This document shows positions 1 through 32,000 of a DNA stretch of 32,000 bases, in pieces. Origin of the DNA: Pirellulaceae bacterium (GTDB lineage: Bacteria > Planctomycetota > Planctomycetia > Pirellulales > Pirellulaceae); the NCBI GenBank assembly GCA_026004775.1, contig BPJU01000019.1, positions 85,471-117,470 of the forward strand, given 5' to 3'. Each line of letters opens with the position of its first letter. Position 1 is the stretch's first letter. The translations under genes and the position numbers were made by a program. The notes beneath the pieces were generated by a model, which did no database searches, had not been told where the DNA came from, and saw only the letters and a program-made list of their open reading frames with translations.

Positions 1-1196
1 AGCAATTCTTCGTCGATGCGGCCGGTGGTTGAGCCGTGCGTGCAGCGCACGTCGTCGGCCTCGATCTCCAGCCCCGGTATGGAATCTGCCCGTACGTCGG
101 GTGACAGAAGCAGATTGTCATTACGCTGGTATCCATCGGTCTTCTGGGCGCCGTGATCGACACGGATCATGCCACGCCAGACGGTGCGTGACTGGTCCTG
201 CAAAGCTGCTTTGTAGAGGAAGTCGCTCTTGCATGCCGGGGCGGCATGGTGCTGGAGCGTGTGGAAGGAAAGATGCTGCCGGTCTTCGGTAAACATCACG
301 CCGTTGACTTGACAGTTGGCTCCCGGCCCCACCAGCTCGACATGCTGGTTGGTTTTGGCCAGACGGCTACCCAAAGCGGCTACGGTCCATTGGAGCGAGG
401 CATCCTGGGCGACCACGGCTTTCTGGTGCGCAAAATGCCACACGCGATGTCCCCAATTCTGGAGATTCACCAGCCGCAACACGGCACCCGGGCCCACATG
501 TACCTCCGTAGCGCCGCAATGGAAACCATCCCCAATCGGTTCCAGGCTACTGGTCTCGATCATCACGGTAGCTTCGCTGCCCTCCTCCAAGATGATCAAC
601 GTCCGGCCAAGATCGGTTGCCCCCGAGCTCAACACGGACAACGAGTGGAAGGGGCGGTCTACGGTCACGCCGCGAGGCACATAGAGCACGCGGCCGCCGC
701 TCCAGAATGCCGACTGGAGTGCCGCGAAGCGGTCGTAGCCCGGATCGATCAGAGGCTGCGTAAGGTAAGGCCGAAACAGTTCCCATACATCGTCGGGCAG
801 GTGCTCGACACTGCTGAAGATCACGCCCCGCTCTTGCCAGTAGGGCTCCAGGTGTTCCTGCACCGTGAAACTGTCCCGCGACCGCACATAACCGGCCAGC
901 TCGACCCCTTCGCTCAACAGGCCGGCCGGCGAATCGCGGGTGGCGGGAGGTTCCAGGGGGAGGCGATAGCGATCCAGGCGGAACGCTCGAATGTCGGTCC
1001 GCAGCCACTCTTCACTGGTGCGCGACGGCCAGTCCATCGCCAGGAAGCGCTCGAGCGCCTCGCGGCGGTGCTCGATCAACCAATCGGGCTCGTGGCGGCG
1101 GCCGATCCAGGCCAGCCAGCCTTCCCGGTCAAAGCGTGCCGGGTTGTCAGTCCTCGAGGCGCCGGCGGCTGCCGCAGCGCTGGTTGGATTCTGCAT
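1..1196 (-). CDS. sufD: Fe-S cluster assembly protein SufD (N-terminus at 1196; C-terminal end runs off the left edge)
   Basis: Absent from the ORF track because the frame is open to the window edge. Manual minus-strand translation from ATG 1196 gives MQNPTSAAAAAGASRTDNPARFDREGWLAWIGRRHEPDWLIEHRREALERFLAMDWPSRTSEEWLRTDIRAF and later VLYVPRGVTVDRPFHSL, which is SufD-like. It starts 19 nt after the sufB stop. Plus-strand ORFs 29..292 and 246..1292 are antisense shadows. Confidence 0.8.
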   Translation of the reverse strand, partial: MQNPTSAAAAAGASRTDNPARFDREGWLAWIGRRHEPDWLIEHRREALERFLAMDWPSRTSEEWLRTDIRAFRLDRYRLPLEPPATRDSPAGLLSEGVELAGYVRSRDSFTVQEHLEPYWQERGVIFSSVEHLPDDVWELFRPYLTQPLIDPGYDRFAALQSAFWSGGRVLYVPRGVTVDRPFHSLSVLSSGATDLGRTLIILEEGSEATVMIETSSLEPIGDGFHCGATEVHVGPGAVLRLVNLQNWGHRVWHFAHQKAVVAQDASLQWTVAALGSRLAKTNQHVELVGPGANCQVNGVMFTEDRQHLSFHTLQHHAAPACKSDFLYKAALQDQSRTVWRGMIRVDHGAQKTDGYQRNDNLLLSPDVRADSIPGLEIEADDVRCTHGSTTGRIDEEL

Positions 1197-1215
1197 GATG
1201 GAACCTCGTCGTCCG

Positions 1216-2640
1216 TTAGCCCACCGAACCTTCCATTTGGAGCTGGATCAGCCGGTTCATTTCGGCGGCGTATTCCATGGGCAGCTCTTTGACCAGAGGC
1301 TCGATGAAGCCGTTGACGATCATCGTGCGCGCTTCGGACTCGGTAAGCCCGCGGCTCATCAGATAAAAGAGCTGCTCTTCACCGATGCGCGACACGCTCG
1401 CCTCATGGCCGACCGCCACATCCTGTTCGGCGATTTCGATGTAGGGATAGGTATCGCTGCGGCTGGCCGGATCCAGAATCAACGCGTCACAGACGACGTT
1501 GCACTTGACGCCTTTGGCGCCGCGCTCGACGCGCACCAGACCGCGATAGCTGGTGCGCCCGCCATCCTTGGAGATCGACTTGGAGATGATCTGCCCGGTG
1601 GTATGCGGAGCGCAATGCACCAGCTTGGCTCCGGCATCCTGGTGCTGCCCGCGGCCGGCAAAGGCAATCGAAAGAATCTCGCCGCGCGCTCCCGGCTCCA
1701 GCATGTACACGGACGGATACTTCATCGTCAGCCGGCTGCCCAGATTACCGTCCACCCATTCCATGGTGGCGTCGGCATAAGCCACCGCCCGCTTGGTCAC
1801 CAGGTTATAAATGTTGTTGGCCCAGTTCTGGATCGTCGTATAGCGGCACCGAGCTCCCCGCTTGACGATGATCTCCACCACCGCCGAATGCAGGCTCTCC
1901 GACGAATACATCGGCGCCGTGCATCCTTCCACGTAATGCACCGACGAACCTTCGTCGCAGATGATCAGCGTTCTTTCGAACTGGCCCATGCTTTCGGCGT
2001 TGATGCGGAAGTAGGCCTGGAGCGGGAAGTCGATCTTTACTCCAGGCGGCACGTAAATAAACGACCCGCCGGACCAGACGGCCGAGTTCAATGCGGCGAA
2101 CTTGTTGTCCGTCGGAGGGATGATCGTCCCGAAGTACTGCCGCACCAGATCGGGATATTCCCGCACCGCCGAATCGGTATCGGTGAAGATCACCCCCTTT
2201 TGCGCCAGTTCTTCCTTGAGCGAACCATAAACGACTTCGCTTTCGAACTGAGCCTTCACACCCGCCAGGAACTTGCGTTCGGCTTCAGGAATCCCCAGCC
2301 TTTCGAAGGTCTCCTTGATCTCCGGCGGCACTTCGTCCCAGGTGCGGCCCTGGTGATCGGTCGGCTTGATGTAGTAGTAAATATCCTGGAAGTCGACATC
2401 GATGCGGCCGCCCCAGGTCGGCATCGGCTTGGACTCGAAGATCTCCAGCGCCTTCAGCCGGAACTGCCGCATCCATTCCGGTTCGCCCTTGATCTCGGAA
2501 ATCTGGGCCACAACATCGCGATCCAGACCTTTCCGAGCCCGAAAACGCTCGCGCGTCTCTGTACGGAAGTCGTACTTGTTGATGGTTCCCAGAAAGTTGC
2601 TGGTCGTCGTATCGGTTGCCATAGTTCGTCCTTCAGTCAC
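1216..2640 (-). CDS. sufB: Fe-S cluster assembly protein SufB
   Basis: 474-aa ORF with SufB-typical stretches: [75 protein letters not shown]. It lies between sufC and sufD. Confidence 0.95.
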
Positions 2641-2698
2641 GTTTCAGCAAGACCGCGTTTCGTGTCAGGTCGGCCAGCCGGTGGCAGCCACCGCCCGG

Positions 2699-3535
2699 TC
2701 AGGAGGCTGCCGCAGCAGTCGGCTGCGGGGCCTGCCTCGCCATCATCGCTCGATTCTCGGCGTCGTCCTCCGGGTACTTGCGGCGGATGCGGTCGTAACC
2801 TTTGCTGTGCAGTTCCTGGGCCAACTCCACACCGCCCGTTTCGACAATCCGCCCTCCCAGCATCACATGCGTAAAGTCGGGCGGGTTGTGCACCAGCAGC
2901 TTGTCGTGGTGCGTGATGATCAGCAGCCCCATTTTGTCACGCCCGATCTGAGCGATGCTCTGGCTGGCGAAACGCACCGCGTCGGCGTCCAAACCGCTGT
3001 CGGTCTCATCCAGGATGGCAAACTTCGGCTGCAACATCGCCAACTGGAGGATCTCGGCACGCTTCATTTCACCGCCCGAAAATCCGTCGTTCACATACCG
3101 CCGGGCAAATTCCGGATCCATCCGGAGCAGTTCCATCTTGGCTTTCAGTTCGTTGCGGAACTCACGCATCGGCATCAACTCTTCGCCCTCGCGCCGCTGC
3201 GGATTGCGCATATTGGTGGCGGCATGTCGCAAGAAGTCGGCCATCCGTACGCCGGGGATCGTCACCGGGCGCTGGAACGCCAGAAACAGTCCCATCCGCG
3301 CCCGCTCGTCGGGCGACTTGTCCAAAAGGCTCTCGCCGTTGAATAAAATGTCGCCGCGAGTCACTTCGTAGTTCGGGTGGCCCATGATGGCCAGTCCCAA
3401 AGTACTCTTGCCCGAGCCGTTCGGGCCCATCAAGGCATGTGTCTCGCCGCGGCGGATCTCGAGATTGACTCCCCGCAGGATCGGCTTGCCCGCGACAGCT
3501 ACGTGCAGATCAACGATGCTTAGCGTGTCGGTCAT
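2699..3535 (-). CDS. sufC: Fe-S cluster assembly ATPase SufC
   Basis: 278 aa. Walker A GPNGSGKST, ABC signature FSGGEMKR, Walker B AILDETDSGLD, and the SufC-type MGHPNYEVT motif. It has a C-terminal low-complexity tail. Confidence 0.95.
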   Translation of the reverse strand: MTDTLSIVDLHVAVAGKPILRGVNLEIRRGETHALMGPNGSGKSTLGLAIMGHPNYEVTRGDILFNGESLLDKSPDERARMGLFLAFQRPVTIPGVRMADFLRHAATNMRNPQRREGEELMPMREFRNELKAKMELLRMDPEFARRYVNDGFSGGEMKRAEILQLAMLQPKFAILDETDSGLDADAVRFASQSIAQIGRDKMGLLIITHHDKLLVHNPPDFTHVMLGGRIVETGGVELAQELHSKGYDRIRRKYPEDDAENRAMMARQAPQPTAAAAS

Positions 3536-3671
3536 GGTTACGGTACTTTGGCCCTCGCGTAACTAAGGAATACTTCTCGATTTGCTAGGTTCTCGAACTT
3601 TCCACACTGGAAAAACCGCGCAGCCTCGATCCCGCGTGGCAACACCCTGCCGAAAGGCCTCGGCCGGCCGC

Positions 3672-4340
3672 TCAACCGGTGATCTTTTGGTGGTCGCGCA
3701 ACGGCTCGCGATCTTCATCCGGCACCAACACATACCCGGTATGGTGCGGCACCGGCAGTTCGTCGTCGACTTTGGTTCCCCGCTTCAAGAATCCGCCGGA
3801 GCCATCGCCGCGTTGCTTGGCCATCCGGTGCCCTTTGATCTTGTCTTGAATGCGCATCAGTCCCTCCAGCAGGGCTTCGGGACGCGGCGGGCAACCCGGG
3901 ACATATACGTCGACCGGCACCACCAAGTCCACTCCTTTGACGACATGGTAGCCCCACTTGAAGTAGGGGCCACCCCCTACGGTGCAGGCACCCATGGCGA
4001 TCACGAATTTCGGTTCGGGCATCAAGTTGTAAAGCCGCCGCACACGGCTGGCCATTTTGTAGGTCACCGTGCCGGCCACGATCATCAAGTCGGCCTGACG
4101 CGGCGTCGCCCGGAAAGCACCGGCCCCAAACCGGTCCATGTCATAGCGACTGGCTCCCGTCGCCATCATTTCGATGGCACAACAGGCCAACCCGAACGTC
4201 ATCGGCCAGATGCTCGACTGCCGAGCCCAGTTGATCGCCTGTTCGACCGTGGTAATCACGACGTTCTCTTCGATGCGCCCTTCGATCCACGCCATACCGG
4301 ATGTCATCGAACTGTCTCCCGCCCGGATCGAGTAATCCAT
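3672..4340 (-). CDS. nuoB: NuoB/Nqo6-family [4Fe-4S] protein (NADH-quinone oxidoreductase subunit B-like), with no other nuo genes nearby
   Basis: ATG at 4340 ([11 protein letters not shown]). Core motifs [28 protein letters not shown] and [11 protein letters not shown] supply the four Cys of the N2-type cluster site. There is a ~55-aa C-terminal extension. The 501-aa track ORF 3672..5177 is an artificial 5' extension running over sufR in another frame. Confidence 0.8.
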
Positions 4341-4417
4341 GCTTATTTCCTTGTACACCGCCGGGGCGGCGTGCGCTTGCGCGGCACCTGCCCGCCGATG
4401 GTAAAAGGGTGAATATA

Positions 4418-5092
4418 TCAATTTGTGGTTAGTTGGCCAGCGTCCTCGGCCACCGGTTCGCTGACCGCCACGGCTTGAAACGTGCAGCACGTCTCGCCGT
4501 CCAGCCGGCAGCGAGTCAACCGCATCGGCTGACCCAACACCTGACTCATCATCTGCCGCTCCATGGCACACAAAGCCCGATCCTGCTCGGCCAACTCCGG
4601 ATACGGGCAGGCCAAGGCATGGAGCACCGGCAATGGTCCGACTTTCTCCACCTCGAACGGGATTTCCCGCTCGGCCATCAGCGCGGCCAACTGTTCCATG
4701 CGCGCTTCGAGTGACGCTCCGTCGATCTTCGAGCTGTACATCCCGGCCAAACGCCTCGAAATGCGCTCGAGCATCCCTCGGCGGATCGCCGGGTCGGGTA
4801 TCGCCCGCAATTCCGACCAGAGCGCTGCGGCCAGGTCGGCAAAGTTGGCGCCGGCAAGCTGATGCCCTTTGTTGGAAAGCGAATACCGGTGGCTGGGTCG
4901 GCCACGTCCCACGCGCCGCGTTTCCCGCGTCACGTAGCCACTGGCCATCAAACGGACCAGCCGTTGCCGTACCGCGGTGGCCGTCACGCCCAATCCGACC
5001 GACAATTCGTGCACAGTCTGCGACGGCTGCCGCCGCAGCAATTCCAGCACCTCGCGGTCGGTCGTTGGTAAATCGGACATCACGCAACTCAC
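4418..5092 (-). CDS. sufR: Winged-helix transcriptional regulator, SufR-like
   Basis: 224 aa. The N-terminal wHTH ([42 protein letters not shown]) is followed by a C-terminal Cys cluster, C-x12-C-x19-C-x6-CC. It heads a co-directional suf cluster. Alternative start MSDLP at 5080. Confidence 0.6.
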
Positions 5093-5179
5093 AGAACCGG
5101 TAAACCGCCCGTACCGGCACGGCCTTCAGGCTACCCGCTATCGGAATGACCATAGGCTGACGGTACGTCGTTTTCACAA

Positions 5180-5208
5180 TTTTTACAACTCAATGTGCTA
5201 AAAATCAA
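5180..5208 (-). promoter_or_regulatory. Candidate sigma70-like promoter for the sufR-nuoB-sufCBD cluster
   Basis: This is the only AT-rich patch upstream of sufR. The minus strand reads TTGATT, a 17-nt spacer, then TAAAAA. It overlaps an imperfect palindrome CACAAT-N11-AATGTG (5176-5198) that could be an operator. Confidence 0.25.
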
Positions 5209-5470
5209 CCCCCCTCGGGAGTCGGGCACTGAGAACATGTCGTAAGTTACGCCCGAGTCCATAGTTAGTGCGTTATAAATTCCGGTGCTCGCGGCTTGGT
5301 CCCGAACGCAACCCAGAGAAGGATCTTGCAGGCAATCCGCGCCAAACCGGCACGGCTTTTCCCCAAGCCGTTCTCTCGGCACGGCTGAGAAACCGGAGCA
5401 AGCACCGGCAGCTATTTTTACCGATCGGCCACTTGAAACCAGCCGATGAACCGCGGCGCACCGTAAACTA

Positions 5471-5499
5471 TTGACACGGCCAAGCTTATTCTGTAAAAG
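5471..5499 (+). promoter_or_regulatory. Candidate sigma70-like promoter upstream of the symporter gene
   Basis: TTGACA (5471-5476), a 17-nt spacer, then TAAAAG (5494-5499). It would give a ~300-nt leader. Confidence 0.25.
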
Positions 5500-5792
5500 C
5501 CGCCAACGCTGCTGGCGAGCCTTGCGGCCGAACAGCGCAGGCGTCGCCTGCGCGGAGAAACCCTCGTGACAGCTACCCCCTTGAACGGACGCGTGGGCTG
5601 GGATGACTCGACAAGTGGAGGTTACCCTTGGGGTGGATGCCCTCCGTTTCGCCTTTATGGCCGTGTGACGGCTAGGACCGGTTGACGGCTATGATAAAAA
5701 GGACGCAAAGGAATTCGGTTGTTCGCGGCTTGTCGCCGGATGGCCGTCGGGAGTCTCGTGGAAGGTAGGGTGTCGTATCCGGCGAGAACGGG

Positions 5793-7535
5793 GTGGCCGT
5801 CGGGAGTCGCCGGCCATCGGTTGCGAATAAAGGGCCTGCTATGTCGTACATCGCGCCGGGTAAGAGCAATGGGTGGCATGGGTGTCGAGCAAGGTGGTTG
5901 CTGGCCGCGGCAGGCGCGGCGCTCGTGATTGGGTTGATTTGGACAAGCGTCGCTGTCAGCCAGGCCCCAGGTGCCCCTGTCCCGTCTCAAAATGGTGCTC
6001 AAGCCACGAGCGATCCGTCCGAGTCCTTTGCGCCGGGTTGGATGGACGAGGTCGACCGTTTCTTTGGGCGCTGGCTGGTTGCGCCGCTGGCGGCCGTGAT
6101 CTTTTTCGACTTCGGGACGAAGCATTGGTTGGGAACCAGCGTTCCCTTTGTAGTGGTTTGGTTGTTGGCGGGAGCGACTTTTTTCACGCTTCGGATGAAG
6201 TTCATCAACATCCGCGGTTTCCGGCATGCGGTAGCGCTGACGCGTGGAGCTTACGACAACCCTCACGATGCCGGCGAAGTTTCCCATTTCCAGGCGTTGG
6301 CTTCTGCTCTGTCGGCCACGGTGGGGCTGGGAAACATCGCCGGAGTAGCGATCGCCATTGCCACCGGCGGGCCGGGCGCGACGTTCTGGATGATTGTGGC
6401 CGGCTTATTGGGGATGAGCAGCAAATTCACCGAATGTACGCTGGGCCAGATGTATCGCAAGGTGGCGCCGGATGGGACGGTTTCCGGTGGAGCGATGCAC
6501 TATCTGAGCGATGGGCTGAAGGAATTGGGGTTTGGGCGACTGGGGATGGTGCTGGCCGTCTTGTTCAGCATTCTCTGCATCGGCGGTTCGCTGGGGGGCG
6601 GCAATTCGTTTCAGATCGCTCAGTCGCTAAGTGCTGTCCGCACGGAGGTCGCTCTTTTGGACCGCCACCCGTGGATCTACGGGCTTGTGATGGCGTTCAT
6701 GGTGGGACTGGTGATTATCGGGGGCATCAAATCGATCGGCCGCGTGGCGGAAAAAATCGTTCCGTTCATGTGTGGCGGCTATGTGCTGGCGGCTCTCTAC
6801 ATCATCTTCACCCATGCCGACCACGTGATCCCGGCACTGGGACGGATTTTCGGCGAAGCTTTTCAGCCCAACGCCGTCTATGGGGGCTTCTTGGGTGTGA
6901 TGGTCACGGGGATCAAACGCGCGGTGTTCTCGAACGAAGCCGGCGTCGGCTCGGCAGCCATCGCCCACTCGGCGGCTCGCACGCAGTGGCCCATCCGCGA
7001 AGGGATGGTGGCTCTCCTGGAACCATTTATCGACACGGTGGTCATCTGCACCATGTCGGCCCTGGTGATGGTGATCACGGGCGTATTCGAACGCCCCGAG
7101 TTTGCTCAGTACGTAAAGAACGACCAGGGAGCCGCCCTGATGAAAGAAGCGTTCGTCGATGGCGGACATGCCTGGTTCCGGTGGGTACTCTATGCAGCCG
7201 TGGTACTGTTTGCCTACAGCACGGTCATCTCGTGGTCGTATTATGGGGAGCGCTGTTGGAGTTGGCTGTTCGGCCCGCGTACGTCGATCGTCTATAAATG
7301 CATCTGTCTTACTTTCTGTGTACTGGGGTCCGTGGTCCAGGCGACCAATATTCTGACATTCAGTGACCTGTTGATTCTGGGCATGTCTTTCCCGAATATC
7401 CTGGGTGTGGTGTTGTTGAGCGGGAAAGTGCGCGCTGCCTTGGATGACTATTGGGCCCGTTACCGGCGCGGCGATTTTGAAGCAGACCGCCAGGCCGCCT
7501 TGGCCTTCCGCCGCCAGAAACGAAAGGCACTTTGA
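5793..7535 (+). CDS. agcS: Alanine/glycine:cation symporter (AgcS family)
   Basis: Family-typical HFQALASALSATVGLGNIAGVAIAIATGGPGATFWM, FSNEAGVGSAAIAHSAA and ISWSYYGERC, with multiple TM segments. The track start at 5793 is a GTG; ATG 5841 (MSYIAPG) is an alternative. An unusual N-terminal ~90-aa extension has a signal-peptide/TM-like segment (WLLAAAGAALVIGLIWTSVAVSQA). Confidence 0.9.
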   Translation: MAVGSRRPSVANKGPAMSYIAPGKSNGWHGCRARWLLAAAGAALVIGLIWTSVAVSQAPGAPVPSQNGAQATSDPSESFAPGWMDEVDRFFGRWLVAPLAAVIFFDFGTKHWLGTSVPFVVVWLLAGATFFTLRMKFINIRGFRHAVALTRGAYDNPHDAGEVSHFQALASALSATVGLGNIAGVAIAIATGGPGATFWMIVAGLLGMSSKFTECTLGQMYRKVAPDGTVSGGAMHYLSDGLKELGFGRLGMVLAVLFSILCIGGSLGGGNSFQIAQSLSAVRTEVALLDRHPWIYGLVMAFMVGLVIIGGIKSIGRVAEKIVPFMCGGYVLAALYIIFTHADHVIPALGRIFGEAFQPNAVYGGFLGVMVTGIKRAVFSNEAGVGSAAIAHSAARTQWPIREGMVALLEPFIDTVVICTMSALVMVITGVFERPEFAQYVKNDQGAALMKEAFVDGGHAWFRWVLYAAVVLFAYSTVISWSYYGERCWSWLFGPRTSIVYKCICLTFCVLGSVVQATNILTFSDLLILGMSFPNILGVVLLSGKVRAALDDYWARYRRGDFEADRQAALAFRRQKRKAL

Positions 7536-7732
7536 TTGTTTCGCTTGGGAGCCCGGCCTCGTTGCACCGTTTGGCGCTGGACGCGTGTTGAGCCGCAGCC
7601 CGGTTGATTCTTGGAGCCGGCTTTTCAACGTTTGAGCTTGCTCCGCGATGGCGCAACGCAGCGGCCGATGCACCATAAGCTGTCTACCGCTCATGGTGCC
7701 GATGGCAGAAGAAGAGTTGCCACCCGCCGCGG

Positions 7733-8851
7733 TTAAGGGCCCGTACTTTCCGACCCAGACGGGTCGTCCCTGGGAAAATACCGGTCCACCACTTCGTAAA
7801 AATGGTCGGGCGATTGGACTTGGGCGACCTGCGTGCGGAACTGGCGAGCGCCGGGAACACCTTGCGCGTAGCAGCAGGCGAACTTGCGCATCAGCACCGT
7901 GCCACGTTCCATGCCGAACCGTTCGCATACCAGACGGTAGTGGTACAGCAGCCACTGCCGCTGCTCGTCGAGCGTCGGGTCGGGCGGGATCGGCTCGCCA
8001 CGCAGTGCCGCGGCTGCTTGGCGAAAGAGCCACGGCCTGCCCAGAGCAGCTCGCGCTATCATGATTCCGTCCACACCGTAACGGCGATAGGCGGCCGCCG
8101 CTTTTTCCGCGGAGTCGATGTCCCCGTTGCCGATCAGCGGTATCCGCTTCAGATGCGGTTTGATCCGCGCAATTTCTTCCCAATTGGCCTCGCCTCGGAA
8201 ATAATCCTGAGCGGTTCGGCCATGGACGGTTAGAGCGGCTGCTCCGGATTGTTCGACCACGCGGGCCACCTCGATCGCATTGATGCAATCCCGCCGGCAG
8301 CCGAGGCGGATCTTGGCCGTCACGGGTACCGGTTCGCACGCCCGCACCACACGCTCGATAATGCGGCCCATCCGCGGCGGGTCGCTCAGCAGGTACGAGC
8401 CGCTGTGCGCTTTTTCGGTAATTTCTCGCACCGGGCATCCGAAGTTAAGATCCACCACGCTCACCTGGTACTCGTGAGCCAATCGAGCACCCACCATGGC
8501 CAGCCGCTCCGGGTCGTTGTCCCACATCTGTACGGCCAGCGGCCTCGGTTCGTCCTTTACTCCCCATAACCGGTCCGGATGCTCGCACTCGGTACGGTCC
8601 TTCCAAACAAAGGATCGGGCACTCACCATTTCCGTGGCCAGCAGCCCTACCCCGCCGAATTGCCGCACCACCTGACGAAACGCGTAATTGGTAAAGCCGG
8701 CCATGGGAGCCTGAAGAATCGGCGGATCGATCTTAACCGGTCCGATCCAAAACGGCTCCGCCTTGCGCTTGGGTTCGTCGTCGTGCGCAATAACTGGGTC
8801 AAGGCTGTGCGACACCGAGCGAGTTTCGTTCAGGTCGGTGAGCGTTGCCAT
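7733..8851 (-). CDS. dus: tRNA-dihydrouridine synthase (Dus family, DusB-like)
   Basis: ILQAPMAGFTNYAFRQVV, VDLNFGCPV, LTVHGRTAQDYFRGEANWEEI, IGNGDI. I prefer the start at ATG 8851 (MATLTDL), which is preceded by AAGGAAAACGTTC. The track start 8905 adds 18 basic residues. Confidence 0.88.
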   Translation of the reverse strand: MATLTDLNETRSVSHSLDPVIAHDDEPKRKAEPFWIGPVKIDPPILQAPMAGFTNYAFRQVVRQFGGVGLLATEMVSARSFVWKDRTECEHPDRLWGVKDEPRPLAVQMWDNDPERLAMVGARLAHEYQVSVVDLNFGCPVREITEKAHSGSYLLSDPPRMGRIIERVVRACEPVPVTAKIRLGCRRDCINAIEVARVVEQSGAAALTVHGRTAQDYFRGEANWEEIARIKPHLKRIPLIGNGDIDSAEKAAAAYRRYGVDGIMIARAALGRPWLFRQAAAALRGEPIPPDPTLDEQRQWLLYHYRLVCERFGMERGTVLMRKFACCYAQGVPGARQFRTQVAQVQSPDHFYEVVDRYFPRDDPSGSESTGP

Positions 8852-9291
8852 GAACGTTTTCCTTCTTGAACCGCGCCGCAAGTCCAGCCGAAGACCGAAT
8901 TTCACCCTTCAATTGTATGATAGTAATAATTCCACAGAACGACCAAGACCGCCCCGTCGAACTGTCACCGAAACGGTACACGTGTGGTGTGGACCAGCGC
9001 GGCCGACGCACCTCTGTCGACTCGGACCGCGTGTCCGGTAGCTGCACAACAGCCGCACGTCAGCTAAATTGTAACTCTGGGTGGGCGGGCCCGAGGGTGT
9101 GGTGCGACGCTGGGGCCGCTCCACCAAAGCAGGCAAAATGTGACGGTGAGGCTGCCTTCGGCGGTCGGTGGCCGCGCGGGTCATCGACACGCTGGTTTTT
9201 GGCCGATAGGCCAATCGGCATCCGCAGCGGTCGGTGTGAGCCTGTATACCGCTGGATCAGCGAATCGACGGCCACCACTTAAAGAAGTTCC

Positions 9292-9486
9292 ATGCCCGTG
9301 CCAAATCCACGTACACGATTCGACAATCAGGTGCTGGCCGATCTGGAGCGGCGGCACGACGACGTGCTAGAACGGTTGGCGGATTTGGAACAGCGGATCG
9401 ATGCTCTGTTGCGGTCCGTGCATCCGTCGCAATCGGGACCACCCGAGCCGTTGCCTCTAAAAAGGTTGGAACAGCCAGCAGCGTGA
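9292..9486 (+). CDS. Small hypothetical protein with a coiled-coil-like segment
   Basis: 64-aa ORF (DLERRHDDVLERLADLEQRIDALLRSV), 36 nt upstream of and co-directional with the nagA-like gene. No recognisable family. Weak RBS. Confidence 0.3.
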   Translation: MPVPNPRTRFDNQVLADLERRHDDVLERLADLEQRIDALLRSVHPSQSGPPEPLPLKRLEQPAA

Positions 9487-9522
9487 AACCCGTTTTCGGT
9501 CCGGAAACAAGGGAACAAGCCG

Positions 9523-10698
9523 ATGCCGGCGTTGGTAGCTCGACGTTACGATACGGGACGTCCGGTCCGGATCTGCTGGGACAACGGGCGGCTGGGGGTT
9601 GTCGAGCCGGCTTCGGAATCGGCGGAGTCGCTGCCGTGGGTGGCACCTGGTTGGGTGGATATCCAGATCAACGGTTACGGGGGACGTGAGTACACGAACG
9701 AGGCTCTGACGGTCGATGACGTCGTAGCGATCGACCGCCAATTAGCGACCGCGGGCGTGGTCCGCTACTGCCCGACACTGACGACCCACAGTTTTTCTAC
9801 CTTGGCCCATGCAGCCGGAATGATCGCCAAGGCGTGCGGGCAAGACGCCCTTCTTGATGCCGGTGTTCTGGGTATCCATTTGGAAGGCCCTTACATTTCT
9901 CCGCACGACGGGCCGCGGGGGGCCCACCCGAAACCTTTTTGCAAAGCTCCTGACTGGGATGAGTTCCAGCGGTTGCAGGAAGCAGCCGAAGGCCGTATCC
10001 GGTTGGTGACGTTGTCGCCGGAATATCCGAACGCTTGCCACTTCATCGAACAACTGGTGGCACAGGGTATTACCGTTGCGATCGGCCACACGGCTGCCTC
10101 GGTCGAGCAGATTCGACAGGCCGTCAGCGCAGGGGCTCGCCTCAGTACGCATCTGGGCAACGGGTGCCATCTGGAGCTACCGCGTCATCCGAACTACATC
10201 TGGGAACAACTTGCCGAGGATCGCTTGTGGGCCAGTCTGATCGTCGATGGTCATCATCTGCCTGAGACGGTGGTGCGGTGTTTCGTGCGTGCCAAGCAGC
10301 CCGAGCGGTGTATCCTTGTCAGCGACATAACCGCGTTGGGTGGCATGCCGCCCGGGCTTTACCATACATCGCTCGGCGATGTGGAAATCCTGGATGATGG
10401 ACGGATGGTGGTGGCCGGCCAGCGCCGCCTGCTCGCCGGTGCGGCTCGGCCGATCGGGGATGGGATCGTCAATGTGATGCGTTTTGCCGGTGTCGATTTG
10501 GCGACTGCCATTCGCATGGCCTGCCACCATCCGTTGCGGTTACTAGGGAGGGATGAGCCGTACTTGGAGGCAGGCGAGTGGGCCGACCTGGTATGTTTTG
10601 ACCTTCCCGCTCCGGGTGAAAAAGCTTCTCCGGTCGTCCTGGCAATGGTGCGGCACGGCGTAGTGGTTTATCAGCAACGTAACGTGGTGGTGGACTGA
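9523..10698 (+). CDS. nagA: N-acetylglucosamine-6-phosphate deacetylase-like amidohydrolase
   Basis: 391 aa. GWVDIQINGYGG, IHLEGPYISP, AIGHTAAS, STHLGNGC, DGHHL, VSDI. The Q-x-N in place of the first HxH resembles what I recall of the mononuclear E. coli-type NagA. Confidence 0.75.
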   Translation: MPALVARRYDTGRPVRICWDNGRLGVVEPASESAESLPWVAPGWVDIQINGYGGREYTNEALTVDDVVAIDRQLATAGVVRYCPTLTTHSFSTLAHAAGMIAKACGQDALLDAGVLGIHLEGPYISPHDGPRGAHPKPFCKAPDWDEFQRLQEAAEGRIRLVTLSPEYPNACHFIEQLVAQGITVAIGHTAASVEQIRQAVSAGARLSTHLGNGCHLELPRHPNYIWEQLAEDRLWASLIVDGHHLPETVVRCFVRAKQPERCILVSDITALGGMPPGLYHTSLGDVEILDDGRMVVAGQRRLLAGAARPIGDGIVNVMRFAGVDLATAIRMACHHPLRLLGRDEPYLEAGEWADLVCFDLPAPGEKASPVVLAMVRHGVVVYQQRNVVVD

Positions 10699-10739
10699 CC
10701 GAGTTGTGATTTGGCGCGGTGTCGATCGCCGGCCAGTCA

Positions 10740-12554
10740 CTAATCGCCTGGGCTTTGCAAGGCGGCCAATAGTTGCCGGGCCAGCACCTGCCCTACCTCG
10801 TCCTCTTCATCGACGACCACATGAGCGCCGGCCTGCACCAGTGCCCAGCGATAAATATGGTATCGGGACCGTGCGATCACCATCGCCGAGGGGGCTTGAT
10901 GGCGAATAAGCTGAATCAAAAACCGAGCCGTCTGCGGCATGGGGACCGTCAAGACGACTGCCGCCGCTTGCGGCACCTCGGCATGCTCCAGGATTTCGAT
11001 CTGGGTCGCATCTCCCAAAACGCCGTCCAAACCGTATCGGCGCGCGTGAGCGACATTATCGGGGTTGATGTCGATGACGACGATGTGGTTCATTCCGTGT
11101 GCCAGGAGTTCTTCGGCCACGCGCTGTCCGGCTGGACCAAAGCCGACGATGACGATGGGGCGCGTGGTTTCTTCGGTTTCTCCGCCGCTGGGTTCCGCAG
11201 CTGTGCCTGCTGCGGGTACCGGCAGGCGGCGCCGCCTGAAAAGTCGCCACACCCGTTCGCACCACAGCCCGGCCGGAATCGCAATAGCGATCAGGTACGG
11301 CGTCAGCAGCAGCGATACGATTGTGGCCGACAGGAGCGTGCGGAAGGTGGTATCATCGATCAGGGCTCGTCCTTCAGCCGGATGGTAAGCGATCGTAGCC
11401 AGGACGAACGAGAATTCCCCTACTTGGGCCAGTGTCAGTCCGGTTGCCACGGCGAACTGCAAGCGAACGCCTGCCAGCGCACAGATCAGTGCCACCAGCA
11501 GGCTCTTGCCCACAACAATGCAGAGGGCCGCAGCCAGCACAGGCGGCCAGTTGTGGATCAGCCACACCGGATCACCGAACATGCCGACACTGGCAAAAAA
11601 CAGCGTCACCAGCACGGTTTTTACCGGGCCGACATCGGCACGTACTTGATAGGCGAATGGCGAGACGGCCAGCAATACTCCGGCCAGAAAAGCCCCCATG
11701 GCGGCGCTCAGCCCAACGGCGTGAGCCGACACGGCAGCGCCCAGCGCCAAGGTCATGGCCAGCAATATCGGCAAGTCGCGATTTCGGTAACGGGCCTGTA
11801 ACGCGAAAAGCGGCGGCGCCACGTATTGAAAAAGCAGGTAAAGCAGCACGATCACCACGAGGCCCAACGCCAATGCCGACAGCAACTTCGGCACAGCCGT
11901 TTGCCAAGGGCCGGTGCGGGCCAGAAGCGATACGGCCAGCATCAACGGAATAACGGCCGCGTCTTGAAGCAACAACACCGCCAGGGACAGCCTGCCGTGC
12001 GGGCTTTCCATTTCGGCTCGATCCACCAGCAGTCGCAGTACACAAGCCGTGCTGGACATGGTGACCATCGAGCCCACGACCACGGCGGCTCGCCAGCCCA
12101 GCCAGAAACTGACCGCCGCCATCGTTAGCCCCATGGTCACAATGATCTGTCCGAAACCCGCCACCAGACCGGCGCGGCCAAGGCGTTTCAGTTCCGGTAG
12201 CGAAAACTCCAGCCCGATCGTAAAAAGCAACAACGCCACCCCCAACTCCGAAACCTGCCGCAACACCTCCGGACTGGGAATCAAGTTCCAGGCATGGGGC
12301 CCGGCCAGCGTACCGGCGATCAAGTACCCGACAATGGCGCTTTGCCGCAGGTGCTCGGCCACCGTCCCCAGGAAGGCCGCCAGCCCCAAGAGGATCATCA
12401 CCGACAGGAGCCCCTGCCATACCGGATCGAGTCCACCGACAGCCGCCCAAAAAACCACCATGTGCGGTTCCAGAAAAATTCCCTTGCTTCTGAAAACAGT
12501 AGTTACCAGAGACGCTTGGGCTGTAGCGCGGAATGAAAGAATACCATCGATCAA
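10740..12554 (-). CDS. Monovalent cation:proton antiporter-2 (CPA2, Kef-type) with a C-terminal TrkA-N/RCK domain
   Basis: Polytopic membrane domain plus a Rossmann motif IVIVGFGPAGQRVAEEL and DINPDNV. The true start may be ATG 12461 (MVVFWAAVGG), because the first 31 codons look non-membrane. Confidence 0.85.
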   Translation of the reverse strand: MIDGILSFRATAQASLVTTVFRSKGIFLEPHMVVFWAAVGGLDPVWQGLLSVMILLGLAAFLGTVAEHLRQSAIVGYLIAGTLAGPHAWNLIPSPEVLRQVSELGVALLLFTIGLEFSLPELKRLGRAGLVAGFGQIIVTMGLTMAAVSFWLGWRAAVVVGSMVTMSSTACVLRLLVDRAEMESPHGRLSLAVLLLQDAAVIPLMLAVSLLARTGPWQTAVPKLLSALALGLVVIVLLYLLFQYVAPPLFALQARYRNRDLPILLAMTLALGAAVSAHAVGLSAAMGAFLAGVLLAVSPFAYQVRADVGPVKTVLVTLFFASVGMFGDPVWLIHNWPPVLAAALCIVVGKSLLVALICALAGVRLQFAVATGLTLAQVGEFSFVLATIAYHPAEGRALIDDTTFRTLLSATIVSLLLTPYLIAIAIPAGLWCERVWRLFRRRRLPVPAAGTAAEPSGGETEETTRPIVIVGFGPAGQRVAEELLAHGMNHIVVIDINPDNVAHARRYGLDGVLGDATQIEILEHAEVPQAAAVVLTVPMPQTARFLIQLIRHQAPSAMVIARSRYHIYRWALVQAGAHVVVDEEDEVGQVLARQLLAALQSPGD

Positions 12555-12624
12555 GCTCGAGCCATAGCGGGAGGGGTTACGGATCGACGGCCGTACCTGC
12601 GACAGTCATGAGCATGCCTTCGTA

Positions 12625-13974
12625 TCAGTAAAGGCCGGCCCCGCATAACAAGCCTGTCTGCACCTGGCCATCCCGGATCTGGAACATGCCCGGGTAGCGA
12701 CTCTCCCAGCCATGATTCCCGGCCGGGCAGTACTGGCGTCCGTTGCCTTCCACGGCCGCCACGGTCGGGATGCGTGCCGAGAGGCTGGCCGAGTGCAGGA
12801 AGGAAGCTCCCACACACGTCAGATCCTGCACGCACAGAAACATCTGGAATTTTTGTGCCGCCGCTCCCAACAGTAGAGACTCGGCGTGCCCCTTGCATGC
12901 CTTCAACGCCACACCGGAGTAGCCCATGTCGCGTGCCAACAAAAGCGATTCATAATCGACCAGCGATTCGTCGATCACGACCGGCTTGAGCTGTGAAGCT
13001 CGATGCATCTTCTGTTCTCGGTGACCGGCCAGATCCCGGTGCGTGGGCTGTTCGATATACTGGATCCGCTCCCAGGCACGGGGCGAGCGCTGCCGCACCT
13101 GGTCCAGGAATTCCAACACGTAGTCGACACTCTCACAGCGCTCGTTGAAGTCCAGCGAATAGACCCACTGGCTGCAACCCCGCCGAGCTTGCGCTTCGGC
13201 CGCCACCTGCTCGACCCGAACCACTCGATCCACGTCCCAGGCCAGATCATCGCCGGCGAGCTTGATTTTCAAGTGCGTCAGGCCGTTGAATGCGATCCAC
13301 TGGGCGAGCGTTTCCGGGAGGCCGTCGCCGATCGGCTCGCCCACGTCCGAATCGTCCAGCGGGTCGAGCGCCCCGACCAGGTGATAGAGCGGCATCCGCG
13401 GTTTCGGATCCGCCAGGGTGTAACGGTCCAGGTACTCACCCCGAAATCGCTCGTCCAAAAACGTGCTCAAGTCCCGCCGTATATAATCCGAACCCAGCAG
13501 CAAGTAACTGTTCGTGCCGTGGACCTTTCCGTACGCATCGTGGATGGCAGCGTCCACAGGACTGGCCGCCACCAGTTGTGCCAGCCGCGGTATCGGTTCA
13601 GGAAGCGCCAGTTGCCGGCCGACTTCGTCTGCCCACCGGGCAAAACAGCTACTTAATTGCTCGCTGAGCTCCAGCGGATGCCCGGCGCCGGTGATGCGGG
13701 TTACCTGGTCAACGGCCAGCTCGGCGAACCGCAGCATGGCTGTCAGGGTTTGGTCGGTTGGGACGCGGTTGCTGGGCCACGCCCAAACATTGCCGACCGG
13801 CATCGAACCATGACCGGCAGCCCGTCGTCCTGCGGCCGATTCGACCGTGACCGTCACGTCGGCAATCACAGCGTCGCGAAGAACGCGTCCGCCGAACTTC
13901 AACGGGGCTCGGTACGTAACGCGCGTCGTAGAAAGCTCGGCCTCGACAACCCGAATGTCGGTCAACAACGTCAT
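12625..13974 (-). CDS. Enolase-superfamily enzyme (mandelate racemase/muconate lactonizing enzyme-like)
   Basis: 449 aa. N-terminal capping domain, then KxK (THLKIKLAG) and candidate metal ligands in YSLDFNE, YIEQP and VVIDES. Substrate unknown. Confidence 0.65.
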   Translation of the reverse strand: MTLLTDIRVVEAELSTTRVTYRAPLKFGGRVLRDAVIADVTVTVESAAGRRAAGHGSMPVGNVWAWPSNRVPTDQTLTAMLRFAELAVDQVTRITGAGHPLELSEQLSSCFARWADEVGRQLALPEPIPRLAQLVAASPVDAAIHDAYGKVHGTNSYLLLGSDYIRRDLSTFLDERFRGEYLDRYTLADPKPRMPLYHLVGALDPLDDSDVGEPIGDGLPETLAQWIAFNGLTHLKIKLAGDDLAWDVDRVVRVEQVAAEAQARRGCSQWVYSLDFNERCESVDYVLEFLDQVRQRSPRAWERIQYIEQPTHRDLAGHREQKMHRASQLKPVVIDESLVDYESLLLARDMGYSGVALKACKGHAESLLLGAAAQKFQMFLCVQDLTCVGASFLHSASLSARIPTVAAVEGNGRQYCPAGNHGWESRYPGMFQIRDGQVQTGLLCGAGLY

Positions 13975-14001
13975 GCTGGCAGAACCTGTTGTCGCGCGGG
14001 G

Positions 14002-14634
14002 TCAGACCAGCTTCTTGCGCACCGCCCAAACCGCGGCTTGAGTGCGGTCCGTAACACCGATCTTGCGGAGGATGTGCTGCACGTGCTCCTTGACCGTTTC
14101 GTAGCTGATTTTCAAAGCGTCGGCGATCTCTTTGTTGGTAAGGCCCATCGCCATTTTTCGGAGCACTTCGCATTCGCGCTCTGTCAACGGCACATCCAGA
14201 TCGGCGGGCAACCGCGGTACCGCCAAGGCACTGCCTAGACGGCGCATCTCCTCGCGTACCCACAAGTCCTCCCCGCCAGCCACCTTGCGCAACGCCTCCA
14301 CCAGCTTCGCCTTGGGTGTATTTTTCAAAAGGTATCCGGAAGCGTTGAGCGCCACGCAGCGTGCCAGGTACGTCGGGTTGTCGTAGGCCGTGAAAATCAC
14401 CACGGGCAGGTCCGGATAATCGAACTTCAATTGCCCGAGGATTTTCGTTCCGTCGCCGTCGGCCAGCCGGATATCCAACAACACGATATCGGGCCGCAGT
14501 TGTTTGACCAATCCAGGCACTTCGGCTCCCTTCGACGCCTCGCCGACGATCTGAATATCGGTTCCCGCCAGTAATGACCGCAAACCTGTCCGCACCACTT
14601 CATGATCATCCACCACCAATACGCGAATGGCCAT
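14002..14634 (-). CDS. NarL/LuxR-family response regulator
   Basis: REC domain (IRVLVVDDHEVVR, LLDIRLADGDG) plus a LuxR HTH (LTERECEVLRKMAMGLTNKEIADALKISYETVKEHVQHILRKIGV). No kinase gene is adjacent. It stops 27 nt upstream of the enolase-like gene. Confidence 0.9.
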   Translation of the reverse strand: MAIRVLVVDDHEVVRTGLRSLLAGTDIQIVGEASKGAEVPGLVKQLRPDIVLLDIRLADGDGTKILGQLKFDYPDLPVVIFTAYDNPTYLARCVALNASGYLLKNTPKAKLVEALRKVAGGEDLWVREEMRRLGSALAVPRLPADLDVPLTERECEVLRKMAMGLTNKEIADALKISYETVKEHVQHILRKIGVTDRTQAAVWAVRKKLV

Positions 14635-15265
14635 GCCTGGATCCTTTTACTACTCCCCCTACACGGTTGTACGGATTTGCTCACCTGCTGCCCGACTCGC
14701 CCCGCTTCGCGCGCTTCCTCGATACAAATATGCCCCTACTATGACAAAAGGACGGCCGAGTAGTAATAACTCACTTGGGGGATACCAGCCTAAAACTCCC
14801 TTGGTTACGCCAAAATGCCCCACCGAATCCCTGCTTACGTACCCCCCAAAAGCCACCCCAAATGGATGAAACGACCGTCAAATACGGTGACTGCACCGGC
14901 GGTTCCCGTGCCGCCGGCAGCCACCCACCCGCAACATCGGCTGCGTCGCTTTCGCTGTGCGCTCGCTCTGTCCGTGTTCGCCTACCATAATACACCAGGC
15001 CATCGGAAGCAATAACCGGGCGAGACTTTGCCAGGAACAGGGCTACTGAGCCGATAGCGACTCAAACCCGAGGCGAATCGACGGCTCTATGGGAGCCCTT
15101 TCTGCTCAGGGCGCCCGATGCAAAAGAAAAGTCAACCGATCGTTTTTTCGAGTATAGTGTGGGACGTTTCATGGAGAGAGTGGCGGCCGGATTTGACGGG
15201 AACTGGTTCGAGTACCGGTCACCCGGCGTGGTACGTATCGAATCTGTTGAATGGGGGATCGGCTG

Positions 15266-16162
15266 ATGAAACTGGGGCTGTTTTCCATTAGTTATGCGGG
15301 CTTGTGGGGCCAGGCAGAGCTGGGCCTGGAAGATTTTATTCGTCGCGCGGCTGGCTTAGGATTCGATACGGTGATGCTGGCCGGTAAACGCCCGCATCTT
15401 TCACCATTGGATATCGATGAAGCACGCCTTGAAAAGCTCAGACGGCTGTTGGACGAGTCGGGCATAGGATGCGATGTAGTGGCTGCTTATACGGATCTAT
15501 CGCCGCCACCGGCGGCCGAAGTACCGTATTTGGAATGGCAAATCGGCTATGTAGCACAGTTGGCACGCACTGGGGCCGCTTTGGGTGCCAAATACATACG
15601 CGTGTTTACCGCCTACGGCTCGCCGTCCCTGGCTCCACATCAGCAGTGGGCGCTTGTCGTGAGAACTTTGCGGGAAATGGCTGAGCGGGTGGCCGAGTTG
15701 GGGATGACATTGGCGGTCCAGAATCACCACGACGTTGCGCTACCGACCGATGCCATGCTGGACCTGATTGCCGAAATCGATCACCCGCATTGCCGTCTGG
15801 GTTTTGATGCCTGGTCGGTGGCATTGCGGGGTGAACCGCTGGAGGAATCTGCGCGCAAGGCCGCACCGTGGACGGTGATCACGACTAACGCGGATTATCT
15901 CCGCTATCCGCGATACACGTATGACCCGGCGCTGGTGAACTACCGGCGCTTGGAACCGGATTGGGTGCGAGCTGTCCCGTTTGGCACGGGAACTATCGAC
16001 TATCAAGCCTTTTTCCGGGGCTTGCGAGCCGGAGGATTCGACGGAGTGGCCAGCTACGAGATGTGCTCGCCGATCCGTGGCGGCGGAAGTTTGGAGAATC
16101 TGGACCGCTATGCTCAAGTCTATCTTGAGTGGATGAGGAAATTTGTGCTGCAAGTAAGCTAA
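15266..16162 (+). CDS. Sugar phosphate isomerase/epimerase (xylose isomerase-like TIM barrel)
   Basis: MKLGLFSISYAGLWG start, preceded by GGGGGATCGGCTG. LAVQNHH and similar motifs are typical of the family. The track start 15251 is 5 codons upstream. Confidence 0.8.
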   Translation: MKLGLFSISYAGLWGQAELGLEDFIRRAAGLGFDTVMLAGKRPHLSPLDIDEARLEKLRRLLDESGIGCDVVAAYTDLSPPPAAEVPYLEWQIGYVAQLARTGAALGAKYIRVFTAYGSPSLAPHQQWALVVRTLREMAERVAELGMTLAVQNHHDVALPTDAMLDLIAEIDHPHCRLGFDAWSVALRGEPLEESARKAAPWTVITTNADYLRYPRYTYDPALVNYRRLEPDWVRAVPFGTGTIDYQAFFRGLRAGGFDGVASYEMCSPIRGGGSLENLDRYAQVYLEWMRKFVLQVS

Positions 16163-16182
16163 GTTGCTTTGCCTGACTTACT

Positions 16183-16247
16183 GCCTATCCGAAAACCGCC
16201 CTCGGTCCGCTTTGTCGATAGGCCCGCGAGCCGGTTTTCGGATAGGC
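16183..16247. repeat. 16-bp perfect inverted repeat (GCCTATCCGAAAACCG / CGGTTTTCGGATAGGC) with a 33-nt spacer, 20 nt after the isomerase stop
   Basis: Arms at 16183-16198 and 16232-16247, read directly. No U-tract follows, so it is not a canonical intrinsic terminator. Confidence 0.8.
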
Positions 16248-16331
16248 TATTAGCATCGATACGAGTATGTTCTTCCGATACTACATGAGTTTTGGCTCGA
16301 ACTGGTTTTCGGATAGTCTCTTAGCATCGAT
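16233..16331. repeat. Two 28-bp direct repeats GGTTTTCGGATAG(G/T)CT(A/C)TTAGCATCGAT, spaced 71 bp start to start
   Basis: Copies at 16233-16260 and 16304-16331 with 2 mismatches. The first copy overlaps the right arm of the inverted repeat above. Confidence 0.8.
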
Positions 16332-16766
16332 GGCGTGCCTCTTTCCGCATGGCTCGGCTAGTCTTGAACGAGAAAACGCTGTTTGTCGCGTTAAGCATCG
16401 ACGGGGTGAACGCGGACGGAACGGTGTTGTTGTCTCGTCGAGCCGTCCGGTCACACGCCCCCAGGCGGTCTTGCCCGGGCAGGGCGATGATGGACAGCTC
16501 GAGCGGCTCCGACTTGGTGTCGGGTATCTCGCGTCTCGCATCGCGTGTCTTCCTGCCAGGGCGAACCGTTGAAAGAACTGTCTCCCCTTCTCTAACAAGC
16601 CGCTTTGCACGAGCTGGCGCTTCATGCACACTGAGGTTGGCGGAGTTTCTACGATTGCACCTTTGTCTACGCGCAAGATGTTTTTATATTTCACGTATGA
16701 AAACGGCTAGTCTTTCCCGACAGAGTCAGGGTTGATGCTTAACTGTTCTCCAAGCGTTATTTCGCA

Positions 16767-16987
16767 CCGCGTAACCGTTCACGGTTGAATTCGAGGGTCG
16801 TTCGGTGCCTCACCATTGAAAGTGCGGAACACTTGCGTGTTCCGCATACGGAAGGTAGACGCTTCGCGAGGATTTTTTCAATGCGGAAGTCTTACGGCGG
16901 AACGCTGGCGCGTTCCGCCTTGCGACTTCCGCTACCCCCTAAACCAATATCGTTTTCTTTATTTGCCAACCGTGAACGGTTACCGCG
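16767..16987. repeat. ~220-bp hairpin-rich element bounded by 17-bp inverted repeats (GTAACCGTTCACGGTTG / CAACCGTGAACGGTTAC); possible MITE or structured RNA
   Basis: Terminal repeats at 16771-16787 and 16967-16983. The interior has a 10-bp stem TGCGGAACAC/GTGTTCCGCA (16823-16846) and a two-tier 19-bp hairpin GCGGAAGTC..GGCGGAACGC..GCGTTCCGCC..GACTTCCGC (16883-16932). Confidence 0.6.
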
Positions 16988-16991
16988 CCGC

Positions 16992-18075
16992 TTACCTGCC
17001 ATGGCCATGCTCTGTTTTCGTGTTCTCTAACAGTTGCAATTCTGCCCCCGGTTCTTTCACCGTCGGCAGGCTGCCTTCGAGTTCTTCGGGCAGCGTCTCG
17101 ACGAGGCAGGTTTCCCACTCGGCAACGCCAATAGGTTTATGCACATCGCGCAGAGCGTACTCCACCACGAGCCGATCCTTGCCCTTGCAGAGTAAAAGCC
17201 CGATGGTGGGTTTGTCGTCGGGGTGGCGCATGAGGTCATCAACCGCCGAAAGATACAAGTTCATCTGTCCGACATAGGCTGGATCGAAAGGTCCAGCTTT
17301 CAGTTCCACCACAAAGCACCGTAATTTGAGATGGTAGAAGAGCAGGTCCACATAGAAGTCCTGATCGCCGACTTTTAAAAAATACCTTTCGCCCGGCGAA
17401 CGCAAACCCAGCGCCACGTTGCAAGAGAAATCGCCGGACGTGATTCACCAGCGCCTGTTCCGCCTCGCGCTCGCGACGCGGTTCAGCGGTGCCGAGGAAG
17501 TCGAAGAGGTAAGGGTCCTTGAACACCTGCGCTGCCATGTCGGAGTCCGTTGGAGGAAGCGTGGCAGGAAAGTTGGTGACGGCTTTGCCCTGCCGCTCGT
17601 CGATCCGCCGCTCGATTTGCATCACGAGCACATTGCGGCTCCAGCCTTTCTCGCGCACCTTGCGGGCGTACCAGAGGCGAGCCTCTGGGTCGGCAACTTT
17701 GTTGAGCAAAACACAGTTGTGGAACCAGGGGATTTGTGCAGCAACCTGCTGCACAATTTGTCGGTTGGGCCAGGCGGCGGCAAAAGCGCGCATGTACTTG
17801 AGGTTGCGCGGTGAAAGCCCCTGCATTTCGGGGGACTCCCGCCGCAGGTCCGCCGAAAGCCGGTCAACGACCTTGACGCCCCAGCCTTCGCGCTGTTGGC
17901 GCTCGAGGATGGCGCAGCCGATGTCCCATTACAACCGTACCATCGCAGCGTTGGCGGTCATGACCGCCCGCAGGCACACTTGCCGAATGCGCTGCTTGAG
18001 TTCGGCAAGCAGGTCTGCGTAATCGGCAGGCAGATCGGTAAGCGCTCGGCGTAGCTGGGATACGAGCCTGCGCTT
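16992..18075 (-). pseudogene. yhcG: YhcG/DUF1016-family PD-(D/E)XK nuclease pseudogene (one in-frame stop, one frameshift)
   Basis: Three pieces. ADYADLLAELKQRIRQVCLRAVMTANAAMVRL*WDIGCAILERQQREGWG has a TAA at 17929-17931. MQGLSPRNLKYMRAFAAAW...FLLQRGAGFAFAGR is ORF 17239..17826. After a shift in the T4A6 run near 17372-17385 comes YFLKVGDQDFYVDLLFYHLKLRCFVVELK...GQMNLYL...PTIGLLLC (ORF 16992..17417). Confidence 0.8.
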
Positions 18076-18193
18076 TATCCAAAGTTGAGTTTCTCGGCTT
18101 TGGCTTTCTTGGTTTACCCGCCATAGCCTGGTTCCTCCAGGTTTTTCCAGATGGCCGCATCCAGCCAGCGGATCTCGCCCTGTTGCTGGCGAG

Positions 18194-19120
18194 TCATGGC
18201 CGTGTCTCCTCGGGTTCTTCGAACAGGCGCAGATAAGGCTCGAAACGGAATCGCCGGTTACGGGCGTAGCCCGTAATCTCTCCGAGCAATCCGATGTTCA
18301 CCAGGCGGTGAAAAAGGTTGTTGGCAGCAGGCGTTGTAATGTTCAACGAGTCGCGCACGGTGGCCACCGTGACAATCGGAGAGTCGAAGAGTCTGTCCAT
18401 GACGCGATGTCCGTTCGCCGCTGCTCGCTCGAGCTTTTCGGTGACCTTGGCTCGGTACTCTTCGCGCGTGCGCAGGATCGCTGCTGTTGTCTCAGTCGCC
18501 GGCGGGCTCACTTCGGCAACAGCGCGAAGGAAAAAGTCCAGCCATCCTTCCCAATCTCCCTCGTCGCGCACAGTTTGAAGCCGGACGTAGTATTCGGCGC
18601 GATGCCGTTTGAAGTAGTACGAAAGGCAGACGACCGGCCGGGATAGAAGACGCTTTTCTACTAGCAGAACGGCAATCAGCAACCGCCCGATACTACCGCT
18701 TCCGTCCAGAAACGGGTGAATGGTTTCGAATTGTGCATGCGCCGACCCGACGCGGATGAGGACCGGTACGTCATCCTGTGCATGGAAAAAGCGATCCAGG
18801 TCTTGAAGCGATCGCGGCACCTCATGAGGCGGAGGTGGCACAAATGTAGCCTCAGCCAGTGTGCAGCCGGCGGACCGACCCAGTTCTGGGTGTTGCGCAG
18901 TTGTCCGGGTGTGAAATGTTCCCCGCGAACCCCGCGCATCAGCTCAGCATGGATTTCGCGGATCAGCCGCACCGACACCGGGAGCGTCGCGAGGCGGCCA
19001 AGACTATGATTCATCGCGCGGACATAGTTGATGACTTCATTTACATCATCGGGTGTGTCGGGATCGAAGAGCCGGGCTTCGGCAGATATTAGGTTTTGAA
19101 AGGAACTTTGCGTTAGGGTG
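18194..19120 (-). pseudogene. fic: Fic/DOC-family pseudogene (frameshifted, degenerate active-site motif, N-terminus lost)
   Basis: VINYVRAMNHSLGRL..IREIHAELMRGVRGEHFTPGQLRNTQNWVG, then a 1-nt shift near 18870-18880 into ..TLAEATFVPPPPHEV..HAQFETIHPFLDGSGSIGRLL. The motif HPFLDGSGSIGR has lost the N and first R of canonical HxFx(D/E)GNGRxxR. Confidence 0.75.
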
Positions 19121-19535
19121 TCGGTAACCAAATCGCGCTTTTGGACTTTCGCGTAGGCCCGGATCAGCTCTTGGGCGTCCGTGATGTCCGTAATCTCCAC
19201 CAGCCAGGCCAGGGGCTCGATGGCCTCCCGCTGGCAGAACCAGTACCGCAACGGCACATCAAAGCCGCGGACCTCGTGGTCCTCCTCGAGCCAGGACTCG
19301 AACAGCCTCTTCGTCACATCCGAGTCGTCCGGGCACCCCTCGTCCCGCCACTGATCCACGGCCTCCCGGATCTTGGGGACCAGAAGCAGCTTGCTCGGCC
19401 GCCGCCCCTCGGCTACCTGCCAACCCGTTGGGCTACTGTCGTCCTGGACGAGGTGCTGAGTCGGTTTCTCCCAGGGCCTGCGTCTCGGGGACTTTGGGGA
19501 GGTCCTTGTCGTAGTGGATGATCGCCTTCTGCCAT
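19121..19535 (-). pseudogene. N-terminal remnant of a type III-like restriction helicase (Res) gene, multiply frameshifted and fused to the fic remnant
   Basis: KLLLVPKIREAVDQWRDEGCPDDSDVTKRLFESWL..LRYWFCQREAIEPLAWLVEI matches my recollection of the N-terminal region of type III Res-like DEAD/DEAH proteins. An ATG at 19535 lies 2 nt after the GATase stop, but reaching this segment needs at least two frame changes (AIIHYDKDLPKVPETQALGE is in a third frame). No helicase motifs follow. Confidence 0.5.
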
Positions 19536-19537
19536 CG

Positions 19538-20323
19538 CTAATCCATCTCCACACACTCGGTTTCCAGGTCACTTGAAACCACCAGGAGGTGTCTCAGCGG
19601 AATTTCCACCCATTCCTCCTGGGTCAACTTTTCTGAACAAACTAGAATAGCCCTCTCGTTATTGAGAGATTTGCTCTCCAGCAGGGCTCTGACCTCCTTT
19701 GACTCGAACCTGATCGGCCTCGGCTCACGCGGATCGCGATTCAGCCAGTAGAGACTGTAGTAGTCGTAATTTCGTGACGCTTCGCGGTATCCATAAAGTC
19801 TTTCTCCATTGCTCAATATGAAGTTGAGGCCTGAATGTTGGAGATTCCGAACCTCTCTCAGCGCTACCTTGATGCCCTTCACTGCGTCTCCCTCGCGTTC
19901 GATGTTCTGCAGGATCCAGTGGAAATACACCTCCGAGTCTGTTTTACCGCGAATGGCAGCATGATGCTCTTCGGATAGGAGCCCCAGGAGGTCTTCCCTG
20001 TTCACACTGCCGTTGTGCGCGAAGAGCCACCTATCCCATTGGAACGGGTGACAGTTCTCCATGGATTTGGCCCCGGTCGTGCCCTTGCGGACGTGAGCCA
20101 CGAAGATCAGTGACCTGGCCTCAGCCGCCCTCCGAACAAACTCTTTACTTTTTCCGGCCTTTTGGGGCTCTTTCACTACCACAGGTTGGCCATCCTCATA
20201 CCACCCAAGGCCCCATCCGTCTGGGTTCCACTCGCTCATGCCCATCAACGTATGGGGCCCCTCAACCAACGAGAACCGCAAATCAACTTCTTTGTTTGCC
20301 ATGATTCCCAGGAGTCTGCACAT
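19538..20323 (-). CDS. Class II (Ntn-type) glutamine amidotransferase, YafJ-like
   Basis: Intact 261-aa ORF starting MCRLLG (nucleophile Cys2), with DGWGLGWY, AHVRKGT and FAHNGS. It is visibly more AT-rich than the core genome. Confidence 0.75.
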   Translation of the reverse strand: MCRLLGIMANKEVDLRFSLVEGPHTLMGMSEWNPDGWGLGWYEDGQPVVVKEPQKAGKSKEFVRRAAEARSLIFVAHVRKGTTGAKSMENCHPFQWDRWLFAHNGSVNREDLLGLLSEEHHAAIRGKTDSEVYFHWILQNIEREGDAVKGIKVALREVRNLQHSGLNFILSNGERLYGYREASRNYDYYSLYWLNRDPREPRPIRFESKEVRALLESKSLNNERAILVCSEKLTQEEWVEIPLRHLLVVSSDLETECVEMD

Positions 20324-20328
20324 GGTTG

Positions 20329-20718
20329 CTATACCTCCACGTCGTACGCCTGCGAGATGTCGTTGCCGAAGATGTCGAACACCTTCACCACGATCCGATA
20401 CCGGCCCGGCTTATCGTAGGTGTGCGGGTCGGAGACCAGGGGAAGCTTGCGGTTCCTGCGGGTGCGATAGGCCATCCAGCCCTGCATGAAGGTGTGGTTG
20501 TGAAAGTTCCAGACAATCGCCCAGTAGTCAATGTAGTCCGACCGCTTCTTGATCTTCGAGCGAATGTCCTCGGGTGTGAGCTCATCCAGGTTGGACGAGG
20601 CGAAGTCCTTAAGTTCCACCTGAGTGGTGCGTTTCTTCGCTTTCTTGCTGCACTTTCTGACAGAAGCTAACACGTATTGTGCCAGACCATTTCCGCTGCA
20701 CTGTGCATAGATGGGCAC
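20329..20718 (-). pseudogene. C-terminal remnant of a Mod-type N4/N6 DNA methyltransferase
   Basis: The tail DYIDYWAIVWNF...W...R...HTYDKPGRYRIVVKVFDIFGNDISQAYDVEV resembles the conserved C-terminal module I recall from type III-like methylases. No catalytic motifs are present. A further protein-like stretch (FRDFDIGNNFFPKVTEEPFFVKIHFAE) continues upstream to about 20860 in another frame. Confidence 0.5.
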
Positions 20719-20776
20719 AGGTTGCCAGCCCTCTCGGCAAAATGGATCTTCACAAAAAACGGCTCTTCCGTAACCT

Positions 20777-21115
20777 TTGGGAAAAAGTTGTTTCCAATGT
20801 CAAAGTCACGGAAGAGCCCATATGCACGACGCACAAATTACATGGAAGCCACCCGAGGAACGGGCCGAATGGGCAGCTTGGCTATCGGCTGCTTTACACG
20901 GACCTCACCGATGGCGACTCCCCGTCATCCTAGTCGATATGTTATTCGCTCACGGACGTCGTACCGTTTCGTCCTGGCTTCGGGGCGCAAACGTCAGCGA
21001 CGATTACCAGGACTACTATTACTTTATAGCCAAAGTAGAACGAAACGCCAAGCGGGTTTGTAGCCGCTTGGGTAGAGTGGACCCATCCTTTGGACCAAGG
21101 GAAGCGGGTTCTTAG
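20777..21115 (+). mobile_element. N-terminal remnant of a DDE transposase (IS701/IS4-like), truncated
   Basis: WRLPVILVDMLFAHGRRTVSSWLRGANVSDDYQDYYYFIAKV resembles the N-terminal region of IS701-like transposases. No DDE domain follows and I found no terminal inverted repeats. It abuts the truncated mod remnant. Confidence 0.45.
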
Positions 21116-21220
21116 CTAAAGCTAGCGGCCGGCGAGGTTGCCAGCGTGCGTTTTTGTGAAGTGAGCGTAGGACATGCGGTTGAGCCACTTGGCGTTTCTC
21201 GGATGCGGAAGGCACGCGCT

Positions 21221-22129
21221 TTAGGATTCGCCTCGCGTTGCCGCCGGCGGGCTTTCTGCCCGAAGCATGATGAGGTCTTGGCCGAGACCATCGGGCAGCA
21301 CGTCAAGGCGTCCGGAGGCGGCGATCAGTTGAGCCGGAGGAATATGGCTAAGGCGAAACGGGAAAAGGCTGGGGGCGTTGAGGAGTGCGCTTAAGCGCAA
21401 ACTTCCGGTCGAGTGCGCGCGCAGGTGAGCTTCAGCCAGCCATGCCGCGAGCTTCGCATTATCTATGGCTAGCGACAGACCCGCAAAGTAGGTACCTTTA
21501 GGGACTGGTGCATCACCCGCCTTGCCGTCATCAAGAACCCCCCAGTCCACCATAGCGCGTAGAACACGCCGAACAGCATCTTTGACCGTCGGCCGTTCAC
21601 CGTATTGCTCCATGAGGCGGCGATGTACCTGCTTTGGAGTTACCGCTCCTTGAAGCCTGAGCAGCCGCCCCACATGGGCTGCTACGGACCACCAGAACGG
21701 GTAAACTGCCATCGTCATGCCCCAGTGGACCGCGATATGGTATTCACGAGGCAGGTATAAGAGAAGCTCGAGACCATCGTGCTGAAGGGGACGGAGTTCG
21801 CGTGGCGGCCGGACCCAGATCTTCATCAGGATGGTGATCACCTTCTCCCGATTGCCGCGAATGCGTCTTTGTGTCGCGCGCCGTGCGTCATGCGTCGATC
21901 TTGGCTCGGGACCTTCTGACGCTTGAGGCTTGACGCTCGACGCCCGGACGCCTCTATCGACCGACAGTTTGTCTTCCAGCAACTCTTGCAGGGCGTTGTA
22001 GATTGACGCCTCGTCGTTTCCGGCAAGCACCAGGTTGGCCGTTCTCTGTAGCCATTCAAGACGGACCCGCTGGCTAAAACCGATCTGGGAAAACCGTCGG
22101 TCGGTCGCGCGTCGTGTGTCGTGCGTCAT
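21221..22129 (-). CDS. brxA: BREX-associated protein in the brxA position of a type 3 BREX locus (BrxA/DUF1819-like; identity tentative)
   Basis: Its ATG overlaps the pglZ stop (ATGA at 22126-22129). The call rests on position plus loose similarity to the DUF1819 layout (HWGMTMAVYPFWWSV; GERPTVKDAVRRVLRAMVDWGVL). It contains an internal repeat of its own N-terminal 12 aa. Confidence 0.45.
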   Translation of the reverse strand: MTHDTRRATDRRFSQIGFSQRVRLEWLQRTANLVLAGNDEASIYNALQELLEDKLSVDRGVRASSVKPQASEGPEPRSTHDARRATQRRIRGNREKVITILMKIWVRPPRELRPLQHDGLELLLYLPREYHIAVHWGMTMAVYPFWWSVAAHVGRLLRLQGAVTPKQVHRRLMEQYGERPTVKDAVRRVLRAMVDWGVLDDGKAGDAPVPKGTYFAGLSLAIDNAKLAAWLAEAHLRAHSTGSLRLSALLNAPSLFPFRLSHIPPAQLIAASGRLDVLPDGLGQDLIMLRAESPPAATRGES

Positions 22130-24243
22130 GACGGGTCTCCTCCGGATGAATTGCGACGCGAGACGTTGGACGCCGGACGCGGTGACGCTCTTTCGATCTG
22201 GACAAGAGGCACGATCAGCTCCTCGACACTAATTCCACCATGACCGACGAGGGTTTTACCCTTCCGCACGAAAGCAGCCCGGTTCGGAGCGATGAGGACG
22301 AGGTAGTCGTCTGGGAGACCCACCGAGGGCCACTCCAAGGACTGCGGGAATCGCGCCTTGATTTTAGCCCTGAGCCTGGGATCGGAGTAAACACGCACGC
22401 GCTCGCCGCGCAGGTCCGCAATTGCCCCTTCGGCAGGCCGCCCTGCCCCTGTCGCCTCGATGTTGCCGTGGTCCGAGGCAAGGTAAACCTCGAAACCGCG
22501 GTTGTGGAGCAGGCGGATGAGGTCCCGCATGAATCCCTGACGGGCCCATTGCCGCACCTGGTTATGCATCCCCGCCGAACCCAACTCCATGCCGTGCATG
22601 ATCCGGTCGACCTTGTCGATGACCAATCCGACGACACGTAGCTTGGGCCGGGAGAGTAACTCGGAGACCTCGTCCATGTCCCCATCGCCCAGCCCCTTGC
22701 CGTAAGCCACCTCATGCAGCGTCAGTCCCTGATCGACCCAGAACTGCGTCCAAAGGGCCGGCTCCTTGTCAGTGGTATGGATACTCGCCGGGAAGTAGAT
22801 CGGCGGCTTGCCGGCAAAGGCGGCCTGCCGGGAAACCGAGGTGATAGTGGGTATCCAGGCGAAGACAGCGTTCTCACGGAACAGCATGCTCGAATCTTGC
22901 TCCTTAAGTACGTCGCGCAAGGCGATCCATTGATCCAGGGCGAGGCCATCGACCATCAGGAAAGCCAGCTTTCCTGCTGGCGGCCGCGATGAGGACTGAG
23001 TGCCGAGCAACGAGTGGGCAAAAAATCGCGGGAGGTGGTGGAGCATAACCGGATTGGTGGCCGGTAAATTGATGAGGCTTGCATAGTGTTGAAGCACCCA
23101 TTCCTGGAAGCGCGAATCTACCAAGCAGGTGATACCCTCAATGCGCTGTCTGTATCCTTCTCCCTCTCCACTCAGCACCCAGTCCTCAGTACTCAGCACT
23201 TTCAGTTGTGCCCAACGGTAGGCGAAATGGAGCCACTCGCCATGACGCGCCCCTACCGTAGGGATCGTCTTCTCGATGGAATCCAGCAGCCCCTCCATGC
23301 GGCGGCGGCGGTCCTCCGTGGCGGAGACTTGGATGCCGTAAGCCACCCAGGTCTTGGCGAGCGCTTGCGATTGCTCGTGAGGAACCGGCTGGAGCAGGCC
23401 TTCGAGGAAAAGGTTGTCGATGTAAACGCGGACATCGGGGTGGTCAAACGGTAGGTGCGGGGTGCGTAGTGCGTGGTGCGTTTCGGCCTCGCGCATCTCG
23501 CACTTCGCACCGAGCACCTCGGCTGCGAAGCGGTCGAGGAACACCGGCCAGCGCTCCTGCAGGAACGCAAAGAATGCTTCCGCGTCCGGAATGATGGCTT
23601 CCAGAGGCCAATCCTCGAACAGGCCGTTTTGACGAAGCACCTGGATTAAGCGCTCATCGAGCATGTCCGGGATTCGTTGTCCGCTGTAATGGCGGCGCAG
23701 CAAGACCCGCAGCAGGTCCGATGGCTGCTTGATGAGTTCCGGTGCGATCTCGAACACATGACGGAGGACGAAATCCTTCGTAGCGTTGTCGCCGAGCTGC
23801 CCCGGCGCGTGCTTCGCCTGCGCATCGAACAAGGCGTCGAGACAGGAGCGGTCGAGTGCCGCTACCACGGGATAACTGAGGTTCGGGAAGAGATCGCCCA
23901 GGTTGAACGAGAGCTTGCGGCCAGCCTGCAAGAGGTCGTAGGGCAAGGCATCGAGATCGCTCGAAGGCGATCTCAGCACCACTACCAGGTCGGTTTCCTC
24001 GCCACGGTCCCAGCGGGAGCGGAACTTGGATTCGTAGGCATAGCGAAAGGCGACATGATCCTCGAACGGGATCAGCTCAAAACCCCGTTCCCGGATCCCT
24101 TCCAGAACACCTTCTTCAAGCAGCAGGCCATCCGGATCCGCGGCCAGGGTAAGCCGGGCGACACCCGCTGTGAACTCCTTCAGTATCTCCGCCCGCCAGG
24201 AATTGAACCACGGATCAACACGGATCGACTCGGATGAATTCAT
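22126..24243 (-). CDS. pglZ: BREX alkaline-phosphatase-superfamily protein PglZ
   Basis: FLMVDGLALDQW, IPTITSVSRQAAFAG, DKVDRIMHG, LASDHGN, GHGGISVEELIVPL. I prefer ATG 24243 (MNSSESIRVDPWF), which overlaps the GxxExxY stop as ATGA. The track start 24261 is 6 codons upstream. Confidence 0.9.
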   Translation of the reverse strand: MNSSESIRVDPWFNSWRAEILKEFTAGVARLTLAADPDGLLLEEGVLEGIRERGFELIPFEDHVAFRYAYESKFRSRWDRGEETDLVVVLRSPSSDLDALPYDLLQAGRKLSFNLGDLFPNLSYPVVAALDRSCLDALFDAQAKHAPGQLGDNATKDFVLRHVFEIAPELIKQPSDLLRVLLRRHYSGQRIPDMLDERLIQVLRQNGLFEDWPLEAIIPDAEAFFAFLQERWPVFLDRFAAEVLGAKCEMREAETHHALRTPHLPFDHPDVRVYIDNLFLEGLLQPVPHEQSQALAKTWVAYGIQVSATEDRRRRMEGLLDSIEKTIPTVGARHGEWLHFAYRWAQLKVLSTEDWVLSGEGEGYRQRIEGITCLVDSRFQEWVLQHYASLINLPATNPVMLHHLPRFFAHSLLGTQSSSRPPAGKLAFLMVDGLALDQWIALRDVLKEQDSSMLFRENAVFAWIPTITSVSRQAAFAGKPPIYFPASIHTTDKEPALWTQFWVDQGLTLHEVAYGKGLGDGDMDEVSELLSRPKLRVVGLVIDKVDRIMHGMELGSAGMHNQVRQWARQGFMRDLIRLLHNRGFEVYLASDHGNIEATGAGRPAEGAIADLRGERVRVYSDPRLRAKIKARFPQSLEWPSVGLPDDYLVLIAPNRAAFVRKGKTLVGHGGISVEELIVPLVQIERASPRPASNVSRRNSSGGDPS
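23171..23198. repeat. 4 x 7-nt heptamer block (CTCAGCA CCCAGTC CTCAGTA CTCAGCA) inside pglZ
   Basis: Read directly. It encodes part of KVLSTEDWVLSGE. Confidence 0.7.
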
Positions 24244-24632
24244 AAGACAACCCTTTTCCATTCGAGTCGTGACCGGCGAAAGTTCAAGATTAGGCCCAGG
24301 GTTAGTCCTGCGATCTTGAGGTAGTTGAGCATCTGGCCGATCTCATGGTCTGTGATTCTCTCGATCACCTTCGTATCGACGACGATCTTGTCGAAGACAA
24401 TCAGGTCGGGAACATACTCCCCGACCTTCACACCTTTGTAGACGACATCGAAGCGAGGTTGCTGCCGGTAGGCAATTCCCTGTCGTTGGAATTCGACAAC
24501 TAAGGCATTCTCATACGGTTTTTCCAGCAACCCATGCCCAAGTGTATTCAAGACTTCCATTGCACAGCCGATGATACGTCGTGTTTCATCTTCATAAATC
24601 AATCTGTGTCTATCCGTGTTCATCCGGGGTTC
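24205..24632. mobile_element. 428-bp inverted-repeat-bounded unit carrying the GxxExxY gene
   Basis: Left end, plus strand 24205-24240: GAACCACGGATCAACACGGATCGACTCGGATGAATT. Right end, minus strand of 24601-24632: GAACCCCGGATGAACACGGATAGACACAGATT. 22 of the first 25 nt are identical. Both end types recur in the 81-bp element at 26243-26323. Confidence 0.6.
24240..24623 (-). CDS. GxxExxY-family protein (PD-(D/E)XK-like fold)
   Basis: 127 aa. IIGCAMEVLNTLGHGLLEKPYENALVVEF..VYKG..VGEYVPDLIVFDKIVVDTK..QMLNYLKIAGLTLGLILNF. ATGA overlaps occur at both ends, with the brxHII stop and the pglZ start. Confidence 0.85.
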   Translation of the reverse strand: MNTDRHRLIYEDETRRIIGCAMEVLNTLGHGLLEKPYENALVVEFQRQGIAYRQQPRFDVVYKGVKVGEYVPDLIVFDKIVVDTKVIERITDHEIGQMLNYLKIAGLTLGLILNFRRSRLEWKRVVL

Positions 24633-27600
24633 CCCTCCACACGGACAAGAAGCAGAGGCGCCATTTCCGGCAAAATCAGCGACCTGCGCTCCAGTTCCGC
24701 CCGAAATCGCTCTTCCTCTTGTTCCAAGAGACTCAGGCGATAGTTACGGACCTGGGGCAGTCCAACGCGCTCGATGGCCCTGCGTCGCGCAGCGAAGGCA
24801 TATTCGCCCTTCTCACGCTCCCGAGCAAGACGCTCCCGGTGGGCCTGCACCAGCTCGTCGTAAACCGTCTTCCCCTGTCGCTCGGCCGCGGCCCGGAGTC
24901 GCTGGAAGGCTTGATGCGACGTCTCGATGTCCAGATGCGCCAGGATCGTGGGTTCCATTACAAGCAGAAGATCCCAGATGTGCCGCGCAGTCGGCGCAAA
25001 CACCCGATCGTCGTCGGCCAAGAACAAAGGCATGATACGCCTCCGGCCGGTCTCGGGTCCCGGGTCCGGAGTCACGAGTCCGTCAGGACGACTCACGAAC
25101 TGCGACTCGTGACTCATGACCGAAATCTGCCAGAGCGACCAGAAACCCGCGATCCCTGGAGCAAGGCCAGAAAGGGTGATGACCGGGACCGGTTGTCCTG
25201 GGGCAAAGGGAGGAAGGCGCATGGCCAGCCCACGCACCCTGGGATCTTCCAGCGTCACGTGGCGGCTCAACGGCTTCTCTTCAGCCTCCTTGCTGGTGAA
25301 GACGACATTGGTCAGTCGCTCGCCATCGGGCCAGGTGAGATCCCAGGCGCCGTTCTTTCTCTCAGCCTTGCCGCCGTGAGCCTTAAGGTAGCTTACCGTC
25401 ATGCGCTCCACCCAATGCGGGAGCGGGTGGGCCAGCAGCCGCTGGGCCTCACGAGGGTCCAAGTCCTCGGTCGAGCCAAGCACGGATGCGCTCTGGCGAG
25501 ACTCCCTCGCCTGTTCCTGAATGCTTTTCACCACGTCATCGATTTTCGTCCCTACCGCTTCGGGATGGAGAATGGCTTCCACATAAAGATCATCGAAGAG
25601 CTGGCCGGCCTGGGCAGAGTCAAGCACGTCACCGGTCTTATCAATGCCGAGCTGCTCGAAGATGACCGCCAATTTCTCCTCCAGCACCTCCAGGACACGA
25701 TGCTCGACTGACTCCTCGAACACAAAGTTGATGGCACGTACGGTGTGGGTCTGGCCGATGCGGTCTACCCGCCCGATGCGTTGTTCCAGGCGCATTGGGT
25801 TCCAGGGGATGTCGTAATTGATGACCACATGGCAGAACTGCAGGTTGAGACCCTCACCACCGGCGTCCGTTGAGATGAGGATGCGGGCATCCTTGGCAAA
25901 AGCGTCCTGGACCCGCTTGCGCTCCTCCATGTCCATCGAGCCGTTGAGGCACACCACCTCGAAGCCTCGCTCGGTCAGGAACTCGTACAGCATCTGCTGG
26001 GTCGGCACGAACTCGGTGAACACCAGCACCTTGAGAGCCGGGTCGCCTTCCTCGGCCTGGAGGCGGTAGATCCAGTCCAGGAGCGCTTCGGCCTTGGCGT
26101 CCGGGCCGTGGCTTTCGCAGCGCTTCGCCGCTTCCAGGAGCAGCTTCACCTCGGCCCGTTCATTCTTTAGTCCCCCCAAGCGGGTAGTCAGCAGGGCTTC
26201 GATCTGCTCCTGCCCTTCAAGATCGGCCCATTCATCGGGAGAGAACCACGGATGAACACCGATGGACTCGGTTTCTTCGTTCAGAAGTTTCATCTGTGTG
26301 TATTCGTGTCCATCCGTGGTTCTTTCTTCGAGCGCTTCGAGGCGCCGCTCCAGGGTGGTGCGGATGGCGCGGGTGCTGGAGACCACCAGGCGCTGCATCA
26401 GGATCATGAGGAATCCGATGTAATGGCGATTTTCAGCGATGGCCTGGTTGTAGCCCTCGCGCACGTATTCGGTGACCGCCTCGTAGAGAAGCCGTTGATC
26501 CCGGTGGCGATCCTCCCAGGAGATCGGTGCAAGCTCCGTGCGCCGGGGTTTAAAAAGGGAATTGCCCTGTGCGTCGATGGCGCGGCGCTTCTCCGTGCGG
26601 ATGACGTAGGGCTGTACCCGCTCCTTCGAAATGCTCTCTTCATCGGGAAACGCTTCCGGGTCTAGCAAAGAAAGGAGGCGCCTAAAATGATCCGTCTTCC
26701 CCTGGTGCGGTGTGGCGGATAGCAACAGCAAGTAGGGCGCGGCCTCGGCCAGCCCCTGGCCGAGCTTGTAGCGGGCCACCTGGTCCGTGCTGCCACCCAA
26801 GCGATGTGCCTCATCCACGATGACCAGGTCCCAGCCGGCGGAAATCAGGTCCTCGAAGCGCTCCCAAGCCGCGCCGCCAGCATTTGATGGGGGCTTGGCG
26901 GAATCCATGGAAACAACGACCTGGTCAAAGGCTCTAAAGGGGTTTGCATCGGAGGTGCGGAGTGCTGAGTGCTGAGCTATGAGAGCTGAGTTATCGCCTT
27001 GCCGCTCAGTCCTCAGTCCTCGTTCCTCATTCCTGTGGATTGCCGAGATGCGTTTGAAGGTTTTGTAGTCCTCCGACATGATCGGATGAAACTGCTCATG
27101 GAAGTGCATCGCCATCTCGGCAATCCACTGAGTCACCAGGCCTTTCGGGGCGATGACCAGCGTCCGCTTCACCAGGCCCCGGAGCTTGAGCTCCCGCATG
27201 ATGAGACCTGCCTCGATGGTCTTGCCGAGCCCCACCTCGTCCGCCAAGAGATAGCGCACGCGGTCACCGGAGACGACCCTCGAGAGCGCTCGAATCTGAT
27301 GCGGCAGCGGGATGACGGACGATTCGATGGGCGCAAGCAGGACGTCCTGAGTCAGCGCATCGGCGACCCGCGCCACCGCGGCGAGATAAGCGATCCCGTC
27401 CACGGTGCCGACACTTGCCTCCTGCACGGGCCGGAGGCGCGTGGCGGGCAACCGCACGACGGTATCCTTGCCCGGCAGCCAGACACGGCAAACGGTCTCG
27501 CCCCAGAGCGTCTGGGTCTCGATGACCCGGCAGAGCTCCCCGTGCTCGGGGCTGTAGTACCACTCGCCTACCACCAGATTAGCAATTTCATCCTTTCTGT

Positions 27601-27640
27601 ACGATCGCCTTGATGGCGCTGAACCATTCACGAATCTCAT
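24620..27640 (-). CDS. brxHII: BREX type 3 SNF2-family helicase BrxHII
   Basis: 1006 aa. LADEVGLGKTIEAG (motif I), VIVDEAHRL (motif II), LLLSATPHQGK, and a C-terminal helicase lobe (LVFTEF, STDAGGEGLNLQ, YDIPWNP, QRIGRVDRIGQ). The track ATG 27640 overlaps the upstream gene by 53 nt; CTG 27577 or GTG 27574 are alternative starts. Confidence 0.88.
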   Translation of the reverse strand: MRFVNGSAPSRRSYRKDEIANLVVGEWYYSPEHGELCRVIETQTLWGETVCRVWLPGKDTVVRLPATRLRPVQEASVGTVDGIAYLAAVARVADALTQDVLLAPIESSVIPLPHQIRALSRVVSGDRVRYLLADEVGLGKTIEAGLIMRELKLRGLVKRTLVIAPKGLVTQWIAEMAMHFHEQFHPIMSEDYKTFKRISAIHRNEERGLRTERQGDNSALIAQHSALRTSDANPFRAFDQVVVSMDSAKPPSNAGGAAWERFEDLISAGWDLVIVDEAHRLGGSTDQVARYKLGQGLAEAAPYLLLLSATPHQGKTDHFRRLLSLLDPEAFPDEESISKERVQPYVIRTEKRRAIDAQGNSLFKPRRTELAPISWEDRHRDQRLLYEAVTEYVREGYNQAIAENRHYIGFLMILMQRLVVSSTRAIRTTLERRLEALEERTTDGHEYTQMKLLNEETESIGVHPWFSPDEWADLEGQEQIEALLTTRLGGLKNERAEVKLLLEAAKRCESHGPDAKAEALLDWIYRLQAEEGDPALKVLVFTEFVPTQQMLYEFLTERGFEVVCLNGSMDMEERKRVQDAFAKDARILISTDAGGEGLNLQFCHVVINYDIPWNPMRLEQRIGRVDRIGQTHTVRAINFVFEESVEHRVLEVLEEKLAVIFEQLGIDKTGDVLDSAQAGQLFDDLYVEAILHPEAVGTKIDDVVKSIQEQARESRQSASVLGSTEDLDPREAQRLLAHPLPHWVERMTVSYLKAHGGKAERKNGAWDLTWPDGERLTNVVFTSKEAEEKPLSRHVTLEDPRVRGLAMRLPPFAPGQPVPVITLSGLAPGIAGFWSLWQISVMSHESQFVSRPDGLVTPDPGPETGRRRIMPLFLADDDRVFAPTARHIWDLLLVMEPTILAHLDIETSHQAFQRLRAAAERQGKTVYDELVQAHRERLAREREKGEYAFAARRRAIERVGLPQVRNYRLSLLEQEEERFRAELERRSLILPEMAPLLLVRVEGNPG
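26243..26323. mobile_element. 81-bp cargo-less palindromic derivative (MITE-like) of the GxxExxY unit, in frame within brxHII
   Basis: 13-bp perfect termini AGAACCACGGATG (26242-26254) and CATCCGTGGTTCT (26311-26323). The left half matches the 24205 end at 27/30 and the right half matches the 24632 end at 27/31. It is translated as RTTDGHEYTQMKLLNEETESIGVHPWF. Confidence 0.65.
26963..27032. repeat. Inverted pair of 4 x 7-nt heptamer blocks inside brxHII
   Basis: TGCTGAG TGCTGAG CTATGAG AGCTGAG (26963-26990), a 14-nt spacer, then CTCAGTC CTCAGTC CTCGTTC CTCATTC (27005-27032). It encodes HRNEERGLRTERQGDNSALIAQHSALRT. Confidence 0.75.
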
Positions 27641-29450
27641 CTAAAGCGCCACGTTCCCGGAGCCGATCCAACGTCATTGCGGGTGCTACCTCGTTGTTTA
27701 GTCGCTGCTTTGCACGCCCCTCCTTCTTTTTCCGTTTCTCGTCGCCCAACTGCTCCCATGGCGCCGACCCTTCCTCGCGCTCATGGATAGCTCTCGCCAC
27801 CGCCTCAGGGACGTCATTCTCGTCTGATACCTTTACTTCCACACCGAGCACCTCATTGATTGCATCGGGATGCAGATAATTCTCGGCTTCGCGCTTCCTT
27901 GTTAAGAACGCCTTCGACCCATCACCGCGTTTGTTCACCTCATTCACATGACTCTGATACTTTGGAGGGGAATCGGTATCGCGGTCATATATGTGAATCT
28001 CCGGGCGATTCAAGGGCCTGAGGTACTGGCTGTTCACCCAGTCCCGCAATGTGCTCCCGCCGAGCGGCAAGAACACGACTTCTGGTGTATCATCTGGCTC
28101 AAAACCAACATCGTCCCCTGCGGCCAGTAAGACCATCGCCATGCTCTTCAAAAACGCCACATCATTGGGACCCTCGACGCACACGAACACACGCACTCGG
28201 TTATCCGGAATCACACCAAGATCATCGGCTATCCGCTTGAGCACTTCATCGGTGCCCTCCTCTACCACCCGCGTGTTATCGTGCGCACACCGGACATACC
28301 GCAGGGCATCCACAGGTATCATCTCGGCCAGACCGGGAACGTGCGTCGTGATCACAACCTGACATCCGTCGGCCGAAGCAAGGTCTTTGAGCGCTTCAAT
28401 CACCATGCGTTGGTTGGATGGGTGTTGTGATGTTTCCGGTTCTTCAATCGCATAGATGATGTTCGATCTGTTCTCCTCCGTGCGTCGGCGCTCCGCTTCG
28501 GCGCGGAAGAACCCAAGAAGGATTAGCCGGCGAACGCCACTTCCCCGCTTATTGACAGGAATCTGATCGTCTGTCGTAAGCGCCAGTTTGAATAAAGAGT
28601 CCCATTTAGGATCAGAGCGGAATGTTGGACTTAGTTCCTTTGATAAGTTTGGGTCTAAGTCTTTGAGTTTTTCCAACGTCCGTCTAGCAACATCCAAAGC
28701 AGCATCCCGAATCCTATTTTGAATATTCTGCAACTCGTTTGCCAGCTCAGAAATCGCTTGTCGGATGGCAAGCTTCATGGGATCTTGGACTTCGCTGTCC
28801 TCGTCCGTGCTTGGACGGTCTGCGCGGAAGAGAGCAAAAATCGGTAAGTAGTGTTGGATCTGGTCCCAGATTTTTTTAGCGTCCTCCTTATTCAGTTCAA
28901 TTTCTGTCAGCGACAGTTGCAGATTCTCACAGGAATCCCAGAGCGCCTTGCGAATGGACGGGTTGCTCCTCAGATCGACGCCGTCAGTGTCAACACTCTT
29001 TTCCTGAAGTCGCTTCTTGAGGTCCGAATTCTTGAGCTGGAGTAGATCTGCATAGCCATCAGCGGTTGGATGTTTTGCGAACGCCAGAACACGTGGCTTA
29101 GGTGACTTCACGGAACAATCGAAGACCTTGTGTATCTCCAGATCACCATCTTCGTTTAAGAGGTACTCTTCCCTCAGATTCGTTGTTGAAGTAGCATCCA
29201 ACGTAAGGGAATCGGGCAACTCATCAAAGACGCAGCCAATGCGAACTTCCTTGTCCTCTGCGTAGACGCACAGGTCCGATGTATCGAACTTTACGAGCGG
29301 AGAATCAAAGAAGATGCCCAGTGCATCGAGTATCGTAGATTTACCGATGTCGTTTCGCCCTATGAGAGCTGTTAGGTCTGGATGAACCGGAATCCGGACT
29401 TCGCCCCGGTAGCCTCTGAAATTCCGTAATACCAATGTTTTGAGACGCAT
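27588..29450 (-). CDS. OLD-family ATP-dependent nuclease-like protein (ABC-type ATPase plus C-terminal TOPRIM-like domain)
   Basis: 620 aa. Walker A GRNDIGKST; NKRGSGVRRLILL; Walker B-like IIYAIEEPETSQHP. The C-terminal part has VFVCVEGPNDVAFL, LPLGGS, IYDRDTD and KREAENYL (TOPRIM-like Glu and DxD). GGAGGAGGGATAAGGTC precedes the ATG. It is more AT-rich than its neighbours. Confidence 0.75.
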   Translation of the reverse strand: MRLKTLVLRNFRGYRGEVRIPVHPDLTALIGRNDIGKSTILDALGIFFDSPLVKFDTSDLCVYAEDKEVRIGCVFDELPDSLTLDATSTTNLREEYLLNEDGDLEIHKVFDCSVKSPKPRVLAFAKHPTADGYADLLQLKNSDLKKRLQEKSVDTDGVDLRSNPSIRKALWDSCENLQLSLTEIELNKEDAKKIWDQIQHYLPIFALFRADRPSTDEDSEVQDPMKLAIRQAISELANELQNIQNRIRDAALDVARRTLEKLKDLDPNLSKELSPTFRSDPKWDSLFKLALTTDDQIPVNKRGSGVRRLILLGFFRAEAERRRTEENRSNIIYAIEEPETSQHPSNQRMVIEALKDLASADGCQVVITTHVPGLAEMIPVDALRYVRCAHDNTRVVEEGTDEVLKRIADDLGVIPDNRVRVFVCVEGPNDVAFLKSMAMVLLAAGDDVGFEPDDTPEVVFLPLGGSTLRDWVNSQYLRPLNRPEIHIYDRDTDSPPKYQSHVNEVNKRGDGSKAFLTRKREAENYLHPDAINEVLGVEVKVSDENDVPEAVARAIHEREEGSAPWEQLGDEKRKKKEGRAKQRLNNEVAPAMTLDRLRERGALDEIREWFSAIKAIVQKG

Positions 29451-29454
29451 GACC

Positions 29455-29645
29455 TTATCCCTCCTCCCCAGAACGGGTGAGCGCCTGGTCGTACCACATC
29501 AGGAGCTTGGGGTCCTCCTGGAGGACGTTCTCGGGGAGCTTGCGCGCCACGGCGATGATGGTCGCGTAGTCCCGCTCCTGCCATGCCTTCTTGAAGCCGG
29601 CGCGGACGGCCTCGAGGCGGAACACCTTCAGGCGCCTCTGCGTTG
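29455..29645 (-). pseudogene. Detached C-terminal ~60 codons of pglXI, in another reading frame
   Basis: Only the last part of track ORF 29455..30039 looks protein-like: RRLKVFRLEAVRAGFKKAWQERDYATIIAVARKLPENVLQEDPKLLMWYDQALTRSGEEG. It follows directly after the pglXI frame ends at EFEEYRAVQRRGA*. A single restored nucleotide near 29640-29660 would join the two. Confidence 0.6.
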
Positions 29646-32000
29646 GACTGCGCGGTACTCCTCGAACTCGCGCAGCAGGGCCCGCTCGCGGAGCTTCTCC
29701 AGGTCGCCGGCCTTGTTCGGGTCCGGGACGTACCAGCGGTCTTTTGCGCGAGCGATGAGGACTGAGGACTGAGTGCTGAGTCGGCCGTTCCCCTCCGCCG
29801 CACGGCCGGAAGCCAGCTCTTCCTGGATGATTTTGCGGAGGTCGGCGCTTTGCTTCATCCAGGAGACAAGTTGGGCTGGAATCGGGCCCTTGCCGTCGTA
29901 GCGGAGGAAGTTCTGCTCCAAAAGTTCCATGAGCTCGAGCGGCTTTTCGTGCTTCTGCCAGCCGCCGATCTCCTTGAGAAACTGCGGATGAAGCTCCTGG
30001 AAGGTCTGGGGCTTTCGGGTGAGCTGCTGCTTGAGCCACTGGATGGCGGAAGATTCATCGGTGACCCAGATCTCCAACTGTAGGACTTCCTTGCTTGTCA
30101 TGCGTTTCTTGTCGTATTCCGCCACCTGCTCGGGCAGGAAGTACATCCCGTCGCGCTCCGGGAAGCGCTGGGCAAGCCCGGCGTAGAACTCCGCCGCGGA
30201 GAGCGGCACCGTCACGCCACGCTGGACATGGAAAGCCACCATGCGGTCGAAGAGCAGGTAGTTCTGTCGCTCCGCGATGACCTCCGCCTTGCCGTCCTTG
30301 GAGACGAACACCGGCAGTTGCTTCAGGTGCGTGCGAACGAAGTCCCAGACGCCTTCCTCGGTGCCAGCGGTCAGCTTGAAGCGTTCCTCAAGACCGCTAT
30401 TGGGTTTGTAGGCGGAGATGACCAGGTCTTGTTTGACCGCCGTGCTCGTCACCTGACGGTAGGATCCCTGTCGCTTGTCAAGAGTGCGCACATCTGCCAC
30501 CACGAACCCGGCAGCCAGCATCGCTTCCTGAATGGCGTTCCAGACGGCGTTGCGAGAATTATGGAATACCACAGTCATCCACCGGCCCGGTTTGAGTACC
30601 CTGAAATACTCTGCGAAACATTGCTGCATCAGGTGCTGGTACTCGTTCAAACCCTTCTTCTTGGCCTTGTCCACAATGGCTTCCGGAGTGGCGTTGGTCA
30701 CCACCCGGTGCCAGGACTCCACCAGGAAGTTCAGGTCGGCATAATAGATGTTCTCACCAAAAGGCGGGTCGGTGAAAATGTAGTCGATGGTGTTGTCGGC
30801 CAGGTCGAAGTGCCCGGCCGTCGCGGTGGTAATCGAGACTAAGTGACTCTTTGTACTCAGTTCCGCGAAGGTCTTTACAAGCCGCTTGAGTTTCCCCTCA
30901 ACAACATACCAGGGCGATACCTCTGAGATTTGCGACGGCACATAATATACAAGGGGCATAGCGCCGTTGCTTTGCGAGTAGCGGTGCGGGCCATATCTAT
31001 TCTGAATGTTCAAGCTTGTTATCGCCTGCTCAACCAAAAACAACAACATGTGCCGGATACGCTTGTCCGGCCATGCCTGGGCCTTGCGCCACAACGCCGC
31101 CAGGGCGTGGGCGGCGCGGGGGAGAAAGAAGTGATGGACGTGGGTGAATCCTTTCGGTTCGATTCGGGAACCGTGATACATCTGGGCAGTTGGAAAGCGA
31201 TTTACCGGAACATCTGCGGGAAAGGGCAGCATCGCAATTCGTTCGATAATCTCACGGTCATATTCATCAAGATGCTTTTCACATCGCTGCTTGCCTACAC
31301 TATAACTAATCAGTACAGGTACGAATTTGACGTGCTTCCAGGGTCTTCCTGAAGCGGGATCGACGCGGGATTCAAACACACGATCCAGGTTTCTTTTGTC
31401 AAGCTCTGCCCCGCAATGCGGGCAAGCGAAGGTTTCCCTCACCTTATTGGTCTCCGGGTCCAGGGCCTGCTCCAGAAACACCACCTCGCCCGCGCAGTCC
31501 GGGCAAGTGAACATCTCGCTCCAGACCGTATATTCGATACGCCCCTTGCTCTTACCGTCGGTATGCAGGGTTTCGTACATCCAGCCGATTTCCTGCTCTA
31601 CCTCGTCGAGGATCTGGCGCGCCGCGCGTGCAAATTCATCCACATCGAAGGACAGATTGTAGTTGGCAGCGATGAAGGTGGCGGCAGGCGCGAGATCGCC
31701 CAGCACCACACAGCGCGGCCCCCACTTAGGTTTATCCCGGCCTTCCTTTTCCCATAAGGCTTCGAGATTGCGCTTGTAGCTCTCCGGCGCGGAGCCGCAC
31801 CATTGTGCTGCTACGCCTGTCATACCGGAGCCGCAGAAGCCGTCCAGAACGACGTCTCCGGGCTCGGTGTAATGGAGGATGGATGGTACGATGGCCAAAT
31901 GCGGCACCTTGGTGTGATAGGAATGAGCCTTGTAGATCGGGTCCGTTTTGCCCACGCTGACATCGACCGCGAACGGCTCCTTGTTGTAAGGCACGTTCGG
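29628..32000 (-). CDS. pglXI: BREX type 3 N6/N4 DNA methyltransferase PglXI (5' end at or beyond the right edge; 3' end truncated by a frameshift)
   Basis: SYHTKVP...GDVVLDGFCGSGMTG (motif I), IDYIFTDPPFGENIYY (motif IV), and a CxxC...CxxC zinc ribbon (FTCPDCAGE...FACPHCGAEL). The track M at 31994 is a GTG and the frame stays open to 32000. Confidence 0.85.
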   Translation of the reverse strand, partial: PNVPYNKEPFAVDVSVGKTDPIYKAHSYHTKVPHLAIVPSILHYTEPGDVVLDGFCGSGMTGVAAQWCGSAPESYKRNLEALWEKEGRDKPKWGPRCVVLGDLAPAATFIAANYNLSFDVDEFARAARQILDEVEQEIGWMYETLHTDGKSKGRIEYTVWSEMFTCPDCAGEVVFLEQALDPETNKVRETFACPHCGAELDKRNLDRVFESRVDPASGRPWKHVKFVPVLISYSVGKQRCEKHLDEYDREIIERIAMLPFPADVPVNRFPTAQMYHGSRIEPKGFTHVHHFFLPRAAHALAALWRKAQAWPDKRIRHMLLFLVEQAITSLNIQNRYGPHRYSQSNGAMPLVYYVPSQISEVSPWYVVEGKLKRLVKTFAELSTKSHLVSITTATAGHFDLADNTIDYIFTDPPFGENIYYADLNFLVESWHRVVTNATPEAIVDKAKKKGLNEYQHLMQQCFAEYFRVLKPGRWMTVVFHNSRNAVWNAIQEAMLAAGFVVADVRTLDKRQGSYRQVTSTAVKQDLVISAYKPNSGLEERFKLTAGTEEGVWDFVRTHLKQLPVFVSKDGKAEVIAERQNYLLFDRMVAFHVQRGVTVPLSAAEFYAGLAQRFPERDGMYFLPEQVAEYDKKRMTSKEVLQLEIWVTDESSAIQWLKQQLTRKPQTFQELHPQFLKEIGGWQKHEKPLELMELLEQNFLRYDGKGPIPAQLVSWMKQSADLRKIIQEELASGRAAEGNGRLSTQSSVLIARAKDRWYVPDPNKAGDLEKLRERALLREFEEYRAVQRRGA
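29753..29780. repeat. 4 x 7-nt heptamer block (CGATGAG GACTGAG GACTGAG TGCTGAG) inside pglXI
   Basis: Read directly. It encodes part of GRLSTQSSVLIA. Confidence 0.7.

Follow-up and report, generated by a model that had tools for sequence, protein, structure and literature searches.

An intact class II glutamine amidotransferase gene between type III restriction-modification remnants of a Pirellulaceae bacterium, a candidate mobile accessory of defence loci

Introduction

A 32,000-nucleotide stretch of DNA from a Pirellulaceae bacterium (contig BPJU01000019.1), referred to here as the window, contains an intact gene for a class II glutamine amidotransferase (GATase) that lies between decayed remnants of the mod and res genes of a type III restriction-modification (R-M) system. 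This arrangement raises the question of whether the GATase belongs to the R-M unit or entered it as cargo, and of what such an enzyme might do there. A sequence-only reading of the window had inferred from the operon-like spacing that the gene was a built-in third member of the ancestral unit and not a passenger.

Results

Layout of the locus

Coordinates and profile matches confirmed the proposed order on the minus strand of mod remnant, intact GATase of 261 amino acids, and res remnant (Table 1). The stop codon of the mod remnant at 20329 is followed after 5 nt by the GATase ATG at 20323, and the GATase stop codon at 19538 is followed after 2 nt by the res ATG at 19535. A GGAGG sequence that resembles a ribosome-binding site is located within the mod remnant ahead of the GATase ATG. 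Both flanking fragments matched profiles of the families to which they had been assigned; the Mod remnant showed 47–56% identity to intact Mod COOH-termini and the Res remnant 38–46% identity to intact Res proteins, with the first segment of the latter being 67% identical, in another frame, to the Res protein of locus L171. The span originally given to mod was in part correct: positions 20329–20643 are mod, whereas 20644–21071 constitute an IS701-like repeat, copies of which are present on other contigs of the same genome (73–88% identity, four of them spanning >400 nt).

Table 1. Features of the minus-strand operon remnant and its surroundings at 16.99–21.1 kb of the window
Feature	Position	Strand	Profile match
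IS701-like insertion-sequence remnant	20644..21071	+	DDE_5, E 1e-4, and NF049999, E 1.6e-4, both under cut-off
Type III Mod methyltransferase 3' remnant, ~104 codons	20329..20643	-	PADLOC MTase_III, 511-611/616, E 1e-11
Intact class II (Ntn) GATase, YafJ/EgtC/DUG3-like, 261 aa, starts MCRLLG	19538..20323	-	GATase_4
Type III Res helicase-nuclease 5' remnant, ~137 codons	19126..19535	-	NF046055 (BPTD_3080-family Res), 27-135/970, E 2.5e-15
Fic (SoFic-like) pseudogene, 5' end gone, frame change near 18865	18194..19110	-	Pfam Fic/Fic_N, PADLOC SoFic
YhcG/DUF1016 nuclease pseudogene with a stop (~17930) and a frame change (~17390)	16992..18074	-	DUF1016_N, YhcG_C, PDC-S02

The remaining neighbours of the GATase in this region (the YhcG/DUF1016 and Fic genes and the IS701-like fragment) are broken as well, as had been claimed. 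At about 19110–19126, the open frame of the Res remnant continues without a break into the central part of the Fic gene, and the Fic pseudogene also gave a match to NF046030 that was under cut-off. Given that a BREX-3 locus is located upstream of the Mod-GATase-Res remnant, we read the region as the end of a defence island that has decayed. A short open reading frame (ORF) at 18114–18257 resembles the tail of HsdM, an assignment that we rejected, with a PADLOC match being absent.

The res remnant had been described as multiply frameshifted, and two frame changes were indeed found within its first ~25 codons, followed by ~115 open codons. A contig from a public sequencing run, X1, covers positions 17985–20179 with one differing letter and one gap, and it does not contain the extra base at 19529 that produces the first of these changes. 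The extra base therefore reflects either strain variation or an error of assembly, and only the second frame change is certain. Run X1 may correspond to the source sample or to a close strain.

Family, fold, and distribution of the GATase

The GATase matched Pfam GATase_4 with 137.8 bits (gathering cut-off, 23), and its AlphaFold model had a pLDDT of 92.5. A fold search with this model gave EgtC as the top match (TM 0.73), and sequence searches returned 3mdn, 1te5, EgtC, and GlmS. The protein contains C2, R79, H92-P93, N104-G105, and D129, which are invariant or nearly so in sets of 60 and 17 homologues, and which, from what is known of GlmS and EgtC, we take to include the nucleophile (C2), the oxyanion hole (N104-G105), and the glutamate pocket (R79 and D129). 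The predicted structure and the alignments indicate an Ntn fold with an NH2-terminal Cys nucleophile in which the catalytic and glutamate-pocket residues have been kept.

Stand-alone class II GATases such as EgtC, yeast Dug3, and YafJ (PDB 4zfj, 3mdn, 1te5) have the same fold as the window GATase, and the NH2-terminal Cys, the H-x-R, HPF, HNG, and DSE motifs, and the single-domain organization are also common to both. EgtC itself was ruled out as an identity for the protein, given that structural identity is only ~20%, that the score is far under the EgtC equivalog cut-off (TIGR03442, 97.7 versus 218.65 bits), and that egt genes were absent among the neighbours of the GATase and its homologues in Pfam scans. 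PADLOC-DB 2.0.0 (library from 2023) gave no defence-model match for the GATase and four homologues, and the ESM Atlas returned generic GATase_4 clusters only.

The closest proteins to the GATase show 74% and 70% identity. A search of 40 genomes related to the host revealed no close copy (the best match had an E value of 1e-24), with 19 of them carrying distant GATases only, and a sample of 400 genomes from another phylum likewise yielded none. A phage or plasmid origin was rejected on the basis of 91 plasmid and 4 phage records, with identity of ≤35% among those listed (25 of the 91). Searches of phage and viral collections also gave no close relative, the best matches showing 26–31% identity and including one weak viral locus.

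Recurrence of the mod-GATase-res arrangement

Homologue loci were gathered by GATase alignment, with the best 80 of each scan giving 160 loci. The mod-GATase-res arrangement, with a related mod end directly upstream and a res start directly downstream, was present in 12 of them, with gaps or overlaps of 1–10 nt. In 7 of the 12, all three genes are wholly intact (gaps of –10 to 1 nt), so that the GATase is linked to full-length mod and res genes. These intact loci have the Mod-Res order and motifs of described type III R-M systems (BPTD_3080, NF046055; PADLOC MTase_III, PDLC03633): mod precedes res, the N6-methyltransferase contains DPPF and FxGSG, and the Res protein combines an SF2 helicase (TGSGKT and DEAH) with a PD-(D/E)xK nuclease (PD..ExK). 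The Res protein of intact locus L116 scored 293 bits against NF046055, for which the cut-off is 800, and is thus a relative and not a member of the BPTD_3080 family. To the described type III systems the intact loci add both the GATase and a UvrD-PD(D/E)xK gene that precedes mod, whereas the window keeps remnants only. Mod and res remnants next to a GATase other than that of the window were found at one locus, L022, a second relic in which the GATase lies between short mod and res ends. At L038 and L043, the GATase is located between the mod and res genes of an unrelated type III family.

The mod-GATase-res order has been kept in 8 lineages down to ~66% GATase identity, and the divergence of the GATase from the window copy is of similar depth to that of Mod and Res (about 40–50%). 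Together with the tight coupling, these features would be consistent with the GATase being a dedicated third component of the system, either a subunit or a PrrC-like guardian that senses or helps the restriction complex. Searches that started from Res argue against such a role. A search of 1,003 genomes gave Res matches in 19 of 401, 17 of 301, and 9 of 301 genomes, and among the 49 loci collected with 1.5-kb flanks the one match to the GATase profile was L211, the seed locus L052 itself. The end of mod could be seen at 24 of these loci, and it abuts res in 14 of them; the other 10 have gaps of >200 nt with varied contents, which we take by eye to include a PIN toxin-antitoxin pair and GxxExxY, KilA-N, GIY-YIG, and IS200-type genes. 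The GATase was present in none of the 5 close Res relatives (≥44% identity, mod visible, seed excluded; three further close relatives had no upstream DNA or no mod and were not counted). In a low-depth metagenome contig of X1 that is 86% identical over 19111–19526, the mod end (20328) joins res with 9 letters between them and no GATase.

Phylogenetic analysis also separated the GATases found in mod-res units. In quick trees (LG+G4; 128 and 58 rows, with four GC-rich rows near the window being oddly composed), the window GATase grouped with that of L022 and with nonrestriction copies, the GATases of the 12 intact-type loci formed a clade apart, which had strong support and was marked by distinct indels, and those of L038 and L043 fell in a third group. 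A single clade of mod-res GATases was rejected by the AU test (p = 1.7e-91 and 2.7e-55; p = 0.013 with the wider clade), whereas a looser grouping in which the window group joins the clade of intact type III loci was not (p = 0.11). The simplest reading of these trees would be that the GATase entered mod-res units several times independently; one old entry into this Res family followed by many escapes and losses would also be compatible with them. The GATase further differs from its flanks in GC3 (0.65 versus 0.85 and 0.86).

Given that close relatives have no GATase, that the slot holds other cargo, that the mod-res GATases are not one clade, and that GC3 differs, the claim of a built-in third gene did not hold, and an obligate Mod-GATase-Res system was rejected with it. 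Tight spacing is here a sign of co-translation, not of ancestral membership.

Selection on the GATase

The sequence-only reading had also taken the intactness of the GATase to mean that the gene is under selection or was acquired recently. The flanking pseudogenes contain 5 lesions in ~2,740 nt, which corresponds to a probability of 0.24 of finding none in the 786-nt GATase gene, so that intactness does not serve as proof. The case for selection comes instead from counts of altered conserved columns. The window GATase is altered in 2 of 72 such columns (0–7, with a median of 2, for 59 relatives), compared with 11 of 46 for the Mod remnant (0–4 for 13 relatives) and 6 of 37 for the Res remnant (0–4 for 12 relatives), and the difference between 2/72 for the GATase and 17/83 for the two remnants together was significant (Fisher p = 0.0009). 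The GATase therefore stayed conserved during the decay of its neighbours, or else it arrived or was replaced late.

Direct estimation of dN/dS for the window GATase was prevented by saturation, with dS being >2 or undefined for its closest relatives with DNA. In the intact type III loci, dN/dS was 0.11–0.56 for the GATase (9 of 10 pairs estimable), 0.07–0.32 for Res, and 0.05–0.36 for Mod, and the GATase is under purifying selection in these loci, a feature that is also compatible with a dedicated component. Five pairs in other contexts gave values of 0.18–0.73. Selection on the clade is not always strong, as is apparent from the values of 0.41–0.56 for a single type III group and 0.73 for a pair of cassette copies and from the loss of the conserved glycine G36 by the L022 GATase.

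Other genomic contexts of the clade

The two nearest ORFs on each side of the GATase were examined after de-duplication by cluster, with 268 neighbour proteins from 125 loci scoring ≥165 bits being compared with Pfam and 91 from 39 loci scoring <165 bits with PADLOC; four of the latter loci join clade lineages. Unlike EgtC-type GATases, members of the clade occur in defence-island and cassette contexts. At L093 and L094, the gene order is brxC-pglX-GATase-pglZ with a 4-nt overlap, and the GATase is located behind hsdR at L015, L023, L095, and L143, behind a type III res gene at L108, and behind a type IIG-like gene at L032. Genes for GmrSD, type II R-M, TIR, ADP-ribosylglycohydrolase, ARPP-1, and YhcG proteins were also found beside it.

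The GATases were grouped at 80% identity into 83 clade lineages and 29 distant lineages. A co-oriented restriction or BREX core gene adjoins the GATase in 15 of the 83 by a stricter hand count, and a restriction- or BREX-type gene lies within two ORFs in 24 by a loose count, compared with 0 of 29 distant lineages. The corresponding Fisher p values (0.011 and 0.0004, respectively) are overstated, given that kin are not independent, that the context labels were set by hand, and that they came from Pfam for the clade but from PADLOC for the outgroup; the two sets also differ in taxonomy. A further 16 clade lineages have other defence- or toxin-antitoxin-like neighbours, and 43 of the 83 have neither kind. 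Fifty-nine lineages have no restriction gene within two ORFs, many of the contigs being short, and some clade GATases occupy stable places among housekeeping genes. Any mobile cargo would likewise be expected to turn up in defence islands and cassette arrays.

The earlier surmise of an uncharacterised three-gene system thus stood in that intact mod-GATase-res loci exist elsewhere; it did not stand as to a fixed unit, since the GATase is optional and is found also in BREX, type I, type II/GmrSD, and nonrestriction contexts. PADLOC contains no model that matches the GATase or the four homologues compared with it. These contexts also bear on the dedicated third component. Its partners would have to span HsdR, BREX, and three or more Res families that are unrelated to one another, and there is thus no single partner surface common to them; the GATase also stays conserved without Mod and Res. 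Because the partners have nothing in common and the GATase survives their loss, we consider a subunit or guardian role improbable, even though PrrC shows, according to PMC12707154, that genes embedded in R-M operons can be guardians.

Given that DNA methyltransferase systems are the most common defence neighbours of the GATase, the enzyme might instead supply ammonia for an extra DNA modification made with the methyltransferase. The type III loci contain only UvrD-PD(D/E)xK, Mod, GATase, and Res, with no ATP-dependent synthase or ligase, the presence of the GATase is optional, and the neighbour scans revealed no recurring synthase or ligase partner beside it; such a function is very improbable.

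Discussion

The GATase is very probably an optional, mobile, stand-alone accessory hydrolase, as judged from its distribution and conserved residues. Its clade, made up of stand-alone class II GATases that are sparsely distributed and transferred horizontally, would have entered defence loci repeatedly. In the ancestor of the window, the gene would have landed after the mod stop codon and ahead of the res start codon, so that the ribosome-binding site in the last part of mod preceded it and it was translated together with mod and res. An insertion sequence would later have truncated mod, and a deletion res, with the GATase staying conserved. By analogy with its family, Cys2 would attack a gamma-glutamyl amide after removal of the initiator Met and release glutamate. 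Because no synthase partner gene recurs beside it, the enzyme would be expected to work by hydrolysis, as EgtC and Dug3 do, instead of donating ammonia.

Whether the clade has a role in defence is, on this evidence, evenly balanced, and our overall reading, that of a mobile gamma-glutamyl amide hydrolase taken repeatedly into defence loci as a candidate accessory, has no better than an even chance of being correct. The main competing view is that the GATase is metabolic or near-neutral cargo without a defence role, a hydrolase that recycles gamma-glutamyl compounds (glutamine, glutathione, or an intermediate of the ergothioneine type) and that is carried along in sites tolerant of insertion, among them cassette arrays and the junction of mod and res. 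The closest solved fold is that of EgtC, most clade lineages have no restriction neighbour, unrelated genes fill the mod-res slot, with >200-nt gaps being common, and the GATase outlasts the loss of R-M both in the window and at L022; for a class II GATase encoded by an archaeal island, PMC5126054 also suggests a role in the gamma-glutamyl cycle. Simple cargo would, however, not readily account for the lack of any recurring metabolic partner in the neighbour scans, for the very patchy distribution among host relatives and in the other phylum, or for coupled translation in several unrelated defence operons in a clade whose distant relatives yielded no such case in our sample. We regard cargo without any defence role as possible but somewhat doubtful, and, on the narrower question, a defensive benefit and plain metabolic cargo appear about equally probable. 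If the gene is only cargo, it provides a clean case of a gene that is closely spaced within an R-M operon without being a member of the system.

For a defensive benefit, the accessory hydrolase may act as an independent second layer. Phages of the phiEco32 type carry an amidoligase cassette, and we can only guess that the GATase might remove gamma-glutamyl or amide adducts made by phage amide-ligase cassettes or, alternatively, might drain glutamine or a gamma-glutamyl metabolite during infection. In its boldest form, which we consider rather unlikely, the clade would represent an undescribed anti-phage or counter-counter-defence Ntn hydrolase that cassette arrays and operons of the type III, type I, and BREX kinds each acquired independently, where it would remove phage amide-ligase modifications of host defence proteins or metabolites or starve the infection of glutamine. 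If true, it would be a host-side counterpart of the phiEco32-type amidoligase cassette and a handle on the target of that cassette. The gene is a single one of ~780 nt with Cys2 as its predicted catalytic residue, and natural pairs of the same mod-res system with and without it exist.

Backup defences, PrrC and BrxU among them, are known to occur as inserts in restriction and BREX operons, and a cysteine amide hydrolase is an enzyme type for which we found no description in that role. PMC12707154 presents PrrC (in EcoprrI) and BrxU as embedded defence genes and does not mention the word "amidotransferase"; like these genes, the GATase is optional, co-oriented, and tightly spaced in a restriction operon, whereas they are nucleases with demonstrated anti-phage activity and it is a candidate amide hydrolase that accompanies many unrelated systems. 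In the literature searched, with supplements and subscription papers being outside its scope, we found no account of a class II GATase that takes part in defence by R-M, BREX, or integrons. The association of the clade with defence operons is thus apparently undescribed, in keeping with the earlier remark that no known system has such a gene between a methylase and a helicase-nuclease.

One subclade, which does not include the window copy, has attC-like sites between genes, among genes for TIR, PIN, GmrSD, and type II R-M proteins. The sites are presumed to be attC by reference to the consensus RYYYAAC ... inner inverted repeat ... GTTRRRY. A strict hairpin rule detected sites in 2 of 25 loci, and a profile was used instead: an HMM built from 12 hand-picked sites matched 12 of the 160 loci, including held-out sites with E values down to 1.7e-13, and matched neither the window nor any of the 12 type III loci. 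The consensus fold of the sites supports the inner 8-bp stem only.

Class II GATases have been noted in other mobile or unusual settings. PMC10853773 suggests that one beside D5 helicases is a cell-wall peptidase, and PMC5126054 describes a cluster of ADP-ribosylglycohydrolase, GGCT, and class II GATase genes on an archaeal island (PYG1) that also holds an R-M system. Our clade is likened to the latter by gene content only, as a class II GATase in a mobile element, and it differs from both the PYG1 cluster and the phiEco32-type cassette in having no GGCT or amidoligase gene beside the GATase. At two loci, L100 and L112, the upstream neighbour of the GATase is a gene for ADP-ribosylglycohydrolase.

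Gene neighbourhoods of GATase homologues

Among the 160 homologue loci (L-numbers) found with the alignment of the class II glutamine amidotransferase (GATase), nine with the mod–GATase–res (type III) arrangement carry a gene for a 940–952-aa UvrD + PD-(D/E)xK protein upstream of mod (L116, L120, L121, L124, L126, L131, L139, L148 and L057). This gene is often preceded by radC or an HNH gene, and it is possibly a fourth conserved member of the type III loci. In L139, a Dsr1-like sirtuin defence gene, broken into two ORFs, directly follows res.

Sites resembling attC separate genes of several kinds in four loci, and in L108 one such site lies immediately after the type III res gene. In L093, PglX is encoded by two genes (640 and 663 aa), and the same BREX locus contains a GATase gene.

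The GATase gene is also located immediately downstream of ARPP-1 or ADP-ribosylglycohydrolase genes (L012, L020, L026; L100, L112), an arrangement that resembles the cluster in the archaeal PYG1 island (PMC5126054). This proximity raises the possibility of a link to ADP-ribose conflicts.

BREX-3 locus and other features of the window

The BREX-3 locus beside the mod and res remnants seems to span the contig gap from the window into C2, another contig of the host assembly G000. The start of C2 contains a brxF-like gene, recognised by inspection, and a 1317-aa brxC-like gene, together with an apparent pglXI NH2-terminus recognised by inspection only. The reading frame of pglXI changes at about 29640, about 60 codons from the gene end, and in contigs of the public sequencing run X1 one base is missing at each of positions 29642 and 29650. 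Given that X1 contig joints bypass the ABC ATPase gene, this gene is another optional insert within related BREX loci.

The end of a short reading frame in the window, for which a PADLOC search gave no match, resembles the COOH-terminus of a type I HsdM. Two dispersed repeats, of about 215 and 80 nt, are present in dozens of copies across G000 and are both likely MITE- or REP-like.

Coordinates of features in the window, C2 and homologue loci
Feature	Location	Strand	Content
BREX-3 locus	window 21221–32000; C2 1–7014	minus (both)	pglXI, Old/AriA-like ABC ATPase, brxHII, GxxExxY, pglZ-3, brxA
ABC ATPase gene	window about 27535–29470		
ORF with pglXI tail	window 29455–30039		
Short reading frame	window 18114–18196	minus	
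Dispersed repeats	window 16770–16985; 16170–16255		
attC-like sites	L114:1155–4788; L106:2045–3897; L014:1378–2405; L108:6885–7909		Separating GATase, TIR, PIN toxin-antitoxin, type II R-M and HsdR_N genes
Dsr1-like gene	L139:9278–13163		
Two-gene PglX	L093:3042–6978

Follow-up and report, generated by a model that had tools for sequence, protein, structure and literature searches.

A GxxExxY gene cassette and a gene-less copy of its arms in a BREX type 3 operon, compared with rRNA intervening sequences

Intervening sequences (IVSs) in rRNA have been known since 1990. The IVS of Coxiella 23S rRNA has a 28-bp terminal stem and tandem GACAGAT heptamers before the ATG of its S23p gene, and it is cut out by RNase III (PMC4990558); IVS stems are RNase III substrates (PMC4990558), and so are the Correia elements (PMC10969869). 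By analogy of architecture, the 23S rRNA IVS (Coxiella, Leptospira, and others, with the S23p / 23S_rRNA_IVP ORF) is the closest known counterpart of the two elements that we describe here from a Pirellulaceae bacterium (GCA_026004775.1 BPJU01000019.1:85471-117470; the window, that is, the whole stretch of DNA analysed, is 32,000 nucleotides long). In this window a GxxExxY gene and an 81-base gene-less copy have entered a phage-defence (BREX) operon and left its genes unbroken.

The host operon is BREX type 3, as seen from matches to PglZ (NF033449, E=3e-271), PglXI (PADLOC, 1199 bits), and BrxA (9e-96). Its SNF2 helicase is about 80% identical to the helicases of the other BREX-3 loci that we fetched, which carry PglZ and a PglXI-type methylase, and in two cases BrxC. 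The pglXI gene of the window appears frameshifted, and brxC and brxF lie outside the window. The relevant features are as follows:

22126-24243, reverse strand: pglZ, the BREX-3 phosphatase, with an alternative upstream ATG at 24261 (NF033449, E=3e-271)
24205-24243, reverse strand: 3′ arm of the gene-bearing cassette, ATGAATTCATCCGAGTCGATCCGTGTTGATCCGTGGTTC, from the repeat search
24240-24623, reverse strand: GxxExxY / PDDEXK_3 gene, 127 aa (PF13366, E=9e-37; TIGR04256, E=2e-39)
24602-24632, reverse strand: 5′ arm of the gene-bearing cassette, GAACCCCGGATGAACACGGATAGACACAGAT, three 10-nt units
24620-27640, reverse strand: brxHII, SNF2-type helicase of BREX type 3, 1006 aa, host of the short copy
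25052-25121, reverse strand: second in-frame, hairpin-like insert in brxHII, stem GAGTCACGAGTC / GACTCGTGACTC, a different arm family
26243-26323, reverse strand: gene-less in-frame copy in brxHII, codons 440-466, RTTDGHEYTQMKLLNEETESIGVHPWF, an 80/81-nt hairpin
26955-27034, reverse strand: third in-frame insert in brxHII, with inverted CTGAG-type 7-nt arrays, from tandem-repeat and homologue comparison

The first-pass annotation had described two related ends bracketing the GxxExxY gene in inverted orientation, and both motif matches and the repeat search confirmed this. With at most three mismatches, the 21-nt motif GAACCACGGATGAACACGGAT matches the window at 24205 (+), 24632 (-), 26243 (+), and 26322 (-); these are four real copies where none is expected, since 100 shuffles of the window gave no match. 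The repeat search pairs 24205-24243 with 24594-24632 in the long cassette (39 nt, 79% complementary, 350 nt apart), and 26239-26259 with 26306-26326 in the short copy (21 nt, 90% complementary, 46 nt apart). Between the two cassettes, the left ends agree at 90% and the right ends at 87%, in identical order. The gene-less copy indeed has its two ends arranged as in the long cassette and lies in frame in brxHII; the 13-nt perfect termini were also found as described (AGAACCACGGATG at 26242-26254 and CATCCGTGGTTCT at 26311-26323). Each arm is made up of GAACC and, after it, 10-nt units in tandem, about three in number (CACGGATGRA and variants; Tandem Repeats Finder reports a period of 10 at 24209-24235). 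The earlier observation of the arms and two cassettes is thus confirmed, while its interpretation, in which GxxExxY is the cargo of an inverted-repeat element with a gene-less copy, is partly supported.

At the brxHII/pglZ junction, the long cassette (24205-24632) took the place of the native ATGGGTAG stop/start overlap. Its 5′ arm contains both the brxHII stop TGA (24620-24622) and the GxxExxY ATG (24621-24623), which share GGATGA at 24620-24625; this arm supplies the last brxHII codons (..EGNPG*) and GxxExxY codons 1-8 (MNTDRHRL). Its 3′ arm contains the GxxExxY stop and one pglZ start, which share TTATGA at 24240-24245, and encodes the PglZ extension MNSSESIRVDPWF. Because the two ATGA overlaps re-create the coupling, the operon stays intact. 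Comparison with orthologues bore out the proposal that the ends supply the brxHII stop, the GxxExxY start, and the pglZ start region, the last as an 11-aa N-terminal extension of PglZ: the native protein begins MGSWRDQIL, that of the window begins MNSSESIRVDPWFNSWRAEIL, and the NF033449 PglZ profile match begins only at residue 24.

The short copy consists of a 5′ arm (26292-26322), a 22-nt loop (26270-26291), and a 3′ arm (26243-26269), with a predicted fold of -37.2 kcal/mol (z = -5.4). It sits in the linker between the two BrxHII helicase lobes and is translated in frame; the in-frame TGA of the consensus arm is GAATAC in this copy. Of the 27-aa insertion proposed earlier, the length stood, since the copy is exactly 81 nt (27 codons) and is read through; by comparison with empty orthologues, however, these 81 nt took the place of about 33 nt of native linker, giving a net gain of 16 aa. 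Its counterpart in the BREX-3 locus L120 is identical at 56 of 58 arm positions and at about 11 of 22 loop positions, at a dS of 0.6. The loop is also homologous to that of a hairpin at the same site in L124, which has unrelated CTGAG arms; simple insertion does not account for this. The other two brxHII inserts are each present in only some homologues (the third has the minimal form RRIAQEDNLWQSHPQ).

We compared both sites with orthologous BREX-3 loci, and both elements have empty counterparts, as the first-pass annotation had suggested checking. The junction cassette is present in the window, L120, L121, L127, and L174, and is absent from L122, L123, L124, and L125, whose junctions show the ATGGGTAG overlap. 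BrxHII orthologues without the element do not keep the 27 residues: 94 of 121 helicases have an empty linker reading EAPQEQLTLFPMVSE, four have CACGGAT arms, and four have CGCGAAT arms. The closest relatives of hairpin-bearing helicases mostly have an empty linker site. The brxHII DNA of L214 is 90% identical to that of L215, and identity falls sharply at the insert sites alone; the L214 patch and its immediate flanks are those of the more distant L126 and are absent from L215. Hairpin-bearing patches are present in some BREX alleles and missing in near-identical ones. Judged from these orthologous loci, both window members are true insertions.

The cargo protein passes both family thresholds (TIGR04256, 134.5 bits, cut-off 35; PF13366, 126.4 bits, cut-off 22), and motif residues E34, D73, D83, and K85 are conserved; G31-L-L-E34-K-P-Y37, P72-D73, and D83-T-K85 are invariant or nearly so in both alignments (A1, A2). 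An AlphaFold model (pLDDT 85) gave weak PD-(D/E)XK fold matches, and from its sequence and model the cargo looks like a working nuclease. Its homologues share the arm-encoded N-terminus (consensus M[ND]T[DN]xHxL), and 101 of 120 are exactly 127 aa long; both features are kept across thousands of homologues. The dN/dS of the cargo is 0.03-0.08 (about 0.05), which is strong purifying selection, and divergence of the junction cassette has kept step with that of brxHII and pglZ. This co-divergence indicates long inheritance in place and fits poorly with a purely selfish homing gene, which is expected to decay; together with the purifying selection it rules out a recent hop of the junction cassette.

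An inverted-repeat cassette proved to be the rule for this GxxExxY subfamily, with arms at 63 of 73 metagenomic loci and at none of 73 shuffled controls. The end motif also occurs well outside this locus: the exact 21-mer is present in more than 119 genomes of at least eight phyla, where about nine were calculated to be expected by chance. With these counts and the empty BrxHII linkers, the proposal of the first-pass annotation withstands all three of the refutations that it had named for itself. Most copies are gene-less hairpins of 50-270 nt, and where a pair of arms is spaced for the cargo, GxxExxY lies between them. Open reading frames contain only about 8% of the short copies. A direct test did not bear out coding compatibility of the ends as a universal rule. 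Target-site duplications were absent from 67 of 82 short hairpins, and the remainder had 1-3 nt, as by chance. The same architecture also holds other cargo, namely the four-helix-bundle 23S_rRNA_IVP protein and an unknown 189-aa ORF; S23p-type cassettes with tandem-repeat arms of their own occupy other gene junctions of L120 and L121. The recurrence of one design across many phyla points to widespread, largely undescribed selfish or mobile DNA.

Constraint on the arms is at the level of nucleotides, and the two arm copies co-vary: we counted 102 double-change cells against 43.9±8.4 in shuffles (none of 500 as high). They are far better conserved than the loop, and well beyond what synonymous sites explain. 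We consider it somewhat probable that the two elements of the window belong to a widespread palindromic cassette family resembling rRNA IVSs, with the arms as the site for the GxxExxY nuclease, and we infer that this nuclease moves or maintains the arms. The arms would act in cis and the nuclease in trans; what it would recognise is either their tandem sites or a hairpin or cruciform extruded from them. Once it had cut, recombinational repair, in the manner of homing-like gene conversion, would carry copies of the arms, either alone or together with the gene, to new or empty sites, and would keep all arm copies alike. Such a system would parallel the REPIN hairpin doublets that depend on a RAYT transposase, with another enzyme here. 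Once transcribed, the arms should fold into a stem of the IVS type that RNase III could cut. Native sequence was lost at both sites with no target-site duplication, which counts against this explanation, and no known transposition chemistry fits. Further points against it are the co-divergence of the junction cassette, the other cargo found in such arms, and the loop homology with the L124 hairpin.

The arms may instead be RNA-level operon devices and GxxExxY a host-beneficial accessory defence gene, with no independent movement: an IVS-type mRNA stem would provide an RNase III site and translational coupling that tune BREX and restriction-modification, and the cassette would spread only along with its carrier operons. 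The co-divergence with flanks, the low dN/dS, the arm conservation beyond synonymous sites, and the RNase III cleavage of IVS stems and Correia elements all agree with this, as do the positions of the cassettes, 47 of 63 of which directly follow a same-strand gene, and the nature of the genes upstream, where at least 14 of 35 distinct ones belong to restriction-modification, BREX, or toxin-antitoxin systems. Housekeeping genes, however, adjoin about half of the cassettes, most copies are gene-less intergenic hairpins spread over many phyla, and the PADLOC defence-protein library has no GxxExxY entry. The elements are patchy among near-identical BREX-3 alleles, the same junctions hold different cargo and arm families, and an RNase III site within the brxHII coding sequence would destroy the brxHII mRNA. 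Arm mismatches also show no excess of G·U (40, against 43 A·C), which argues against selection on an RNA stem alone, although a DNA mechanism is not thereby identified. We regard this alternative as unlikely.

Less likely again, and in our view improbable, are independent REP- or MITE-like repeats moved by an unrelated enzyme, with GxxExxY a passenger between two arms. Short hairpins do far outnumber gene-bearing copies, arms also stand in tandem arrays that hold no gene (L014, L047, and L126), and in L021 an unknown ORF lies between the same kind of arms (S23p lies between other arm families), so the cargo need not be a mobility enzyme. A mere passenger would nevertheless sit oddly with the ATG at a fixed position within the arm in 63 of 73 loci and with the conserved N-terminus and 127-aa length. 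The arm variant is moreover co-inherited with the core of the cargo protein and recurs in the contig's other arms (69%, against 28±11% after shuffling; none of 1000 as high), and no transposase gene adjoins the cassettes in the loci inspected. The notion that chance, low complexity, or coding constraint explains the similarity and that there is no element has next to no probability: the arms are short and in this window read as protein, but the shuffles, the genome counts, and the empty orthologous sites already refute it, and the copies elsewhere are mostly non-coding.

A broader form of the nuclease-and-arms reading, which we put forward tentatively and think rather doubtful, is that GxxExxY nucleases, and perhaps also S23p/Avd-like four-helix-bundle proteins, drive pan-bacterial, transposase-free hairpin cassettes, rRNA IVSs included. 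The nuclease would cut the tandem-repeat arms or the extruded hairpin, and during recombinational repair the arms, either alone or together with the gene, would be copied into operon junctions, rRNA helices, and tolerant protein linkers. If this were true, rRNA IVSs would be one special case of the class and defence operons its main habitat.

Several known systems share parts of this design. As in REPIN/RAYT systems, there are many short gene-less hairpin doublets and a gene flanked by the same sequences inverted, with an arm variant common within a genome and no target-site duplication; RAYTs, however, are HUH/Y1 transposases, usually single-copy, with genus-specific repeats, whereas here a many-copy PD-(D/E)XK protein goes with an arm sequence common to several phyla. 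Membership was rejected, since the cargo is PDDEXK_3 and not an HUH (Y1) RAYT transposase.

Bacterial MITEs (Correia of Neisseria, ERIC, and Nezha) are likewise 80-270 bp long with terminal inverted repeats (here 21-nt arms, 90% complementary, in an 80-nt element), are co-transcribed with neighbours, have occasional in-frame intragenic copies, and, in the case of Correia, have inverted repeats cut by RNase III. Insertion of a MITE, in contrast to what is seen here, duplicates the target site, and the parents of MITEs are IS elements with DDE transposases. The autonomous/MITE pair proposed by the first-pass annotation is not a strict or classical one, because target-site duplications are lacking and native sequence was replaced at both sites. 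In a profile search, the gene-bearing parent with the same ends encoded the 127-aa PD-(D/E)XK protein and no transposase family.

Rickettsia palindromic elements (RPEs) are also in-frame palindromes in unrelated genes, translated in tolerant regions, but they are confined to Rickettsia, are about 150 bp long, and have no known gene-bearing parent; the small share of short copies inside reading frames here is a further difference. Free-standing homing endonuclease genes (T4 intronless homing) are, like the long cassette, small nuclease genes with conserved genes on either side; related alleles have or lack them at a given site, in patches whose flanks are co-converted. The filled and empty alleles and the L214 patch may reflect such a pattern, yet at the junction the cassette and its flanks have diverged together. 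Homing genes also do without inverted arms and lack gene-less derivatives dispersed through the genome.

Compared with the IVS, the host here is a protein-coding operon and not rRNA helix 25 or 45 (neither the element nor 18 related loci matched rRNA, except for a 16S gene 2.3 kb off in L162), the cargo is a PD-(D/E)XK nuclease and not a four-helix bundle, and the units are 10 nt, in arms that give stop and start codons and are translated in one copy. The likenesses are in the build: the IVS, a selfish element of about 430 nt, has inverted repeats at its termini that pair into a long stem, short repeats in tandem right before the ORF start (three to four GACAGAT in Coxiella), a single small ORF (about 125 aa), and gene-less versions; and S23p cassettes of this build occupy other BREX-3 junctions (L120 and L121).

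The genes at 21.2-32 kb of the window, all on the minus strand, make up a type 3 BREX operon (listed below). Within it we find a GxxExxY gene bracketed by inverted arms of tandem 10-nt units (the long cassette, 24205-24632, at the brxHII/pglZ junction), and a gene-less pair of such arms (the short copy, 26243-26323) inside brxHII.

Genes of the BREX-3 operon
29455/29628-31994, minus strand, pglXI (PADLOC PglXI, 1199 bits)
27588-29450, minus strand, AriA-like AAA_15 ATPase
24620-27640, minus strand, brxHII, SNF2 helicase
24240-24623, minus strand, GxxExxY/PDDEXK_3 gene, 127 aa
22126-24243, minus strand, pglZ (NF033449, E=3e-271)
21221-22129, minus strand, brxA

The motif GAACCACGGATGAACACGGAT is found at 24205(+), 24632(-), 26243(+) and 26322(-) with at most three mismatches (0 matches in 100 shuffles); the inverted pairing described in the first-pass annotation is borne out by a repeat search of the window. 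Each arm consists of about three tandem 10-nt units. As that annotation had also proposed, the arms supply gene boundaries: in the gene sense, brxHII stops and GxxExxY starts at GGATGA in the 5′ arm (GAACCCCGGATGAACACGGATAGACACAGAT), and TTATGA in the 3′ arm (ATGAATTCATCCGAGTCGATCCGTGTTGATCCGTGGTTC) combines the GxxExxY stop with a pglZ start. The short copy corresponds exactly to codons 440-466 of brxHII and has a predicted hairpin of -37.2 kcal/mol (z = -5.4). In the window, the long cassette and the short copy leave every reading frame of the operon working.

Some other features of the operon deserve mention. The AriA-like (PARIS-type) ATPase (27588-29450) occupies the slot between pglXI and brxHII, which in other BREX-3 loci holds an SMC-like ATPase, YopA, SLFN/HATPase, a 267-aa unknown, or a GxxExxY or S23p cassette. 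pglXI is apparently frameshifted at ~29620-29640: its ORF stops at 29628 (...EEYRAVQRRGA*), and the conserved C-terminus (RLKVFRLEAVRAGFKKAWQERDY...LMWYDQALTRSGEEG*) runs on in another frame to about 29455, which could reflect a pseudogene, a sequencing error or phase variation. The BrxA profile match begins only at residue 80.

In a scan of one genome per species, the arm end motif GAACCMCGGATSRACACSRAT was present at at least 119 loci, against about 9 expected by chance (our calculation, from 37 bits of information and 1.2e12 positions), so the motif does occur in other genomes. Among the matches listed are Verrucomicrobia, Planctomycetes, Lentisphaerae, Kiritimatiellae, Acidobacteria, Bacteroidota, Spirochaetota, Elusimicrobia, and delta-, alpha- and gamma-proteobacteria, and most arm copies have an inverted partner 50-270 nt away. 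Five arm pairs lie 435-502 nt apart (loci L037, L051, L042, L006 and L083), each with a GxxExxY ORF in between whose start is within the arm. Approached from the gene, the start region and the sequence past the stop form an inverted repeat in 63 of 73 evaluable metagenome GxxExxY loci and in none of 73 shuffled controls, the arm beginning 8-9 nt before the ATG; flanking by inverted repeats is thus the usual arrangement in relatives. The GxxExxY protein has at least about 8,000 matches (a lower bound); it is exactly 127 aa long in 101 of the best 120 homologues, which share an arm-encoded N-terminus, M[ND]T[DN]xHxL. These observations show a real and widespread family of cassettes, some with a gene and some without. 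Only 7 of 82 short hairpins (about 8%) lie in open frames, so in-frame copies like that in the window are a minority. A co-directional ORF ends -60 to +45 nt from the cargo ATG in 47 of 63 cassettes, and at least 14 of 35 distinct upstream neighbours are restriction-modification, BREX or toxin-antitoxin genes (by Pfam: HsdS, HsdM, HsdR C-terminal domain, PglZ, HepT, RhuM, DUF4391 and NYN; recognised from sequence: BrxHII, PglXI and a type III restriction subunit), the rest being housekeeping genes.

BrxHII homologues about 80% identical occur in many phyla. The linker between the two helicase lobes reads RRLEAL-EAPQEQLTLFPMVSE-EDWADL in 94 of 121 aligned BrxHII sequences; a CACGGAT hairpin replaces it in the window and in homologues P0055, P0058 and P0078, a homologous hairpin with CGCGAAT arms is found there in four others, and one with CTGAG-type arms in about a dozen. 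The 81-nt copy, taken by the first-pass annotation for a 27-aa gain, is indeed in frame, but about 33 nt were lost to it, for a net gain of 16 aa. The brxHII/pglZ junction is filled, with the same arms, in the window, L120 (Desulfoglaeba alkanexedens) and L121 (Dissulfurirhabdus thermomarina), and the empty sites looked for were found in L122, L123 (Acidothermus cellulolyticus), L124 and L125 (...GGAGGCACCCATGGGTAGTTGG...; DNA ...GTGGAGGGAGGCACCC-ATGGGTAG-TTGGCGT...). Empty junctions encode BrxHII ...VRVEGGTHG* and PglZ MGSWRDQIL..., filled ones BrxHII ...VRVEGN(P/H)G* and PglZ MNSSESIRVDPWFNSWRAEIL..., the cassette having displaced about 14 nt of native sequence. Judged from these orthologue alignments, the long cassette and the short copy are both insertions. 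A more distant BREX-3 locus, L195, represents a second, independent event: there a separate GxxExxY insertion precedes the native stop by about 24 nt, and the native ATGAGTAG is still present. Loci L214 and L215 are 90% identical over brxHII, with sharp drops in identity only at insert sites, and the hairpin patch of L214 and its immediate flanks equal those of the otherwise more distant L126, which suggests that hairpin patches are transferred by recombination.

Other inserts of similar appearance occur in the same operon. Two more hairpin-like in-frame inserts of other arm families lie in brxHII (25052-25121, with a GAGTCACGAGTC stem, and 26955-27034, with CTGAG-type 7-nt arrays), each confined to a subset of the homologues of about 80% identity; the latter is adjoined by a perfect 16-bp inverted repeat (27035-27050 with 27113-27128). 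In pglXI, in pglZ and at the 5′ end of brxA, 7-nt units (CTCAG/CTGAG type and others) form short tandem arrays (29756-29785, 23169-23200, 23454-23481, 21917-21943 and 22104-22127), which may be arms of further in-frame hairpins. L124 and L125 carry hairpins with CTGAG-type arms at the same linker site as the window, and the L124 loop (ATGAAGCTGCTCGACGAAACA) is clearly homologous to that of the window short copy (ATGAAACTTCTGAACGAAGAAACC); this homology between different arms suggests that arms were exchanged around a retained core. Two BrxHII homologues of about 1085 aa, P0045 and P0077, contain an inserted GIY-YIG domain (PF01541), perhaps a nuclease insertion of a different type in this gene.

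The cargo also varies. Genes for 23S_rRNA_IVP proteins (four-helix-bundle, Avd-like; S23p, PF05635) are found at other BREX-3 junctions in L120 (1535-1915) and L121 (689-1078 and 5597-5977), and the inverted arms around each have tandem units of their own (GGGGAAACGGGGAAT; TCCAAGG; GCTGAG). In L021 (5295-5918), CACGGAT arms surround a 189-aa ORF (MDTDKHGYSKVPEPLF...) that matched no Pfam family, which shows a third cargo type between such arms. Gene-less tandem arrays of 5′-arm copies occur at L014 4030-4200 (directly upstream of a CRISPR array), in L126 after the brxHII stop, and at L047 1285-1633.

Arms and cargo are both under constraint. The arm variants (CACGGAT, CACGAAT, CACAGAT, CGCGAAT and others) differ by simultaneous changes in both arms: there are 102 double-change cells versus 43.9±8.4 in shuffles (0/500 as high), in an alignment pre-selected for at least 20/30 complementarity, which inflates the percentage paired but not this contrast. 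Three position pairs split GC 21-23 : AU 18, with at most two G·U or unpaired cells. Between the short hairpins of the window and L120, 56 of 58 arm positions but only about 11 of 22 loop positions are identical, pointing to constraint or homogenisation on the arms as nucleic acid; constraint on RNA only was rejected, since sense-strand G·U (G·T) mismatches (40) do not exceed A·C (43). The variant follows the cargo core (the nearest neighbour has the same variant-encoded residue 7 in 75% versus 32% expected) and is shared with other arms on the same contig in 22 of 32 cases versus 28±11% shuffled (0/1000 as high). CGCGAAT arms are at both BREX sites of L126 and CACGGAT arms at both window sites.

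The main alternative to mobility is that defence operons inherit the cassette stably, as a regulatory or accessory module. At the junction, orthologous cassettes and their flanks have diverged at the same pace, and cargo dN/dS is 0.03-0.08 at dS 0.6-0.9, so the GxxExxY protein is maintained by selection; such long co-divergence and strong purifying selection fit a stable module. Mobility better accounts for the patchy distribution, the large number of copies without a gene, arms that are identical across phyla, and cassettes next to housekeeping genes. A mobile cassette would nevertheless not be a classical MITE, because the cassette has no transposase and shows no target-site duplication (67 of 82 short hairpins have no direct repeat at their flanks, and the rest one of just 1-3 nt, as chance predicts); of the autonomous/MITE pair first proposed, the gene-bearing and gene-less members with the same arms stand. 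Nor are the ends coding-compatible in every frame. A 10-nt unit, not a multiple of 3 and containing ATGA, might offer stop and start in all three frames, but none of 41 arm pairs has a 5′ arm that closes all three frames (one or two are closed), only 23 have a 3′ arm open in every frame, and 18 have ATGA at the cargo start. The short-copy loop peptide KLLNEET resembles GxxExxY N-termini, so the short copy might be an internal-deletion derivative retaining GxxExxY 5′ codons; against this, part of the resemblance is arm-encoded, the loops of other short hairpins are unrelated, and in L124 a homologous loop stands between unrelated arms. Native BrxHII sequence was rejected as the loop's source, the similar ELTLI in L126 being encoded by the arm itself and the resemblance therefore coincidental. 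Phage or plasmid vehicles were rejected given rarity in 2.9 million viral contigs (7 motif matches, no relative of the GxxExxY protein) and 72,556 plasmids (4 distant matches), and a known RNA family because Rfam gave only sub-threshold microRNA-like matches on the hairpin.

In the mobile reading, the GxxExxY nuclease would act on the arms and drive copying or homogenisation via break repair. In RNA, the arms would form an RNase III-type stem. The cassette gives a candidate, testable role to two large orphan families, GxxExxY/PDDEXK_3 (at least 8,000 close homologues) and 23S_rRNA_IVP. Identical over at least eight phyla, the 21-nt arm sequence is a rare case of a conserved cis-element that lends itself to experiment, and the cassette itself encodes a candidate partner protein. 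For annotation, peptides encoded by the arms (such as MNTDxHxL and SIRVHPWF) give rise to spurious N-termini, extensions and hypothetical proteins, and cassettes may be miscounted as defence-system components. Three puzzles are joined: the 30-year-old origin of rRNA intervening sequences, small genes interrupting defence operons, and in-frame palindromic protein inserts.

We found no paper on the GxxExxY cassette, its arms or the arm peptides in a search that covered a minority of subscription journals, so one may exist; PF13366 is annotated as a family of unknown function (PMC3424549). Genes for S23p were reported within cas operons without explanation (PMC3936711), and these four-helix-bundle proteins are found here in BREX-3 operons. 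Partial analogues are REPIN/RAYT, Correia elements (RNase III), the in-frame Rickettsia palindromic elements (PMC10969869) and free-standing homing endonuclease genes. The closest known system is the Coxiella 23S rRNA IVS, a 428-nt selfish element with terminal inverted repeats (28-bp stem), in which the S23p start codon is preceded by three tandem copies of the heptamer GACAGAT and which is excised by RNase III (PMC4990558); its layout is the same as that of the GxxExxY cassette.

Follow-up and report, generated by a model that had tools for sequence, protein, structure and literature searches.

Single-gene OLD proteins (Class 1), which include P2 Old, the Thermus scotoductus OLD (PDB 6P74), the Vibrio cholerae Class 1 OLD and E. 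coli YbjD, consist of one polypeptide with an N-terminal ABC ATPase that has a helical insertion of the dimerisation type, and with a TOPRIM domain at the C-terminus that bears a Glu and a DxD motif. They have no dedicated UvrD-type partner, and have been described as not adjoining other defence genes (PMC10568477). An OLD-type ABC ATPase is also coupled to a TOPRIM nuclease in GajA (Class 2) and in AriA/AriB (Class 4). ABC-ATPase/TOPRIM defence modules embedded in BREX, Hma, DISARM and RM loci were reported by Payne et al. 2024 (bioRxiv 10.1101/2024.01.29.577857), and defence by HEC-04, a fused ATPase-TOPRIM protein, was seen to require both the Walker A motif and the acidic E/D/D residues of the TOPRIM (same study). 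Another study (NAR 2026, PMC12839542) reported, from at least 1242 taxa, core loci of BREX and BREX-related systems with TOPRIM/OLD 'backup effectors' encoded within them. It proposed a suicidal back-up role for the BREX-embedded OLD-ABC effectors and argued for their functional integration, and mainly covers PARIS-like two-gene modules and OLD-ABC proteins paired with HNH, REase or PIN. These two studies, along with PMC10568477 and PMC12392090, provide functional precedents for OLD-type back-up defence. The preliminary description of the present locus knew of no BREX-3 plus OLD combination; with these two papers, the nesting of OLD/TOPRIM defence genes in BREX is already published, and the 620-aa gene described here is a further case.

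We analysed a window of 32,000 nucleotides from a Pirellulaceae bacterium (contig BPJU01000019.1). On its minus strand the genes follow each other in the order pglXI, 620-aa ORF, brxHII, GxxExxY, pglZ and brxA (Table 1). Both this order and the presence of the 620-aa ORF between pglXI and brxHII had been claimed before, and the order was upheld by PADLOC, Pfam and NCBIfam. The operon could be identified as type 3 BREX from pglXI, brxHII, pglZ and brxA, which were all present and co-oriented (PADLOC family-specific models). The pglXI body covers positions 97-862 of the PglXI profile (PADLOC) and runs past the end of the window; in the related loci L001, L002 and L092, brxC was found upstream of pglXI. 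The 620-aa protein was a 100% exact match to P0001 (annotated 'hypothetical protein KatS3mg110_4155') and is as long as its homologs (616-620 aa). The dN/dS of the gene was 0.14-0.16 against L001 and L003, and it is thus under purifying selection.

Table 1. Features of the BREX-3 operon and of its OLD-family gene (window positions).
Feature	Position	Strand	Basis
OLD-family cargo gene (ABC ATPase + TOPRIM)	27588..29450	-	complete ORF, 620 aa
OLD-type ABC ATPase domain, residues 1-374	28329..29450	-	Pfam AAA_15 E 7.6e-82, AAA_21 E 1.3e-17
TOPRIM-like domain + helical bundle, residues 421-620	27591..28190	-	AF2 model, Foldseek, motif positions
Inserted cassette	27563..29454	-	blastn vs cargo-free / other-cargo BREX-3 relatives
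Upstream junction: Shine-Dalgarno-like GGAGGAGGGA, TAA, 4-nt spacer	29451..29467	-	sequence
pglXI body, BREX-3 N6-adenine methyltransferase	29628..31994	-	PADLOC PglXI 1199 bits; Pfam N6_N4_Mtase
PglXI C-terminal tail, last 62 codons, conserved	29455..29643	-	PADLOC PglXI profile positions 859-918; tblastn with tail peptide
brxHII, SNF2 helicase (start probable)	24620..27574	-	PADLOC PDLC02500 1540 bits; PF00176 + Helicase_C
GxxExxY / PD-(D/E)XK gene	24240..24623	-	PF13366 (PDDEXK_3) E 9e-37; TIGR04256 E 2e-39
pglZ	22126..24261	-	PADLOC PglZ 1065 bits; Pfam PglZ
brxA	21221..22129	-	PADLOC BrxA E 9e-96

The preliminary description had read the protein as an OLD-family ABC ATPase joined to a TOPRIM from the motifs GRNDIGKST and IEEPETSQHP and from VEG..., DRD and EAENYL. 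We observed all of these in the 620-aa protein (the C-terminal ones as VEGPND, YDRD and EAENYL), and the reading held, the ATPase by profile and the TOPRIM by fold and motifs. In the ATPase domain we could assign the Walker A (G31-x4-G36-K37-S38), Q222, the signature (G303-S304-G305), the Walker B (E336/E337) and the H-loop (H370). Motif conservation was read from two alignments, of 40 and 50 sequences. Among the 50 diverse relatives, G36, K37, S38, Q222, G303, G305, E336, E337 and H370 were invariant, and S304 nearly so. In profile searches against the PDB the best match was 6P74 (E 3e-19), followed by GajA (4e-12) and AriA (8UX9, 5e-4), the last two being confined to the ATPase motifs. The full-length AF2 model (pLDDT 83.5) had 6P74, GajA and the retron-Eco8 OLD as its top Foldseek ranks.

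The C-terminal domain had no match in Pfam, NCBIfam, PADLOC or the PDB sequence profiles. The preliminary description would have taken the lack of a TOPRIM/OLD profile hit as counting against it; at the sequence level this is formally what was found for TOPRIM as well as DUF4435, while AAA_15 and AAA_21 did match. Among the 50 family members, 14 gave weak, sub-threshold matches to PF20469 (OLD-like_TOPRIM; best E 0.005). The AF2 model of residues 397-620 (pLDDT 92.5) has the topology b-a-b-a-b-a-b, and its only confident Foldseek matches in the PDB were C-terminal regions of OLD proteins from Xanthomonas and Burkholderia, 6NJV (E 1e-4), 6NK8 and 6NJW (prob 1.00 over 214-227 columns, with modest TM-scores of 0.43-0.51). 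The candidate catalytic residues are E426, which comes after strand 1 of the model, D489-x-D491, which comes after strand 3, E521/E523 and K581. In the 50-sequence alignment E426, G427, D430, G465, D489, E523, Y525 and K581 were invariant, and D491 was nearly so (at least 90% of the sequences). Judged by its fold and the positions of its motifs, with no profile match for its own sequence, the domain is predicted to be a TOPRIM.

By architecture and context, the closest class is that of the single-gene Class 1 OLD proteins. The two domains lie in one polypeptide, with neither an adjacent UvrD-type gene in the window nor a partner of the retron or split-AriB kind, and relatives are found as single genes on their own (L007, L009, L091, L094, L175, L176). 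The protein differs from Class 1 in having only ~16% identity in the structural alignment, in a TOPRIM region too divergent for PF20469 and for any PADLOC Old or GajA model, and in being longer (620 aa, where Class 1 proteins have about 530-590), its C-terminal end forming a helical bundle of 100 residues. Its position in a BREX-3 operon also goes against the 'not proximal to defence genes' part of the Class 1 definition. HEC-04 resembles it as a fused single gene nested in a methylase/helicase/ATPase defence operon, with the shared rationale of second-line defence and co-regulation. However, HEC-04 is found in Hma systems, its residues are E319/D375/D377 rather than E426/D489/D491, and its model was absent from the top PADLOC matches; the 620-aa protein is therefore in a different family. 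With the back-up effectors of PMC12839542 it shares the OLD-type ATPase and TOPRIM inside a BREX core locus, with core genes on either side; that study does not take a slot-level view of the pglXI-brxHII junction, its insertion boundaries or an exchange mechanism. GajA was among the top full-length fold matches, and the isolated C-terminal model resembles Class 2 TOPRIM regions, but there is no GajB/UvrD helicase partner and, unlike AriA/AriB, the protein is not divided over two genes. Class 2 (Gabija) was rejected, as the downstream gene is the SNF2-type BrxHII, which is present in BREX-3 loci whether or not they carry the OLD gene.

When we examined the upstream junction, the pglXI-tail stop (TAA, 29457-29455) and the ATG of the OLD gene (29450-29448) left a 4-nt spacer, and GGAGGAGGGA lay at 29467-29458, within the last pglXI codons and 7 nt before the ATG. 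The spacing and the embedded ribosome-binding site were thus as had been proposed, and the junction was nearly the same in the unrelated organisms carrying L001, L003, L018 and L091. The 53-nt overlap claimed for the other side is true solely for the longest brxHII ORF (ATG 27640). Conservation of BrxHII starts at W27 (WYYSPEHG; N-terminal comparison with L011, L013, L043 and L044), residues 1-23 of the longest ORF are the 3' end of the OLD gene read in an alternative frame, and this 'MRFVNG' reading hits an early stop in L001. Therefore, brxHII probably starts at GTG 27574, 11 nt past the OLD stop. We also found that pglXI is frameshifted in the window (+2 nt near 29640 relative to L001 and L003), so that its body stops prematurely at 29628 and the 62-aa tail lies in another frame. 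This may mean that the host BREX is itself defective, or else reflect a flaw in the assembly.

The OLD gene had been described as more AT-rich than its neighbours, and hence as a later arrival. Its GC content was 0.521 against 0.593±0.021 over all 1863-nt stretches of the window, none of which was lower, and its GC3 was 0.575 against 0.72-0.75 in pglXI, brxHII and pglZ. The gene and the core genes also differed in synonymous codon usage (G = 115.7, df 41, p = 5e-9), while the core genes compared with one another gave p 0.03-0.53. The closest backbones, L011 (cargo-free) and L013 (with a different cargo of 899 aa), have BrxHII proteins 76-79% identical to the one here and lack the OLD gene at this spot; blastn homology to both ends at 29455 and restarts at 27562. 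With L001 homology was unbroken from 30787 to 27523, and the OLD protein was 83% identical (BrxHII 57, PglZ 53 and BrxA 48%). Across loci with the gene in the same slot, OLD copies are 69-87% identical while the core proteins are 48-80% identical. On composition and comparison of loci, the OLD gene is a later acquisition of the operon. Cargo was bordered by pglXI-tail and brxHII-head stubs in L001, L003, L019, L051, L089 and L091, which suggests that it is swapped by homologous recombination. Between brxHII and pglZ there is a further small insertion, the GxxExxY gene (GC 0.48); it is missing in L011 and L013, where homology jumps from roughly 24161/24186 to 24633.

The preliminary description held that nothing sits between pglXI and brxHII in BREX-3. 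We surveyed the 80 best-scoring PglXI loci from genomes (not a random sample), 63 of which had an identifiable downstream core gene. The slot was empty in 19 of the 63 and held other cargo of 0.45-10 kb in 44. Of the cargo ORFs, 76 were 150 aa or longer; of these, 18 matched AAA_21 and 14 matched AAA_15, and PADLOC labels included AriA, HEC-01A, AbiLi, NsnB and Old. The 620-aa family was present in two of these 80 loci (L018 and L044, about 3%), and it is thus not a routine component of BREX-3. The same gene recurs in the same slot in L001/L002, L003-5, L018, L092, L093, L044 (Methanosarcina) and L100, a distribution that crosses phyla and includes an archaeon, and the clade at 66-89% identity is mostly located there. 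Stand-alone copies occur in L006-L010, L094 and L095; among metagenome loci (likewise the 80 best-scoring), 74 of 80 were of this kind. Such relatives are 42-60% identical, some even 66% and 77%. Single-gene homologs were also present on 382 plasmid records, annotated 'ATP-binding protein', and were frequent on conjugative plasmids, adjoining ccdAB and integrase genes. The 620-aa gene is therefore outside the BREX core and is cargo in a variable slot directly downstream of pglXI.

We evaluated three other explanations. The OLD protein might be a functional arm of a BREX-3 variant, cooperating with PglXI and/or BrxHII and supplying DNA cleavage, as the preliminary description had also considered. 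The tight coupling to both neighbours (gaps of 4 nt to pglXI and about 11 nt to brxHII) and the mostly BREX-3-bound clade would fit such integration, which PMC12839542 argues for in similar effectors, and an OLD gene directly upstream of a helicase resembles the GajA-GajB order. However, BrxHII is SNF2-type and not UvrD-type, the closest backbones do without the gene, the slot is otherwise empty or filled with unrelated cargo, relatives stand alone (some on plasmids), and L003-5 retain the gene even though brxHII there is a fragment. With the family in about 3% of the sampled loci, we consider a dedicated BREX arm unlikely.

A fused PARIS-type AriA-AriB, which would sense Ocr-like DNA mimics, cleave host tRNA and abort infection so as to guard BREX, appears slightly less probable still. 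Ocr inhibits BREX and triggers PARIS, PARIS-like modules have been reported within BREX loci, the architecture is alike in outline, and the top PADLOC match is labelled AriA (E 1e-66). Yet the PADLOC 'AriA' models have 373 and 304 positions, as do Pfam AAA_15 and AAA_21, which suggests that they are generic, and the 8UX9 match spans only ~45 residues. Residues 375-620 gave no DUF4435, AriB or AriAB match at E<=10 (Pfam) or E<=1 (PADLOC), and the fold matches of this region were OLD Class 2 TOPRIM regions and not AriB. PARIS membership was thus rejected, and the resemblance to PARIS noted earlier is unspecific. That the gene is a selfish or decaying passenger, from a mobile element or plasmid competition, with no phage-defence role or no longer active, seems very improbable. 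Its foreign composition, its homologs on conjugative plasmids and the frameshift in the adjoining pglXI are consistent with this, but the ORF is full-length, the catalytic motifs are invariant, dN/dS is about 0.15, and the same defence-operon slot, which otherwise holds recognised defence modules, is reused across phyla and in an archaeon.

Together, these results have led us to conclude that the 620-aa ORF is likely an intact, autonomous OLD-family nuclease gene, horizontally acquired as cargo of BREX-3, which would serve as a second line of defence. A co-transcribed second-line module, one of the roles first suggested for it, appears the most likely. Cassettes would be exchanged among BREX-3 loci, probably by homologous recombination via the pglXI 3' tail and the brxHII 5' head, and the gene would be transcribed with BREX-3 and translated from the ribosome-binding site that lies within the final codons of pglXI. 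By analogy with P2 Old, Gabija and PARIS, the ATPase module may respond to a cue from the phage, for which a factor disabling restriction/BREX or host recombination functions is a plausible candidate; the TOPRIM would then be licensed to cleave nucleic acid by a two-metal mechanism. The more likely predicted activity is that of TsOLD and the Vibrio Class 1 OLD, nicking or exonucleolytic degradation of DNA, with AriB-like tRNA cleavage a possibility. The OLD protein would thereby act as an independent, abortive-type back-up, covering phages that escape or inhibit BREX.

We observed that the 620-aa ORF between pglXI and brxHII (the OLD gene) is an intact gene of the OLD type, coding for an ATPase with a predicted TOPRIM domain. 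It entered the type 3 BREX operon on the minus strand (examined from 21.2 to 32.0 kb of the window) as cargo and is arranged so as to be co-expressed with it. When the window was aligned with L011 (a BREX-3 locus of Hydrogenophilus, in which pglXI is followed directly by brxHII), nucleotide homology extended to 29455, was interrupted, and restarted at 27562. The same break, from 29455 to 27562, was seen against L013, a BREX-3 relative carrying a different ABC-ATPase cargo of 899 aa. Against L001, a locus with the same OLD family, homology was unbroken from 30787 to 27523, across the 3' third of pglXI and the entire OLD gene.

Genes of the type 3 BREX operon, with positions in the window
Feature	Coordinates	Strand	Remarks
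pglXI	29628..31994	-	PADLOC PglXI, 1199 bits; runs past the window end
OLD gene (620-aa ORF)	27588..29450	-	between pglXI and brxHII
brxHII (longest ORF)	24620..27640	-	PADLOC, 1540 bits
GxxExxY/PD-(D/E)XK gene (127 aa)	24240..24623	-	between brxHII and pglZ
pglZ	22126..24261	-	minus-strand operon
brxA	21221..22129	-	minus-strand operon

The backbones nearest to that of the window are those of L013 and L011, both without the OLD gene (BrxHII 79% and 76% identical, PglZ 81% and 76%, respectively). Between L001 and the window, the OLD proteins share 83% identity, but identity falls to 57% for BrxHII, 53% for PglZ and 48% for BrxA. Since the OLD proteins are so much closer than the core proteins, and the closest backbones lack the gene, the cargo must have moved between divergent BREX-3 backbones. 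The dN/dS of the OLD gene (0.14-0.16) indicated purifying selection. The preliminary description had judged the gene by eye to be more AT-rich than its neighbours, and the statistics bore this out. Its GC content is 0.521 and its GC3 0.575, compared with 0.58-0.62 and 0.72-0.75 for pglXI, brxHII and pglZ, and it is the GC-poorest 1863-nt stretch of the 32 kb (mean of all sliding windows of this length 0.593, sd 0.021). Synonymous codon usage also set it apart from the core genes taken together (G = 115.7, df 41, p = 5e-9), whereas comparisons of one core gene with another gave p = 0.03-0.53.

The GxxExxY/PD-(D/E)XK gene is a second small insertion in this BREX operon. It has a GC content of 0.48 and overlaps both neighbours, the brxHII stop at its 5' end and the start of pglZ at its 3' end. 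It is not found in L011 and L013, where brxHII passes almost directly into pglZ.

At the upstream junction, the OLD ATG (29450) lies 4 nt downstream of the TAA (29457-29455) that closes the conserved PglXI tail, and the RBS sequence GGAGGAGGGA is at 29467-29458, 7 nt 5' of this ATG. The pglXI of the window carries 2 nt more than those of L001 and L003 (an actinobacterial locus) near 29640, in a variable linker (29620-29660). As a result, the body ORF ends at 29628, which leaves the conserved 62-codon tail (29455-29643) in a different frame. This indel is either a real inactivating frameshift or an error of the MAG assembly. A Fic/DOC-family gene at 18194-19572 (minus strand) also appears to be broken up: ORFs 18676..19572 and 18194..18841 overlap, and the second holds the Fic motif region (Pfam Fic profile positions 35-93). 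This is another possible frameshift, which bears on indel errors in the assembly of the window.

At the downstream junction, the 53-nt overlap of the OLD gene with brxHII noted in the preliminary description holds for the longest brxHII ORF, but is probably an artefact of choosing that ORF. Similarity to other BrxHII proteins begins at W27 (WYYSPEHGELCRV), and the native BrxHII proteins of L011 and L013 start about 9 residues ahead of the equivalent position. The 'MRFVNG...' extension (the first ~23 residues) is the OLD 3' end read in another frame, and in L001 this reading meets a stop. From these alignments, the start is likelier to be the GTG at 27574, 11 nt past the OLD stop, and the ATG at 27640 is probably over-extended. 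Since the start of the long ORF is probably spurious, we downgraded the overlap as a sign of translational coupling. A scan of the operon gave fewer promoter-like sites than in shuffled sequences, and no convincing internal terminator.

The motifs quoted in the preliminary description were all found in the 620-aa ORF. Residues 1-374 cover Pfam AAA_15 end to end (E 7.6e-82), with further matches to AAA_21, SMC_N and others. A PDB search with a family profile built from 40 sequences gave the Thermus scotoductus OLD (6P74, E 3e-19), then GajA (4e-12), PtuA and Rad50/SMC; AriA scored only 5e-4. Across 50 relatives (35-52% identity), G36, K37 and S38 (Walker A), Q222, G303 and G305 (signature), E336 and E337 (Walker B) and H370 are invariant, and S304 (signature) is nearly so. 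The best PADLOC match was 'AriA' (1e-66). However, the two 'AriA' models (PDLC02979 and PDLC02980) have 373 and 304 positions, as against 374 and 304 for Pfam AAA_15 and AAA_21, and the scores are near-identical to those of the Pfam models. As the lengths agree, the label is probably not specific to PARIS, and by itself is no indication of that system. Membership in PARIS was rejected, as residues 375-620 had no DUF4435/AriB match (Pfam at E<=10, PADLOC at E<=1).

We also evaluated the C-terminal domain. Residues 375-620 had no meaningful match in Pfam (E<=10) or NCBIfam (E<=1); nor did this domain in PADLOC (E<=1, four family members) or in PDB hmmsearch with full-length and C-terminal-only profiles. 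Among 50 relatives, PF20469 (OLD-like_TOPRIM) was the only recurring non-ATPase family, with weak matches in 14. Thus the TOPRIM proposed for this protein found no sequence-profile match, but was supported by fold and motif. For the full-length predicted model (pLDDT 83.5), 6P74, GajA and the retron-Eco8 OLD ranked first, with alignments covering the whole chain. In a model of residues 397-620 (pLDDT 92.5, pTM 0.88), a helical bundle comes after a core of b-a-b-a-b-a-b topology. The sole confident PDB matches of this model were the C-terminal TOPRIM regions of the Xanthomonas and Burkholderia OLD proteins (6NJV, E 1e-4; 6NK8; 6NJW; probability 1.00, 214-227 aligned columns, TM 0.41-0.51), all others having a probability <0.5. 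In a viral structure library the best match, a weak one, was an RloB-like TOPRIM-type protein. Invariant or nearly invariant residues follow strand 1 (E426, of VEG), strand 3 (D489-x-D491) and strand 4 (E521/E523-N-Y), and K581 is conserved to the same degree. We therefore accept the protein as an OLD-family ATPase with a predicted TOPRIM, the latter at the level of fold and motif only.

The exact protein is on record from a Pirellulaceae MAG, annotated as hypothetical. The family is large: among the scored candidates, at least 7395 cluster representatives reached E<=1e-10, almost all of them 610-635 aa long, and C-terminal domains with this architecture form 789 clusters at 50% identity. Copies in the same slot as in the window begin 0-11 nt after the pglXI stop. 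They occur in L001/L002, in L003-5 (where brxHII is a fragment only), in L018 (87% identity), L092 (72%) and L093 (69%), and, at 53%, in L044 (Methanosarcina) and L100 (gut metagenome). In a neighbour-joining tree of 11 taxa only, the window, L001, L003, L092, L093 and L091 (a locus outside BREX) formed one clade, with L044 branching separately, suggesting repeated capture. Stand-alone copies with no BREX nearby were found in L006-L010 (Desulfosporosinus, Paenibacillus and others), L094 (66%), L095 (77%) and 74 of 80 metagenome loci (42-54%). Plasmid homologs (382 records, 247 near full-length, 296 conjugative) come mainly from Escherichia, Salmonella and Enterobacter. These are isolated genes of 38-47% identity annotated only as 'ATP-binding protein' or 'AAA family ATPase', such as L175 (NZ_CP091488.1:41684-43510) and L176 (NZ_CP014799.1:7788-9668); one, on an Enterobacter IncF plasmid, adjoins ccdAB.

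In two loci (L106:176-4863 and L109:734-3235), a 51%-identical relative lies directly upstream of pglXI rather than downstream, pointing to a second BREX-3 slot able to hold the family. A variant BREX-3-like locus was seen in the Actinobacteria 66_15 MAG (L003:7759-15360, L004:2017-12024). There, pglXI and the OLD gene are followed by a 23S_rRNA_IVP four-helix protein, the brxHII fragment, a 380-aa protein, a DUF87/HerA-type ATPase, a second N6_N4 MTase, PglZ, BrxA, SIR2_2 and an FtsK/HerA-like gene.

The slot downstream of pglXI is a cargo hotspot. The textbook layout, in which nothing sits between pglXI and brxHII, stands as such but does not describe real loci. In the best 80 PglXI loci of a species-representative genome collection, a downstream core gene could be identified in 63; in 19 of these, fewer than 300 nt separate it from pglXI, and in 44 the intervening DNA amounts to 0.45-10 kb. 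The commonest cargo family is that of the OLD-type ABC-ATPase modules, which make up about a quarter of the cargo ORFs. The OLD family of the window was present in only L018 and L044 among the 80. Cargo ORFs of 150 aa or more numbered 76. They matched Pfam AAA_21 (18), AAA_15 (14), DUF3696 (8) and OLD-like_TOPRIM (2), as well as DUF4276, RNA ligase, Schlafen, kinases and RAMPs; their PADLOC labels included AriA, HEC-01A/B, AbiLi, NsnB, Old, Ppl and PDC candidates. A recurrent two-gene cargo (~640 aa and ~350 aa) lies between pglXI and pglZ in L027, L028, L059 and L090, about 3.1 kb after pglXI. No full-length BrxHII was found in these four by tblastn, and L090 has an N-terminal fragment of ~40 residues only.

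On one side the cargo meets the conserved PglXI tail (...MWYDQALTRSGEEG*), on the other the BrxHII head, and extra copies of both elements occur. L001 (11874-11924) and L003 (7783-7889) have a brxHII-head stub directly after the OLD gene, then more cargo, then the real or remnant brxHII. L019 (3092-7521) runs from the tail through an 877-aa cargo, a head stub with a degraded tail stub and a 361-aa cargo to the true head. Extra tail stubs are present in L051 (6762-6902) and L089 (15310-15483). L091 has no BREX, and its 79%-identical OLD gene sits amid housekeeping genes; remnants of the PglXI tail (88 aa, with the same RBS/ATG junction) and of the BrxHII head still flank it, at 7730-7996 and 9865-9906. 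This pattern in the sequences suggests homologous recombination through both arms, of which it is the expected trace.

By analogy with known OLD proteins (PMC10568477, PMC7049728, PMC6755086, PMC12392090) and HEC-04 (bioRxiv 10.1101/2024.01.29.577857), the OLD protein would form a second line of defence that works on its own, its ATPase governing a TOPRIM nuclease of the two-metal type. A cue from the phage, for instance an anti-restriction factor, may trigger it, and the substrate would more likely be DNA, with tRNA possible. The protein could instead be the nuclease arm of BREX-3 itself. We disfavour this reading, since the family is rare in BREX-3 loci, has stand-alone relatives and persists where brxHII is degraded; for the BREX-resident clade the case is less settled. 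We also rejected a 'Class 2-like OLD + helicase' pairing with BrxHII, since this core gene is found in loci that have no OLD as well.

A further reading is tentative, and we think it rather less than even: that the junction downstream of pglXI in type 3 BREX is a dedicated cassette-exchange site and that the OLD clade of 66-89% identity is a BREX-3-adapted guard firing on BREX inhibition. The last ~60 pglXI codons (also the RBS source) and the first ~50 brxHII codons would travel with the cargo as exchange arms. Cargo could then be swapped, stacked or excised by homologous recombination among BREX-3 loci, across phyla and into archaea. Recombination, hotspots and cassette exchange are not mentioned in the two papers on embedded defence genes (Payne et al. 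2024, bioRxiv 10.1101/2024.01.29.577857; NAR 2026, PMC12839542).

It has been published that BREX, DISARM, RM and Hma systems can have defence genes embedded in them, and that ABC ATPases with TOPRIM, NERD or PIN partners predominate among Hma-embedded genes (Payne et al. 2024). TOPRIM/OLD back-up effectors within BREX and BREX-related core loci have been published as well (PMC12839542). The preliminary description, which knew of no BREX-3 plus OLD combination, is contradicted on that point by both papers; the feature is real and its interpretation largely right, but this kind of nesting was already known. What is new is modest: a widespread ~620-aa OLD family with a TOPRIM that escapes current profiles (as compared with PMC12839542 apart from its Data S4 locus lists), slot-level boundaries in type 3 BREX and the stub-flanked cassette pattern.

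For annotation, this family is very likely an OLD-type nuclease defence gene that Pfam, NCBIfam and PADLOC v2 miss as a nuclease. Present understanding of how BREX or OLD works is unaffected. The insertion is a clean, boundary-resolved case of a rule described only recently, by which back-up effectors are embedded in BREX operons; in type 3 systems the preferred slot is the pglXI-brxHII junction, with ABC-ATPase modules as its commonest cargo family. The stub-flanked cassettes hint at a route of cargo exchange, and could help to predict new defence genes between the arms.
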